Below are positions 1 to 64,000 of a stretch of DNA of 64,000 bases, in pieces (positions within the stretch are counted from its first letter, which is position 1; each line of letters starts with the position of its first letter). Origin of the DNA: Andalucia godoyi And28 (taxonomy: Eukaryota; Protista; Jakobida); the NCBI GenBank assembly GCA_009859145.1, contig VRVR01000028.1:222438-286437 (forward strand). The letters run 5' to 3'. Below the pieces are notes generated by a model. It made no database searches, was not told the DNA's origin, and saw nothing but the letters and a program-made list of their open reading frames with translations. The translations under genes and the position numbers were made by a program.

Positions 1-657
1 TACTTCTACCTTGACATGGCGTCCTTTGCAAACTTCTCCAGTCCAACAGGAAGCGTCTTCCCAGTCTCTGTTTCCAAGATCAAGATGATTCCTCGCTCGC
101 AACTTGCCTCGTATGGAACAAATGCCCTCCAGAATTCCATACAGAACAATCCACCACAATCGGTGCTGCAGTGCTTCAATGAAATGGATGCGGCTGGAGC
201 TGCGGTTTCGACGCAAGCTCAGCTTAATCCATCCACTGGAAAGTTAGTGAAGAGCCTGCAGTTGCGGAAGGCTGGGCACCCCATCCTGCTCAAGTCCAAT
301 GGAACGCAGTATGAGCATGTGCGCCGTTCTCTGGCAACCATTCTCGGTGCAAAGTATGGCCAGACTCTGGTTCCTCAAGGCTTGTCTTCCATAACCCAAC
401 AGGTTGTCGGTGGTGGCAAACTGTATCGGGGAACCATTATCTGGAAGGATCTGTCTTCAGGCAATGCTTACCAAACCGTGTTTACTGCGCGCTCATCAGG
501 AGGCCGGGGCTCCAATCTCAACGGAGGTCTTGAGATCCAAGGAGAAACCACCACCCAGGTTTCCAATATTTCAAACCAGTCTTCCGCACCGATTTCCACA
601 ACCCTCGGAGCTCTTGCAGCGATCGCGGTTTCCTCCATGCTCGCAATGATCCTCTAA
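1..657 (+). CDS. Hypothetical protein, probably the 3' part of a longer ORF; C-terminus resembles a GPI-anchor signal
   Basis: The frame of ORF 16..657 is open back to base 1 (YFYLD-M...). It ends in a Ser/Thr-rich spacer plus a hydrophobic tail (TLGALAAIAVSSMLAMIL*). No family motif recognised. Confidence 0.55.
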   Translation, partial: YFYLDMASFANFSSPTGSVFPVSVSKIKMIPRSQLASYGTNALQNSIQNNPPQSVLQCFNEMDAAGAAVSTQAQLNPSTGKLVKSLQLRKAGHPILLKSNGTQYEHVRRSLATILGAKYGQTLVPQGLSSITQQVVGGGKLYRGTIIWKDLSSGNAYQTVFTARSSGGRGSNLNGGLEIQGETTTQVSNISNQSSAPISTTLGALAAIAVSSMLAMIL

Positions 658-719
658 AATTCTTCATGCTTTCATTCGTAAACCACTCAAAAGCGAAATC
701 CCTTCAGGTACACCCTCTT

Positions 720-855
720 ACCACTCGCCAAAACATGAATCATTATTAATCATTGGTTAAGCTGTCACCGAAAACAGATCCAAGCCACATGTTTTTTTGT
801 TTTTATTTATTTGGGGGCGAGCACCACCTCTTCAATGCAGATTGCTGGTCATCGC
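720..855 (+). repeat. Dispersed repeat family 2, copy A (possible structured RNA)
   Basis: Shares blocks ACC.CTCGCCAAA.CATG.ATCATTA, GTCACC.AA.ACAGATCCAAGCCACATGTTTTT and TTTGGG..CGAGCACCA.CTCTTC..TGCAGATTGCT with the reverse complement of 52962-53101. Confidence 0.8.
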
Positions 856-1188
856 AATCGACATATTCCACAATCGATTCAGCATTCAAAAAATGAACGT
901 TGGAGGAAATAGAATGTGGTCGGCGGCGTTGCGCATCGCATGCGCAATTCCAAGGTGAAGAATGAAGGACTTCTGGACCTGACTCATCTCGTCCCCATAG
1001 AGTAAGAGAAACAACCGTGTTCCGTGCTCATCATCGACTGTAACAATTTTTTTTTGGCGCCCAAACGCAATCCCAAAGTGCGGGAAAAGACTATTCTCTC
1101 CACCATTTCATTACGATTCGTTTCGTTGCTTTTAAAATATTATTACCTGTGTTGATTTTTCATTAATCAAGGGTAGCTTGGCTTCGTC

Positions 1189-2366
1189 ATGACAACGGTT
1201 GAAGAACTGATCCCAAGGATATGTAAACAGGAATTTCTCCTACCCGCTTCTCGCTCAAGAGGTATGTATTGATTCATCGTTCTTTTTTCTTTTCTTCTTC
1301 TTCTTCTTCTTCTTCTTCTTCTTCTTCTTCAACAACAACAAAAAAAGAGATATTCGTCCTTCTTTCTTTGTCCTCTGTCATTTGATGGCTGAGATGGTGA
1401 TGATTTACCCTGACTACCTGGTGTGTAGAGTCGTTCGTTCTGGGGATTGATGAAGCTGGAAGAGGGCCTGTTCTTGGACCAATGGTGTATGGAGCAGCAT
1501 GGTGCCCAGAGACCTATGAACAGAGTCTTCGTCAGAAATTTGGAGTGAATGATTCGAAGCAACTGACGGAGGGTTCTCGCGACAGCATTTTGTGTTCCAT
1601 GTTAGCATCATCTGAAGCGGATGCACCGAGATCCATTTGCTGTGCAGTTCGTGTTCTTTCTCCTGCGTATCTGAGTGCCGAAATGCTTGCGCCAGATCGA
1701 ATGTCGCTCAATGAAGTCTCATTTCGTGCGGCGTTCGGGCTGCTGCGGACTGCTCTCGATGCAGGTATTCCAGTTGCAAAGGTGTTTGTGGACACGGTGG
1801 GAGATCCGGACAAGTACAGAGAAAAGTTTGAGAGAGAGTTTCTGTCCAATCCGGAAATCAAGTTTGTTGTTTCGAAAAAGGCAGATTCGCTGTTTCCAAT
1901 TGTCGGTGCTGCTTCCATCGTTGCCAAGGTCGTTCGTGACGGAATTGTGCATGACTGGCCGTTTATGGAGCCGGTCGAAGGCGCAGCGGATGTTTCCAAC
2001 GTTGGCTCGGGCTATCCTGGAGATCCAGCTACAAAGTCCTGGCTGCAAAAGGTTGGACAGCCATTGTTTGGGTTTCCTTCAATCGTGCGGTTTTCGTGGC
2101 AAACAACAAAGACCTTGCTTGACACCAAGGCGTTCTTGCCCGTGAACTGGGGGGATGAAGATGAGTTTGTGTCCTCGGTGTGGGAAGAAGATGATAGTGC
2201 AGAAACAGACGCTCGGTCTAGCAAACGGAAGAAAACCACAAATACCAAGGACCCTGCACAACCAACGCTGTCGTTTATCAAATCACTAAAAGACCCAAAG
2301 GATGCTTCACAAGTCCTGAAAGACTTTGGAGTATCCGCGTATGCAGTGGAGGCCCCAGAGTGCTGA
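1189..2366 (+). CDS. RNASEH2A: Ribonuclease H2 subunit A (two exons: 1189-1261, 1429-2366)
   Basis: Splicing out GTATGT...TGTAG (1262-1428) joins MTTVEEL...SRE to SFVLGIDEAGRGPVLGPMVY. The DEAGRGP, VFVDTVG, ASIVAKV and GSGYPGDP RNase HII motifs are present. Confidence 0.95.
1262..1428 (+). other. GT-AG intron (167 nt) of RNase H2A, containing a (CTT)n tract
   Basis: GTATGT donor, CTGAC branch-like motif and TGTAG acceptor. Its removal restores the catalytic DEAGRGP motif in frame with the upstream ATG. Confidence 0.85.
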
Positions 2367-3052
2367 AATTCCCCCTCCTCCATGTACCTGCGACGTACGG
2401 CTTTGTTGTATTATATTCGCTCTGTTTTCTGCACCCAACGGAAATCACTGCAACAGGAAAAACGTGTCTGGATAGAGGAGGACAATGGACCGTGATACGG
2501 CTGTCGATGTCAGCGCTGTGGCGTGGCGTGGCGCGTTTCCATCTGCGCATCGAGTTTTTCAGACGAGTAACGCAATCACGTAGGTACCAGTAAATCGGAA
2601 AAACCGTGTATGAACAGCGAGGCTTGTACTTTTCTTTACTACTACCGGTTTGGCTAAACCATCGATTAGCGTGCTACCCTCCAACCCGGACTGCTCGTGC
2701 TTGATCCCACGACGGCCGACAAGCAGCACAGAATACACACTCCAAAGACGACGAGTCGAGCATTTCACTGTTGCTGCGCAGACTCATCTGTCTCCCAAGG
2801 AAAAAACAAACACTCGCTGGATTGGGAGCGACAGAAATCTGGCGAGGTGTGGGGTTGGGGAGTCGTAATTTAAAACTTTAGCATGTTTATCTGTTTAGAG
2901 ATTCCGATGACAATAGCTTTGGGTTATAATAGGCTGCGGGACAACATACATGTTGGGGGAAAGGAAAAAAAAGCAATAAAATAATATACAAAAGGCGTTG
3001 ACATGGACACAGCCCACTAACAAGACAAACATCGGAGGGGGGAGGAGAGGAA

Positions 3053-5671
3053 TCACCGACGGGACGATTGGCCACTTCGATGAGTCCGAGGATTGGGCTG
3101 TCCCTCTCCAGAGGCGACGGATCCAGCCTGGGGACGCTGTCCGCTACCAGAATGGTGGCGCTGCTGTTGCTGGTTTCCTCCATTTCCCCGAGGCTGCGAC
3201 TGCGGATCACGGAAACCACGGCCATGGTTGCTCGACTTTCGGCTGTCCGAATGGCGATTCGGAAACGGCACAGATTGCATTGACAGAGCGCGGTTCTCGG
3301 TGTTATTGGAGACAGGAAGCGACGTCTTCGACGCTTCATCCTCGGCGACATCCCCAATCTTCTCTGGGACATACTCACGAAACGCACCCACCACATCGCC
3401 GTAGCGCCGCAAAATCTCGCAAGCGCGCATAAAATCTCCTCGTATGCGCTTCAGACGTCCAACGGACACCATTCTGCCCAAATTGTGGTCAATTTCAATC
3501 GGATCCTCAATGCAGAAATAATAATTATCGGGACGCACCTTTGCAGCAACAAATCGCATCTCAATATCCCCATCTTCATTGGAGGACATGATAAGCTTGC
3601 GATGTTTTCCGTGAAAAGCGGTCGCGGAAGGAGGCCACCCGCGCTCATCCTTGGAAATGACTCCGCCTGGATAGCGAAGTGTCAGGACGGACGTCCGATA
3701 CTCAAATTCGTGAGCGAAAAACTTAAAGAATGCAGCCAATAAGGAAGCGACCGACTCGTCGGATTGCTGCGGATTCGGAAGAAGCCCCGTCTTGTAAGAG
3801 AAACTCAGAACCATCAAAACATACGCATAGGACGAAAGGGTACCACGGAACGGATCATTGATGCGTCGCTGCTTGGCAAAATGCTTCACAAGAAGGCAAA
3901 GCATGCGAATACGGTCGCGACGATCTCGATCCAACAGATCGCGGATCATCGCTGTGTTCTTCAAAGCGTTGCGGTTTTCGATGCACAAATCGGCATTGAG
4001 ATCCAGGAAATCCGGGTGCTGGAACTTCACTACGGGAACACGGGCTTCCGGAAGCGCGAGGACTTTCGAGAATCCCCGATTGATGAAATATCGACCAAGT
4101 CTCCGAACAGCGCGAGAACGGATATCGTCGGAAACCGACTCGGAGCCGGCGTCTAGCGAGTCGGAATTCAGCAGCAGACACATGTCCACGTCTGCGGATC
4201 CGCGAATTGCAATTCTCGTTACGGTTGATCCATAGACCTGGATTCGGGCCGCTGGCCAGAACTGCTGAATCTCCTTTTCCACGGCCGCAGCGAGCGCAAA
4301 CTTGCGCAGTCCTTCGGATTCAGCAGCTAGGAGCTCATCATGCAACAAATCGTCCACTCCATATGCAATCTTTTGCAAAAGACGGGGAGGCGGCGGGGGT
4401 CTGTCAACCTTGATGCGCGCAGGTTCTTCAAGCGCATCGTGGCCGGTTTGCCCATGGGTGTTGTAGTTGTCCTCCGTCTTCTTCGTTCCAAGACCTTCGA
4501 AGGCCGCACTGTTGGATGCAGAAGCCTGTTCTTCGCCTTCTTCCCGGGCGGGTCCCGCTGCATCCTCCTCTGCCAAATCATCCGAGAACATGTCCTCTTC
4601 AGAATCGCTGTCTTCGCTGTCGAGGCGCGCGAGTACCAATGCTCCTGTAGACCTTGGAATAATTTTGATTCGTTTTGTTTCTTCTATGTGCTCCACGGCT
4701 TCCGGTGCGACAGGAACGGCAGCTTCCGATGTTTGTACTGCTTCCTCAGGTTTCAATCTTGTGTCGCTGTGCTCATCAGCGGATATCCCAACCGAGTGCG
4801 AAAAGGACAACGAAGCTGCATTGGGCGCTGCCTCATACGACGATTGTCCCAGCAGCAGCATGCTTTCAAAATCTTCAGCAAGCATGGCCGATCCGGAAGT
4901 TTGGTCCAATGCAGTTTCCGAAACCGTTCGTGAGGCATCGGAAACGTCCGAGTTCGTATGTGCAGCAGAAAGCCCCTGCATTGCAGGGGAAATCGGAATG
5001 CCAACTGTCCGATTCTGCGGCTGCGTCAATCGACCATCAACACCCTGTTGTTGGCCGCCAATTGAGCCCATCATTTGATGAAACGGCAGCAAAGACGGTT
5101 GCCACCCATAGTAAAACGCCCTGGGATCATGCTGCGGAGACGGCGGCTGTCCCGCAACCGATCTCGTTGGATACGCCCCAGTCAAATGTGGTTGTGAAAA
5201 CTGCGCATTTTGAAGGGACGGCTGCTGTCCGTAGTGCTGCTGAAATCCTGGATGGAATTGAGACGAAGGATGATGCACGTGTTGCTCTTGAGGCTGCTGC
5301 ATGCCTTGGCGAGACGGATACATCCCGTACTGCAGATGCATGAACGGCTGCGGTTGAGAGTGCAGATGGTGCAGATGGTGGCCGCCGGTTTGCATGAATC
5401 CCATGTTTCCAGTTTGGAAGCGGTGCATTTGCGGATCTCCGAACGCGCTGTTTGCAGGGACAACTTGTGGACTTGGACCACTACCACCACCAGCAGCAGC
5501 AGCAGCAGAAGAAGAAGAAGAAGAAGAAGAAGAAGAAGAAGAAGGAGGAGGAGGAAGAAAGTGCTGCGGAACGAGCGATCCTGGAGACCGCGGATTGGCT
5601 GATGGGTATCGCAGATTTGTCTGCAAAGACAAGCCAGACAAGTTCAGGTGATACGGGTCAGACGGATCCAT
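3053..5671 (-). CDS. Cid1/TUT-family terminal uridylyltransferase with long Q/H/S-rich disordered termini
   Basis: VYGS-x10-DVD nucleotidyltransferase motif, ARVPVVKF, ADLC, NDPFRGTLSSY and a PAP-associated IEDPIEIDHNLG. The last retains the His that confers UTP selectivity in Cid1/TUT4/7. Confidence 0.9.
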   Translation of the reverse strand: MDPSDPYHLNLSGLSLQTNLRYPSANPRSPGSLVPQHFLPPPPSSSSSSSSSSSSAAAAAGGGSGPSPQVVPANSAFGDPQMHRFQTGNMGFMQTGGHHLHHLHSQPQPFMHLQYGMYPSRQGMQQPQEQHVHHPSSQFHPGFQQHYGQQPSLQNAQFSQPHLTGAYPTRSVAGQPPSPQHDPRAFYYGWQPSLLPFHQMMGSIGGQQQGVDGRLTQPQNRTVGIPISPAMQGLSAAHTNSDVSDASRTVSETALDQTSGSAMLAEDFESMLLLGQSSYEAAPNAASLSFSHSVGISADEHSDTRLKPEEAVQTSEAAVPVAPEAVEHIEETKRIKIIPRSTGALVLARLDSEDSDSEEDMFSDDLAEEDAAGPAREEGEEQASASNSAAFEGLGTKKTEDNYNTHGQTGHDALEEPARIKVDRPPPPPRLLQKIAYGVDDLLHDELLAAESEGLRKFALAAAVEKEIQQFWPAARIQVYGSTVTRIAIRGSADVDMCLLLNSDSLDAGSESVSDDIRSRAVRRLGRYFINRGFSKVLALPEARVPVVKFQHPDFLDLNADLCIENRNALKNTAMIRDLLDRDRRDRIRMLCLLVKHFAKQRRINDPFRGTLSSYAYVLMVLSFSYKTGLLPNPQQSDESVASLLAAFFKFFAHEFEYRTSVLTLRYPGGVISKDERGWPPSATAFHGKHRKLIMSSNEDGDIEMRFVAAKVRPDNYYFCIEDPIEIDHNLGRMVSVGRLKRIRGDFMRACEILRRYGDVVGAFREYVPEKIGDVAEDEASKTSLPVSNNTENRALSMQSVPFPNRHSDSRKSSNHGRGFRDPQSQPRGNGGNQQQQRHHSGSGQRPQAGSVASGEGQPNPRTHRSGQSSRR

Positions 5672-5819
5672 TCTCTAAAATATCCAAACCAGAGGTACCA
5701 CAACAAGAAAATGGTGCGCCCCAACGATAAACCATTACAATCCTTAAAGAAAGAAGAAGAAGAAGAAGAATCGTAATAAAATAAAATAACAACACATGGA
5801 AAAGACTCAGCAATGCAGT

Positions 5820-5863
5820 GGAACAGTCGAAGGCTTGATGCAAAGGAACAGTCGGAGGCTTGA
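5820..5863 (+). repeat. 19-bp near-perfect direct repeat with 25-bp period in a divergent promoter
   Basis: GGAACAGTCGAAGGCTTGA (5820-5838) and GGAACAGTCGGAGGCTTGA (5845-5863), 18/19 identical. Confidence 0.7.
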
Positions 5864-6097
5864 GGACTCAAGCACCGTAGTGCATTGCTTCTTCATACTT
5901 TGACAGTCACTTTCTCTTTTTTTCAGGAATATTCGATTTGGTTCCACAGGATCGGTTGCACAGATTCATGCACGCTGAGCTTTGCAAGGCGAGCGCACCG
6001 TGTTGTTTGTGATGCCCTTGCAACCAAACAGACAGGCAAGCACACATAAGAGAGAAAGTTGAGGATTGAGGCTGCAGGGGAATAAAGAGAAAGAGAA

Positions 6098-7846
6098 ATG
6101 GACGAGTTTCTGCAGCAGTTCTCGTCTGCGGAAATGATAGCGTGTTTTTCGAATTTGTGTCCGAAGCTGAGATCGGATGCGGTGCTGTTGGACAAGCCAG
6201 GAATGATCGAGCTGTTGCTGACCTTTGTTTCGGATCTGTACGCAGACCAATGGGTTGAGAAGAAGCTGAAGACGAAGCTGGAGAGCTTTGGAATGTGTTG
6301 CGTGGAGCGTCCAGACGCTTGTTGGACGGATCGTGTCTGGTATGCACGGTGTCTTGTGCGGCAATCCCCGTTTCTTTTTGAGCATGGCAAGCTCTCTGTG
6401 GAAGACCTGAGAGCCATTTGCAGAGTTTTGGAGATTTCTGGCACTGGCAAAAAAGCAGATGTCGTGCAGAAGATCAGTGCAAAGTTCATTGCGGACCGCG
6501 CACTGCAAGGCAGTATCCTGCTGCCCAAAAGTCAGCAGGAGCCTGGATCCAATCCATCGAGAAGTGGTGCGCACGTTCATAAGAATGTACCGCAGCTGAC
6601 AGTCGATGCGTCAGTGCAGTCTCCTTTGACAGCGTCCCAGACACCTACTGCTATGAAACAGTCCTCCTCGTCATCGACACCGCTGTCCAGCTGTTCCACA
6701 CCCGTGTTTGCGTTTGATCGGTCCCCGAATTTGAATGTCAGCGCGGAAGAAAAGGACGCTCTGGTGTCGAAATTCAATGCCAACTCAGTGTTGCCGCTGT
6801 CGCCGTCCTTGCGGACGTCATCAACAATAGTCGATTATTCCCAAAGGACATCGATTGGACGAGCAGAAACCGCTGAGCCGCTCAGCATCGATGCTCCACC
6901 GTTTTCAGCGGATCAAGAAGCTGCCGACGTCAACGTTGGACGAGAGATGCCGAAATCACCTGGCATTGAGCATTCATCTCTCGGTGTGTCGAGTTCGACG
7001 GGACACCAAGACTGCCTCGCTGCGTATTTGACCAGCACAGAACATCCGATCCGAAACCATGACTTCATAATGAAGAGCAGTGCAGATGCAGAGTGCCCGA
7101 GGACGGAAGAAGAAAAGGAGGAGGAGGAGGAGGATAATGCGAACCCTTTGCGTGACAGGGACCAAGAAACGCTCGATGTTCGTCGCCCAGTGAACGACAG
7201 CCGATCTCCAGTTCGCTCGAGGCCGAGAGAGTCCCTCAGCAGTTCGTGTTACGTTCGCCGAGACGTTTCTCATCTTCGCGACGCCGTTTTTGGCTTGCGA
7301 AATGACATTGATATGTACACGCGAGACCATCGCAGCTGTGTGGTCCTTCCCGAGGTAGACCATATTTGGGAGTGCCAGCTTGCGGATTTTGCTGTGAACG
7401 TGGTTTCTCAGCACGAGCAAAAGCCTGTAGTGCGTGACATGTCATTAGCGGCAGAAAATCTAGCAGCGATCTTGAACGACGTTTGCAATCTGAATGTGAC
7501 ACACAAGAAATGGAATGAGGCGAAGAAAGGACCGTTTACTGCATTCCTGAATCGATATCACGGAAATTCCGGATCCAGACTTCGCTCGGTATCGCTGCAG
7601 CAGATGATCAACATGTCGAAGTCGCAGCAACGAAGATTGACAGAAGACAGCTGGGATTCGTTTTGGTCCAACGTTGCAGTCACAATGTCTGCTTCGCACG
7701 ACGTGATTTCGTCCAGAATAGAAGATGCAAAAGATGCATTGCATCCGTACGGCAGAGCAGGCGCCGTCCTGGGCTTGTTTCAAGAAGAATTGCATACATT
7801 GATGGAGGCTCTCAAACTCGACGACATCAAGAACAGCGCCCGATAG
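6098..7846 (+). CDS. SAP-domain protein with a C-terminal HNH-type nuclease domain
   Basis: SAP motif LSVEDLRAICRVLEISGTGKKADVVQKI. HNH-like DIDMYT...EVDHIWE...NLNVTHKKWNEAKK. Low-complexity Ser-rich linker between them. Confidence 0.7.
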   Translation: MDEFLQQFSSAEMIACFSNLCPKLRSDAVLLDKPGMIELLLTFVSDLYADQWVEKKLKTKLESFGMCCVERPDACWTDRVWYARCLVRQSPFLFEHGKLSVEDLRAICRVLEISGTGKKADVVQKISAKFIADRALQGSILLPKSQQEPGSNPSRSGAHVHKNVPQLTVDASVQSPLTASQTPTAMKQSSSSSTPLSSCSTPVFAFDRSPNLNVSAEEKDALVSKFNANSVLPLSPSLRTSSTIVDYSQRTSIGRAETAEPLSIDAPPFSADQEAADVNVGREMPKSPGIEHSSLGVSSSTGHQDCLAAYLTSTEHPIRNHDFIMKSSADAECPRTEEEKEEEEEDNANPLRDRDQETLDVRRPVNDSRSPVRSRPRESLSSSCYVRRDVSHLRDAVFGLRNDIDMYTRDHRSCVVLPEVDHIWECQLADFAVNVVSQHEQKPVVRDMSLAAENLAAILNDVCNLNVTHKKWNEAKKGPFTAFLNRYHGNSGSRLRSVSLQQMINMSKSQQRRLTEDSWDSFWSNVAVTMSASHDVISSRIEDAKDALHPYGRAGAVLGLFQEELHTLMEALKLDDIKNSAR

Positions 7847-8189
7847 CTCCGGAATTCTCAAAAAACACCGTCCACATCTTTTTTTTAATTACATCCAGGC
7901 TCGCTTGTCGTGGCATCACCGCAAGCCACGGATCGTCCAGCCCGAAGCTCGCAGATGCGGAGTTTCAGTGGCCGGATTGCTTCCGGCTGTAGATGATTCT
8001 TTCGCTCATGTTTCCCACTCAGATCTGAGAGGTTTTCGTTTTGTTTTCTTTCTGCTGCTTTTGCAAATCATATATATTATACATTTTCATCAGTACATAT
8101 CAAATCAGAGACAAACACGCAGACACACACACACACACACACACGGACGCTCGCATTCCTTCACACAGCCAAACAGACAGAGAGAAAGC

Positions 8190-8867
8190 ATGGAGTTTGA
8201 GAGAAAAGAGCCAAAAGTACCAAAGTCCGTGCAGGAAAAGGAGCTTTCGAAGCGGGTTGTGATTGTGTTGGATGATGCGACTCTGGAGACTGCAAAGATT
8301 GGTGGTGAGTACCAGCTGTTGAATTCGGAAGATCACAAGACATTCCTTTCGAAGAACAAGAAGGATCCCGCGGAATACAGACCGGATATTACGCATCAGT
8401 GTCTTTTGACGCTTCTTGATTCACCGTTGAACAAGGCCGGTCTTTTGCAAGTCTACATTCGAACCCGGAAAAACGTGCTGATTGAAGTGTCGCCAAAGTG
8501 CAGAATTCCACGTACGTTTTCACGATTTGCAGGACTGATGGTTCAACTCTTACACAAACTCAAGATCCGGGCTACAAACGGACCGGACACGCTGCTGCAG
8601 ATTATCCGAAATCCAGTCGAGTCTCACTTTCCTGCGAATTGTCGAAAGTTTGAGCTTGATGAGAGAGGACGTCTCGTTTCTGCCGGCGAGTTCGCAAAGC
8701 AAGTCGCGGACGGCCCGATCGTGTTCGTCGTTGGTGCGTTTGCAAATGGAACCATTCGCGGCGAGTTTTGCGAGGAAAAGATTGCGATTTCCAGCTATGC
8801 ACTCTCTGCTTCGGGTGCCTGTGGAAAGCTCTGCGACGCCTTTGAGACGAAATGGGACATTCTGTAA
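8190..8867 (+). CDS. EMG1: rRNA small-subunit pseudouridine methyltransferase Nep1/EMG1
   Basis: RPDITHQCLLTLLDSPLNKAG, RIPRTFSRFAGLMVQLLHKL and VFVVGAFANG. Start placed at the MEFERK ATG (8190) within ORF 7905..8867. Confidence 0.97.
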   Translation: MEFERKEPKVPKSVQEKELSKRVVIVLDDATLETAKIGGEYQLLNSEDHKTFLSKNKKDPAEYRPDITHQCLLTLLDSPLNKAGLLQVYIRTRKNVLIEVSPKCRIPRTFSRFAGLMVQLLHKLKIRATNGPDTLLQIIRNPVESHFPANCRKFELDERGRLVSAGEFAKQVADGPIVFVVGAFANGTIRGEFCEEKIAISSYALSASGACGKLCDAFETKWDIL

Positions 8868-8943
8868 ATATTTTTTTTTTTTTTTTGGAGCTCGTGCATG
8901 AATTCTTTATAAACAAGAGGCATCCTTCAAATGAACATGCACG

Positions 8944-10416
8944 TCAAGACTGCGTTGCTGTCGCCGTTGACGACGATGGGAGCGGTGATGCAGAAGATAG
9001 GCGCTGCATGACACGCAAGTGGTGCTGAAACACCAGAATTCCCGCGAGAATTTCTCGACGAACCGACATTTTGCACGGAATACCAATGAAGCAGGCTTGA
9101 ATAAGCGTCACGATGGGCGGAAACGGATCCGAGGCAAGGATACCGGCAAGCAGTGGAGGAAGCAGTGGGCTGAACATGACCGTTGCATAAGGGACATTCC
9201 ACTGCTTGCACAACAGTAGACGCGACTGGCGCGATGTGTGGGCTCGCAGCATGCAGAACTGGATCCACAGGCACGCAGCATCCAGCATCCGTCTCCCGCC
9301 CTCCGAAGATGCAATGTGCTGAATGACGAGCGCATCCCACACATCGTCCGGCTCCGCTGAACTGTACAAATGCATCGGCGCCTGCGATGCGTCTCCGCCC
9401 TCCCGCGCCCACCAAGCATCGCTAGCATACAATCGCAGCAAGTTCTCAAGCTGTGCGGGAGAGGTTTCCGCTTCCCTTTGCACATGAAACACCAACCATT
9501 CTCGCAGCACTGGGATCCGTAATGCGACCGGCCACCACGCATCGAAGCACTCCTCAATGAAAGGGACGTGCGTCTCATCTGCAAGCGCTGTGTACTCAGG
9601 AACACAGTCCCTGCAGCCCGCATCAAACGAATGCAGCTTGTACATTGCGTGAATTCGCATCAAGAATGCAGTGTCGATCGGCGGAACGACACTGCGCACA
9701 AACTCCAGTTTAGCCGATGCCACTTTGAGGAACGTCGACATTGCTGCTTGGTATGACTCGACCGACAGACGGCCCCATGGAGTCTTGAATTGCCCACTGC
9801 CCGTAGCCGTGGCTGTCGGGGATTCTGTCGCGCCCATGTTCGCAGATCGAGAGAAACCCTTTGCAAACTCCCTGGTAATCGGAAACACGCTCTTCGAGGC
9901 ATCGTGGAAAGGATACAAGGAAAACATGGCATCGATCGCACCGTCCATGGGAAGCTGAATTCGATCGCGGACTGTCTCCCAGAATCCAATTTGCAGTCTG
10001 GTTGTTTCCAGCAGCATATGGTAGGCATCCATGACAAAGCCCGCAGCACCCGTCGCTGGCGCTGTCGCCGTCCCAGTCCCAGTCATTGATGCCTGAAGAC
10101 CTTGGTTTTTCAAGTTCTTGTTCACGGTTCCTGGACCTTTTCGCGACCCGGAAAGCTCCAGCAAGCGAGCAAACAGCTGAAGCGCCAAAATTCTGTTTCT
10201 CAAAGAAGAGAACGACGCCGATGCCGACGCCGATGCTGACTTTGACTGCTTTAGCACTTCCGCAAGTCGACCGTACGCCTGCTCTGCGCTTCGGTACTCG
10301 TCCGACACGCGGCTGCTTGGATGTGGCCGCGCTCCAGGCGCAAGCAGCGACATCGGCGACGACTTTGCGCCAGCCAGTCTCGCAATGTCCGCAAGCTTGG
10401 ACAATATCCGATCCAT
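8944..10416 (-). CDS. Hypothetical 490-aa helical protein
   Basis: Long ORF with coding-like composition that fills the space between EMG1 and repeat copy 1. No motif recognised. Confidence 0.7.
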   Translation of the reverse strand: MDRILSKLADIARLAGAKSSPMSLLAPGARPHPSSRVSDEYRSAEQAYGRLAEVLKQSKSASASASASFSSLRNRILALQLFARLLELSGSRKGPGTVNKNLKNQGLQASMTGTGTATAPATGAAGFVMDAYHMLLETTRLQIGFWETVRDRIQLPMDGAIDAMFSLYPFHDASKSVFPITREFAKGFSRSANMGATESPTATATGSGQFKTPWGRLSVESYQAAMSTFLKVASAKLEFVRSVVPPIDTAFLMRIHAMYKLHSFDAGCRDCVPEYTALADETHVPFIEECFDAWWPVALRIPVLREWLVFHVQREAETSPAQLENLLRLYASDAWWAREGGDASQAPMHLYSSAEPDDVWDALVIQHIASSEGGRRMLDAACLWIQFCMLRAHTSRQSRLLLCKQWNVPYATVMFSPLLPPLLAGILASDPFPPIVTLIQACFIGIPCKMSVRREILAGILVFQHHLRVMQRLSSASPLPSSSTATATQS

Positions 10417-10631
10417 TCTCGCGCCTTCTCGGCCTCACCTCACCTTACTCACTCGCCTCACTCACTCGCTCGCTCTGTTATTCAAAGCGAAAACAAGACC
10501 AAAGCACCCTAGCCCATTCATAACCTGTTCTACCCAATGTTTCCCATTCCACAAGGCATACAACAGACCAATCTCGAAATTCAAAAAACAGAACAAATAA
10601 AATAAAATACAAAGAAGAGGTAACAAGGCCG

Positions 10632-11186
10632 CTGGATAATAACACGTCATTGTCATGCATGCGGATGGAAGTATGCATAAACAGACACGGTCGACATTGG
10701 CCGACACTAGCACGTTTTGTTTCACAGGGAATTCGTGCTTATGCACGCTCGGCCAAAATTCAGCCGGTGACACAGGCTCTGCATTTTCGACACTCTTTAA
10801 CGCAGCATCCGTAGCCATCTATCATTCTATCATTCGTTGGTTCTGCTTTATTTATTCAAATATGGGCGTGAGTGCGCTGGGATGACGCATTCGCCTACGC
10901 CGCTCGATGCCAGGGCCTCCTAGGTCCCGCAGACCTCCTAAGAGACCCACATGTCACTACGCCTGCTGCTAGGGCCGTCAGCATCAAAATGCACCCTTCT
11001 CAGGAACAACGTGTCACGCTGAGAAAGTGGCTCGCAGATTGATCGAGATTGGGAACGGAGCGCGGAGCATTTATCTGAAGAGCGCCGTGAGGCGTGTTGG
11101 AGCCTATCCCGTTCGCGGCAACGGGATGCAAGATTGAATATGCATGTCTATTCGTAGATATGCATGCTCAGTGTATAATGTAGGCG
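10632..11186 (+). mobile_element. Dispersed structured repeat family 1, copy 1 (longest; putative non-autonomous element)
   Basis: The left end (GATAATAACACGTCATTGTCATGCAT...) and the right roughly 150 bp (...AGATTGATCGAGA...GTATAATGTAGGCG) recur at 29734-30195 and 51991-52439. No credible ORF; many hairpins. The repeat is certain; mobility is inferred. Confidence 0.65.
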
Positions 11187-11514
11187 CAATCGCAAGTTTA
11201 AAACCAAAAACCAAACCAAAAACCAAGAAACAGGTGTTTAATTAAAAACGATTGTAAATATACTCTTGAACCTATGAGGATATCAGACTTGAAGCCATCT
11301 GACGACAAACCAAGCAAGACGAATGCCGCACAAGCCCGAACGTCGTGTCTCGGATTTTTCATTCCTTTTCTCCAGTTTCCCAATTGGACATTCGTTCATT
11401 TCGTTATTTTTCTTTTTCTATCTTTAGTTGTCATTTTCTTTTCGCTTACCTTCATTTCCCGGGATTTTCTGTGTTTTAGACTTTTTTCTACGGTTTTTTT
11501 TGGCAGTCATCGTC

Positions 11515-11578
11515 GAGTGAGAGAGCTTGTGAGAGCTTGTGAGAGCTAGTGTGAGTGTGAGTGTGAGTGTGAGTGTGA

Positions 11579-11620
<42 letters not shown>
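11515..11620 (+). repeat. Compound (GAGTGT)n/(GT)n/(GA)n microsatellite directly upstream of an ATG
   Basis: Read directly from the sequence. Confidence 0.9.
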
Positions 11621-11621
<1 letters not shown>

Positions 11622-11623
<2 letters not shown>

Positions 11624-12347
11624 GACGGATGCTGATCTTCTTGATTTCCGGGCCAAGGTGTTTCCTGCTCTTGCATTTCTGAATGTCTTGTGTGGGCTGG
11701 GCGCAGCAGTGTTTTTCGCAATGCGTACCCGCCAATCGTATGCAGTGATGCCGGGAGTGTTCACGGATGCTAGGACGGTGTCACTGTTGATTCTCAGCAT
11801 TTTATCGCTGTTCTTTTCCTTTATCGGCATCTTCTCTGCAGTCATGATCCTCTCGTTGCTTGTGTCCATGGTCTCTGTGCTTGGAGTGCACGTGGCTCTT
11901 GCACCCCGCAAGCCGCATGCATACCTGGTCTTTGGACTTTCGCTGCTTGCCGTCCTCTTGATCTCGGGCTACAGCCCCCTTCAAGCCCCGACCGCTGTGA
12001 ACCCGCTCTCCATCCAGAAGGGCGACTGCGAGAACTACTATGGAAACAAGGTGGACCAGGATAAGCGATGCGCGGATTCCCTGCTTTCCTATGTCCGCGT
12101 CGGCGGTACCTTTGTCCTCTTCTTTATGATCTACACTGCATACTGTGCATTCTCAGTCGCAACCTCTGCAGAGTACAGCATCCCCGTCGAGCTCGGGCTC
12201 TCGTCGCAGTGGGCAAGAGAGTCGATGAACACCGCAGTCGCTGCATGGGCTGGGGCACAGGCCGCTGCGCAACCGCACACGGTCACTGCCGTCTCAAGCA
12301 GCGCCCCTGCGCAGCAGTCGCAGAACGCGTATCAGGCCGTTCCGTAA
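11622..12347 (+). CDS. Hypothetical polytopic membrane protein (4-5 TM)
   Basis: Start at MTDADLL (ATG 11622). Several hydrophobic helices, a loop with two Cys (GDCENYY...KRCAD) and an Ala/Gln-rich tail. Confidence 0.75.
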
Positions 12348-12402
12348 CAACAGAAAATGGCGTAAAAAACATGATAAAAATAAGAAAGTGGGGGGGAGGC
12401 GG

Positions 12403-12787
12403 TCAGAGGAGCAAGAGTAGTCTGAATCGAGTTTTCCGTGGAGAACGAACGTTGCACACGGTTTTTCCACGGACCCTCCGCATTAAACTCACAGCTATGG
12501 GCGTCCCAGGGGCCGTTTCATCCCGGGTCTTCCTGTGACAGTCGACCCGGGTTCGTTTCTGGTTCCCCAGCACACTCTTGCGAGTGTCTCCCACCTAGAG
12601 AGTAAAGTAGCTGTTTTGCGTCCCGTCTCGTCGAGAACAGGACCGACGCCTCAGACCTTCCCAAGCGACGGGGTGGTAGCTTCACTTTTTATTTCCCCTT
12701 GGTTTTCGGGTACTCTGAATTGTTTCGTACGGTTTCGCCTGTGCGGAAGCTTTGCCCTTGACCAAATCAGCTGGTGCTTCTCCGCGC
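12403..12787 (-). ncRNA. RPR1: Nuclear RNase P RNA
   Basis: The minus strand carries CR-I CUUGGGAAGGUCUGAG (plus 12650-12662), CR-IV-like GUGAGUUUAAUG (12481-12492) and CR-V AUUCAGACUACUC (12415-12426). CR-I and CR-V pair to form P4 (GUCUGA/UCAGAC). The termini pair as P1 (CGGAGAAGCA/UGCUCCUCUG). Length is about 385 nt; ends are approximate. Confidence 0.9.
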
Positions 12788-12931
12788 TTTTTCAATACCT
12801 TTGGGCATCACCACTTTCCTCCTTGTGGTTGTCGTTTTCCCCTCCTTCTCTCTCGGTCTTTTTCTCTTTTTTTACAGCAGAAATGATTCTTTTAAGAAGG
12901 GGGGAGGAGAAATGTGGCGAGAAGTGCAGAT

Positions 12932-12965
12932 ACAACAACAACAACAACAACAACAATAATAATAA
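12932..12965 (+). repeat. (CAA)n/(TAA)n microsatellite
   Basis: Read directly from the sequence. Confidence 0.9.
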
Positions 12966-12984
12966 ATGATCAGTGCTTCGAGAG

Positions 12985-15900
12985 CTATTGTTGCTCGCTG
13001 GTCACGAGGCAGCTGTACAGATATTCGGAAGCATTGGAAACGGATTCCTTTTCAACAGCGCTTCTGGCATGCTGAAGAGTAATGGTTTCGGCTGGGGCTT
13101 CGCGGAGTTGCAACAGAACTCGGGTCCGCAGCTGCAGCCATTCCGCATCGCTCCGTCCCTCCATATCCTCTGCAACTCGCTTGGCAAACATTGCGACAAA
13201 ATCCTGGGAAAAGAGCACTTCGCGAGAAGAAAGGCGCTGCATAAAATCAACGAGCAGCAAAATCAGCGGATGCAAGTTCGGACGGTTCGCAAACAAGGAA
13301 AAGACGGTCATCATGTACGGAGAAACTATCCTCAGCCCAGCAAGCAGCCCTTCCGAAGACACAGAGAGCCGCAGTAGCAGCCACTTCAGTGCGCACAGCA
13401 GCAAGTGGGCACAATCCACATCCTCATTGTTCTTTGAAGCTGCCCCCGCAGAATCAAAGAGGCTTGCATAGGACACCAGCACGTCCACAATGGACTCCAG
13501 AGGGAATGGCTCCACTCGAGAATTGTTCATGTAGTTGACGGCATATGCAGACACAATCCACAAGAACGTCCGTATCGTCTGCATGTGCTTGCGAGGATCC
13601 AGCTTGCGCGACGGATCAACCGGAACGAGGAAATTTTTCGCAAGTTTGGCATTCTGTGGCATGGAGAGCTCTCGGAGAACGTGCGTTGCGGCGGCAATGC
13701 GCGCTTCTGGTTCGCGAGCATGGACCAGGTCAGAAACAGGATCTGGAAGAGCGGATGCTTCGAATCCAGAACGGGAAGGAACACCGGGGTGCCTCATTCC
13801 AAGATAATTGATCGCAGAAGGAAGATACAGCGCCGCAAAATCGGAAATGTACGTGCGATTGACCGTCGAGGCAGCCGATCCCGACGCAAGAGCATTTTCA
13901 ACAGCAATCACGTCGGCAGTAAGCAACCGAAAATATGATTCAACGACCCGAGGATGATGTCTCTCGTATTCTTTCAAAATCCTGTCAACACGCAGTGCCG
14001 TGGACTTTCCAAACTCCTTCCTCTCCGTTTCTCGTGCGCCTTTCAAGTACAGCCCCGCAATCAGCGCAAACAGCTCTCCATGGATACCTTCTGGATTCTT
14101 GACAAACGGCGCTAGCTTCGTCGACGGGAACGACGGATTAATTTCCGCAAGACTCTGGATGGTGTCGATTAGCAACCCTTCCATGATAGCCATGGAGTCG
14201 CCCACCAGCAACGAGATGTGAGCAGGAACGCGCAGGTTTTGGACAACCACAATGACACCGTCCTCCAGCGAGGACCAATCATACTCGCGTATCGCTTGCT
14301 TTTGATCCCCCTTTCTCGAATACGCAGTATCCACGTAGAATTGCACATTGTTGAGGATCTTCAAAACCTTGACATCGTCGAAATTCATTTGGAAAATGTT
14401 CCGGAAGACATCCTCCACAGGCTTGAAGGAAATGTCCTTGTTCTGCGTCAGATACTTGAACAAAAACGCCTTGAAGGCGGGGCGATTGTCGAAATCAAAG
14501 CTGAACAACAAGCAAAATATCCCGGATAGTGAATAAGTACGCAAAATGGTAGAAAACAAATTGGTGATGCACGATGTCAAGACCGGAGCCACAAGAGAGC
14601 CAGTCGTTGCCATTCGAAAGACGCGGACCACAGAAAGAAATTGTTCAAATAATGTTCCATAAACAACCGTGGAATACTGGGAAACAAGAGACTCGACCAA
14701 CGACGAGCACATGGCGACAACGTCCAAGTGAACAAAAGACCGATAAACATCGGGCGTCACGGCGTTGAGCAATCTCGTTAAAGCAGCAGTGAACAACGGG
14801 GAGACAATTCCTTCTTCAAGAGTCACCGTCGTCAGAATGTGCGAAACAGCAACAAGAAACGCTTTGTTCAGGATTGGAGAGTCCTGGAGGTGGGCAGGGG
14901 CATACTGCAGCAAAATAAATCGAATTTCATTTGGCAGGTTGGCCGGAGAGACGGCATCCAAAATTGCATCCAGGATCAATGTGGACGATGATCCATTCAT
15001 CACGGTATTGATGCGATCGATGATCGCTCCCTTATCATCAACACCAGCAATCTCCCCCGTTTCAGCGGAAGCTCCCCCCGATGCCGGAGCTCCAAAAGAT
15101 ATCATCGTCACAGCCAGCTGGATCCCGGAAAGAAGGGCTGCCTCAGACGCATCCTGGCGGGTGATAATCTCTCGGACAACATCAAGGCCAACGAAACCCT
15201 TGCTTCGAAATTCTCGATGGAACTGCAGCAAGGATCGGAAAATCGACGGAATGTCGCCATCCGCAAAAACACGATTCGTCAGCGCAATCGACAACCAGTG
15301 GAACAAGAAGTTCCATGAGCGGAGACTCATTCCTTCCAGCAATGCTCGAGTCTGGAAGCGAACGAACCGAGAAGCATCTGTTTGCTCTACAGACAAGATC
15401 TGGAGCACAATGAAGGACAATTTTGACAGGTGTTCATCAGAAAACACTCCATCTGTTTCGTTGCTCGAGCACACGACCGCTACAATCGCTTCTATCATAT
15501 TGACGGCCTGGAACGCAGCATCTGTCCGCTCCTTCTCGTTCGATGATGCGAACTGCTCCGAAACAGCAGTCAGCACATGCGCGGGTGACGCTGAAAGGCA
15601 CGCAATAGCAAGTCGGGCTGAAGAATCCATGTTTGCAGGAGGACGCCGAAACGACGTCCACAGCTGTCGAGTGATGTACGGCGTAACAAATCGAGCACAA
15701 TCGGCAGATCTGCGAATGATCTTGTCCAGTGTGCCATTTGCGATCGGAGAGAAAGACCGTGTGTTGCACAAATGAAGCAAGCGAATCAGCCAAAATTCAT
15801 TTCCTTGGATAGAAATGGGATGAGGCAAGCTCGCAGCAAGAGCATGTTGCGGGACCTGGAGAGGATCCAAATGATTGGCTGCAACCGACGCGGTGTTTTC

Positions 15901-17460
15901 AGCAGAGTCGGCAGTCTGAATTTGAAGACCAAGACCGACCTCAATGAGCAGGCACAATTTCCGAACAAACTCCAACTCCACAGGGGTGTCGCTCGCCAGC
16001 TTGCGATGAAGCCTGGAAAGTCTGTTGAGAAACTCGTCGGTCTGACTGCATATTGCCGGGTACAGCAAGTGGTTATCATGCAATTTCTCAAAACATGAGA
16101 AAAGATTCAACGTGTCTTCGAGAGACAATGCATCTTGCAGCAGTGACAATATGGCCTTGACTGGAATGAGAACACCAAGCTTGGAGAACAACACAAACCA
16201 CCGAACCGCTCTGACGGGATCCGTCTCGCAAACGGGTAGCACATGGATGTCCCATAACGTGGATTTCGCAAGGGAATGAAACCGCGAAACATTGCTGACA
16301 ATGGTGAGCAGGACGACGCGGCATTCCGAGTTGAGGTTAAGGATGTCAAACCAGTGAGGCAACACAAGATCCGCAGCTCTCCAGAAGGTCTTCATGCGAG
16401 AGAGTAGCTCTATTCGCGAGAGCTTCAGCAGCCAGTCGTCATCTCGAGCCAGTGTACTGTATTTCGGAATCGATGCAGGTAGCTGCGGAACGAGACATTG
16501 GCAAAATACCTTGAAGTGCTTTTCATATGCAGTCTTGAGCCACTCCATGAACAAGGGGTCTTGCGTCAACAGTCGCTCGTTGATGTTGCCAATGGCCAAA
16601 GCGAGAAACTCTGGAACGTACTCTGCTGGAGTGGATTCATTCAGCGGACACAGGATCTGAAGCATTTGCAGCCCAAGGACCTGGTCGTTTTCTGCATATT
16701 CGTACGCCAGTGATTCAACTTTGGAAACCGAGCCCTTCAGCAGCGATGCGATTGCAGCTCTCAGTGCGCTTGACTCGGAGTTTGTTGCATACGGCGTGGG
16801 GAGTTTGACGTTTGCATTCGGATCGGCAAAGTTCTGTTCAGGAGGAAAGAGAGCTCGAAGCATGCACGACGCTGAATACCTCGAGAGCGGATCCCCAAAC
16901 GCGATAATGGTCAGCAGGAATTGGCGCGCATCCACGCCCACTTGAATCGCGTGCGTGAAGAGGCCGTGGATGTCCTCCGAAACGGACTCGTCCCACCCAT
17001 ACAGCGACAATGCTGCAGAACACAGCAGATTAAGCAAGACAGGGACCTTGTCGAGTGTCTGATCCAACACGAGTACGCAAGTCCGCGCCAGTGGACTCGC
17101 GATTGGCCTGCTTGCATAATTCAGCAGGTATGGACAAATGAGCAGCAGGAACTGTTCGAGAGTTTGCATCGACTGAATCGTGAATATCTGTCGAAGAACG
17201 ACGACGAGCCGCTGGACCTGTGCGATAATCTCACCTTGCAGCTCTCGATCCAGATAAAACGTCATCAGACGCAGCAAGTCTCCTGGAACAATAACAGCTT
17301 CCGAAGGCCCAAACGACATAGCTTCTTCAAGGCACCCAATAAGGGAGCTCAGAGGAGTCACATGCTTGCCCAGACGAGCATCAGACTGCGCCTTTTGCAA
17401 CGCTGTCCAACATTTTTGATACTTTTTCGGAAACGCCTTTGGAACCGCAAACGCACTCAT
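12985..17460 (-). CDS. Large HEAT/ARM-like protein, UNC-79-like
   Basis: Start at MSAFAVPK (ATG 17460). Segments LLTIIAFG..ASCMLRALFP, LCPLNESTP, WLKTAYEKHFKVFCQCLVP, VLPHWFDIL and WFVLFSKLGVLIP occur in the same order as the segments I recall from animal UNC79. Not verified by search. Confidence 0.6.
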   Translation of the reverse strand: MSAFAVPKAFPKKYQKCWTALQKAQSDARLGKHVTPLSSLIGCLEEAMSFGPSEAVIVPGDLLRLMTFYLDRELQGEIIAQVQRLVVVLRQIFTIQSMQTLEQFLLLICPYLLNYASRPIASPLARTCVLVLDQTLDKVPVLLNLLCSAALSLYGWDESVSEDIHGLFTHAIQVGVDARQFLLTIIAFGDPLSRYSASCMLRALFPPEQNFADPNANVKLPTPYATNSESSALRAAIASLLKGSVSKVESLAYEYAENDQVLGLQMLQILCPLNESTPAEYVPEFLALAIGNINERLLTQDPLFMEWLKTAYEKHFKVFCQCLVPQLPASIPKYSTLARDDDWLLKLSRIELLSRMKTFWRAADLVLPHWFDILNLNSECRVVLLTIVSNVSRFHSLAKSTLWDIHVLPVCETDPVRAVRWFVLFSKLGVLIPVKAILSLLQDALSLEDTLNLFSCFEKLHDNHLLYPAICSQTDEFLNRLSRLHRKLASDTPVELEFVRKLCLLIEVGLGLQIQTADSAENTASVAANHLDPLQVPQHALAASLPHPISIQGNEFWLIRLLHLCNTRSFSPIANGTLDKIIRRSADCARFVTPYITRQLWTSFRRPPANMDSSARLAIACLSASPAHVLTAVSEQFASSNEKERTDAAFQAVNMIEAIVAVVCSSNETDGVFSDEHLSKLSFIVLQILSVEQTDASRFVRFQTRALLEGMSLRSWNFLFHWLSIALTNRVFADGDIPSIFRSLLQFHREFRSKGFVGLDVVREIITRQDASEAALLSGIQLAVTMISFGAPASGGASAETGEIAGVDDKGAIIDRINTVMNGSSSTLILDAILDAVSPANLPNEIRFILLQYAPAHLQDSPILNKAFLVAVSHILTTVTLEEGIVSPLFTAALTRLLNAVTPDVYRSFVHLDVVAMCSSLVESLVSQYSTVVYGTLFEQFLSVVRVFRMATTGSLVAPVLTSCITNLFSTILRTYSLSGIFCLLFSFDFDNRPAFKAFLFKYLTQNKDISFKPVEDVFRNIFQMNFDDVKVLKILNNVQFYVDTAYSRKGDQKQAIREYDWSSLEDGVIVVVQNLRVPAHISLLVGDSMAIMEGLLIDTIQSLAEINPSFPSTKLAPFVKNPEGIHGELFALIAGLYLKGARETERKEFGKSTALRVDRILKEYERHHPRVVESYFRLLTADVIAVENALASGSAASTVNRTYISDFAALYLPSAINYLGMRHPGVPSRSGFEASALPDPVSDLVHAREPEARIAAATHVLRELSMPQNAKLAKNFLVPVDPSRKLDPRKHMQTIRTFLWIVSAYAVNYMNNSRVEPFPLESIVDVLVSYASLFDSAGAASKNNEDVDCAHLLLCALKWLLLRLSVSSEGLLAGLRIVSPYMMTVFSLFANRPNLHPLILLLVDFMQRLSSREVLFSQDFVAMFAKRVAEDMEGRSDAEWLQLRTRVLLQLREAPAETITLQHARSAVEKESVSNASEYLYSCLVTSEQQ

Positions 17461-17524
17461 CTCCTTTCCTTTTCCCTCCTTCCCAACAAAAACAAAAAAA
17501 CAAAACTCAGCCACCCTGTTTTAT

Positions 17525-17568
<44 letters not shown>
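17525..17568 (+). repeat. (GTT)n microsatellite
   Basis: Read directly from the sequence. Confidence 0.9.
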
Positions 17569-17569
<1 letters not shown>

Positions 17570-17964
17570 TCGTCTTGACAAGAAGGTATACGTAAGAAGA
17601 AACTATATTGCAAGCAATAATGCAGCAGAATACCCAAGAGACAAGGAAACTCTCTGTTTTCCCCTCCGTTTTCTCTAACGACCTGGCATCAACAACAAGT
17701 ACTTGATGCTTCGGAATTCATAAATTTTTATGGAGACACATACTTTTTCGAAATGCAATTCTGCTCTGTTCATTGAAATTATGATTATGATTTGATTTTC
17801 GCAATGTTTGACGTGTTTTTCCGCAGCCTTTTCTATTTGAGGACGTCAAAACAAGGCGAGAGGAAGATTGTATTTTAAAAAAGAGGCAGTTGTCGTTTTA
17901 AAAGAGAGAGTGTACAGAACAGAGTCAAGAAAGGGGGGAGGGGAAAGAAAAGAGAGGAAGAAAA

Positions 17965-18726
17965 ATGTCGTCGGGAAACAAGCTGAACCAGCACAAATCG
18001 TGGAACATGGCTGGGGCCCCGATGCAGTCCAAGGTAGCGCGGGCCAAGGAAAAAGCAGAGGATGAAGCACGACGGATTTCAGAGCTTCGGAAACAGATTA
18101 AAGAAGAGCGAGACCATGAAAATCTACTCTTGATGCAAGGAAAAGCGCCTTCGGGTATTGCGTGGATGTATGATTCACAATATTCGAAAACGAACAGCAG
18201 TGCGCCGAATGACTCGCGTATGGCCACTACGTCAGCAGCAGTCGTAGGCGGGGGAAGCAGCGTAGGCGGGGATGGTGAATGGAAAGGCACGATTGCATCC
18301 GAGTTGAAGGGGTACCATGCAGCAGTGGAAAAGGAGACGCAGTCTGCAATGCTGAACGGGAAGATGGACGTGTCGGCGGCGCTGCATTTTCGAGAAGAGG
18401 AAAAGGACAAGAATGCGAAGAGGTTGGACGAAGTGAGCAAAATGAGAGATGATCCCATGCGAATGATGATGGATAAGGGCCGCATGCTGGACAACAAGAA
18501 GAAGCTGAGTGCTCGAGATGAAGAAAATCGGCGACTGAGGGAAGAGTACGAAAAGGAGAAAAGCGAGAAGTATAGAATTGACAATGGCAATGGCAGTGAC
18601 AGGTACGCAGCCTTTCGAGATTTCGGGCATGTGAGAGCTGATCGGGAGGGATATGCAAAGAGGCTGGACAACCGAGAGAATCGGAGAGATCAGCCTTATG
18701 AAAAACGGTATGATCGCAGACCATAA
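17965..18726 (+). CDS. CWC25: Pre-mRNA splicing factor CWC25
   Basis: LNQHKSW N-terminal motif, charged coiled coil, IAWMY, KMRDDPM and an RD/E-rich tail, all typical of Cwc25/Cir_N proteins. Confidence 0.8.
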   Translation: MSSGNKLNQHKSWNMAGAPMQSKVARAKEKAEDEARRISELRKQIKEERDHENLLLMQGKAPSGIAWMYDSQYSKTNSSAPNDSRMATTSAAVVGGGSSVGGDGEWKGTIASELKGYHAAVEKETQSAMLNGKMDVSAALHFREEEKDKNAKRLDEVSKMRDDPMRMMMDKGRMLDNKKKLSARDEENRRLREEYEKEKSEKYRIDNGNGSDRYAAFRDFGHVRADREGYAKRLDNRENRRDQPYEKRYDRRP

Positions 18727-19150
18727 TCATTCTTGTGTCTCTGTCATACGTCTTTGCATCGAACGAGATTTCCCCCTCCCCCCGTTCATTGTAGTCTGTG
18801 GCTCACCAGACGTAAAAAAAAATATAGCAAGCAAACGAATGGTGAGAGGCGAGCATGTCATGTCACACCGGGTGACTTTTGTACGGGAATGTTGAAACGG
18901 AAAAGGCAATCCTTGTCTTTTTATTACAGTTTTGTATTTTCTCGTTTCGCACTCGGTGAAGTCGACAGGAATTCTCTCAAACACGGAATCGTGTTTTGTT
19001 TTGACTAGTTGCTTTCTCAATCAAAGAAGAGCGTTCTTTTCTTCTTTGTTTTTGTTTTTGTTCGTTTTGTTTTAAAATTAATTCAAACGACAAGAGAAGA
19101 AGAGAGCGGAAGCAAAACAAGAAGGGAAGAAACAAAGTGGATTGCGGACG

Positions 19151-21418
19151 ATGGCCAGCGAAACATCAAATCTTTTGCAATCTCCTGGGTATGGATCCGC
19201 GACGAGTGGCGAGTCTGTGGAGTCTAATGCGTGGTATCATTTGATGTATCACCATATCCGTCAAGGGTCTGCAGATTCAGACTCTTCTCATTCTCCGTCG
19301 GCAACTCGTGCGGATGCGGATGCGGCGGTGCTGCTAGGAGAGCCGGATGCGTCCGTTATTGAAACAAGAGAAATTTCAGCATGGGAGTTTCCTGGGTACG
19401 GAGAAGAAATGGGGATTTCCTTCGCGGAGCCTGTAACGAATAGCGGAAGTGTGCCGGATGACGGTCATGGAAGCCCGACGTCGATCAACGGCTCTCTTGC
19501 AGGTGCCGGAGGTGTCGGGATTGCGGCCTACCAAACAAGAACAGCACACGGACAGCGGAATGAAAACAGCGGAATCAAGGTGGAGCCCGTGTCCAACAAG
19601 CCGCACACGAAACTTGGACAGCTGCTGTCTACGGCGATCTGCGGGAACGACATTACTGCGTCGTGCTTGTATTGCGCTGGGTTCTGTGCTCTATCTGCCG
19701 GAGTGTGGGCACCCGTGTCGCTCGGTCTGGTAGCCGCACTGTTGTATCTGTTCCGCTCCGTGTACGGAGAAGTTGGTACTGCATTGCCGTTGAATGGTGG
19801 CACATACACGTGCTTGTTGAACACGACAAGCAAGGCAGTTGCATCGGTTGCGGGAGCGCTGTCGTTTCTGTCGTATGCTGCTACGAGTGTTGTGTCGGCG
19901 GCGTCTGCCATTGAATACGGCCAGAACGTCTGGGGTGACTGCAACGGAACTCTGTGGACCATTGTTCTGCTCGCTGCATTTTGCATTTTGAACTTGCTGG
20001 GTATCACAGAGTCTGCAGTCGTTGCTGCGATCATCTTTGTGGTGCACATGATTGTCATGCTTACTCTTTTTGGATTTGGAGGGTATGCCTTCTTTCGAGA
20101 TTTGGATCAGCTGCAGGAGAATTGGCATGCGTCCAACGCCGTGCCTGGGAACAAGAACTTTGGATTGGCAATTCTGATTGGCTTCGGTTCGGCAATGCTG
20201 GGAATTACTGGTTTCGAAACCTCTGCGAATTTCATTGAAGAACAGAAACCGGGTGTGTTTCCAAAGACTCTTCGGAACATGTGGATCGCCGTGACTTTGT
20301 TCAATCCGTTCCTGTCGTTGTTTGCATCCGGTGTGCTGAGCAATCAAGAAATATATGATCACTCCAACGACCTTCTTGCGCAACTTGGACTGAAATCTGC
20401 TGGCAGCTGGCTGCATTTTGCCGTGTCGCTTGATGCATTTCTGGTCTTGTCTGGTTCTGTTCTGACTGGTTTTGTCGGTGTCGTCGGATTGCTTGCACGG
20501 CTTTCTCTGGACCGCTGCTTGCCCAATGTGCTGCTGTCCAAGAATCGCTTCACCAAAACGCACCATGTGATCATCATTGGTTTCTTTGCCACGTGTGTAT
20601 CGCTGATTTTTCTGGTCGGCGGAATTGAGAATCTTGATATCTTGGAAGGGGTGTACACGATGGCTTTTTTGTCTGTCATGGCATTGTTTGCGATAGGAAA
20701 CATGCTTATGAAGTACAAGCGTGCCAAACTGCCGCGTGCGATTCGCGCAAGCTGGCCTACTGCCGTGTTTGCGCTGCTTGGTGTGCTGATTGCATTGAGC
20801 GTGAATGTGTGGCAGAATCCCGATTGGGTCTATTATTTTGCGCTGTACTTCTTTGTGACACTGCTGATTCTGTTTGCCATGTTCCAGCGCGTGCGGCTCG
20901 TGAAGTTCTTCATGTATTTTTCGTCTCTGTTTCTTCGCTTCCTGAGAAAACGGGGCTGTCTCAAGGTTCGTGACGGTGAAGACGCATCCGAGCTCGAAAT
21001 GAGATGGAAGAAACGTGTCGGTCGGTACATGAAGAAGCTCACGGATCAGCGCATTGTGTTTTTCACTCGGCAAGGAAGGCTTCCGTCGCTCAACAAGGCT
21101 GTTTTGTACGTCCGGGAGAACGAACAGTCGCACCACATCATCATATGCCACATGTATACGGGCGATGAAAATGAAGTCGCCAACAAGAAGCAGCTGGATC
21201 GGATTCGAAGAAGCATTTCCGTGTTGGATGAATGCTATCCAAAGTTGCGAATTGATCTTTTGTTTGTGAAGGCCCGGTTTTCTCCGGAGAACGTCGAGCG
21301 TTTGTCGAGATCATTGAACATTCCCAAGAACTTTATGTTCATTGCGTGTCCCAGCGACAAGAGCTTGGAGGAAATCCGCATCGCAGATTTTGGCGGCGTG
21401 CGCATGATCACGCATTAG
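19151..21418 (+). CDS. APC-superfamily amino acid permease with a C-terminal cytoplasmic domain
   Basis: STAICGNDITASCLY, ALPLNGGTY, GITGFETSANFIEEQ and about 12 TM helices. First ATG in frame is 19151. Confidence 0.9.
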   Translation: MASETSNLLQSPGYGSATSGESVESNAWYHLMYHHIRQGSADSDSSHSPSATRADADAAVLLGEPDASVIETREISAWEFPGYGEEMGISFAEPVTNSGSVPDDGHGSPTSINGSLAGAGGVGIAAYQTRTAHGQRNENSGIKVEPVSNKPHTKLGQLLSTAICGNDITASCLYCAGFCALSAGVWAPVSLGLVAALLYLFRSVYGEVGTALPLNGGTYTCLLNTTSKAVASVAGALSFLSYAATSVVSAASAIEYGQNVWGDCNGTLWTIVLLAAFCILNLLGITESAVVAAIIFVVHMIVMLTLFGFGGYAFFRDLDQLQENWHASNAVPGNKNFGLAILIGFGSAMLGITGFETSANFIEEQKPGVFPKTLRNMWIAVTLFNPFLSLFASGVLSNQEIYDHSNDLLAQLGLKSAGSWLHFAVSLDAFLVLSGSVLTGFVGVVGLLARLSLDRCLPNVLLSKNRFTKTHHVIIIGFFATCVSLIFLVGGIENLDILEGVYTMAFLSVMALFAIGNMLMKYKRAKLPRAIRASWPTAVFALLGVLIALSVNVWQNPDWVYYFALYFFVTLLILFAMFQRVRLVKFFMYFSSLFLRFLRKRGCLKVRDGEDASELEMRWKKRVGRYMKKLTDQRIVFFTRQGRLPSLNKAVLYVRENEQSHHIIICHMYTGDENEVANKKQLDRIRRSISVLDECYPKLRIDLLFVKARFSPENVERLSRSLNIPKNFMFIACPSDKSLEEIRIADFGGVRMITH

Positions 21419-21809
21419 AAAAGCCAAGGCCTGTTGCGACTCACTTTGTTGTCTGTCGTCCTCGTCCATCAGCCCGTCCTGTCTTTCCTCAGTTTTGCAG
21501 TGCTCGCCCCTCACAGCCAGCATCACATGGCGAATGCCAGTTCCCAGTACTTGCTTGGACACCACCAGTATTGGGGTTGGTGCTATTTTTATATTTTATA
21601 TTTTCTTTTTGCAACTTTGTACAACAGCGTTCTGCGCAAGGGGGGGTTTTCAAACATAAAGTTATTTAGACAAACCTACGATGTGTCGTCGTTGCTGTGG
21701 CGTTCCGTGACAGATGGCTGTCGGAAATCCAGTGCTTGCAAGATTCCTTTGGGCAGCATGGTACCAGGTGTAAGATGTGTTTTACAACTTGTCTTTCTCG
21801 CTGCAGAGA

Positions 21810-22907
21810 CTAGAAAATTACAGTATCAATCATTGCACCAAGGGATTGCACAATGTTCTCCGTCATCGTTTCCTCGATTCCTGAAATCAGGTGCCTCTTT
21901 GGATCCATCTTTCCGACTTGGCGCAACAGCAACATGTTATCCGCTTCTTCCTTGTCTTTCTTTTCCTTTTCCTTTCCGCTGACAGCAGCACCATCCTTGC
22001 CATGTCCCTTTTCAGTATCCTTCTCCTTCTCCTTCTCCTTCTCCTTCTCCTTCTCCTTCTCCTTGATCTTTTCTGCATTGGACTTCTTTCCCTTCTTTCC
22101 CTTCTCATGAGGACCGGAGCCGGAGAGCATGTCCTTCTCTTCGAGAACCATCTTGTGGTACGCTCTGGCGAGCTCGAGCATTTGTGCAACCTGTTTCTCG
22201 TTGAATGATTCCATGTCACCGAATGGCCGAAGCTGCAATCCGTGCGTCCACTGTCTGCGATTGAGATTCAAGAGCATCTTTTGCTCGAGTTCGTTCTTGC
22301 GGTACGCGATTGGCATGGAATAGTAGTGTCTGTTGAGGCCTCGGATCAAAGCCTGGATGGACGGTTTGTTCAAGTGCCCAACGTTTGATGTGGTCTGCCG
22401 GGGCTCTGCTCCAGCAATCAGAATCTGCTGAGGAATCGTCCGGAACGCATCAATGACAACCTTTCCACGAACTGACTGGATGGGATCCACGACGACCGCC
22501 ACCGATCGAGCATGCAGCTGCTCAAACGATTGCTGTGTGTTCACATCAACTCCAGACAGCCAGCATCCAAACCCAGGATGGGAGTGGTACCACCCGACCA
22601 CCATTTCATTGCGGCCAGTCTGCTTCAGCATGTCAAGCATCTTGGCTTGGAACACCGGATCGACCGCCTCGACACTCACTCCTGTTCCGCTCTGCGGCAT
22701 CGCAAACACATCAATTACACGAACCGTGTATTCATCCACAAAGTCGCCAAGCATAAGCCCCATCACTTCCAGCGGAACCCCGGCGCGACTGTGCTTCAGC
22801 ATCTTCAACAGCGCAAGCGACGAGATCTGCACAACTTCAGCTGTATCTGTCGCAGGACCCTCTCCACGGCCCTGCATCCCAAGCAATCGACGAATCATGC
22901 CGTCCAT
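21810..22907 (-). CDS. RPN11: 26S proteasome deubiquitinase RPN11/PSMD14 with a Lys/Glu-rich insertion
   Basis: [15 protein letters not shown] motif [17 protein letters not shown], and C-terminal [10 protein letters not shown]. Confidence 0.98.
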
Positions 22908-23209
22908 TTTCTAACCCTCTTTCTTTTTTTTTTAATTAAAAAGATGAAGAAGAAAAGCGTTAGGCACAGCCAATCCAAACTTTCTTAGTCCCTACTCAAG
23001 CCTAAATGACCGGAATTAAATAGGAAAATTATCAGCAAACAGTTTTTTTAATTAAAAAAACGTACATTATTCGAACTAAAGACTTTGGGAAACGGGATGA
23101 TTAGCAACAGGAGAAAGGTCGAGTCAAGTCGAGAAGTTCAAGTCAGAGACGAATGTTTTTTACAGTAGATACTTGTGCTGGGTTTTTTAATATGATGTCT
23201 TTTATACAA

Positions 23210-23392
23210 CGCCTGCATTGTACACTAGCCACGGATAATCATCGCTGATCACCCGTAATCAATGTTGCAACCCAACATGCATAGCATGATTGGGAAGGGG
23301 GTAGGCCCCAACACGCCCCTCGGCATGAGAGATGTCATAGGTCTTGCGCAGCGTTGCGGGGCGCGACATGCATGGTGCGTTGCATGGACAGT
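23210..23392 (-). mobile_element. Dispersed structured repeat family 1, diverged short member (copy 4)
   Basis: The minus strand ends AGTGTACAATGCAGGCG (versus AGTGTATAATGTAGGCG in the other copies) and contains GCCGAGGGGCGTGTTGGGGCCTACCCCCTTCCC, matching the right module. A CATGCA-N8-TGCATG hairpin (23367-23386) resembles the left-end hairpin. The left boundary is uncertain. Confidence 0.55.
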
Positions 23393-23704
23393 AAAAATAA
23401 AAATAATGAAATGAAATGAGCATCGTTGTGCGAGAATGCAATGCGGCGGCGTATTCATAGGGACTTCATGATCAAAATGGGGCGAAACGAATCGGGCATT
23501 GTGTGACGGAGTTGCTTAAGATACCAAACGCATGCGCACGGCGCGTGGCAGTGTTTTTTTTTTTGTTTTTTGTTTTTACGTGCGCTTTAGACTGCTTCGT
23601 CATATCGCAATAAGTGGCAACGGCAGATGGATGTAACGGATTTGATATCGGGAGGACACACGGGGCATGAGTGATACAGGACGAAAAACGGGAGCAAAGA
23701 ATTG

Positions 23705-24307
23705 CTAGTGGATCTCGAGGCGACAAACTGGACATGTTTTGTGGTCTTCGAACCATCGAAAGAGACATTCCTTATGAAACGAGTGTCCGCAGACCAAGTC
23801 GCAGACCATCTGTCCAACCGCCAATGACTCGAAACACACCGTACATGGCGACCCACTGTTTCCACTACGGCTATCACTAATTCTCGCACGTGTCTGGGAG
23901 GAGCAGACGACTCGAGTTGGAATCCTGCGTTTTGCGTCGTCCGAGAGACCCACCCGGACGTTATGCCGATCGAGTTCCAACAGCGACTCATACGTCCCCT
24001 CAACTCCTCCGTCACCGTTACCGTTACCGGCACTGCCACGCATGACGACATGTGGTCGTAACGCCCAACTTGGTCGCCGTCGAGCGTTTGGCTCCTCCAA
24101 CATCATGCTGGCCAGTCCGAAATACCTCGCAGGGACAAAGTGATCACCGTAGTCATCATCATCCCCAGTACGGTCAATACTCGCTGGGACACGGAGCATT
24201 GGTCTGTGAACTGACGCCATGTCTCGGCAGTCCATTGCGTGCGCGACATACTCTTGCATGCGACCCAGAGACATTCTCTCCAAATCACGCATCGATGCTC
24301 GCGACAT
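23705..24307 (-). CDS. RING-H2 E3 ubiquitin ligase
   Basis: C-terminal CTVC-x14-CGHSFHKEC-x10-CPVC, preceded by the TYESLLEL motif seen in RNF38/44-like proteins. Confidence 0.85.
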   Translation of the reverse strand: MSRASMRDLERMSLGRMQEYVAHAMDCRDMASVHRPMLRVPASIDRTGDDDDYGDHFVPARYFGLASMMLEEPNARRRPSWALRPHVVMRGSAGNGNGDGGVEGTYESLLELDRHNVRVGLSDDAKRRIPTRVVCSSQTRARISDSRSGNSGSPCTVCFESLAVGQMVCDLVCGHSFHKECLFRWFEDHKTCPVCRLEIH

Positions 24308-24321
24308 TTGCCATTCCTACG

Positions 24322-24359
<38 letters not shown>

Positions 24360-24758
24360 AACAATGTGTTAATACTCAGTAATCATGAATGGGAAACTGC
24401 GTTGCTTACAAATCTTCTGTTACTATTATTATTATTATATTATAGATATGTATGATGCTCTTTTGTGTTGGCTGTTTCAAAGACTCGCCGTCACATACGT
24501 CACGCTGATTGCAAAGACAAAGCATTGTGCTTGATGCTTCGGAGAGCCCCGATTGATGCTTTGCAAAAAACATTTTTCTCTTTAATTTCCAAGAAAGTCC
24601 GAATAGTCCGACTCCGTTCCCAGTCTTTTGTTTTTCGATGATTGGTGTTATTGTTATTCATACCATTGTAATTGTGGTTGTTTTACTACTTGAAAAAATA
24701 GATCAGGCTAGTCAAGGAAGAAGGAGAGAAGGAAAACCTCGAGGATAAAAAAAGGAAG

Positions 24759-25073
24759 ATGTCGTCTGTCGCACGACGCACGACTCGGAGTTCTCGCCGG
24801 ACTGCTGATGGCGATGCAGCAGCTGCAGCTCCTGATTCTCCGTCGGTGAATTCGCAGACTGTAGGGACATCAACAGCGTCTCGCAAGACCCCTATTCCCT
24901 CGCATCTTCTTGACAAGCGATCCTCGCTTCAGAACAGCTCCAGCGATGATTATGCTGGCTCTTCAGCCTCTGACGATGACGACTTGACGCCTGCCAAGAC
25001 GATCTCTCAGTCTTTTAGTCACGCTGCGACGACGACGACAAGCGCCACACCAAGATCATCGACTTCTTCTTCT

Positions 25074-25110
<37 letters not shown>

Positions 25111-26342
25111 TTCTTGTCGGTGGGTCTGGGTCTGGGTCTGGGTCGGCCACGGGTAGAGGTGAGTCGGGTGGGAATGGATTGACGGCAGCAAGTGCATCGC
25201 TGACAGGCGCAAATGGGTCGGGCAACACGGCTGCTGCACCAAGTGTGTTGCTCAAGGATTCTCCGGAGCGTTGGAAAAACTTTGTGGTTCGGACTGTGTG
25301 GACGTTGCTCATGATTTCTGGATTTGCAGTCATTCTGTTCATGGGGCACTTGTCCGTCATCTTGTTTGTGCTTGCCTTGCAGGCGCAGATGTTCCGCGAA
25401 ATTGTGCGAATCAATGTCTCGCGTGCATACTCGAGAGAGATCCCTGGCCATCGAAGGTTTACGGGCACAAAGGCACTTTCTAATCTGAATTACTTCTTCC
25501 TGTTCTGCACACTGTTTTTCGTGTACGGAAAGATGTTTTTGGCGAAGATTCCGCAGGCGCGCGGGATTTTGGAACACCATCAGTTCTACTCATTCATGCT
25601 GTTTTGCGCTGGATTTGTGGCATTTGTGATGTCGCTCCAGAGGAACAAGCTGAAGAAGCAGTTCCATCAGTTTGGATTGATGATTCTTTCGCTTCTGTTC
25701 ATTGTGGTCTTGTCGTCTGCCGTCGTGCAGAACGTGATGGAAGGCCTGTTTTGGTTTGTCTTTCCTGCGCTGCTTATCATTGCAAATGACATTACCGCAT
25801 ACCTGTTTGGTTTCTTCTTCGGAAAGACCCCGCTGATCGCACTATCGCCCAAGAAGACCTGGGAAGGATTTATTGGCGCAACAGTATCGACCATCTTTTT
25901 GGCATTTATCTGTGCTGAGCCGATTGGGTCCGTGAACTTCCTCCAGTGCAGTCACACAGATATTTTTGCACCATCAAACGACTGCTCGAGCCGCAACCCA
26001 ATCTTTGATTCGGACACGCTGAAGTGGCACATGATGGTTCTCGGAGCATTTGCCGCGACAATCGCACCATTCGGCGGCTTCTTTGCATCTGGATTCAAGC
26101 GTGCATTTGCAATCAAGGACTTTGGCGATGCTATTCCGGGACACGGTGGAATCACAGACCGTATGGACTGCCAGACGCTGATGGCAATGTTTGTGTACGT
26201 GTACTACCGTAACTTTTTGGCGGTGAAGACACCCCCTTCGCCCTATTGGATCATGCACAAAGTTCAGGAAATGCCTATTGCAAGCCAGCTGGATCTCTTC
26301 AACATGTTGCATGATCATCTTCGTTCGATGAATGCTTTGTAA
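24759..26342 (+). CDS. CDS1: Phosphatidate cytidylyltransferase (CDP-diacylglycerol synthase)
   Basis: LSPKKTWEGF and SGFKRAFAIKDFGDAIPGHGGITDRMDCQ signatures, multiple TM helices and a long low-complexity N-terminus. Confidence 0.97.
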
Positions 26343-26789
26343 TATTACTCGTCCGTTGTCTCTATCCTCCCGTGCATTCTTTTTCAATCAGCATCCTGTT
26401 ATTCTTATTTTTTGGAAGAACAGCACATTAAAAAGAACAACGAAAACGTATGGCACACAGAAGCAGGGAAGACCGATCCAGCGAATACCACTCCAGTCTG
26501 CATTAGCACTCGAATCTGTATTCTACGAGGCCTGGTGTCTTTTTTTCTTTATATACAAGTGGACGAAAGGTCCGTGATCGAAGAACTTTTTTGGAGTTTC
26601 CCGGAGACTCTACAGCGCAAGATGGCTGTTGTGCTCTGTTTTGCGAGCCTGCAGGTGGATGGCGGCAATCCCTTGATTAAAAAATACAAGAAGATTAACT
26701 AATTAATTAACTAATAATAAAAATAATAGTGGAATAAGAGATCAGAAGTGTCTGCAGAAAGGTGCGCAAGACCCGGAAACAATAAGCGT

Positions 26790-29414
26790 TCACGAGTCCG
26801 ACGACTTTTCAAATGGCACAAGAGGTCGCCATTCTTCCTCGAATTGGCCCCATCGCTGGGCTTCGCGCTTCAGGAACTCAATGTCTCGCCGGATACGGTC
26901 ACCAAGCTTTTTCTGCGAACTGCGACCAAACGCATTCTCTTGGTTCTGAAAGGCCTGAGTCAGTAATCTTCCGTACAAATCCGCAAAACGCTTCGAATAC
27001 AACTGCACGACAGTCGACATGAGAATGTGCACATATGATGACGTCATGATGGGAGAAACTACCTTGTAAAGAGTGTGCGTCTCCTTGACAATCGACCGAA
27101 TGTACACAGCTCCTTCTTCAGGCGCGTTATCCATAAGAAGAGTGTCTGCGGTCTTCACTTGCAAATCGAGCCGATCTCGCATGATGGAGACAATCTTTCG
27201 CAGCAGCTCCTTGCGGTGCTCACCAAAATCCCGGACTGCGGAGTCCACATCACGAAGAAAAAGTCCTTCTTTCGGACCGACAAACGAACGAATGTACGAA
27301 ACGAGCTTAGGGCAAAAATCGATCATGAATGTAATGTTCTCGGCGGACAACGCAATGTGCTTCACTGTGATGGACTTCAATCCCGCGCCTTGCATGGCGC
27401 CAGTGCCAAGGATCATCTGACAGGTTTTCGTATTGTAGAGCTTCAGCAACTCACCAAGTTTTTGGATGGCATCGACTTGGATAACGGCCGGGAATTTCCG
27501 GATCAGATCACAGTATTCGCGCACCATCTTCAGAAGCATCAAGAGAACGGACGTCATCGGGCGCTTCTCACCTCCCCACTCGAGATACTTTGTATTGCCA
27601 CCCGTGGCAGCGCTTCCTCCACTGGGGGCACCCGCAGATGGCAGCGGGGCACCCTCCTTTCTGCTTGCAAGCGCATCGGAAGAGTGCGGAGCTCCCGATT
27701 CTGCTGCGTCAACTGATGCAGATGCAGAGGTAGACGTAGAGGTCGTTGGAGGCGGAGCAGCAAACATGGCAAGCAGATCTCGGAATTCAGAAGGGATCTC
27801 AGTAAGTGTCCAAAGTTCGTTTTCGATAAGCAGTGAGAGATCGGCCATTCGTTTGGAATGGAAGGTGTCCGTAAAGGCCCTCATCTGCGCCAACAAGACA
27901 TTTCCGACAATCTGCTTGGGAAGAGAAAGGGATTTCTCGGAAGACATCAGAATGACACCCGAAGAATCCGCGTCTCGGGTCATCAGCGAAACAACACGCT
28001 GATTGAAGTCCTCGACAGTTTTCAGGAGCTTCAGCCAGACTGCAAGAGCCATTCGCGCATGAGCTTCCTGCCTTCTTGATAACATTGACGCAAGTTGCTC
28101 GTAGGCTTCCTGAATGATGCGCTGCGATGCATCCGAAACAGACTTGTTGAACCAAGTATTCAGCTCGTCTTCGGATGAATCTGACGACATGAGGAACTTG
28201 AACGATCGCACAACCGTTCGAAACCGATCGAGCACGCCGACAACTACTTCTGTCGCAGAGCTGAATACAAACTCGAATTGGTCCCATGTGAACGATGCAA
28301 TGTCCGTTTTGGAAGCAGATGTCGAACTGTCCGATACCACCAAACAGGCGCAGTCTGCAACAGCCTTTCGAAACGAAAATTCTAGGCGGTCTGTGTGTGC
28401 CTGGAAAATGCGGGCAACCAACGCCATAAAGTCTGAGGAGTTTGCAAACAGGACAGCAAACAAGGACGGATCAATTTCTTCGTCTGCTGCCTTCTCGCTC
28501 GAGTAGATGCGATAGCAGTCCTCCACAACGTCCTTATACATCTTTTGCCGCAGCACTCGCAAACTGCTCAGTAACATTTTTGAGATCTCCAATTGAGACA
28601 ATTCTTCTCTCAATACCAACATCGAATGCTCAATCATGTCAAATGCAGACAAGTAGTCTTTTCGCGAATACAGGTACGTCACCGTCTTCATTGCATCGTG
28701 AATCGCAGAGAGCTTGGAGAGCAAGCCATGGATAGAGTACAGAACATCGCGCTTTCTCCGAAGGTGCAGAACAAGCATCATCTGCTCGACATGATTGGTA
28801 TGCAAGCTTTCGAGTGACGCACGCATGTCCTTGATAACATCCGAGATTGAGTTGACGAGGCCAAGAAGGTCCCGATAGAGTGCCGCTGCTTGGTAGAACT
28901 CGTCTGCCTTCAGCGACACGTGTCTGGCCAGCACGACTTCCACTTGATCCAGATAGTACGACAGCACCTCTGCAGACTGGACAGCCAAGTTTGAAAAGAC
29001 CCGTTCCGATGACAAGTCTATGATCGGCGCAAAATACTCTGCAGGAACAATTTCGTGAATCTTCCTCGCCATTTCGTCTACTTGAGGATTTTCATAATGT
29101 GACTTAAGGCGCTTGAACTCCTCAACATGCCTCTTGAACCGATCGTACGAATCGCCCAACCGCGTCAAGTATGAATGAAATGCAGTGATATCAATCGCAC
29201 GAGCCAGATCGGGCTGCTTCGCAGCCCTTGAATCCACAGCGGAAGAAGAACCAACAGAACCACCGTATTCGGTCCAAATATCCGTGATGAACTCCTCGAG
29301 CGAGAATGTCGAAGGAGGCGTCATTGCATCCACTGTCGCCGTCAAGCTGAACGAGCGCTTCGCAAACGACGTAAAGGACATCCAAGGCTCCGGCGCCAAC
29401 GGTCGATTCGCCAT
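26790..29414 (-). CDS. VPS54: GARP complex subunit VPS54
   Basis: LSYYLDQVEVVLARHVSLKADEFY, LIENELW, and the Vps54 domain YNTKTCQMILGTGAMQGAGLKSITVKHIALSAE. Confidence 0.93.
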   Translation of the reverse strand: MANRPLAPEPWMSFTSFAKRSFSLTATVDAMTPPSTFSLEEFITDIWTEYGGSVGSSSAVDSRAAKQPDLARAIDITAFHSYLTRLGDSYDRFKRHVEEFKRLKSHYENPQVDEMARKIHEIVPAEYFAPIIDLSSERVFSNLAVQSAEVLSYYLDQVEVVLARHVSLKADEFYQAAALYRDLLGLVNSISDVIKDMRASLESLHTNHVEQMMLVLHLRRKRDVLYSIHGLLSKLSAIHDAMKTVTYLYSRKDYLSAFDMIEHSMLVLREELSQLEISKMLLSSLRVLRQKMYKDVVEDCYRIYSSEKAADEEIDPSLFAVLFANSSDFMALVARIFQAHTDRLEFSFRKAVADCACLVVSDSSTSASKTDIASFTWDQFEFVFSSATEVVVGVLDRFRTVVRSFKFLMSSDSSEDELNTWFNKSVSDASQRIIQEAYEQLASMLSRRQEAHARMALAVWLKLLKTVEDFNQRVVSLMTRDADSSGVILMSSEKSLSLPKQIVGNVLLAQMRAFTDTFHSKRMADLSLLIENELWTLTEIPSEFRDLLAMFAAPPPTTSTSTSASASVDAAESGAPHSSDALASRKEGAPLPSAGAPSGGSAATGGNTKYLEWGGEKRPMTSVLLMLLKMVREYCDLIRKFPAVIQVDAIQKLGELLKLYNTKTCQMILGTGAMQGAGLKSITVKHIALSAENITFMIDFCPKLVSYIRSFVGPKEGLFLRDVDSAVRDFGEHRKELLRKIVSIMRDRLDLQVKTADTLLMDNAPEEGAVYIRSIVKETHTLYKVVSPIMTSSYVHILMSTVVQLYSKRFADLYGRLLTQAFQNQENAFGRSSQKKLGDRIRRDIEFLKREAQRWGQFEEEWRPLVPFEKSSDS

Positions 29415-29733
29415 CCCTTCCTTCTTTCCTTCCCCCGTTTGGATCGCAGCGAGGTCAACCTGTCGTAGTCTCCGGTCTTCTGCTTCCGTCGCTGCGCTTC
29501 AGAAGAAGCACCGACTCTCAAGACAGGACAAAGACAAGAATCACGATTGCGCAACGTTTGGTTATGATCGTATTTTCCTGCTTTTTTTTTAAAAAAAGAT
29601 CAAATTGAATGACACTCATTAATTAATTCATATTACTATTTCGAATTAAAAAATCATTAATTGTTCAGTTCAAGTTTTCCTTTTTTCCTTTAGGGTTTTT
29701 TTGGTCATTTGAGGCTGGGAGGCTATGCAGCCG

Positions 29734-30195
29734 CTGAATAATAACACGTCATTGTCATGCATGCGGATGGAAGTATACATAAGCAGACATGGTCGACACT
29801 GGCCGACGCTAGCACGTTTGTTTCACACGAATTCGTGCTTACGCACGCTCGGCCAAAATTCAGCCGGTGACACAGGCTCCGCATTTTCGACGCTCTTTAA
29901 CGCAGCATCCGTAGCCATCTATCATTCTATCATTCGTTGGTCCGGTTTTTTGGTTTCACTTTTTGCAGCGTTTGTTCCATAAGGCGACCGAGTATCGCGA
30001 GCGGCGCAAGCAAAGTATTTGCACGTCCCGCGTATAGCTCACAGATTGATCGAGATTGGGAACGGAGCGCGGAACATCTATCTGAAGAACGCAGAGAGGT
30101 GTGTTGGGGGGCCTATCCCCTTCCCGGCAGCGGGATGCAAGATTGAATATGCATGTCTCTTCGTAGTTATGCATACTCAGTGTATAATGTAGGCG
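29734..30195 (+). mobile_element. Dispersed structured repeat family 1, copy 2
   Basis: About 29734-29940 matches 10632-10840 closely, and the last roughly 170 bp match the end of copy 1. About 95 bp of the interior is unique. Confidence 0.65.
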
Positions 30196-30224
30196 AGCAT
30201 GTGGTTTTATGATTATGATTATTT

Positions 30225-32366
30225 TTACGCCTGCTTGGAAGCAGCACCACCACGTTCTAGGTCAATTTCCTTTGCAAGCTGGTCGATTTTGTTGAACTGC
30301 CATGGCCAGCGCACATTGTAGAGGAACTGCCTAAGATCAAAGCGGTTGTCCTCAGGCGAATAGTTCTCTGCGTGGTAAGACGGAGTGAGGGTCGTCATCT
30401 TGTGGCGATTGATCGAGTAAAACTTGAAAAAGTGCTTGACCTTTTCCGCGACAGCCGTTGCAGGCAGTGAATTCCACTTGTATGCCAATGTCTTGAACAT
30501 GGATACCGGTCCCTGACGCCCGATCTTCCTGAGCCGTCCATAGATAGAGAGCTCTTCGTACGACATTCCCATGTCTTCCTCGTCCGTCTGGACATACGAG
30601 TCGGTGATCGGCCGAAGCTCTGCTGTGGGCGGCGCAGTTTCGACATCAAGCAGAGAAGGATATCCGAGATTGGCTCCCGCCCAGCGCAAGAAGCGCTTGA
30701 TGTCGACCTTGGAAATAGATCCAATGGGGTTCACATCTGCAGAGGAGCAATCGTACTTTGTCATGTATCCTCTAAGCCCCTCGTCGACGTTCGCAGATCC
30801 CAAGACCAGCAACGCACCCTGTCCTCCACGCACCCAAGGGATGAGCTGGGCGAAAAAGTACGACATGACCATTCGGATGCGGGCTTGAATATTCTGAAGA
30901 GCCAAATCCTCCGCGGCCGACCCTCCATGAACTGCAAACTTCGGCACTCGGCCCGTTGCAGCAGTAAAGAATGCAAGAATGGCGGATATGATCACGTCAA
31001 TCGAGGTGCTCATGTGATATGCTCCAATTTCCTCGCTGAGCTTCTTGGCTCGGTCGCGCGTTTCTTTAGATGAATTCTCCGTTCCCCAATACACAGTGCA
31101 AAAGATGCGGTTCGCCACATCCTTCGGATCGCTCGGGATATACTCTGGACCCTGTTTCGTGATGCGCTGGATGTCCCCAAGCACAGTCTGTGTCCCGGCC
31201 TGGCATTCCTTGACGATCAACTGGCACATGCATCCGATGATCGCGGCGGTGGACGACGAGTCGGCACCACCCGATAGGGGCAGGAAGAAACCGGCGACAC
31301 CGCAGCGACGCAAGTAGTCCCACAACCAGCACGCTGGACCATACGCAATCTCTTCTTCTGGAAGCAAGTACTTCACGGGCACCGCGTCGGAAAAGAACGC
31401 ACCAGTTGCTGCATTCCACGAGGGTCGTGAAGTTGTCAGCGCGGCGTTCACGTGGATGCGCAAAAGAGGCGATGGCGCAGCTGCTGCCTGGAAACCACGG
31501 GAAGCAGATCCGTTGCGATATTCGATGATGCTATCGAGATCCACGGTTGCTGTGATAATTTCCGAGTCCTTGAGCGAAAACTGCGATCCTTGGGCCAGCA
31601 GTTGTCCGTTCAAAAACACCATGGAGGAGCCATCATAGTACAACCGTCCTCCGTCACAGCCCTTTTGGTTCGCATAGAGGTACAGTCCACCTGCCTTTGC
31701 CGTAGCAGAACGTAGTAACTCCACACGAGTGTCCAGCTTCCGCAACTGGTGATGCGATCCTGAGCCATTTCCAATGATTTCCGCTCCGTCCAAGAACAAC
31801 TGGATGTGTGGAGCATCCGGAGTAAACAGCTCCTCACAAGTTTCTGTCCCAAAGGACGTATCCGTGAATTGCAGCACAGCGCAACCAAAGGGAACGCTGG
31901 AAGGATGGTCTGCAGGGCATGCACTGCGAACCACAGAAGGCAATGCGATCGGCTCCGTGGTGTATCCACCTTGCCAGGCTACAAAGTACCGCATCTCACG
32001 GTAATTTCCGTCCTGCGCCAGGAACAACTTTGGGCGAATGAGCAAAATACGGCGATTATAGACGTACACGCGGCAATTGTAGCGAACCGAACGATGGATT
32101 ACACACATTCCGATGTCGCAAAGGATGCCGTCGGTTGCATCCGTTGCCATGATAGCCGCAAGGCTTTCCCAGGAATGTTCATACGTATCCGGCTCAAGAA
32201 AATGGTCTTCACAGCCATATCCGGAAAGCTCAAGCTCAGGGCCAATTCGATACGACGCCCCACGACGCTTGGCTTCTCGAATTGAATCCAGCGTTCGCGT
32301 CAAGTTGCCTTCAAAATCCAGGGCCCATTGGTTGAGATTGCATGTTGCAACGGTGATCACTCGCAT
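30225..32366 (-). CDS. NADSYN1: Glutamine-dependent NAD+ synthetase
   Basis: Nitrilase-like domain (TCNLNQWALDF, GPELE, RPK, ETCEEL) fused to an NAD synthase domain (PLSGGADS, ALQNIQARIRM, YMTKYDCSSADVNPIG, EDNRFDLR). Confidence 0.98.
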   Translation of the reverse strand: MRVITVATCNLNQWALDFEGNLTRTLDSIREAKRRGASYRIGPELELSGYGCEDHFLEPDTYEHSWESLAAIMATDATDGILCDIGMCVIHRSVRYNCRVYVYNRRILLIRPKLFLAQDGNYREMRYFVAWQGGYTTEPIALPSVVRSACPADHPSSVPFGCAVLQFTDTSFGTETCEELFTPDAPHIQLFLDGAEIIGNGSGSHHQLRKLDTRVELLRSATAKAGGLYLYANQKGCDGGRLYYDGSSMVFLNGQLLAQGSQFSLKDSEIITATVDLDSIIEYRNGSASRGFQAAAAPSPLLRIHVNAALTTSRPSWNAATGAFFSDAVPVKYLLPEEEIAYGPACWLWDYLRRCGVAGFFLPLSGGADSSSTAAIIGCMCQLIVKECQAGTQTVLGDIQRITKQGPEYIPSDPKDVANRIFCTVYWGTENSSKETRDRAKKLSEEIGAYHMSTSIDVIISAILAFFTAATGRVPKFAVHGGSAAEDLALQNIQARIRMVMSYFFAQLIPWVRGGQGALLVLGSANVDEGLRGYMTKYDCSSADVNPIGSISKVDIKRFLRWAGANLGYPSLLDVETAPPTAELRPITDSYVQTDEEDMGMSYEELSIYGRLRKIGRQGPVSMFKTLAYKWNSLPATAVAEKVKHFFKFYSINRHKMTTLTPSYHAENYSPEDNRFDLRQFLYNVRWPWQFNKIDQLAKEIDLERGGAASKQA

Positions 32367-32399
32367 CTTTTGCCCTTTCCTTGGTGGATGAAGCAGAAT

Positions 32400-32510
32400 G
32401 AGAGACAGAGAGACAGTGAGACAGTGAGAGACAGAGAGAGACAGTAAGAGACAGTGAGAGAGAGAAACAGAGAAACAAAGAGAGAAACAGAGAGAAAGAG
32501 AAAGAGAAAA
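32400..32510 (+). repeat. Compound GAGACA/GAGAAA purine-rich tract upstream of NAD synthetase
   Basis: Read directly from the sequence. Confidence 0.85.
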
Positions 32511-32935
32511 TAAATAAATAAATAATACAGAAGAAGGAAAATTACTGTCTTTTCTTCAAATAATTATTTGAAAATGCTTTGCTTGCCAAAGCGAAACGAT
32601 ACACAAGATAATGAGCAACACAGACCAGATTCCACAGCGACAGGTGTTGCCGGATAATGCGCAAAAAAGTGACAGCAGTCTGGAAAGGGTGACAGACACT
32701 CGCTTCTGTGGTGACCGATACAGTACATTATTTCGTCAAGTCAAGCGATGCATTTTAATGCAAGAGTTAAAATTTAAAAAAGAATCACCACACAAGACGA
32801 ACGGACCGTTTAAAAAACGTTCAACAATTTAAGAAAACCACCCCTGTTTTTTTTTGTTTTGGAAAGAACAGTCGTTTCATGAGCGAGCCGCCGACGAAAA
32901 GCCAGACCATCAATTCGTAATTGACAGAAATTTCT

Positions 32936-34009
32936 TTACAAAAGACACGTGGTTTCGAAAACCATTGCAGGAATCAGGTACGGGTCACAGTTGGAGGCCG
33001 GGCGTCTGTCCTCGAGGTATCCCTTTTGGAGGCGCTCGGAGTCACGGGGAACACGGATTGACGCACCGCGGTTGGCAACACCCCAGGAGAATCTGTCCAT
33101 GGGCGCGGTTTCGTGGCGTCCGGTCAAGCGACGCTCGTTTCCTTCACCATATGCAGTGATGTGCTGTGCATGGCGCTGTCCGAGCTTTTCGCAAGCCTCG
33201 ACAATGTACTTCCAGCCACCGTCCTCACGCATGGGCTTGGTGGAAAAGTTCGTGTGGCAGCCGGAGCCGTTCCAGTCACCAGGAATGGGCTTGGGGTCCA
33301 GCGAAACACGGACACCAAAGTCCTCGGCAACACGGTTCAGCAAGTAACGGGCACACAAGAGCTGGTCACCCATGTCAAGTCCCAGCACTGGTCCGACCTG
33401 GAACTCCCACTGGCCAGGCATAACCTCTCCGTTGATTCCGGAGATCTGGATGCCCGCATTCAAGCAGCAGCGATAGTGCGCCTCGACGATTTCACGGCCA
33501 AATGCATTCTCTGCACCGACCGAGCAGTAGTAGGGACCCTGTTCACCGGGGTATCCGCCTTTGGGCCATCCCAGAGGCCAGTTGTCGGCCGAGAAGAGGG
33601 CGAACTCCTGCTCCATTCCAAACCAAGGCTCGAGCTCCTTCTTCTGTGCAAACACGCGCTCCGCAAAGACGCGGGTGTTTCCAGGCAGCGGAGTCATGTC
33701 TGGCTTGTAGCAATCGCAGATGACAATCACATTGTCACCACCGCGGAACGGGTCCTTGAAAATGCGCTGGGGCTTCAGAAGAACCTCGGAGTCATTTCCG
33801 GGGGCCTGACCAGTCGACGAGCCATCGAAGTTCCAGATGGGAAGCGCCTCGGGAGTGGCGGGCACAGACTTGGGAACAGTCTTGCACTTGGATCGGATAT
33901 CACGACCAGATCCGCCAACCCACACATACTCCGCCTGGTAAACATCCAGGTTGATCGAGAGCTGCATGTAGCGGTCACGGAGGGCCTTGTCCAAAACGAC
34001 GGTCGACAT
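32936..34009 (-). CDS. GLN1: Glutamine synthetase type II
   Basis: [64 protein letters not shown] and [11 protein letters not shown]. Confidence 0.98.
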
Positions 34010-34075
34010 TTGCTGAGATATTTTTTTTCCTCCTATGTTCTTTCGGATTGAAAAGATATAAAAATCCCACGATTG

Positions 34076-34084
<9 letters not shown>

Positions 34085-34150
<66 letters not shown>
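34085..34150 (+). repeat. (GA)n microsatellite upstream of glutamine synthetase
   Basis: Read directly from the sequence. Confidence 0.9.
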
Positions 34151-34154
<4 letters not shown>

Positions 34155-34700
34155 ACAAAGGAAGAAAAGGAAGGGGAAAAGTTGGAGCGAAGACGTCAGA
34201 GGCTTTGAGGATTTTGAAATTGATTTTGGTGCGAAACTCGGGGAAAAGAGGGTTCATCGTGCGGAAATGGGGCCCGGCATCTGGTGCGTACACGCTGCAA
34301 ACGGGTAAGGCTTATGTGAAGGGCAGGTCTCTGGGGTTCTTCGGAATCCAGAGATTCTGCATGCAGCAGCAAGATTGGTGTTGATGCTCCTGCGGATGGA
34401 AAGCTCAGCTCCACCAGGAATACCAAATTAGGCAATTGCTCGCATCTCTGCGAGTGCCAACGGAATCTCCGACATCCCAAAAATATATAAAGAAATCCCC
34501 CCCCTCGGCTGACTGCTCTGGCTCGTGTCGCCCTTTCCCACACAAATACAATCCGCCCAGCCGTCACGGGCGAATGGGGTCAGCCGCAGAATTTTAGTTT
34601 CTTAATTTTCTTTATCATTAAACATAAAATAATTATCATTATAAAACTCTTTTTCTCTTTTCTTTTCATTTTCTTTCCTCCTCCTCCAGTCCTTCGCTGG

Positions 34701-37700
34701 ATGTTCCGTACTGCTTCTGCTTTTTTCCTCTCGTCTTCCTCCGTTTGCACCCGGTTTGCTTCATCCGCGAAACCAGTTTCCTCGTATCTTCTGAAACTAC
34801 AAGGCTGCACGCTCGCTCCCGTAACCCACCCTGCGTCGCTATCGCCTTTACCGACCTCGAACTTCTTCCCAACGACTATGGTGAAGCACTCTTCTTCGCA
34901 AGCTGCGCTGGATGCACTCCGCCAGACCCGTCGGGCAACGGCACCAGTCACCTCAGCCGACGAAGCGCTGTACAACAGGATTTCTGCTGTGTCACCGAAC
35001 GGCAAAGTCACCGTTCGCTCTGTGATCCAAGTGCTCGAGAAGCTAGGAATCCGCGTGCTCTCCGACGAGCGGCTGGCACCTATTTTTGCACCGCTGCTCA
35101 CATCCGACGACCCCGTGCTGGAACTTGCGGACCTGGTTTCGTTGGAGCGAAAATCCCTGTTGGTGGAGCGTGCATTGCACGGACTGTTGGTGATTCCGGA
35201 TTGGTCGGCATTTACTGCGGACATTGCGGACATTGCAAACAGGGTTGCCGGAAACAAGAGTGGTGACGTGGCACGGTACATTCCGCAGCTGGCTCGAGTG
35301 AATCCAGAGCAGTTTGGAGTTTCCGTGTGTTCCGTAGACGGGCAGCGATTTTCAGTGGGTCAGTCGAACGTGCCTTTTTGCGTGCAGTCGTGCTCCAAGG
35401 TTATCACCTATTGCATGGCCCTCGAGGAGCACGGAGAAGAAACAGTGCACAAGCACATTGGACGTGAGCCTTCGGGCAGAAACTTCAACGAGCTTGTACT
35501 GAACAAAGACAAGCTGCCACACAACCCGTATATCAATTCAGGTGCCATCATGGCAGTCTCGCTAATCCATCCTTCGCTCCCCTGGCATGAACGGATCGAC
35601 CGAACATTCAAGACTTGGTCCGATCTCGCAGGACATACGCCAATCTCGTTTGATAATGCAACCTACCTCTCCGAGTCGTCGACTGCGGATCGCAACTTCA
35701 CGCTTGGCTACATGATGAAGGAAGCTGGTAAGTTCCCAGAAGGGTCCGTTCTCGAGGAAGTGCTGAACTTTTATTTCATGATGTGCTCCATCGAAAACAC
35801 TGGAGAGCAGATGGCCACGATCGCGGCGACGCTTGCCAACGGTGGTGTTTGCCCGATCACGGGACAGCGCGTGTTCCAAGAGACCACTGTCCGTAACGCG
35901 CTGTCTCTGATGAGCTCGTGCGGGATGTATGATTACTCGGGGGAGTTTGCATTCTCCGTTGGATTTCCTTCCAAGTCCGGAGTGGCAGGATCTTTGATGG
36001 TATGCATCCCGGGAGTCGGTGGATTTTGCACGTGGTCCCCGCGGCTGGACAAGCTGGGGAACTCTGTGCGCGGAATTGACTTTTGCCGCGAACTGTCCGC
36101 ACGCTACAACTTTCATACGTTCGATTCGATTGACGACGGATCGAACGGAGCCACCAGCAAGAACAAACAGCTGACTTCCGTGGGCGGAAAGAGTATCAAG
36201 AAGGACCCTCGACACAAGTCCCAGAAGGATTCCCGCGTCGACGAGGTTTCGCAAATGCTGTATGCTGCGTCCGTTGGCGATACAATGCGCCTGCTGCAGC
36301 TGTTTGCTCGAGGAGCAAGCTTGGAGTCCGCGGACTATGACGGCCGAACTGCCCTGCATTTGGCTGCCTCGGAGGGACACATCGAAGCCGTTCAGTATGT
36401 TCTTACCAAGGTGTCCAACATCAGCCCCCTGGATCGGTTCGGAAACACTCCTCTGGACGATGCTCACCGCCACGGCCATCTCGAGGTTGCGGCTCTTATT
36501 CAAGAGTCTGTCAAGGATGGCGCACGGCAGATCCCGAAATTCAAGGCTGAAGAGGAACGATTCTTGTTTGCAATCGATTTGGGTGGCAACGGAACAGTTT
36601 CCCGAAGAGAGTTTAGGCATGTCTTCGAGGTTTGCGGCCTGGCACTCGCGAACCATCCGCAGATTGCAGCATGTTTCAACAAAACTTTTGGAGACTCGGC
36701 TATGAATGGATCCATTCTGGACGACAGTCATCTGGACCTTCCGGTGACCGAACAGGACTTCAGAAAGTTGCTGTCGCCATCAAACGGGAACGCAGCTGCC
36801 GTCATTCACAAGGTGCTAACGGGCACCCTGGTCGTTCCGGATTTTGCTTCTTTGGAAAAGGACCTCAGGCGCATCTATGGTCGCGTTCAATCTGTGAATC
36901 ATGCTGCAGAGAACGCAAAGAATGCTGCGTACATTCCCCAGTTGGCATCGGTGGATCCGGATGTGTTCGGAGCTGCAGTGTGCACTGTGGATGGCCAGAG
37001 ATGCTTCATGGGAGACGCGCACGTACCATTCACAATGCAGCATTGCGCAAACGTTCTTACGTACTGTGCTGCGTTGGAGTCCAAAGGAGAAGATGTTGTG
37101 CACGAGAAAGTTGGTCGGGAGCCGTCTGGTCTCGTCGGAGATCATCTGACGCTGAACCACAAGAACCGTCCTCACAACCCATTCACCAATGCGGGGGCTC
37201 TTGCCTGCGGCTCTTTCTTGTATGAAAAGGAGCCCCTTGCGGACCGCTACGATCATATGATGCAGTTGGCGCGCCAGAGCACCGGTTTCCGAGACGAGAA
37301 CAAGAGCACCTCTGGCCACATTGGGTTTTCTCTGTCGGTCTTTGTTGCCGAGTACAACCATTCTGACCGCAACAAGTGCCTTCTTTACCACATGCGCGAA
37401 AAGGGCGTTTTCGAGGGAACTGCCAATCTGGACGAGTTTCTTCAGCTATACTTGATGATGTGCTCCCTCGAGATGGACTGCGCCTCCATGTCTGTTTTTG
37501 CGGCCACGTTGGCCTCCGGAGGAATTTGTCCGATTACTGGCGAGCGTGTGTTCCAAAACTCAACGGTTCGTGCTGCCTTGTCACTCATGGCCTCGTGCGG
37601 CATGTATGATTTCTCTGGAGAATGGGCGTTTGCCATTGGTGTTCCTGCCGTCGCAGGAGCCTCGGGTGCCCTCATGTTGGTCATCCCGGGAGTCATGGGC

Positions 37701-38186
37701 ATTGCGCTGCTCTCGCCTCCCCTGAACAGCTCCAAGATATCTGCGCGCGGTGTTGCATTCTCCCGTATGCTTACTGACTCGTATGCGTTCCATGCATTTG
37801 ATGCTGCCGCCGCAACTGCATCCGGAACATCGGTCAAGAAGGACCCGCGCATCTGGAGACTGGTTCCTTCTCTTGCGGACGTGTCGCTGCTTTGCGCTGC
37901 GGCTGCTCAAGACGATGTCCCGGAGGTTCGCAGACTGCTTGCTCGCAGAATTAATGTCAATGCAGGTGACTATGATGGTCGTACGGCTCTTCATGTTGCC
38001 GCCTCCGCTGGCCATGAGGCGACTGTCCTGGTGCTTCTCAACTACGGCGCCGACCCGCTTGTTCGTGATCGCTGGGGAGCAACGCCACTGGATGATTCTC
38101 GAAACAACGGGTTCGAGGTTTGTGTCGCAGCCATGGAGAGCTCGCTGGTGCACTCTTCCGATGCCAAGAAGCGAATCGGTGTGTAG
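34701..38186 (+). CDS. GLS: Internally duplicated glutaminase: [glutaminase-ankyrin] x2, second catalytic domain degenerate; possible mitochondrial presequence
   Basis: Module 1: YIPQLA, QSCSK, EPSGRNFN, HNPYINSGA, CGMYDYSG, PSKSG, then ankyrins (DYDGRTALHLAA, DRFGNTPL). Module 2: YIPQLA, QHCAN, EPSGLVGD, HNPFTNAGA, CGMYDFSG, PAVAG, then ankyrins (DYDGRTALHVAA, DRWGATPL). The N-terminus is Ser/Arg/Phe-rich and lacks acidic residues. Confidence 0.93.
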   Translation: MFRTASAFFLSSSSVCTRFASSAKPVSSYLLKLQGCTLAPVTHPASLSPLPTSNFFPTTMVKHSSSQAALDALRQTRRATAPVTSADEALYNRISAVSPNGKVTVRSVIQVLEKLGIRVLSDERLAPIFAPLLTSDDPVLELADLVSLERKSLLVERALHGLLVIPDWSAFTADIADIANRVAGNKSGDVARYIPQLARVNPEQFGVSVCSVDGQRFSVGQSNVPFCVQSCSKVITYCMALEEHGEETVHKHIGREPSGRNFNELVLNKDKLPHNPYINSGAIMAVSLIHPSLPWHERIDRTFKTWSDLAGHTPISFDNATYLSESSTADRNFTLGYMMKEAGKFPEGSVLEEVLNFYFMMCSIENTGEQMATIAATLANGGVCPITGQRVFQETTVRNALSLMSSCGMYDYSGEFAFSVGFPSKSGVAGSLMVCIPGVGGFCTWSPRLDKLGNSVRGIDFCRELSARYNFHTFDSIDDGSNGATSKNKQLTSVGGKSIKKDPRHKSQKDSRVDEVSQMLYAASVGDTMRLLQLFARGASLESADYDGRTALHLAASEGHIEAVQYVLTKVSNISPLDRFGNTPLDDAHRHGHLEVAALIQESVKDGARQIPKFKAEEERFLFAIDLGGNGTVSRREFRHVFEVCGLALANHPQIAACFNKTFGDSAMNGSILDDSHLDLPVTEQDFRKLLSPSNGNAAAVIHKVLTGTLVVPDFASLEKDLRRIYGRVQSVNHAAENAKNAAYIPQLASVDPDVFGAAVCTVDGQRCFMGDAHVPFTMQHCANVLTYCAALESKGEDVVHEKVGREPSGLVGDHLTLNHKNRPHNPFTNAGALACGSFLYEKEPLADRYDHMMQLARQSTGFRDENKSTSGHIGFSLSVFVAEYNHSDRNKCLLYHMREKGVFEGTANLDEFLQLYLMMCSLEMDCASMSVFAATLASGGICPITGERVFQNSTVRAALSLMASCGMYDFSGEWAFAIGVPAVAGASGALMLVIPGVMGIALLSPPLNSSKISARGVAFSRMLTDSYAFHAFDAAAATASGTSVKKDPRIWRLVPSLADVSLLCAAAAQDDVPEVRRLLARRINVNAGDYDGRTALHVAASAGHEATVLVLLNYGADPLVRDRWGATPLDDSRNNGFEVCVAAMESSLVHSSDAKKRIGV

Positions 38187-38467
38187 CGCCGCTTCCATAA
38201 AATTGAATTCCGAGATTCCGAGATTTCTTCCCACTCATCCGTTTTCTGCTTTTTTTCTTTTCTTCTTTTCCCTTTGTGGCTAGTGCTGCTTTCTCTCTTG
38301 GGCGGGGGGTGAGCCACTGCATGTTTTGTTGCGCGCGTCCATAGCGGATGTGCTTGGAAAAACGAATAAACCGGTGAATGAAAGTCTCGCAGTGATGATT
38401 TGGTACAATCGATGTCAGATACAAATGGTACATTATTTACAGGATTCATAAAAAGAGAAGGACAAGA

Positions 38468-40246
38468 TCATTGCGCGTACGAGTTTTCGAGCTCGCTAGC
38501 GAAACTGTCTACGTCCACATCAAACTGCAGTAATTGTCCTTTGAAGCGCATCGTCGACGATCCAGTCGGGGTGGGTGCCGATTCTATACTCGAGTCCCCA
38601 GAGTTCGACAATGGAACCCGTGTTGGAGGAGGTGCGTCGACACTGGAGAATGTCGACCCACCGGAGGATGCAGGCAGCACGACGGAAGACTCTGAGCCCA
38701 TTCCACCGGTGGTCGCTGCGGTATGGAGACTCGCAGGCGACGGTGGCGGCAGCAATGACGGCGGAAATGCTCCATGGCCCATCAAGGAATCCCGCGCCGA
38801 TGCAAAATGGGCATAGAGAGGATGACCGTGATTCATGATGTTGAACGGGTTGTACTGCAGAAGGCTGTCTGACATGGCTCGCTGCAAAGGAGGAAGCGGA
38901 CGATCGTGGTGATGTGCGGCGTGTGGGTGCCACTGCGTTGCGTGTGGAACGGAATGATGTTGTTGGGGGATCTGCGGAATCGCCGACGGACTTTGAAGAG
39001 GATGTGGATGCGAACCTGCCAAGGAAACAGGAAAGCCACCACTGTGTATCACACAGCATGCATTCGTATTGGAATCGTAATGCGGAGACGGAGACGGAGA
39101 CAGAAACTGCGGAATGTGGCCATGCGAAGGAGCTGCCACCGGTCCTTGCACGTTGGGCGGTGCAAACGAAGACCTGGACAACGACAATGACGACGACGAA
39201 GAAGACGATGATGAGCAGAATGCAGAAGAATCCGAATGCAAAGAGGATGAGGAAGAGGAAGAGGAAGAGCAAGGGGCGATTGACGGGTGCTGTCCGGACG
39301 CATCTGCAGTTCCATTGCCATTCTGAGAAGACGCACGCGACGCCGCAACTCCGTGCAGCATGGACATGTCGTGCTGTTGGTTCGTGTTTCTCATGTTCAT
39401 CATTTCCATCGACATGAGAGCTTGCTGGGCAACCAGAGCATTCAGTGCAGCTCCACTCATCCGAAACCGCGCAGGCGAATCTGGTCGAGAAGACGCAGCA
39501 GAGCTTGGCTGACTGCCGGTTGACATTCCAGAATTCGCTGAAGCATTTCCGTGATATTGCAGCGTGATAGGTGAATTCGGTTGTGAAAAAACGCGTTCCA
39601 AGCTGAGATGCCGCGTTAGCGTCGGCGGCACTCGACTCTCATTGTGGTTGACGGCGAGATTATCATAGAAGCCACACGATGCTCGATTGAGAAAGTCGTG
39701 CGGTGTAACAACAACATTGTCCAAATCGTTTCTCAGCTGAACCAGCAACCCCGAGCGGGCCCTTAGCATCTCTTTCCATCTCGAGCGCATGAATGTGTCT
39801 TTCCTTCGAGGCATTTCTCGGGCAATTGAAGTCCATTTGTGCCCGTACAGCTTTAGCAAATATGTAAATTGAATCCATTCGGGCCTGGTGAACCGAGTCT
39901 TGTCAATCCTGGGATCGAGGACGCGGGACCAATGCTGATAGCACTCGGTCGCAGGAATGCCGTCTCCCACCATCGCCGCCACCGACTTCCAATTTCTCGG
40001 CCCAAGCTGCTCCACCGCACTGATCAATCGAGCGTCTTGCTCTACCGTCCATCGAATTGGGTGATGTTTCCCACGAGTCGAACTGTTACCGCTTCCTTCA
40101 TCGCCTTCGAAGTTCCCCCCGGAAAGGTCCGCATCCTGCATGGCATCCTCACTGGACTCCGGCGCTCCTTGCTGGTCTTCTTCATTCGACGAATTGCTGC
40201 TTGTCTTCGTCTGTGCATTCTCGTGTTTGTTGTGGTTGCTGTCCAT
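38468..40246 (-). CDS. MYB-domain (two repeats) transcription factor
   Basis: RWTVEQDARLISAVEQLGPRNWKSVA...CYQHWSRVLDP and LYGHKWTSIAREMPRR...RSRW, followed by a long S/H/P-rich region. Confidence 0.9.
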   Translation of the reverse strand: MDSNHNKHENAQTKTSSNSSNEEDQQGAPESSEDAMQDADLSGGNFEGDEGSGNSSTRGKHHPIRWTVEQDARLISAVEQLGPRNWKSVAAMVGDGIPATECYQHWSRVLDPRIDKTRFTRPEWIQFTYLLKLYGHKWTSIAREMPRRKDTFMRSRWKEMLRARSGLLVQLRNDLDNVVVTPHDFLNRASCGFYDNLAVNHNESRVPPTLTRHLSLERVFSQPNSPITLQYHGNASANSGMSTGSQPSSAASSRPDSPARFRMSGAALNALVAQQALMSMEMMNMRNTNQQHDMSMLHGVAASRASSQNGNGTADASGQHPSIAPCSSSSSSSSSLHSDSSAFCSSSSSSSSSLSLSRSSFAPPNVQGPVAAPSHGHIPQFLSPSPSPHYDSNTNACCVIHSGGFPVSLAGSHPHPLQSPSAIPQIPQQHHSVPHATQWHPHAAHHHDRPLPPLQRAMSDSLLQYNPFNIMNHGHPLYAHFASARDSLMGHGAFPPSLLPPPSPASLHTAATTGGMGSESSVVLPASSGGSTFSSVDAPPPTRVPLSNSGDSSIESAPTPTGSSTMRFKGQLLQFDVDVDSFASELENSYAQ

Positions 40247-41316
40247 TTTCTAGATACTTCCCCAGTACACAAACGAATGCAAGAACACGTCGCGAATGCA
40301 GCCTTCCTCACCTCGAATTTTCCACGTCCTATGCTGTTATCGCAATGCAAAGCCCGCTGCAAACAAAGAAGAAGAAAAAGACTCACAAACGAACACACAC
40401 ACAAACAAAGAAAACAACAACAACCAAAAAACAACCCACACAAATTAGACTCAGCGGAACAAACTGCGTAATTTAAAAATAAATTAAAAAACGCCCCACA
40501 ATTTTCCTTGTGCTTTAAATAATTGTTAATTTAAGGAGAGGAGGGGAAGATCAAACGAGTCAAAAGCAGGAAACACAGTCGATTCTCGCCAGACGCCACA
40601 CCACACAAGTACGAGATCCGATGCGACAAACACAGACACACACACACACACACACACACACTGGTTTTTTTTTCCGAAGCGTAACAGAATCTGTGTAGAA
40701 TGCGGAAGCGCGAAGTTTCGGACGGCAAAACGAGCGACCCGAGGAAGAGTTTCCGTATTTCTTTTTGCGGTCTTTTTTTTTTTTTTTTTTTGGCTCCCTT
40801 ACCTGGAAGCTCAATGTTGCACATTGGCGGCGAGAGGAAAGGATGCTGCTACGAACCGTTTGCATGGGGAGAATGGAGCACTGCGAAAGGCGATTCGTGC
40901 AAAATCCAATCGCTTGGACTACACCGCCGTGCCGGTTTCCGATATCGGTGCGGCCAAAGTGCGGGATGCTGATGGCGGATGAAACGGCCCGCTGTGCGTC
41001 TGCTCCGATGCATCAAGTCCACTAAAAACCATTTCCATCTCGGACTTTCCCCACGCAGCATCAAGGCTCAAGCAGCTTCCCCTGGTGGCTGCCTGACGAG
41101 GGAATCGTGAATGATTATCATTATAACATATGTTGTTGGGATGGACATGATGGGAACAGCAGCACATGCAGGAAGGCAATCGTTAATTTTTAATCTATTA
41201 ATTGAATTTTTAATTTTAATTTTGATTTTTAATTTTGATTTAAATTTAAATTTTTTATCGTGGAAAAAGACAAGGTGCTTTTTCTTTTGTTTGTCCGGTT
41301 GGTATATGACTCTACA

Positions 41317-44300
41317 ATGTTGTCCTCCCTACATGTCCAGTCCCTGATTGTGCGGTGCATGGGGCATCCGTCGACGTGGAAAGACCACATTGCGCTCGCC
41401 GCATCGTGTGGATATACAGCAGTTCATTTGACGCCTGTGCAGAAGCTCGGTGCTTCAGGATCTGCGTATTCTATTCAGGACTGTCTTGACTACTGCCATC
41501 CTCTGGTTCCTGCTGCAATCTCCGAGATCCAGGCTTCTGAGAAACGCGTGAAGTGGATCGGAGACATTGTGTGGAACCACACGTCGTTTGATGATCCCTG
41601 GATCCACTTGCATCGAACGTGCGCGTATGCAGTGGAGGACTACCCCGAGCTGTACTCTGCACATCAGCTGGATGTTGCCCTCGCCAAGTTTTCTACGCAT
41701 GCAAAGATGCCGAGGCGAATGCACTCGCAGAAAGATGTCGATGAGGTGATTGCGCTGTTTAGAAAGGAGGCTGTGCCGTGGATTGACTGGAAAGAATCGG
41801 ATGCAGAGCTAGAGACTGCCCTCAAGAATATTGCAGGTGGTATATTTTATAGAAAAGTCCAGCTGGGACAGGAGGTCTCTCGGGAGTGTCCGTTGGTCGA
41901 ACCGTACTTCACCAACGGGCTTGCGCACAACGGCTGGATCTTCGGTGCAACGTATGACCGCTTTGATGCAAAGGTGTACACGAGAAGAGAGCTGATTGTC
42001 TGGTCGGACTGCATCAAGTTAAACTATGAAAATGGGCATCTTTCGCTTCCTCTGTGGAAGCGGATGGAAGACTACACCCGCGCACAAGCAACGCTGTTTC
42101 ACGGAATCCGCATAGATAACGCGCACTCGACGCCGTCTTCCGTTGCGATTCGCATGTGTGCCGTCATCAGGGACGTTCGACCAGATGCAATCATCATTGC
42201 CGAGCATTTTGGTTCGCAAGAAGCCAAGGCACAATTCACCAAGGATTGCACAGTCGACGCCCTCATCCTCGAAGCGACTCACACATCCGTAGAATACGCA
42301 GTGACGAATTCTGCCAACGTGGTGGTCTTTGATTGCACGCATGACACTGCTGTCCCTCCTATTCGCGAGCGAGCGGTGTGGGCTGCGGTTGCTGCAATGT
42401 CCCAAGGGGGCGTGGGTTCTGTTCGCGGCTATGACGAGCTCGTGGAGGTCAACCCACCGGTGGTGGATCCGATGGTCGATGCCAGCAAGAAGAGACCGCA
42501 TGACCCTTCTCGTGTTTTCTTGTCTGTTTCCCGCGATGGTGCGGAGAACACCACTCCAGCCCCAGAGCCATCACTGTATGATCCAACTCCCATTGCTGTC
42601 CCGCTGCAGGCTATTAAAGCTCGGTTGGCTGGTATTCGCAAACAGGAGCATTGGACTGGAGATGAACCTGCGTCAGTTCGGTACATCGATAAGGATGTCT
42701 TTGTTATCGAGCGAGGTGAGATCGTATTGGTCGCGAATTTAAGAAATCATGATTTCCGCCATCCCCCGCTGTTTCCCGAGGAGGAATTGCTCTTGTCGGT
42801 GGATGTGGTTCATTTGGGGATTTCGGATTCTTTCTCCTCGTCGTTTGACATTGGGAATTCTTCTTGGATGTTGCAAGATCTGGAGTCGCTCTGGGTTTCA
42901 CCGACCAAGCAGCGGACCAACGGCGATAATCTGTTTCAAACTGCTCCGAGTTGGCAAGTTTCACTTCGCGGAGATGCGTTTGGACCGGGCTCCATCCGCA
43001 TCTACCGTCATCGACCAGTACCTATTGTATTGCATGAATTAGAAAACGTGCATGATTTCAACTATGTTTTGTTTCGATGCTATTCGGAAAGTTTGGGCGG
43101 TGATGCATCCTATTTGATTGACGGCCAACCCCTTCCGTTTAATGGACTCTGGGGGTTTCGACATGCTCCGGAGTCTCATCTGCACAGTGGAGTATGGGCT
43201 CTTGAATACACTGCTCGACGGCTGGCACCTCGCTTTCCGAAACTGGCACATTTCTTTGAATACTGGTCAATTCGTCTGAATGCGCCGCTCTCTCGCAATT
43301 TGGCACAGCGAGGAAAAATCACAAAATCTCTGTTTCGCCGTGTTGTCGCCGATCTTGTACATCGATTGACTGCACATATCTTCAAATGGAATATTGAGAC
43401 GACGACCAAGAGAGCCCCGGCGATCGACGACATCCCTGCACTGGACAGCTCGTTCCGGGAGGCTTCCGACGGTCTGACAAATAATGATGTACGAACCATT
43501 GTACAGTCCATGAACTTGTCGGAAATGGAGTTGCTGTTTCGATTTGCATTTTCGTCTTATTTGTCGACTCAGCGCCCCGATCTCCTTGCTTCTCACTCCT
43601 TTATCAGCAATAGCAGCAGACAGGCCAGCTCCGCCGTTGACGGATGGTTCCGGGCCATTGACGCACATTATGATCCGGAACACGACACCTCCGTTTTGTC
43701 AGGAAAGAGAGGGTCCTTGGTCGGTCAGCTCAAGTCGCTAATCGATGAACGCTTTCGCGATCCGCTACGTCGTTTCGACTCTTTACTTGGACTCGGGGCA
43801 TTGGTGGAAATGTGCGGATCTTCGATTGAGGAGGGGTATGCCGCGGGGCTTCCCCATTTTTCTCAAGGCTACATGCGGCAATGGGGCCGCGACACCATGT
43901 TGTCCATTCCCGGAGCGTGTCTGGTAACGAATCAGTTTGACCTTGCCAGGAAATATATTCTCCAGTATGCAGGAAAACTTCACGAGGGACTTGTTCCGAA
44001 TTTGTACGATCCATCACGATACAATGCGCGCGACGCAACATGGTTTCTCATTATAGCAATCTACAAGTTTTGCCTGCATCGGGGGTCATGGGAGCTGTTC
44101 TGGGAAATGGAAGATGTTGTCCATTCCATTATTGAAAAGCATGTGAAGGGCATTCATTTCATTGACACGGGTTCCGATGACCGAATGCAGCCCGTCGGTT
44201 TCCAGATTGACATTGCGTGTGACGTTGATGGAACGTTATTAACCCGAGGAGATCCGGATGCTCGCAAGAATTCTGACGGATCGGAGAAGCTCCGTGATCC

Positions 44301-45156
44301 GACATATCTCTTTTATGGTGGCAACGCGTACAATGCAGGGACTTGGATGGACAAAATGGGATCCTCTCGCCAGGCTGGGAACTCGGGAAAGCCCGCGACC
44401 CCAAGAGATGGGTGTCCAATAGAGTTGGCGGCCTGTCAGTATGTGGCAATCAGCATGATGGCGCGCTTCGGGAAGCGACATTTCCGAGTGGAAGGAATTC
44501 CGTTCTCGTACGTGGAGTGGGCCGAGTTCATGCGATCTCATTTCGACAGTTGGTTTTTCGTTGATGAGCAGTGTGCTTCTGGTGCCGTGCACAAGCGCGG
44601 CATATATCGAGACGTTGTTGGCTGCGTGAGTAGCCCGTGGGCCGAGTACCAACTTCGTCCAAATGCGTGTTTAGCAATGTCCGTCGCTCCCGAATTGTTC
44701 GTCCAGGAACATGCACGGACGCATCTCGAATGGACGCGGACGAAGCTTGTCTACCGCAATTTCGCGATTTCGACACTCGATGTGGACGATTGGAATTATC
44801 GTCCGCTGTATCGAAACGCTGTCGATTCGAATGACTATTCAACTGCTTTGGGTTTCAACTACCACAATGGTCCTCCATGGGTTTGGCTGTACGGACATTA
44901 CATTATGTCTCGTCTGTGGTTCTTCGGGGAAGAGAGAACGCTCGATCATGTCCATGCACTGTTTTCCGCTCCATTTCAGCACATTCTGAATTCAAACTGG
45001 TGCGGACTTCCTGAGCTGTGCGAAACCGATGATGGGTGTATAACGCAAGCTTGGTCCAATGCATGTGTGCTGGAAGCGCTGGACTTTGCTCGTCGTTTGG
45101 TGCCGTCGACAGACGGTCTCCAAGACCCTTTGTTCGTCTCGTCATCTCAGGAGTGA
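41317..45156 (+). CDS. AGL: Glycogen debranching enzyme (4-alpha-glucanotransferase/amylo-1,6-glucosidase), compact form
   Basis: VHLTPVQ..GASGSAYSI, GIRIDNAHSTP, IIAEHF, DCTHD, AGLPHF..WGRDT, TWMDKMG, YHNGP.W and GLPEL..QAWS. First in-frame ATG is 41317. Confidence 0.92.
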   Translation: MLSSLHVQSLIVRCMGHPSTWKDHIALAASCGYTAVHLTPVQKLGASGSAYSIQDCLDYCHPLVPAAISEIQASEKRVKWIGDIVWNHTSFDDPWIHLHRTCAYAVEDYPELYSAHQLDVALAKFSTHAKMPRRMHSQKDVDEVIALFRKEAVPWIDWKESDAELETALKNIAGGIFYRKVQLGQEVSRECPLVEPYFTNGLAHNGWIFGATYDRFDAKVYTRRELIVWSDCIKLNYENGHLSLPLWKRMEDYTRAQATLFHGIRIDNAHSTPSSVAIRMCAVIRDVRPDAIIIAEHFGSQEAKAQFTKDCTVDALILEATHTSVEYAVTNSANVVVFDCTHDTAVPPIRERAVWAAVAAMSQGGVGSVRGYDELVEVNPPVVDPMVDASKKRPHDPSRVFLSVSRDGAENTTPAPEPSLYDPTPIAVPLQAIKARLAGIRKQEHWTGDEPASVRYIDKDVFVIERGEIVLVANLRNHDFRHPPLFPEEELLLSVDVVHLGISDSFSSSFDIGNSSWMLQDLESLWVSPTKQRTNGDNLFQTAPSWQVSLRGDAFGPGSIRIYRHRPVPIVLHELENVHDFNYVLFRCYSESLGGDASYLIDGQPLPFNGLWGFRHAPESHLHSGVWALEYTARRLAPRFPKLAHFFEYWSIRLNAPLSRNLAQRGKITKSLFRRVVADLVHRLTAHIFKWNIETTTKRAPAIDDIPALDSSFREASDGLTNNDVRTIVQSMNLSEMELLFRFAFSSYLSTQRPDLLASHSFISNSSRQASSAVDGWFRAIDAHYDPEHDTSVLSGKRGSLVGQLKSLIDERFRDPLRRFDSLLGLGALVEMCGSSIEEGYAAGLPHFSQGYMRQWGRDTMLSIPGACLVTNQFDLARKYILQYAGKLHEGLVPNLYDPSRYNARDATWFLIIAIYKFCLHRGSWELFWEMEDVVHSIIEKHVKGIHFIDTGSDDRMQPVGFQIDIACDVDGTLLTRGDPDARKNSDGSEKLRDPTYLFYGGNAYNAGTWMDKMGSSRQAGNSGKPATPRDGCPIELAACQYVAISMMARFGKRHFRVEGIPFSYVEWAEFMRSHFDSWFFVDEQCASGAVHKRGIYRDVVGCVSSPWAEYQLRPNACLAMSVAPELFVQEHARTHLEWTRTKLVYRNFAISTLDVDDWNYRPLYRNAVDSNDYSTALGFNYHNGPPWVWLYGHYIMSRLWFFGEERTLDHVHALFSAPFQHILNSNWCGLPELCETDDGCITQAWSNACVLEALDFARRLVPSTDGLQDPLFVSSSQE

Positions 45157-45298
45157 TGGTTCTGTTGCATAAAGTGGGAGGCAGAGATAGTAAATAATAA
45201 GTGTAAGCAGCAACCGCGATATTAATAGCTAATCAGTATGTTCAAATTATGTTCGCACACGTAGCAGCCAAAACCCATGCAAGGAAATTGCCGCGCCA

Positions 45299-46675
45299 CT
45301 ATTCCAGCGAGAGGACGGCGCTCTCGATCGTGTCTTTGCTGCTGAATGTCTCCATATCGGAGCGCTGCCGCAAGTGGTGATGATGATACATCATGCAGTA
45401 TTCGACAGAAGGCACAACAGCATCAGCACCCTTCTCTGGATGTCGCAAGATATCCAGCCAATAACTTGCTTTCCCATGAGAGGTTGTGAGGAAATACAGA
45501 TTATCGTGTCGCGGCACCGGCGCCTCGTCATGAACGGTAGGAGCATCGGCATACTGCACAGAGTGTCCGACAAGGCGCTCGATTCGTTCAATTTCCATTG
45601 AATTTTCCAATTCCTCGATGACAGCGACAGCTGTCCATCCGCAAGTTTGCTTTGGAACAAACACGTCTGACTGGATGTGGTCGCCAACATACACCAACTT
45701 CAGATCATCGGACCCGATTGCTTTCTCCAGCGATATTTCGAAATCACGAGCATTTCCGCCACAATACACTGCGGATCGGTGGAAATCAACATCGCGACAC
45801 GCATTATTGATGACATCATTCTCTGACGGCGTGACCCACGAGTCAAGCTCCACAAACGCTTGGAGACTGGATGTGAAAAACACTGGCTTCCTCGCGGAGG
45901 TCACCACAGTGGAAAACGCACTGATCCAGTCTGTGCCAAATGCAAAATCCATCAACAGTTTTGTATATTCTGGAAGAGAATTTGTTATCAAAACGGTCCG
46001 GATTCCCGATTCCTTCATTGACCGGATCCAATGCACGAAATGCAACGGTTGAGGACGAATGTACTTTTGGATGTCTGTGCGCAGAGCTGAAAAAAACCAC
46101 GAATCTGCCTTGTTGTAATTGGTGAAGTTCCACCGGAAGGATCCCACCATTGCGTTGAACAGTTCCGAATACGAGACGCAAAACGACAAGTGTGCCTGCG
46201 AGTCATGCAGCGTCACAAGCCGTGCAAAGATCGGTCCAAGCCCTGCCTCAAAGTACGTAATGAGTGCTGCAAACGGCTCCGAAAATGAAAGGGCGCCGTG
46301 ATACGATTGAAACTGTCGCTGCGCTTCCACAATGGTTGGAACATCCGCAAAATTCACCACTTCTTCTTCTCCGTGAAAGACTCGAACAAACCTTTTCTCA
46401 GCATCAATCTCGTAAAAGTTGCCTCTGTGCCGATCCACAATCAGTCCGCGCGAGGAATACCGCGGATCAAAATCCGAGGGATCTAAAGAAAGGTGCACAG
46501 AAGGGAACCGGACCACCTGGGTAAGATAGCGGATCGTACACTCATGCATCAGCGCAAATAGCGGGCCGACATTGTACCGAACAAGAGTGTGGTCCATGTC
46601 CCAACAGACTGCCGCAAATGAATCCCATGCAATCCCCTTGTCAATTCTCTCGTTCTTCATCGCAACGTTGCTCAT
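45299..46675 (-). CDS. HAD-family 5'-nucleotidase (NT5DC-like)
   Basis: WDMDHTLVRY motif I, LITNS, ARKPVFF and YVGDHIQSDV. Start at MSNVAM (46675). Confidence 0.9.
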   Translation of the reverse strand: MSNVAMKNERIDKGIAWDSFAAVCWDMDHTLVRYNVGPLFALMHECTIRYLTQVVRFPSVHLSLDPSDFDPRYSSRGLIVDRHRGNFYEIDAEKRFVRVFHGEEEVVNFADVPTIVEAQRQFQSYHGALSFSEPFAALITYFEAGLGPIFARLVTLHDSQAHLSFCVSYSELFNAMVGSFRWNFTNYNKADSWFFSALRTDIQKYIRPQPLHFVHWIRSMKESGIRTVLITNSLPEYTKLLMDFAFGTDWISAFSTVVTSARKPVFFTSSLQAFVELDSWVTPSENDVINNACRDVDFHRSAVYCGGNARDFEISLEKAIGSDDLKLVYVGDHIQSDVFVPKQTCGWTAVAVIEELENSMEIERIERLVGHSVQYADAPTVHDEAPVPRHDNLYFLTTSHGKASYWLDILRHPEKGADAVVPSVEYCMMYHHHHLRQRSDMETFSSKDTIESAVLSLE

Positions 46676-47043
46676 CCTCCTTTTACTATTTTTATTGATT
46701 GACGAACAACTCAACACTCTTCCCCTTCTCGACCAATATATATGTAAAACTCAAAAATAAATGTAAACAAAGGAAATCCAACAATGATTTTCTCGATTTC
46801 GATGTATGAGTCACACGACGACTCAAACCACGCAATCACTTTCATTTTTTGTGGGAGGGATAGCATCAATTGCAAAGTATCAATTGCCGTCTCCCGGTTC
46901 ATCAAAACTCGAATTTTGCACAAAAGACTTGGTTTTGTGCGCTTCATTAGTCTTCGTTTTTTTCCCCTTTCTCTCTTCGTTTTTTTCCCACCTCTTCTGT
47001 CTCTTTGTGTGTTGTTGAGAGAGGAATTCTTCTGAAAAAGGAA

Positions 47044-47232
47044 ATGGCCTGACGATCGGCGGAGAGCTCTCCGGTACCACAGTGGTTCTACTGGTTGGCA
47101 GCATTCATGGGAAGCTTGCTGGTGGCATTGATTGTGCTGTCCATTGTTCGCGATCACAGAGATTCTCGCCAAGCGTACACTGCGACCGGCGATTCGGATT
47201 CCGAGCAACCAATCTCTGACAAGGGACTATAA
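47044..47232 (+). CDS. Small single-TM protein not in the ORF track; in-frame TGA at codon 3, or an alternative start at 47107
   Basis: ATG GCC TGA CGA TCG... continues as RSAESSPVPQWFYWLAAFMGSLLVALIVLSIVRDHRDSRQAYTATGDSDSEQPISDKGL*, a clean TM helix followed by a charged tail. It is a GC-rich island in an AT-rich spacer. Confidence 0.45.
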
Positions 47233-47784
47233 CGCCCGGAATCGCTCATTTTTTTAATCTTATTTTTCCCCCTTGCGTTGTTAAGTGATGGATTGCTCTT
47301 TGATGATGCATACAGAGCAAAGCGTAGAATTGGGCTGTCTGTATTGCTGAAGTGAAAAGATGAAGATTGAAACGTTGATGCTTTGCGATGGGATTGGGGG
47401 GAGAATGGATGCATCATTCTTCTTTCCTCTCTTATGAGCAAACAGACAATGGGAGAAATCCGCACGAACAACCACAAGAACACCACCAGCATAGCCGTTT
47501 GGGGTGAATTTGTGATTTCTTTCCACGACATGTATTTGTTTGTATTTGCATTTGTACTTGTATATGCAGGAGCAATGGATGAAATATAAAAGGGAAAACA
47601 CACAGGCGATCGTTTGGATGAAAATCTATGGGTATGGTACATCGTACACACTAGGAAAACGAAGGGGAAATCAACGATCGCCATAAAAGAAAAACGAAGC
47701 AATCATTCAACATTGGATCTTGCAGGGAGAAGTCAACTGGAAAAAAACAAGGAAGAAAGAAGGAAGGAAAGAGAGAAAGATCGA

Positions 47785-50400
47785 TCATGCATTGCTCTGT
47801 CCGGCACCATTGGCCAGGTTGGCAAGTTCGTCCTTGCGGAAGGACCGGCTCAGCATCTCCTCTTCACGAAGATGCTTCTGGAACTCGGTAAGCCTGGTCT
47901 TCAGCGTCTGAATGACTTCCAGTTTGCGGTCCAGGACTTGCTCCAAATTCGTAACGTACTCGTCAATCGCAGACCCTGGTTGATCAACATCATTCAAAAG
48001 CTTCATCTCGGTGCGCATAAGCTCCATGATGATGTCAATTTGGTGGCGATGCGACTGAATGACCTCTTCCTCTTCCTCAAGAATCGTGTTGATCAAATCC
48101 TCGTGCGCACGCTCCAGCACCTGACCGTCATCTCCATTCGCACGAGCATCGTCTCCCTCTTCGAAATAATCGTCGTCGCCCTGATCATAGCCAGCACCGT
48201 CGTCGCCCACTTCCTCAATATTCATTATATCCTCATCGTCCGATTCATCCTCCCCATAGCCACCACGACCGCCGTACTGGCGACCTCCGCCATGACGACC
48301 ACCCGCACCAGATCCAGGCTTTCCATACCATCCGGGACCGCCGGCGCCTCCTGCACGCGCCCCGACAGGCGGACGGCCTCCAGCAGACGCAGATGGTGGC
48401 CTCACAGCTCCCGTGTTCGGTCTTCCCGGAGCCGCCGCTGCATTGGCACCAGGTTGCTGTTGAGGGAAAGGAGGTGGGTTTTGCAACGCCTGGCGAGCGG
48501 CACGCGAACGGGCAGCATTTGACGCCGCCACCTCGTTCGGAGTGCGGCCATACAAATCGCGCTGTTGTTTTCCATTGTTTCCTCTCTTCAGCTCTTTCAC
48601 ACGGTCTGCATATCGCAGGGTGTTGAGCGTGTGCTCGGACGCAGCGGAGGCGGGTGCAATGTTTGCAATCATGCAGGTTCGAGAATTTCCAACAAAGGAA
48701 TCTCGCAAAACCTCCGTCAGCTTGGATCCGCGGAAAGGAATGTGTCTATGATCCTGATCCAATGCTCGGATGCACTCTTTGAGCGCAAGCAAAGACTTGT
48801 TGATCTCCGCACCTTCCATACGCGTCTGTCGATTGTTATCCATTGTGTCTGCACCTCGTTCTGAGCCCGCCAGATCGATGAACGAGAACTTGCCGCACTG
48901 TTTCCTGGTCTTCTTATCCTTTAGCACAATTTGCAGCAACGCATGAGATCGTGAAGACTCATCATTGGCTCCCGTGGTGCCTGTAGCCCGAACAGAATTG
49001 CCGTATTCAATAAGCTCCATCAGCGCATCGACGGATTCTACAGGGTGCTCCTGCAACCCAACAATGTGCACTTCCGAACGCGCATCCTCTCTTGGTGCCA
49101 ATTTCTTCCTGTTATTCAAAAGGTCAAACAATTTGGATGCATAAATCTCAAAGAACGACGCCCAGATATCTGTCGTGTTGTGGTCGACCATAGCAAACAG
49201 ATCGCGGGTTGCCATCAAGTACAAACCCATCTGACCCTGCTTTCCAAGCATCGTGTATGTCTTTCCAGAGCCAGTCTGGCCAAAGCAAAACACAGAGGCC
49301 TTTCCATTGTTCACGACGAACTCGACTAGCGGCGCAGCCGTACGCGCATATACTTCTGCATTGTCAACTTCCGAGTCAAATACCTCGTCAAAAACGAACT
49401 GATGCTGATCAATGTACTTTGTCAGATCGACCTTGACTTTAGGTTCGTGAACCGTCAGTGCGTCCTGCGACTCGACGGTAACAATATCAATTTCGTTCCT
49501 TTGTTCTTCCTTTTTTGTGAGTGGTCGCTTTCTCACAGCAACCTTGATGTTCGACATCCGCCCTCCCTTGCGATCGTTGTCGTTGTCCGTCGGAACAGGC
49601 GCACTTCTCCCGCTGTCTCGATTATTCGCAGAGGACACTACATTTACTTGCATTCCCGGAACAGACGACGGTGCGATGCCCGAGGACCCAGACTGAGGAG
49701 GAATATTCTGCAGCTGTTGCGCCGGGATCTGCTGGCTTGCAGGTCTCTGGCGCACAGGTGCCGCTGACACACTAGGTGCAGACAGCACACCCGCTGAAGA
49801 GGACGAGGACGAGGACGATGACGATGACTGTGGTTGTGGTTGCATAGCAGCAGCAGCAGATGACGATGATGATGATGGTGGTGGTGCACTTGTGAGAGCA
49901 CCGGAAGAAGGCGGGGCAATACTACTGCTTGGGTTTGCAGAAGCTTGTTGCTGGACAGAAGAGAGCTGCGTAGGCTGGTTATTCAGCATCATCGATGTCG
50001 GCACCTGCATCTCGTTTCCTGCTGCAGAACCGTCGGGTCCAGGGAGTCTTCCAGCGCTCTGTTCTCGTTTGATGACTTGGATCAACTGGAACAACCGCTT
50101 TCGGTCCGCCATGCTCACGACTCCAAATCGCGCATAGTCTGAATTCGCAAGTCCAATTTTGGGTTCAAAAAAACAGGAAGAAGGCAGCAGCAGTTCACAA
50201 TCAATGCGATAAAATGGCGAACGGAGATTAGATAATTATTCTGAATGGAAGTTGAAGGGACGGGAGGATACTGGTCCAGGAAACATACCTTGCATTGACA
50301 ACGTTGTGATGTTAGCTTCATCGACCGCTGCAGATTGAAAAGCCGGAAAATGCGCTTCAAGGCCAATTTGCTCAAGCCACGTGTACAAGACAGACGACAT
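47785..50400 (-). CDS. Kinesin-13 with an N-terminal SAM domain (exons 50400-50289, 50138-47785)
   Basis: [34 protein letters not shown] and [16 protein letters not shown]. Splicing joins [14 protein letters not shown]...LSMQ to [20 protein letters not shown], forming a SAM-like domain as in KIF24 and plant kinesin-13. Confidence 0.93.
50139..50288 (-). other. GT-AG intron (150 nt) in the kinesin-13 SAM domain
   Basis: Minus-strand GTATGT donor at 50288 and TTCAG acceptor at 50139; the phase-1 join yields the Asp codon. Confidence 0.85.
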
Positions 50401-50934
50401 TTCAATGGAAATCAACTTGAGGCGAAAGCAAAAGAAGGGGAGGAGGGGAAACAAAAACACGCGCGGGTAAAATGCAAACGTGTCTCGGCTTGGAGTAGCA
50501 GTAGTAGAAGAAGAAAAAAGAAAAGGAGGGGGAAAAGAAGAGAAGGAAAAGAAGAGAAGGACCAAAAGGAAAGAATAGGGCAAAACGTACGCATGAGGGA
50601 AAATCTCAAAAGTCCCAAAAGCTCAAAAGGATTAATGCAAAGGATTTTTTTTTTTTTCTTTGACGGGATCATTCGAGAGCTTTTGGCGGTCCATCCGTTT
50701 CTAGCCCAGCGCCCAGTCAGGCTAGGTTCCCAGCATCACGTCAAAAAAAATCCCCGATCCACTCCCGACGCCACAACACTGTTTATGCCAACGTTTTTGC
50801 ACCCTTTTCCAACTCTCTGGTCTGCTTTGGAGCTTTTCTAAAAGATTTTTTTTTTATTTTGAGGTTTTTGGACTGGAAAGGTTTGTTTATTATCAATTCG
50901 GCTCGCAGGTGGTTGGGTTGTTTTTTGTTTATTT

Positions 50935-50969
<35 letters not shown>

Positions 50970-51006
50970 GTAGTTCTTCCTTGTGCGCTTTTGAGATTGC
51001 GCAACG

Positions 51007-51993
51007 ATGGACTTCACGGGGTATGGATCTGGGTCTATTTTCACGCCGCAGGAACTGACGGCTTTGGAGCAGCAGCTGAATTCGCTTTTCAAGGCTGCGA
51101 AAGAAGCACGGACCGTGTGCAAGGACGAGTCTTTCAAGCTGTCAAGTGCGTTTGAAGCAGAGGTAATGAGTCAAAAGCAGACTGCGTCGAAGAATCAGCA
51201 GTCGCATGCTTCGACGACGACGACGACGACGACAGGAGGCGAGCACAAGGTGAAGATTGGCGATTGTTTGGGTCTGATGCAGGAAATTATTCGGCAAACG
51301 GACGACGTGCTTGTCGATGACATGAATTTCTTGGATGACCAGATGAAGCTAGTGCGGAAGATTAAGAACTCTAATGATCACTGGGCTCAGCTTGAGCTGA
51401 AGACCATCCTCGGAGAAGATGTCATCGACACGGAGGCACTGAATGCAGAAATTGCAGAAAAGAGTAATTCGTGCAGGGACAGCTTTTTGGAGCTGATGAC
51501 GAGGCTAAGAGCTATCTTGGACGAGGGTAATGTCGACAAGTTGTACAGAGCACTTAAACGAGTGCAGAACGGAGAGCCCGTTGACCAGGATGAACCCGAG
51601 CCCGAGCCACTACCCGAGACACAACCGCAAGAAGGACCCGAACCACAAACGCAAGCAGAGGCACACCGCGCCACCGAAACAGCCACCGAGCCTGTTTCGC
51701 ATGGAGCCCCGGAGCCAGCGCAAGAGAATGCAGAGACTCCAGCTTCGCCAGCTCGAGAAGAACAGCCTCCATCTGGAGTAGTTGTCAGTGATGCGGAGGG
51801 AGCTTCGTCTGCTGGAGACGTCAAGAATGGTGGATCAGATGCAGTGCAGGAAGAGAGTGGGCAAGTTGTAGACACACAGCGGGATGAGGAGAACCACTCG
51901 GCTGCTGCAGAATCAGACCCGATTCTCAACAGCAGTCCTGGGTCGAGTGCAGTACAAAATGCGGGCGATTCAAACGCAGTTTCTGCACCGTAG
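51007..51993 (+). CDS. Hypothetical protein: coiled-coil N-half, acidic Pro/Glu-rich C-half
   Basis: 328-aa ORF with coding-like composition. The stop codon coincides with the first bases of repeat copy 3. Confidence 0.75.
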   Translation: MDFTGYGSGSIFTPQELTALEQQLNSLFKAAKEARTVCKDESFKLSSAFEAEVMSQKQTASKNQQSHASTTTTTTTGGEHKVKIGDCLGLMQEIIRQTDDVLVDDMNFLDDQMKLVRKIKNSNDHWAQLELKTILGEDVIDTEALNAEIAEKSNSCRDSFLELMTRLRAILDEGNVDKLYRALKRVQNGEPVDQDEPEPEPLPETQPQEGPEPQTQAEAHRATETATEPVSHGAPEPAQENAETPASPAREEQPPSGVVVSDAEGASSAGDVKNGGSDAVQEESGQVVDTQRDEENHSAAAESDPILNSSPGSSAVQNAGDSNAVSAP

Positions 51994-52439
51994 GATAATA
52001 GCACGTCATTGTCATGCATACGGGGGAGTATACATAAACAGACACGGTCGATACTTGGCCGACATTAGCACGTTTGTTTCACAGGAATTCGTGATACAGG
52101 GCCTCTTAGGTCCCGCAGACCTACTAAGAGACCACGTGTCACTACACCTACCGCCTCTTCCTCTCGTATCTCCAGTTGCATCAATCGCTGCAGCTGAGGA
52201 CACGAAAGCGCCTGCTGCTGCTAGGGTCGTCAGAATCAAAAAAGCACCTTCTCAGGAACCACGTGTCACGCTGAGAAAGTGGCTCACAGATTGATCGAGA
52301 CTGGGAGCGGAGCGCGGAACATCTATCTGAAGAACGCCGTGTGGCGTGTTGGGGGTCTATCCCCTTCGCGGCAACGGGATGCAAGACTGAATTTGCATGT
52401 CTACTCGTAGATATGCATGTTCAGGGTATAATGTAGGCG
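51991..52439 (+). mobile_element. Dispersed structured repeat family 1, copy 3
   Basis: Shares the left module, the GGGCCTC...GAGACC hairpin module and the right module with copy 1. It lacks the segment equivalent to about 10740-10910 and carries a 64-bp insertion (52146-52209). Confidence 0.65.
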
Positions 52440-52961
52440 TAGCGGTAAATGTGATTCTCTGCCAAATACACGAATGTCCAACACTTTTTAGGGCGGCGGC
52501 ATGGATTCATGGACTAGTCCACGGAATGTGCACGGCTCCTGGCAATACGCAGTCGAAAAGCGAAACGCAAAGATGCAGGAACCGAGATTCTTCGTCGTTC
52601 CTGCTCAATTAAAATTCAAACGAGGGGTGAGGGAGTCTGATTGCCATCCTCCAACCTAGACCTGCGCATCTGTGCCGCGACGATGGAGACAGCCACACAG
52701 CAACGGCCGACAGCTTTGTGTATCAAACGTTGAACGTCAAACAATACAACGCCCTTATTGTCGTCAAGTCCAGGATTTCTTTGTTCGTCACTTTTCTTCT
52801 TGTTTTAATATTATTTTTGTTTTGTGTTTTATACATAATCGAATCCCATGGCTTCAAAGAGGGATCTTCCCAACAAACCCACGCCAGCCATGCTTGAAGA
52901 CACCGAGAACCAAGAAACCCGTTGATCCCCTCTCGCCGGAGGCCGAGAGCAAGAAGAAGAA

Positions 52962-53101
52962 GCGATGGCCCTTTGATGCAGAGCAATCTGCACGGAAGAG
53001 TTGGTGCTCGTCCCAAATTAAATTAAAAACATGTGGCTTGGATCTGTCTTTGGTGACAACGTAGCTGATAACCAATAATGATGCATGCTTTGGCGAGCGG
53101 T
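52962..53101 (-). repeat. Dispersed repeat family 2, copy B
   Basis: Its reverse complement aligns with 720-855 (see copy A). Confidence 0.8.
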
Positions 53102-53312
53102 GTTAACAAATCGTTTCACTCCAGTTTTGCAGTGCATTTTCCAGGACTGCGGGGGGGATAGTCACATTAGCAAATAAATATTTTAAAAAACCGTCTCCAT
53201 TGAATACCAGCCCGGCGTGCAGCAATCTTTGATGAATTGCAGCATTCTTGTGTTAAAAAATAAAATAAAATCGCGTGCCATAGCAATTAGAGTTATTTTA
53301 ATTTATAACACG

Positions 53313-56300
53313 CTATTCTTGTCCGTCAAGGTTGAGAGAACTAGAGTCCATCGTGACGGCAGATGATACACCACCGGTCGGGGCGTACTGCGCACTTATT
53401 GCGTCTTGCACAAAGTATGTCACCATCTTCCCAACGCCTTTGACTGCAATTTCTCCGCGCTCCGCACACACAAACTGGTCATGAACACGTTCGTACGTTT
53501 GACGCGAGATCTGTGCCTTTCCCGGCAAACTGGAGGACTCCATACGCGATGCAATGTTCACATTGTTCGACCAGCAGTCATAGGCAAGCGTCCGAGTTCC
53601 GAGAACTCCGGCAACTACAGAGCCTGTGTGCACTCCAACGCGGATGTTCAGCTCGGTTCCAGTTTCGCGGTTGAATGCGGCAATGCACGCCAGTGCATCG
53701 AGCGCAAAAGCACATGCATGCTCTGGATGTGCATGATCCTCCGTCAGACCAGCAATCGCAAACAGCGCATCACCGATCGTCTTAATCTTTTGCAGCTTGT
53801 GTTTTGCGCACAAGTCGTCAAATCGCGTGAAAATCTTGTTAAGAATCGAGACCAGCTCAATAGGCTTCTTCGTTTGACTAAAAGGCGTGAAGTTGCAGAT
53901 GTCCAAAAACACGATGGACACATCCTCAAATTGGTCTGCAATGGTTTCGCCGCGAAGTAAGCGGTCGGCCACGTGCTTCGGCATGATGTTCGTCAAGAGC
54001 TGCTCAGAACGCTTTTTCTCCTTAATCAACAGTTCTTCATGCTTCTTTTCAATAGAAAGATCACGCAGGAATCCAGCAAACATTCTGCGCTCACCAACAG
54101 CACCCCACGAGACAGACAACCGAACCGGGAATGACGAGCTGTCCTTTCGGTGACCCGTGAGATCAAATACTCTCCCTTGCGCAGCGGAGTTGTCTCTTCG
54201 GGTGTTGGAGATCTTCACAACTTCTGTGATGTAATCATCAATCTTTTTCCCATCAATGTCTTCGAACATCATCCGAACATCTTTTCCAAGAACATCTTCC
54301 GCAGTGTACTGGAACATTTTCGCTGCAGCCTTGTTCACCACTGACAACACTCCGGAATCGTCAAACTCAACAACACCGTCAACAGACGCTTCCAACATCG
54401 ATCGAGTTCGCTCCTCGGATTCTTTCAGCGCTTGCGAGATCTTCTTTGCATTTACCCTGTCTCCAGACAGAATGTAGTCGCGGATACCGGCGTTGCTGTC
54501 GATCACATCGGTAGGCAGCAGAAGAAGCATTCTGCGAAGGCGCTCGTTTTCTGCATACAGCGCATCAAGAGCGGAGCGAACAACCAAAAGAGTGGACAAG
54601 ACGAAAATCGGCCAAAACACCATGAACAATAGCAAATTGGCAATCCGAACGACTTCCGCAGTAGTGTCATACTTGTTCAGCCAGAGAGACCGCGCTCGCG
54701 ACATCGTAGTGGGCAACAGCGTATCTGAAATCTGCACAACGCTCGACGTAAGCCCCGCCTCTCCGTTTCCGATACGATTTGCCAGGGACGCCAACCGCGA
54801 GACTAGCCCATCAATCGAGTCCGTTCCGGTGAAGCACGCGGCATACAAACTACTGTCGTCCGTGTTCTGCAATCCGGGATACGCGACGGGAAAACTATTT
54901 TGTCCCGTCGCTAGAATCTGCCAGTTTTCCACCAACTGAGCTGCATCGGCGATGACGTACGCCTGCATGTCGGAAGCGGTCCACAAGGAGCTCGCTGCAA
55001 TCAGCTCGCCAGACCAAAACCGAATTCGCTGGGAGTAATACATCACAGCACCGAACTGTCGGAGCTCGCCATATTTCTGCTGAGAAGTGGTTGAAATGGA
55101 GGTTGAAGAAATAAAGAAGGAATTTCCCCACAACAAAAACAACAGCACGACACCCGTCATACGAAAGAGCAACTGCGAGTCCACAGAATGCCCATTTCCG
55201 TCGCTGATTTCAAGAGACGCTTCGGCCTTCTCATCAAAATCCGCAGCATGCATCACAGCGGTTTTGTAATAATTGTACAAGCTGGATAACGTACCCTTTG
55301 GGACTGTAGAAATCAGACGCAGCACGGAGGACCGCTCACCGAGCATCAGACGATACGCAGGTGCAAAGACGAACACTGCAAATAGGAAAATCAGCGATGA
55401 AGAAACGATCCCTGCAATTTGCGCGTTCAAATTGTAGGTGTCAACATTCTTCGACCAGACGGATGCATACTTCTTGGAGAGAGAAGAGTCGAACGCCTGA
55501 GACACTATTATCATGTCATTATACAGCAAGAATGCGGCGTCCGACCCGACAGTTCCAGAGCCAGCCGTGTACGCTCCACGTGCTGCTTCAATCACCTGCC
55601 TCGACGAACCTTGTAGAGTGTTCGTAAAAGATGAATTTGACGAAAACGAACCGGATGTGAACGACATCAAATTATAGCGTTCCGAAAACCATGCGAGAGC
55701 CAAGCTGCTTGTATCAACAGTCTTGGAAGACGTTAAATCAAGCATGCTGGATTCAAAAGTTGAGATTGCAGAGGTCATCGTCGAGAACGAAAAGCGAAAG
55801 GCTGCACTCATTCCCAGCGAAGCTGCAGAAATATCCATCGCCTTCGCCAATGTCGACGACGTGCCCAGCGACGTACTCGCTGACATGAATGCTGTGGAGA
55901 ACGCATACGAAAAGATGACGTAAACAAGCATCGACAGGATCATACCGGATATACACCAGACCACAAGTTGAATAGCAGAGGAGTGTCCTTTCGACAAACT
56001 TTTTCTATAGTGCCGCATCTTGGCGTTTGTAGATTCTGTGGAAACATCCGAGCGGGATGCAACGGAGGCTGCACTGCTGATGTGGCCAACATGCTCCTTC
56101 GCAGAGGCCGTATCACGACCAACCTTTGAGGAGCTGTCATCATCGTAATTCACCTTTTTCTTCCGAACAACAGGAGCCGGTTCCTCAGGAATGTTCTGTT
56201 CTGGCAAGAGCGGGGCGACTGCATTGCGCTTGCGAACTTTTCCAGCCAAGATGCCCGGCCGCGCATTCTGGCTTCCGCTGCCGACACTCAGGTCACATTC

Positions 56301-58157
56301 GCTCCCAGAAGGCGCAAATCCAGGACGAGAACTGTTAAGAGTCGAGGACGTGCCATCGTGTGAATCCACGGTGGAAAACGCGGACTTTCTCACCTTGTAT
56401 TCCTGCAGTTCGGTGGCGGTTTCGTGGTATTTGTCGGATGCCTCTCGATCGTTTTCAGCATCACGCAGAAATTCAGCATATGCATGAAGAACTACAGAGG
56501 AACGCGGGTATCGCCGAAGCAGTATCTTGAACAACCGCTCCGCCTCGCGATGGGCCTTGTCCAGCGATACAACGGTGTTCAAAATGCTAGACGGATCCTC
56601 TTCTTGAAGCATGGACTTCCAGAAGGATCGCAAGTGAAGTCGCACAGAAGCGACGTACTTTTGCGCCACAAGAACCGCTCGCTGCACCTCTTGAGCATCT
56701 GCAAGGAATGCGCCTCCTGGTCCAATTGCTCTGCTGACTTCCCGCTGGAATGCCGCAACTCGATACCATTCGTACTTTGTCAGCGTCGATTCAGTGTCGA
56801 TATTTCGTTCTGCCTTCTTCAGCAACGCGTCTGCTAGCAACGGATTGTCCTTGTACGCCAGAACATGGAGAGCAAACACGCGAGCGAGATTTGGATCATT
56901 CGGAAACTGCAGAGCTACATCTTCGAAAATCATGGTGATCGAGTCGAAAGAGAATGCATGGGACTTGTGGATTGGCTTCAAGAAGCTCTGTGTGAACTTT
57001 CGAACGAGCACCGAAACCAGCCACGGATCTTCAATATGTTGCACTCCATAAGTTATACCCAACCCGGAGTTTCCAGAGTCTCTGCTACCCGATCGAGGAG
57101 TGTCATTCGTCGGGCTGTTCACGCTGTCCAGATCGCCGATCGGCAATCCCTCGCCACGCTCAATGTAGTGCTCATGTGGATGGCTCACTTCCGCCTCTGA
57201 AGCGGTGATGTGGTGCATCAAGTTCACAAACAAGACGTAGTTAACGAACCCGCCAACAAGAAACGCTGGAAGAATCGCCACGAGCGCCACGACACCCAAA
57301 GTTGCTCCTACCGTATTGTCGTCATAGATGCGAGCTATCAAACCGCAAACACATATAACCAGGACAGCGCATCCCTTTCCAGCGTAAAATGCGTTCTGGA
57401 ATGGCCGATAGTACGGAAATCTATTGTTGTAGTAGTACAGTAGAGAAACTCCATACAGGATCCCGGCGATGTACTGCAGAGGAAGAGTGCCTTCATATGC
57501 ACGAAATCCCAAAATGAATGTCAGCCCCCAGGTGTCGATCACTTGGCCAACACCTGACATTCGACTCGCAATGCTCGACGCAGACGGAATGAACGGAAAC
57601 ACAAAAAAAGATGTGCACGTGGCGCAGTACAGCAATATCACAACAAACATCATCGCAATGATGGTAGACGGGCCGTTCGTCGGGTTCCAGCACACGGCAT
57701 TCGTAATCATGAAATTCGCGTCTCTGTCAAGGTACGTACACGCGGCGATGTTGAATGTAATGGCAGCAAACTGAACGACGAGAACAGGAGAATAGAGCTC
57801 CTGAAGAAAGCGGAGCGAGTACAGAGACTTCCTGGCCAGCTGACCTCGCTTCAAGGAGAACTGTGCCATGCAAAACAGTCCAATCATCAAAACCTGAAAC
57901 ACCACTGCAAAGCCGTAGAACAGGCCCAGGGAGCTGGTGGAAGAGGTCCCATACGTCACATCATAGAGGGGCGCCAGTTTTGCGAACACGCTTTGGAGCG
58001 TCGGGCCCCAGTTCGTTCGAGGATTGAAATGCAAGAGCAGTGTAGACACCGCATGATACAGCTGGAAGAACAGCGAAATAAGGATCGGAGATTGCTTCCT
58101 TGAAAGAAAGTGAGCAATGGAAAAATTGATCTCGTCAGGGGCGACGAACGAATCCAT
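53313..58157 (-). CDS. Multi-TM, TmcB/C-like, PAS-domain class III adenylyl cyclase
   Basis: N-terminal TM cluster; TPR-like AERLFKILLRRYPRSSVVLHAYAEFL; further TMs; PAS (ASVDGVV..VVNKAAAKMFQY..GKDVRMMF). Cyclase motifs FLDICNFT, KIKTIGD and YDCWSNNVNIASRMES, with the Lys/Asp pair that specifies ATP. Confidence 0.92.
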   Translation of the reverse strand: MDSFVAPDEINFSIAHFLSRKQSPILISLFFQLYHAVSTLLLHFNPRTNWGPTLQSVFAKLAPLYDVTYGTSSTSSLGLFYGFAVVFQVLMIGLFCMAQFSLKRGQLARKSLYSLRFLQELYSPVLVVQFAAITFNIAACTYLDRDANFMITNAVCWNPTNGPSTIIAMMFVVILLYCATCTSFFVFPFIPSASSIASRMSGVGQVIDTWGLTFILGFRAYEGTLPLQYIAGILYGVSLLYYYNNRFPYYRPFQNAFYAGKGCAVLVICVCGLIARIYDDNTVGATLGVVALVAILPAFLVGGFVNYVLFVNLMHHITASEAEVSHPHEHYIERGEGLPIGDLDSVNSPTNDTPRSGSRDSGNSGLGITYGVQHIEDPWLVSVLVRKFTQSFLKPIHKSHAFSFDSITMIFEDVALQFPNDPNLARVFALHVLAYKDNPLLADALLKKAERNIDTESTLTKYEWYRVAAFQREVSRAIGPGGAFLADAQEVQRAVLVAQKYVASVRLHLRSFWKSMLQEEDPSSILNTVVSLDKAHREAERLFKILLRRYPRSSVVLHAYAEFLRDAENDREASDKYHETATELQEYKVRKSAFSTVDSHDGTSSTLNSSRPGFAPSGSECDLSVGSGSQNARPGILAGKVRKRNAVAPLLPEQNIPEEPAPVVRKKKVNYDDDSSSKVGRDTASAKEHVGHISSAASVASRSDVSTESTNAKMRHYRKSLSKGHSSAIQLVVWCISGMILSMLVYVIFSYAFSTAFMSASTSLGTSSTLAKAMDISAASLGMSAAFRFSFSTMTSAISTFESSMLDLTSSKTVDTSSLALAWFSERYNLMSFTSGSFSSNSSFTNTLQGSSRQVIEAARGAYTAGSGTVGSDAAFLLYNDMIIVSQAFDSSLSKKYASVWSKNVDTYNLNAQIAGIVSSSLIFLFAVFVFAPAYRLMLGERSSVLRLISTVPKGTLSSLYNYYKTAVMHAADFDEKAEASLEISDGNGHSVDSQLLFRMTGVVLLFLLWGNSFFISSTSISTTSQQKYGELRQFGAVMYYSQRIRFWSGELIAASSLWTASDMQAYVIADAAQLVENWQILATGQNSFPVAYPGLQNTDDSSLYAACFTGTDSIDGLVSRLASLANRIGNGEAGLTSSVVQISDTLLPTTMSRARSLWLNKYDTTAEVVRIANLLLFMVFWPIFVLSTLLVVRSALDALYAENERLRRMLLLLPTDVIDSNAGIRDYILSGDRVNAKKISQALKESEERTRSMLEASVDGVVEFDDSGVLSVVNKAAAKMFQYTAEDVLGKDVRMMFEDIDGKKIDDYITEVVKISNTRRDNSAAQGRVFDLTGHRKDSSSFPVRLSVSWGAVGERRMFAGFLRDLSIEKKHEELLIKEKKRSEQLLTNIMPKHVADRLLRGETIADQFEDVSIVFLDICNFTPFSQTKKPIELVSILNKIFTRFDDLCAKHKLQKIKTIGDALFAIAGLTEDHAHPEHACAFALDALACIAAFNRETGTELNIRVGVHTGSVVAGVLGTRTLAYDCWSNNVNIASRMESSSLPGKAQISRQTYERVHDQFVCAERGEIAVKGVGKMVTYFVQDAISAQYAPTGGVSSAVTMDSSSLNLDGQE

Positions 58158-58489
58158 GACTCCTGCAGCAAATTATATATGTAATGTACACAAAATGACA
58201 ATGATGTTACTGAATGAATCTTGGGGAGGAGGCAGGAGAGGAAAGGAAAAAAAAAAGAAAGAAAAAAAGAAAGAGGAGGCCCCCGAGAGCTGCTCGCCAC
58301 ACGAACCCCACCCACAACAAGAAGAAAAGAAAAACGCTGCCTGAAGGATAGAGCGGCAGCGATGAGGATGAACGGGGAGGGGAAGCGAAAGAGGGGAAAG
58401 GGGACAAGAGAAGAAGAACAGGCAAAAAATAAACAAGGGAAAGGAAACAAGAAGGAAAGGTTAACAAAAAAAAAAGAAAGGAAAGGAAA

Positions 58490-59071
58490 ATGAAAATGAA
58501 ACGGTCCTTCTCTTTTCGAAACCGTGACGATGAAGTGGGCGAGTGCGAGCAGGTTGATCAGAAGGAAGCAAGCCGCCGCATAGTACCATCCATGCAAGCA
58601 CCCGTTTCATTTTTTCGTTTCCCACTGGTTTGTGAATTTGCGACCCCAGCTTCTTTCCAGAAGATACTTTCAGATTCCGTCAGCGCCACCTGCGGAGTTT
58701 TCGGATGCAGCCAGGTGCTGGCACGGGATTGTTCGTTGCTTGTGCCGCCCTATGTCGGGTTGCCGCTTTCAGCCGCGTCTCTTCTCCTGCTAACGACATT
58801 CCCCCGGACTTCCTTGCTTGCTTTGAGATTCCGTTTCAACCCGGAAGCAGCACCCGCGGAGTGTATGGATTCCAACGACACTTCTGCTCCGCTCAAAAAA
58901 CTCGTCAGTCCAGCCCGTGAGTGTTTAATTACGTTTGCTATGCTGTTGACATCTTCAGAAAGGCGCTCGACCGCTCGATGTGCATATCGGCGCGTCTTTT
59001 CCAAACCACTTGCTCTGCCTGTCAGTGTTTCTCTTTCCTGCCCTCCCGACAAGTCCGTTGATTGCTCCTAG
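58490..59071. other. GC-rich island with overlapping candidate ORFs (58490-59071 + or 58750-59052 -)
   Basis: Composition is coding-like, but no motif is recognised and the real frame or strand cannot be chosen. Confidence 0.25.
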
Positions 59072-59213
59072 AAACTCCTTTTGGAGTCTATCTGTATTAT
59101 TTGAGGTTGCGCTTACTGTTGTGTTCATCGTTATTGTTGCTATTGTTACTATCGTCGTTATTGCTTTTGAAAGCGCTGCCTAGGCAGAACGTGTGAAATC
59201 CCCTTGCAAAAGA

Positions 59214-60836
59214 ATGCCGAGTGAAGAGGAAATCAGGACTTCAATTTCCAATCTGACGACGGCAGTAAATGCTGCGTTTTTGCTGTGCGGCGCATTCAAT
59301 GTTTTCTTTATGCAAGCAGGGTTCACGGTTCTCGAGGCCGGTGTCTCGCGACTGCAGAATCTGCGCTCCATCATCTTGCAAAACCTCGCGGAAACGTGCA
59401 TCACAGCGCTTACCTGGTACCTCATTGGGTATTCGCTGGCGTTTGGCGAGCATTCGATTGGCGGATATGTGGCGTATGGGAAAAATACGTTTGCTCTTGG
59501 TGATCCAGATAAGTTTGTGTTTTTCATGTTCATGCTTGTGTTCGCCATGGCGACCATTACCATTCCGAGTGGCGCGCTTGCAGAGCGTGTTCGTCTGTCT
59601 GGGTACTGTTTGTGGGTTCTCTTCAATGCGGCGATTGTCGTTCCACCTGTATTTCACGAAATATGGGATGCAAAGGGCTTCTTCAGGAAGCTTGGCTGCT
59701 TGGATTTTGCTGGCGGTATTCCGGTGCACACTTTGGGGGGAACGTCTGCGACCATTGGAACCTTCATTATTGGACCACGCATCGGACGATACAGCGTTGA
59801 CGGTGTTCCGCATCCGATCGACGGACATTCGATTGCAGACGCATCCGTCGGTTGCTTAATGTTGTGGTTTGGCTGGTTCGCGTTCAATCCGTGTTCCGCT
59901 CTGGTCATCGTGGGGCTTGCGCAGCCAGTGGGGTTCGTGGCGATGAACACCTTGGTGTGCTCCTCGGCAGCAACGATGTTCTCGCTCTTCTATGCGAGGC
60001 AGTTTTTCGGGTCCTTTGATATCGAGTTCACGCTGAACTCTGCACTGTCGGCGCTGGTGGCGATTACACCGTGCTGTGCATTTGTCGACCCATGGGCCGC
60101 TGTGGTCATTGGAGTCATTTCTGTCTTGGTCTACAGAGTGGCAGACGTTGCGGTGCGGAGTCTCATGATCGATGACCCTGTCGGTGCCACGCAGGTTCAT
60201 TTTGCGAACGGAATTGTCGGAACGCTGCTGAACGGCATCTTTGCAAAACCAGAACTCATCCGGAAATTCCTTGGTCCGTCCGATCCCGCTGTCGGAGGCT
60301 TCTTGTACACGGGAAGCCTTCAGCAATTGGGAGTGCAGGCACTCGCCGTCATGGGCTGCACTGCTTGGACGGCCATGTGCACTGTTGTCGTCATTGGCTC
60401 TCTTCACTACTACGGTTTTCTACGATTGAACGACAGGGATGAAATCGCCGGGCTTGACAACGCCGAGCAGGGCGGCGTCCAGGAACACGGCGAATTGGAC
60501 AGCCTCGACCAGAACGCTCTTGACGATCTCGACAACGAGTCTTCCAACTCGAGCCAGAATCTGGACAATTTTGACGAGCTGGACGACGTGGAATGCGGGG
60601 ATTTGGACTCTAGAAACGGGAGCTCCGTTTCTCGGGCGACGAGGAAGACTGCCCGATCGACGCATCGAAACCGCAAGGCTCATCGAGACGACGCCAGTCA
60701 GCTGAGCATGGCATCGCCCAGATCCCGCGTATCGCGTGCTTCGACCAAGAAGACGTCCAACTCGCGATTGTCATCCGTCAAAAGAGAGCGAAGACGACGG
60801 CGGCGAAACGAGTCTTCTGACAATGACGATGACTAA
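59214..60836 (+). CDS. AMT: Ammonium transporter (Amt/Mep) with a long charged C-terminal tail
   Basis: FFMQAGFTVLEAG, SGALAER, DFAGG.PVH, LWFGWFAFN and DDPVGATQVH (both pore His present). Start at MPSEEE (59214). Confidence 0.95.
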   Translation: MPSEEEIRTSISNLTTAVNAAFLLCGAFNVFFMQAGFTVLEAGVSRLQNLRSIILQNLAETCITALTWYLIGYSLAFGEHSIGGYVAYGKNTFALGDPDKFVFFMFMLVFAMATITIPSGALAERVRLSGYCLWVLFNAAIVVPPVFHEIWDAKGFFRKLGCLDFAGGIPVHTLGGTSATIGTFIIGPRIGRYSVDGVPHPIDGHSIADASVGCLMLWFGWFAFNPCSALVIVGLAQPVGFVAMNTLVCSSAATMFSLFYARQFFGSFDIEFTLNSALSALVAITPCCAFVDPWAAVVIGVISVLVYRVADVAVRSLMIDDPVGATQVHFANGIVGTLLNGIFAKPELIRKFLGPSDPAVGGFLYTGSLQQLGVQALAVMGCTAWTAMCTVVVIGSLHYYGFLRLNDRDEIAGLDNAEQGGVQEHGELDSLDQNALDDLDNESSNSSQNLDNFDELDDVECGDLDSRNGSSVSRATRKTARSTHRNRKAHRDDASQLSMASPRSRVSRASTKKTSNSRLSSVKRERRRRRRNESSDNDDD

Positions 60837-61218
60837 GAACACCACCCTCTTCTGATTACTCTAATAATGTAAATATATATACGGCATGATGTCATTGAAG
60901 CACGTACAACTTTGGTTTCTTTTCTCTCTCTCTTTCTTTATTTCCTTCTTCTGTAGTGCGGGAAAGCCACCCGCCACCCGCCACCTGAGTTCCGACCACG
61001 CAACTTTCCCGTTTGTCGAGTGGTGTCGAATCCCTCAGAGGCATGTGATTATAATCGAATGTGCGAGAGAGAAACCGAAAAACAAAAACAAAAACAAAAC
61101 AAAAACAAAAAAACGAAGGACGCAGGACGCAGGAGCGAATAACGACGCTAGACCTTTTTTTCAATTTCTTTTGCTTGCTCATTTGGTGGTGAAGTCGATC
61201 GCCCTTCGGTGGAAGAAG

Positions 61219-62259
61219 ATGCTGGTTCCAATTGATGTACATATTGCAGGTTGCGGAATGTGGAGACCGGATCCATGCGACATCGTGTCCATTTCAGCAA
61301 ACACATCAAATGAAGGCTACGAATCCTATTGCAATGCACCGCCAGAAATTTCCATCTCAGACATGAGCTTTGCTGCGGCAAAGCAGGCGCTGCGTGCCGC
61401 GAATGCAGAGCCAGATAGCATTCAGCAAGTATTTTTTGCATGGCAGTTCATAAAGGATAAGTCGTGTTGGAGTGCCGCATCGGATGTTGCGCGTCGCTTG
61501 GGCATTCCGAACTGTCCTGCATTGGACGTATTTCAATCGTGCAATGGGGTCTGTGCGGCGATTGAACTGTCTGTATCAAAGATGGTGTTGAATCGCAAGC
61601 TGGACAATGTGTTGATTGTTGCTGCAGATCGATATCCTGCACAGCTGTGCAAAAAGGACGAGTGCGACGATGGCGTCGTCTTTTCGGACGGTGCAGGTGC
61701 GCTCATCTTGTCGCGTGGCCCTGGTGAGTTTGCGGTTCGTTCGTTTGCATCCGCATACGATTGCGGCCTCAATGAGCTGTCTTCAATGAGCTTCGGTTCG
61801 TTGAAGGATGTCTTGTCGGGATTCGAGAACAAGGGGTGGTCTCCGTACGACGACAAGGTTGTGTTTCGGGAGGATGTTCGGGCACGCGGACTTCCGGACT
61901 CTACTCTGGTCGATGCGTTCACATCTGGTGCGAGCATTGTATGCAAGGAGATTTGCGAGGATGTTGGAGTGACATCTCTGAATGCTGGGTTCGACAAGGT
62001 CATCATGACAAACTACGGCCTGCGATTGGCAACTGCTTATGCTGACCGCGTTCTTCACGTTCCTCTGTCCAAGACGACGTATTCCACAGGTGTAAGATGG
62101 GGACATATGGGGAATGCGGACTTGCTTGTGAACTGGACTCTGTTTCTGGAGCGCGAGGACTGCGTCCGAAACGTGGGTGCTTGCCCCAATCAACGATTTC
62201 TGTGGTTCTCGCAAGGAATGGGAATTAATTCATGGGGCGTCGTTATAGAACGCAAGTGA
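61219..62259 (+). CDS. Ketoacyl-ACP synthase III-like (thiolase fold) acyltransferase of bacterial type
   Basis: ALDVFQSCNG (catalytic Cys), VLIVAADR, FSDGAGALIL, GHMGNAD and terminal SQGMG. Intronless; start at MLVPID (61219). Confidence 0.85.
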   Translation: MLVPIDVHIAGCGMWRPDPCDIVSISANTSNEGYESYCNAPPEISISDMSFAAAKQALRAANAEPDSIQQVFFAWQFIKDKSCWSAASDVARRLGIPNCPALDVFQSCNGVCAAIELSVSKMVLNRKLDNVLIVAADRYPAQLCKKDECDDGVVFSDGAGALILSRGPGEFAVRSFASAYDCGLNELSSMSFGSLKDVLSGFENKGWSPYDDKVVFREDVRARGLPDSTLVDAFTSGASIVCKEICEDVGVTSLNAGFDKVIMTNYGLRLATAYADRVLHVPLSKTTYSTGVRWGHMGNADLLVNWTLFLEREDCVRNVGACPNQRFLWFSQGMGINSWGVVIERK

Positions 62260-62364
62260 ATAAGTGCACGGCTGCTGCCATGTGTAGCCAGGAGCGTTGC
62301 AGAGCCATCGACGCTGGCATTTTAAACATGCAGAAGAAAAAGGAAATGGGAAGAAAAACAAATA

Positions 62365-62455
62365 AAGACGACGACGACGACGACAACAACAACAACAACA
62401 AACAAACAAACGAACAAACAAACAAACAAACGAACAAACAAACAAACAAACGAAC
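62365..62455 (+). repeat. Compound (GAC)n(AAC)n(AAAC)n microsatellite
   Basis: Read directly from the sequence. Confidence 0.9.
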
Positions 62456-62543
62456 AGACGGATGGGACGCATGCTTACGCACACAGCTTACGTGCCGTTT
62501 TCCTTTAAATGAAAATAATATTTACTTTACAATTGCACATCAT

Positions 62544-64000
62544 CTAAGCTTGCTTGGTTTGTAAGTCCACAAGGATTTCTGCTTGGCCTCCAACTGCAGA
62601 ATCGAGACCCGAAAGCTCCTCTTCACGACCGACACGGAGTAAGTCTACTCGCTTCAACAGGTAGCAGCACGTCAATCCCCAAAACAAGCACCACACGATG
62701 ATCACGAAAATGCCCAGAGATTGTGTCAAGAACAGCGAAAAGCTGCCGGAATAGAACAGGCCCGCCGGAAGAGGGTACGTGTCGCCGAAGAACGCAACGA
62801 GATATTCCTTTTCGGCAAACAGCCCAATGTACAAGATGCCATAGGCACCGCATCCAAAATGCAGTGGCGAGGCATCCAATGGATCGTCTACTTTGAAGCG
62901 AAGGATCAGCTTGGAAAGGAAAACATAGACGAAAACACAGGTGACACCGAGCAGAACTGCCCAGTAGGGCCGAATGAACACGGCACACGGAGTGATGGCA
63001 ACAAGCCCAGCGAGAGCCGCATTCATACTCAGCTCCAGGTTGTAGGACTTCTCCATGTATTTCGAGAGAAACAAGGAAGTAATAAATCCGACAGACGGAC
63101 ACAGCATCGTGTTCAGCGCCGACAGACTTGCAATAGGAACAACGCCGACAATTTTGAGCGTGCTTCCGCAGTTGAATCCAAACCAACCAAACCACAAGAT
63201 AAGTGTCCCCGTTGCGGCTAGAGCGATGTTGTGACCAGGAATGCTTCTCACTTCTCCATTTGTCCCAAACTTCCAAAGACGCGGCTTCAGCACAAAAGTT
63301 CCCGCAAACGCACACACGCCTCCAACGGAGTGCACGACAGATCCTCCAGCATAGTCGACGTACCCCCGTTTGAACAGCCAGCCTTCCACATTCCAGACCC
63401 AACAGGCTACCGGAGGGTAAATGACGATTGACAAGAACGCCATGTACAACGCATAACCCTCAAGTTTTGTGCGTTCTGCCATTGCCCCCGAAACGATCGA
63501 CAGCGTAGCGGCTGCAAAACAACACTGGAAGAACCAGTTCACATACTGGTCAGCAGCATCCTGCATCGCATAGAACGTCGTTCCCCAGAAACCTCGATCA
63601 GGCTTGCCGAACGCAATGCCGTATCCAACAAGCCAGAAGAAAAAGCCCGCAAAACTGGTGCACACCAAGTTTTTCAAAATGATTTGCTTCAAATTCTTGG
63701 CTCTTACCGCTCCACTGCACAATGGTCAAGCCCAAAAGGATTAAAATGTAAAAAAAGGAAGAAGAAAGGACGGATCAGTAAGTATACTCGGCTCTCGATC
63801 GATTTCTTTCAAAAATCGCTTTCAAAGAAGAGCTCAAACAAACCAAAACAAAACATACGCTTCTCTACATCACCAGCATCAAAATAATAATAATAATAAA
63901 ATCAACAAGTGAAAAGAAGAAACATGCATGTCAAAAAGCCGTTAGTTAAACCCCATCAACATCAGAATTAAATGGAAGGCACGGAAAAGGGAGACATACA
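62544..64000 (-). CDS. AMT: Second ammonium transporter, 5' end beyond the window; exons ...64000, 63864-63859 and 63714-62544
   Basis: VSGAMAER, DYAGGSVVH, LWFGWFGFN and DDPLDASPLH. Splicing rebuilds the conserved (L)EAGAVRAKN motif. Confidence 0.93.
63859..63864 (-). other. 6-nt microexon (AGAAGC) of the second AMT gene
   Basis: Flanked by a TGTAG acceptor and a GTATGT donor. Upstream intron 63999-63865 (GTATGT, CTAAC branch); downstream intron 63858-63715 (CTGAT branch, pyrimidine tract, TGCAG). Confidence 0.8.

Follow-up and report, generated by a model that had tools for sequence, protein, structure and literature searches.

The 64-kb window, that is, the whole stretch of DNA that was analysed, carries on its minus strand an open reading frame that spans 12985 to 17514 in the list of open reading frames and whose first ATG, at 17460, opens a translation of 1491 amino acids beginning MSAFAVPKAF. 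When the window is searched with tblastn, 12985 to 17460 is the sole stretch with similarity to UNC79. The features of this locus are as follows.

12985 to 17460, minus strand: complete, intron-less coding sequence of an UNC79 homologue (1491 amino acids; ATG at 17460, stop codon at 12985–12987)
17461 to 17514, minus strand: in-frame upstream extension of the mechanical open reading frame (GTG start), probably untranslated leader; homologues begin at the residue matching the ATG at 17460
16126 to 17460, minus strand: N-terminal conserved region, residues 1–445 (phmmer match to Stygiella UNC79; Pfam UNC-79)
16894 to 16917, minus strand: motif 1, LLTIIAFG, residues 182–189 (alignment with other UNC79)
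16627 to 16653, minus strand: motif 2, LCPLNESTP, residues 270–278 (alignment with other UNC79)
16486 to 16542, minus strand: motif 3, WLKTAYEKHFKVFCQCLVP, residues 307–325 (within the stretch matched by Pfam UNC-79)
16339 to 16365, minus strand: motif 4, VLPHWFDIL, residues 366–374 (alignment with other UNC79)
16162 to 16200, minus strand: motif 5, WFVLFSKLGVLIP, residues 421–433 (hhalign alignment)
14503 to 14526, minus strand: motif 6, SGIFCLLF, residues 979–986 (segment alignment; best HMM domain at residues 915–1050)

The gene is intact, a single open reading frame of 1491 codons with conserved termini. Because both of its detectable relatives, described below, align with the window protein from residue 1, with M1, S2, P7, K8 and F10 invariant, the start at the ATG at 17460 is confirmed, and the C-termini of these relatives likewise align with its C-terminus. 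The relatives match the window protein colinearly over its whole length, so that no intron needs to be invoked, and a chance open reading frame is ruled out by 1491 uninterrupted sense codons at a G+C content of ~50%.

UNC79 belongs to the NALCN/Cch1 leak-channel complex, in which it is a large scaffold on the cytoplasmic side. UNC79 and UNC80 are both essential to the NALCN sodium-leak channel, of which they are subunits, but they are poorly understood; mutations of the channel cause severe neurodevelopmental disease in humans, and the presence of the two proteins outside animals was established as late as 2024–2025. We conclude that the window gene is genuinely related to animal UNC79, as a protist form that has diverged very far. 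It is very probably an orthologue of UNC79 from a jakobid-like protist (Discoba), and encodes an ARM/HEAT solenoid that most likely acts as an UNC80-paired channel scaffold.

When 1.84 billion protein representatives were searched exhaustively with phmmer, two relatives only were returned, P0002 (E 4e-37) and P0003, the latter aligned over residues 6–375 of the window protein (E 1e-15 library-wide; 3.5e-21 for the domain at Z=1). P0003 is identical to P011142 of Stygiella incarcerata (Discoba, Jakobida), which Senatore et al. 2025 (J Gen Physiol; PMC12412391) count among the UNC79 homologues; it clears the gathering score of the Pfam UNC-79 family (PF14776), with 50.9 bits against a threshold of 27 (E 1.2e-13), and in the PDB it matches UNC79 chains from mammals (E 5e-4). 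The window protein itself falls below that threshold, scoring 12.5 bits (E 0.052) at residues 304–328, the site of the motif WLKTAYEKHF.... A curated cutoff is a convenience and not a definition of homology. UNC-79 is the sole family that Pfam reports for this protein up to E = 10; neither Dopey, nor MON2, nor any other of the HEAT families that the original prediction had kept in view as alternatives was returned.

Comparison with UNC79 proteins from other groups points in the same direction. Pairwise phmmer P-values for the window protein are 4e-6 with Thecamonas UNC79 and 3e-5 with Lingula UNC79, both matches being colinear, and an HMM built from apusomonad, animal and two fungal UNC79 sequences only, hence free of jakobids, gives it 16.7 bits (19.9 for the Stygiella protein), compared with 6.8 for the best of 500 shuffled sequences. 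In hhalign, a profile of the jakobid trio (the window protein, P0002 and Stygiella P0003) aligned with a profile of four UNC79 proteins (apusomonad, animal and two fungi) over 871 columns, with a probability of 98.4% and E 7.4e-15. Much of this signal arrives via the Stygiella sequence, because the matches obtained without it are weak (E 3.7e-4 for the window protein alone and 2.4e-3 for the window protein plus P0002). Furthermore, among 177,635 PDB sequences an N-terminal profile of the trio matched UNC79 only (three distinct sequences, E 0.0025–0.0039). On these alignments, homology to UNC79 is statistically supported over most of the length of the window protein.

Other searches of the PDB gave less. 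With the whole window protein or residues 150–470 as query, phmmer found no UNC79 there, and no relevant match came from the full-length profile of three sequences; a carnitine-antiporter match (E 0.02) is a chance one that stems from a hydrophobic helix. A profile of the C-terminal block likewise matched designed helical repeat proteins only, and no UNC79. A word-index homologue search, using the single protein, the full-length trio profile or the N-terminal trio profile, returned the query itself or nothing; the index does not reach these relatives.

The predicted structure of the window protein, an all-helical ARM/HEAT solenoid of ~1500 residues, is consistent with the original prediction of a helical-repeat protein of ~1490 amino acids. 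Both AlphaFold runs are all-helical, with ~57 helices up to residue 1200, but at low confidence: the single-sequence run on residues 1–700 has a pLDDT of 45 and is usable for secondary structure only, and the second model has a pLDDT of 52 and a pTM of 0.32. In a Foldseek search with a low-confidence model of this kind, the four UNC79 chains took ranks 1–4 (E 2.8e-10 to 1.3e-7), ahead of the first unrelated HEAT protein (E 3.9e-6); with TM-scores of ~0.2, it is the ranking that counts and not the superposition, and an overall S-shape is putative. The UNC79-like identity originally predicted was favoured in the comparisons that had been proposed for it with UNC-79 profiles and with the NALCN–UNC79–UNC80 structure.

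UNC79 and UNC80 have an overall shape in common, and it is worth considering whether the window protein could be an UNC80 subunit, or an UNC79/UNC80-like paralogue, and not UNC79 itself. The jakobid trio does align with a profile of three UNC80 proteins (Andalucia, Stygiella and Rigifila), but over a short 52 columns and with an hhalign probability of 1.9% (E 0.026), far from the value for UNC79; UNC80 ranks only 13th in Foldseek; and a separate UNC80 is already known from each of the two jakobids studied (ANDGO_00023 and Stygiella P009240). We regard this reading as having almost no chance of being correct.

The same results bear on a more general objection, namely that this is an unrelated HEAT/ARM repeat protein whose likeness to UNC79 arises from generic helical repeats and chance motifs. 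Such a view could draw on the weak single-sequence statistics of the window protein, on the preference of its C-terminal profile for designed repeat proteins and on the more than 100 HEAT proteins that Foldseek finds at E < 1e-3. It is nonetheless strongly disfavoured and, in our estimation, very improbable: the shuffled sequences stay well below the real protein, Pfam offers no competing family, the extended alignment to UNC79 contrasts with that to the equally helical UNC80, every other PDB solenoid ranks below all four UNC79 chains, and six motifs are colinear across seven species. The nearest family to the window protein is UNC79, with UNC80 and the other ARM/HEAT families further off, and we proceed with its identification as UNC79.

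The order of the six motifs is identical in every UNC79 compared. Motif 1 corresponds to LLYVIAYG in mammals, LLNVIAYG in Lingula, LLHIIASL in Thecamonas and LLTIIAHA in Cryptococcus; motif 2 to LCTPSENTP in mammals and FCKPKEELP in Lingula; motif 3 to WLKTVCDVRFDVMVMCLLP in mammals; motif 4 to IMPEWLEAI in mammals, IMPYWLESI in Lingula and ALPGWLDVL in Thecamonas; and motif 5 to WLQILSSLEIVVP in Lingula, WLALLSSAGVLLS in Thecamonas and WMRVLSYSGVEIP in Cryptococcus. These five, which the original prediction had placed at about 16100–16950, are present in the order it gave, at 16162–16917. Of the animal strings it had quoted, LLYVIAYGP...AVQMLFHYWP and the mammalian forms of motifs 3 and 4 are exact in the solved mammalian UNC79 chains, in place of LCKPNENTP chain 7w7g_A has the mammalian motif 2 given above, and the fifth string is seen only in the form found in the brachiopod Lingula. 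All five lie within residues 1–445. This region corresponds to the Pfam UNC-79 domain, and its counterpart in mouse UNC79 takes in the N-terminal heterodimerisation domain.

Motif 6 is an addition to these five. In the segment alignment it is the best-conserved C-terminal block across all UNC79 compared, and it aligns with NGIFPQLF of the mouse protein, such that I981 and L985 correspond to mouse I2113 and L2117 (Lingula having been mapped to 7wji_B). These two mouse residues belong to the pocket that holds UNIM-A, a motif of the NALCN DI–DII linker (Kang and Chen 2022). As judged from the alignment, the G-I-F-x-x-L-F block, part of the mouse UNIM-A pocket, is kept in the window protein, and the upstream helix of the same pocket (A2061, L2064, L2065 and M2068) aligns only loosely.

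It is informative to examine the window protein alongside its relatives. The closest, P0002 (32% identity), is an unannotated 1865-residue protein from a Logan contig of run SRR15116022 (locus L001). A nuclear RNase P RNA gene lies directly downstream on the same strand both there and in the window, which supports orthology of the two genes; beyond it, the next protein gene differs between the two loci. P0002 belongs to a genome richer in G+C (59% versus 51%, as measured in the gene) and has longer low-complexity inserts. Stygiella P011142 is similar in size (1627 versus 1491 residues), full-length colinear and 27% identical over the N-terminal 375 residues; it shares with the window protein the N-terminus MSxxxPKxFxKKYxKxWT, all six motifs and the lack of a cysteine-rich insert. 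It differs in its very diverged sequence and in extra low-complexity inserts.

Further afield, mammalian UNC79 (7SX3/7SX4 chain D, 7WJI chain B and 7W7G chain A, the four top Foldseek matches) is an all-helical solenoid, as the window protein is predicted to be, with motifs 1–6 in the same order and the I2113/L2117 block conserved, but it is about 1100 residues longer (~2650 in total), carries between motifs 1 and 2 a cysteine-rich insert of ~220 residues as well as long disordered regions, and is only ~12–13% identical over the structural alignment. The non-animal proteins that take part in the 871-column profile alignment are Thecamonas trahens AMSG_09927, Cryptococcus CNAG_06362 and Rhizophagus GLOIN_2v1502982. 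Thecamonas UNC79, like the window protein, lacks the cysteine-rich insert, and the two have in common a stretch FPPE...LP.P...ES..LRA..A.LL, whereas the fungal proteins are extended by long stretches at the N-terminus and have a C1-like insert that is rich in cysteine (15 Cys). In these alignments the window protein is a compact UNC79 that lacks the cysteine-rich insert seen in the animal and fungal forms. The comparison shows this insert to be a later addition to UNC79, the parts common to all homologues being the six colinear motifs, including the block of the NALCN-binding pocket.

Our view of what the window protein does comes by analogy with better-known complexes. The head-to-tail UNC79–UNC80 heterodimer and its association with the channel are known for mouse and human (Kang and Chen 2022), and in Cryptococcus the UNC79 and UNC80 proteins bind Cch1/Mid1 (Boucher et al. 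2024); a physical complex has thus been shown for the Cryptococcus proteins. By this analogy we infer an UNC80 partner, a channel partner and a physiological role for the window UNC79: it most likely pairs head-to-tail with an UNC80 orthologue, and the pair would attach to a four-domain cation channel of the NALCN/Cch1 type by way of the channel's cytoplasmic loops, governing how it is delivered to the surface and how it gates. Within the 64-kb window there is no gene for UNC80, a four-domain channel or Mid1/FAM155.

The channel complex in jakobids may differ from those known, because Senatore et al. 2025 (PMC12412391) found no FAM155/Mid1 in Discoba, and because the UNC79–UNC80 dimer that they predicted for Stygiella lacks the supercoiled shape of the human one. 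Taken further, these observations, together with the much shorter, insert-free protein and the poorly conserved upstream helix of the UNIM-A pocket, might indicate that a true descendant of UNC79 serves no NALCN/Cch1-type channel in jakobids, such a channel function having been lost or never present, and that it is a scaffold for something else, with or without UNC80. We consider this unlikely. Published data place UNC80 and clade-A channels related to NALCN/Cch1 in Discoba, including Andalucia and Stygiella; the C-terminal element that is best conserved is precisely the one that lines the channel-binding pocket; and UNC79 and UNC80 work with a channel in every lineage tested experimentally (animals and Cryptococcus). 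A role as an UNC80-paired channel scaffold is the reading we favour.

The original prediction that the channelosome scaffold predates animals is correct and already in print: homologues of UNC79 and UNC80 have been reported from fungi, apusomonads, malawimonads and Discoba, jakobids among them (Senatore et al. 2025, PMC12412391). The window gene is one more member of this family, and the gain in knowledge is incremental, not surprising. In the same survey the jakobid Andalucia godoyi has UNC80 and no UNC79 was found; it is quite possible, although we lean slightly the other way, that the window comes from that species or a close relative and that its gene is the UNC79 missed there. In codon usage (RSCU r = 0.84) and G+C content (52.7% versus 52.5%) the window agrees with A. 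godoyi, although these measures discriminate poorly, and twelve peptides from its open reading frames were absent from the listed part of the A. godoyi mitochondrial-proteome table. Searches with HMMs trained on animal and fungal UNC79 can miss such genes, as the modest score of the window protein with a model of this type illustrates. It is the second jakobid-type UNC79, or the third if P0002 is counted, and with these additions the Discoba record of UNC79 extends beyond a single transcriptome sequence.

If the window gene is indeed the UNC79 missed in A. godoyi or a close relative, a compact, intron-less UNC79 would be on offer for structural work, and jakobids would have a complete cytoplasmic UNC79–UNC80 pair, in a minimal form of ~1500 residues that keeps the channel-docking G-I-F-x-x-L-F pocket. 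The contact between scaffold and channel itself, beyond the genes, would then reach back to the last ancestor that Discoba and Amorphea shared.

The window is gene-dense, with ~50% G+C and long intron-less open reading frames (ORFs) on both strands. This fits the published nuclear genome of A. godoyi, which is ~20 Mb and compact, with mostly intron-less genes and adjacent genes that are often oppositely oriented. Agreement in G+C (52.7% against 52.5%) and in codon usage (RSCU r = 0.84 with nine A. godoyi CDS fragments) is likewise compatible with A. godoyi, without proving it; peptides of window ORFs gave no match in the portion covered of an A. godoyi protein table. The UNC79-like gene of the original prediction is present where it was placed and lies on the minus strand; its 1491-residue product, predicted to be all-helical, was confirmed as described. 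An RNA gene lies next to it.

12985-17514, minus strand: UNC79-like ORF, from the ORF listing
12985-17460, minus strand: UNC79-like coding sequence from the first ATG at 17460 (1491 aa, MSAFAVPKAF...SEQQ)
12405-12716, minus strand: full-length nuclear RNase P RNA gene (RF00009, 94.5 bits, E 9.5e-26)

Considered on its own, the window protein lies at the edge of detection. The original prediction had named another HEAT family as the alternative identity; in Pfam, the sole family returned up to E = 10 was UNC-79 (PF14776), at 12.5 bits (E 0.052) and under the cutoff of 27, with the match falling on the WLKTAYEKHF... motif. A phmmer search of the window protein against the PDB gave no UNC79, and a word-indexed protein search returned the query itself and nothing more. 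An exhaustive HMMER search of residues 1-1200 against 1.84 billion cluster representatives found just two relatives: P0002, an unannotated 1865-aa protein encoded on contig L001 (E 4e-37, 32% identity), and P0003, a 1627-aa protein of Stygiella incarcerata (E 1e-15, 27% identity). Of the relatives that can be named, the closest is a jakobid. P0003 exceeds the threshold of the UNC-79 family in Pfam (50.9 bits, E 1.2e-13) and matches PDB chains of mammalian UNC79 (E 5e-4); it is letter-identical to 'Discoba EP01028 Stygiella incarcerata P011142' in the UNC79 homologue list in the supplement of Senatore et al. 2025 (PMC12412391). P0003 supplies the link from the window protein to UNC79. Like the window protein, both relatives begin MS..(F)xxPKxFxKKYxKxWT, and they can be aligned with it through to the final residues; the predicted start and end of the window protein are thus confirmed by homology to P0002 and P0003. 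Because the similarity is colinear over the whole length, no intron need be assumed.

The link is also evident in comparisons with a reference set of UNC79 proteins taken from the same supplement, comprising those of Thecamonas (an apusomonad), Lingula (an animal), and Cryptococcus and Rhizophagus (fungi). Pairwise phmmer with the window protein gave P-values, per comparison, of 3.8e-6 (Thecamonas), 3.1e-5 (Lingula) and 4.9e-4 (Cryptococcus), with all positions colinear. A hidden Markov model of the four non-jakobid proteins scored the window protein at 16.7 bits and the accepted Stygiella homologue at 19.9 bits, compared with at most 6.8 bits among 500 shuffled versions of the window protein; once the model also included Stygiella, the score of the window protein rose to 31.8 bits, in three colinear domains. 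The profile comparison proposed in the original prediction likewise favored UNC79: a profile of the three jakobid-type proteins (the window protein, P0002 and P0003) aligned with the four UNC79 sequences by hhalign with a probability of 98.4% (E 7.4e-15) over 871 columns, query positions 225-1197. To control for a resemblance that helical repeats share in general, these three proteins were also compared with the UNC80 proteins from Andalucia, Stygiella and Rigifila, which gave a probability of 1.9% (E 0.026) over 52 columns. Against 177,635 distinct PDB sequences, the N-terminal profile of the three found the three distinct UNC79 sequences (E 0.0025-0.0039), with no other match up to E = 10. 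The hhalign result is marginal with the window protein alone (E 3.7e-4) or with P0002 only (E 2.4e-3), and therefore the Stygiella sequence contributes a large share of the profile signal.

The window protein is all-helical in both AlphaFold runs, with ~57 helices within the first 1200 residues. The model made from three sequences is poor (pLDDT 51.7, pTM 0.32) and its global shape is not trustworthy. When it was searched with Foldseek against 350,542 PDB chains, as the original prediction had suggested, the four solved UNC79 chains took ranks 1-4 (7sx4_D, 2.8e-10; 7sx3_D, 6.7e-9; 7wji_B, 2.1e-8; 7w7g_A, 1.3e-7), with the first unrelated HEAT protein at 3.9e-6 and UNC80 (7w7g_B) at rank 13 (3.1e-5). 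The TM-scores were ~0.2, and therefore the ranking was used and the superposition was not.

The five motifs quoted initially are all present, at residues 182-189, 270-278, 307-325, 366-374 and 421-433 (nucleotides 16162-16917). Of the animal counterparts quoted with them, LLYVIAYGPSQVKPPAVQMLFHYWP, WLKTVCDVRFDVMVMCLLP and IMPEWLEAI are exact in the mammalian UNC79 chains that have been solved; for the second motif these chains have LCTPSENTP in place of LCKPNENTP. The fifth was checked in Lingula only, where it has the form WLQILSSLEIVVP. The quoted lead was therefore essentially correct. Segment alignment adds a sixth motif that the first reading missed.

Residues 979-986 of the window protein: motif 6, SGIFCLLF

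One order of the six motifs is shared by the window protein, P0002, Stygiella, Thecamonas and Lingula, and in part by the fungi. In the stretch that separates motif 1 from motif 2, UNC79 of animals and fungi has a long cysteine-rich insert, of 226 residues (12 Cys) in Lingula and 491 residues (15 Cys) in Cryptococcus, whereas the window protein, Stygiella and Thecamonas have 53-66 residues with 0-1 Cys. With its short spacing and no long cysteine-rich insert, UNC79 of the jakobid form is thus compact, at ~1500 residues compared with ~2650 in mammals. Motif 6 is the most conserved C-terminal block, with [SNA]-G-x-[FY]-x-x-[LI]-F in 7/7 species, and lies at 66-80% of the length in each of the seven. 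In mouse UNC79, I2113 and L2117 are among the residues of a hydrophobic crevice that receives the UNIM-A hairpin, a part of the DI-DII linker of NALCN (Kang and Chen 2022). Mapping Lingula onto the mouse chain places both in mouse NGIFPQLF, where they correspond to I981 and L985 of the window protein; the opposite wall of the crevice (mouse A2061, L2064, L2065 and M2068) aligns only loosely.

The neighboring RNA gene shares the strand of the UNC79-like gene and lies ~270 nt downstream of its stop codon, and the contig that encodes P0002 has the same order, with its RNase P RNA ~170 nt downstream of the protein gene.

L001, 6057-6326, plus strand: RNase P RNA gene (71.5 bits)

The two RNase P RNAs align at 74% mean column identity, and the gene order is shared although P0002 and the window protein are just 32% identical. 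This is a conserved microsynteny of a protein gene and an RNA gene.

It is also worth recording the other features of the window.

10628-11186, 29730-30195 and 52215-52439, all plus strand: three copies of a dispersed intergenic repeat of ~0.5 kb (repeat families D2, D4-D7)
19142-21418, 30225-32366, 32936-34009, 34701-38186, 59193-60836 and 62544-63722: nitrogen/glutamine-metabolism genes, within 45 kb
53313-58157, minus strand: 1614-aa protein with TmcB-type TPR repeats, PAS and a class III adenylyl/guanylyl cyclase catalytic domain
8107-8185, 11509-11634, 17517-17576, 32386-32501, 34055-34158, 40626-40688 and 62365-62424: microsatellite-like (GA)n, (GT)n, (CA)n and (GTT)n tracts, in intergenic and 5' regions
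41260-45156, plus strand: glycogen debranching enzyme ORF, 1298 aa

The second copy of the dispersed repeat is partial and the third more so, with common blocks 88-93% identical; it contains no long ORF, a search of 10500-11300, which spans the first copy, gave no Rfam match, and the repeat may represent a small non-autonomous mobile element or an RNA gene family not yet described. The nitrogen/glutamine set comprises an amino-acid permease, an ORF with glutamine-dependent NAD synthetase motifs as read from its translation, glutamine synthetase, a glutaminase of 1161 aa that has ankyrin repeats and an N-terminus of mitochondrial appearance, and two convergent ammonium transporter genes; their clustering may be coincidence. 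From its domains, the 1614-aa protein is a possible sensor cyclase. Some microsatellite-like tracts extend into ORFs, giving HTHTHT, SASASA and poly-N runs, and published A. godoyi proteins show a like style of repeat-derived runs. The N-terminal end of the debranching enzyme matches only positions 282-437 of 439 (the last third) of the glucanotransferase model, and translation may in fact begin upstream of the mechanical GTG start, or an intron may set the start apart.

Mammalian UNC79 and UNC80 pair head to tail; the heterodimer attaches to three motifs of the NALCN cytoplasmic loops, promotes surface delivery of the channel and relieves its auto-inhibition (Kang and Chen 2022). The Cryptococcus homologues bind Cch1 and Mid1 and have mutant phenotypes in common with them. 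In jakobids, UNC80 is represented by ANDGO_00023 of Andalucia and P009240 of Stygiella, and clade-A four-domain channels akin to NALCN/Cch1 are present as well (PMC12412391), and therefore the role that we infer as most likely for the window protein is that of the same scaffold, which would pair with UNC80 and together with it serve a clade-A channel. Caution is warranted here: neither the UNC80 partner nor a channel gene lies within the 64-kb window, no Mid1/FAM155 is known in Discoba, and the predicted Stygiella UNC79-UNC80 dimer is not supercoiled (PMC12412391).

The suggestion that the scaffold predates animals was right, though published earlier by Senatore et al. 2025 (PMC12412391), who reported homologues of both subunits from fungi, apusomonads, malawimonads and Discoba and argued for an early-eukaryote origin. 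Their Discoba comprise two UNC80 (Andalucia and Stygiella) and one UNC79 (Stygiella), and none of the window protein's motifs is present in their files; if the window is A. godoyi, the gene is the UNC79 that their survey missed. The novelty is modest: a second and third jakobid-type UNC79 sequence, an ancestral UNC79 core set apart from the later cysteine-rich insert, and a pocket-lining motif conserved in the jakobid-type protein.
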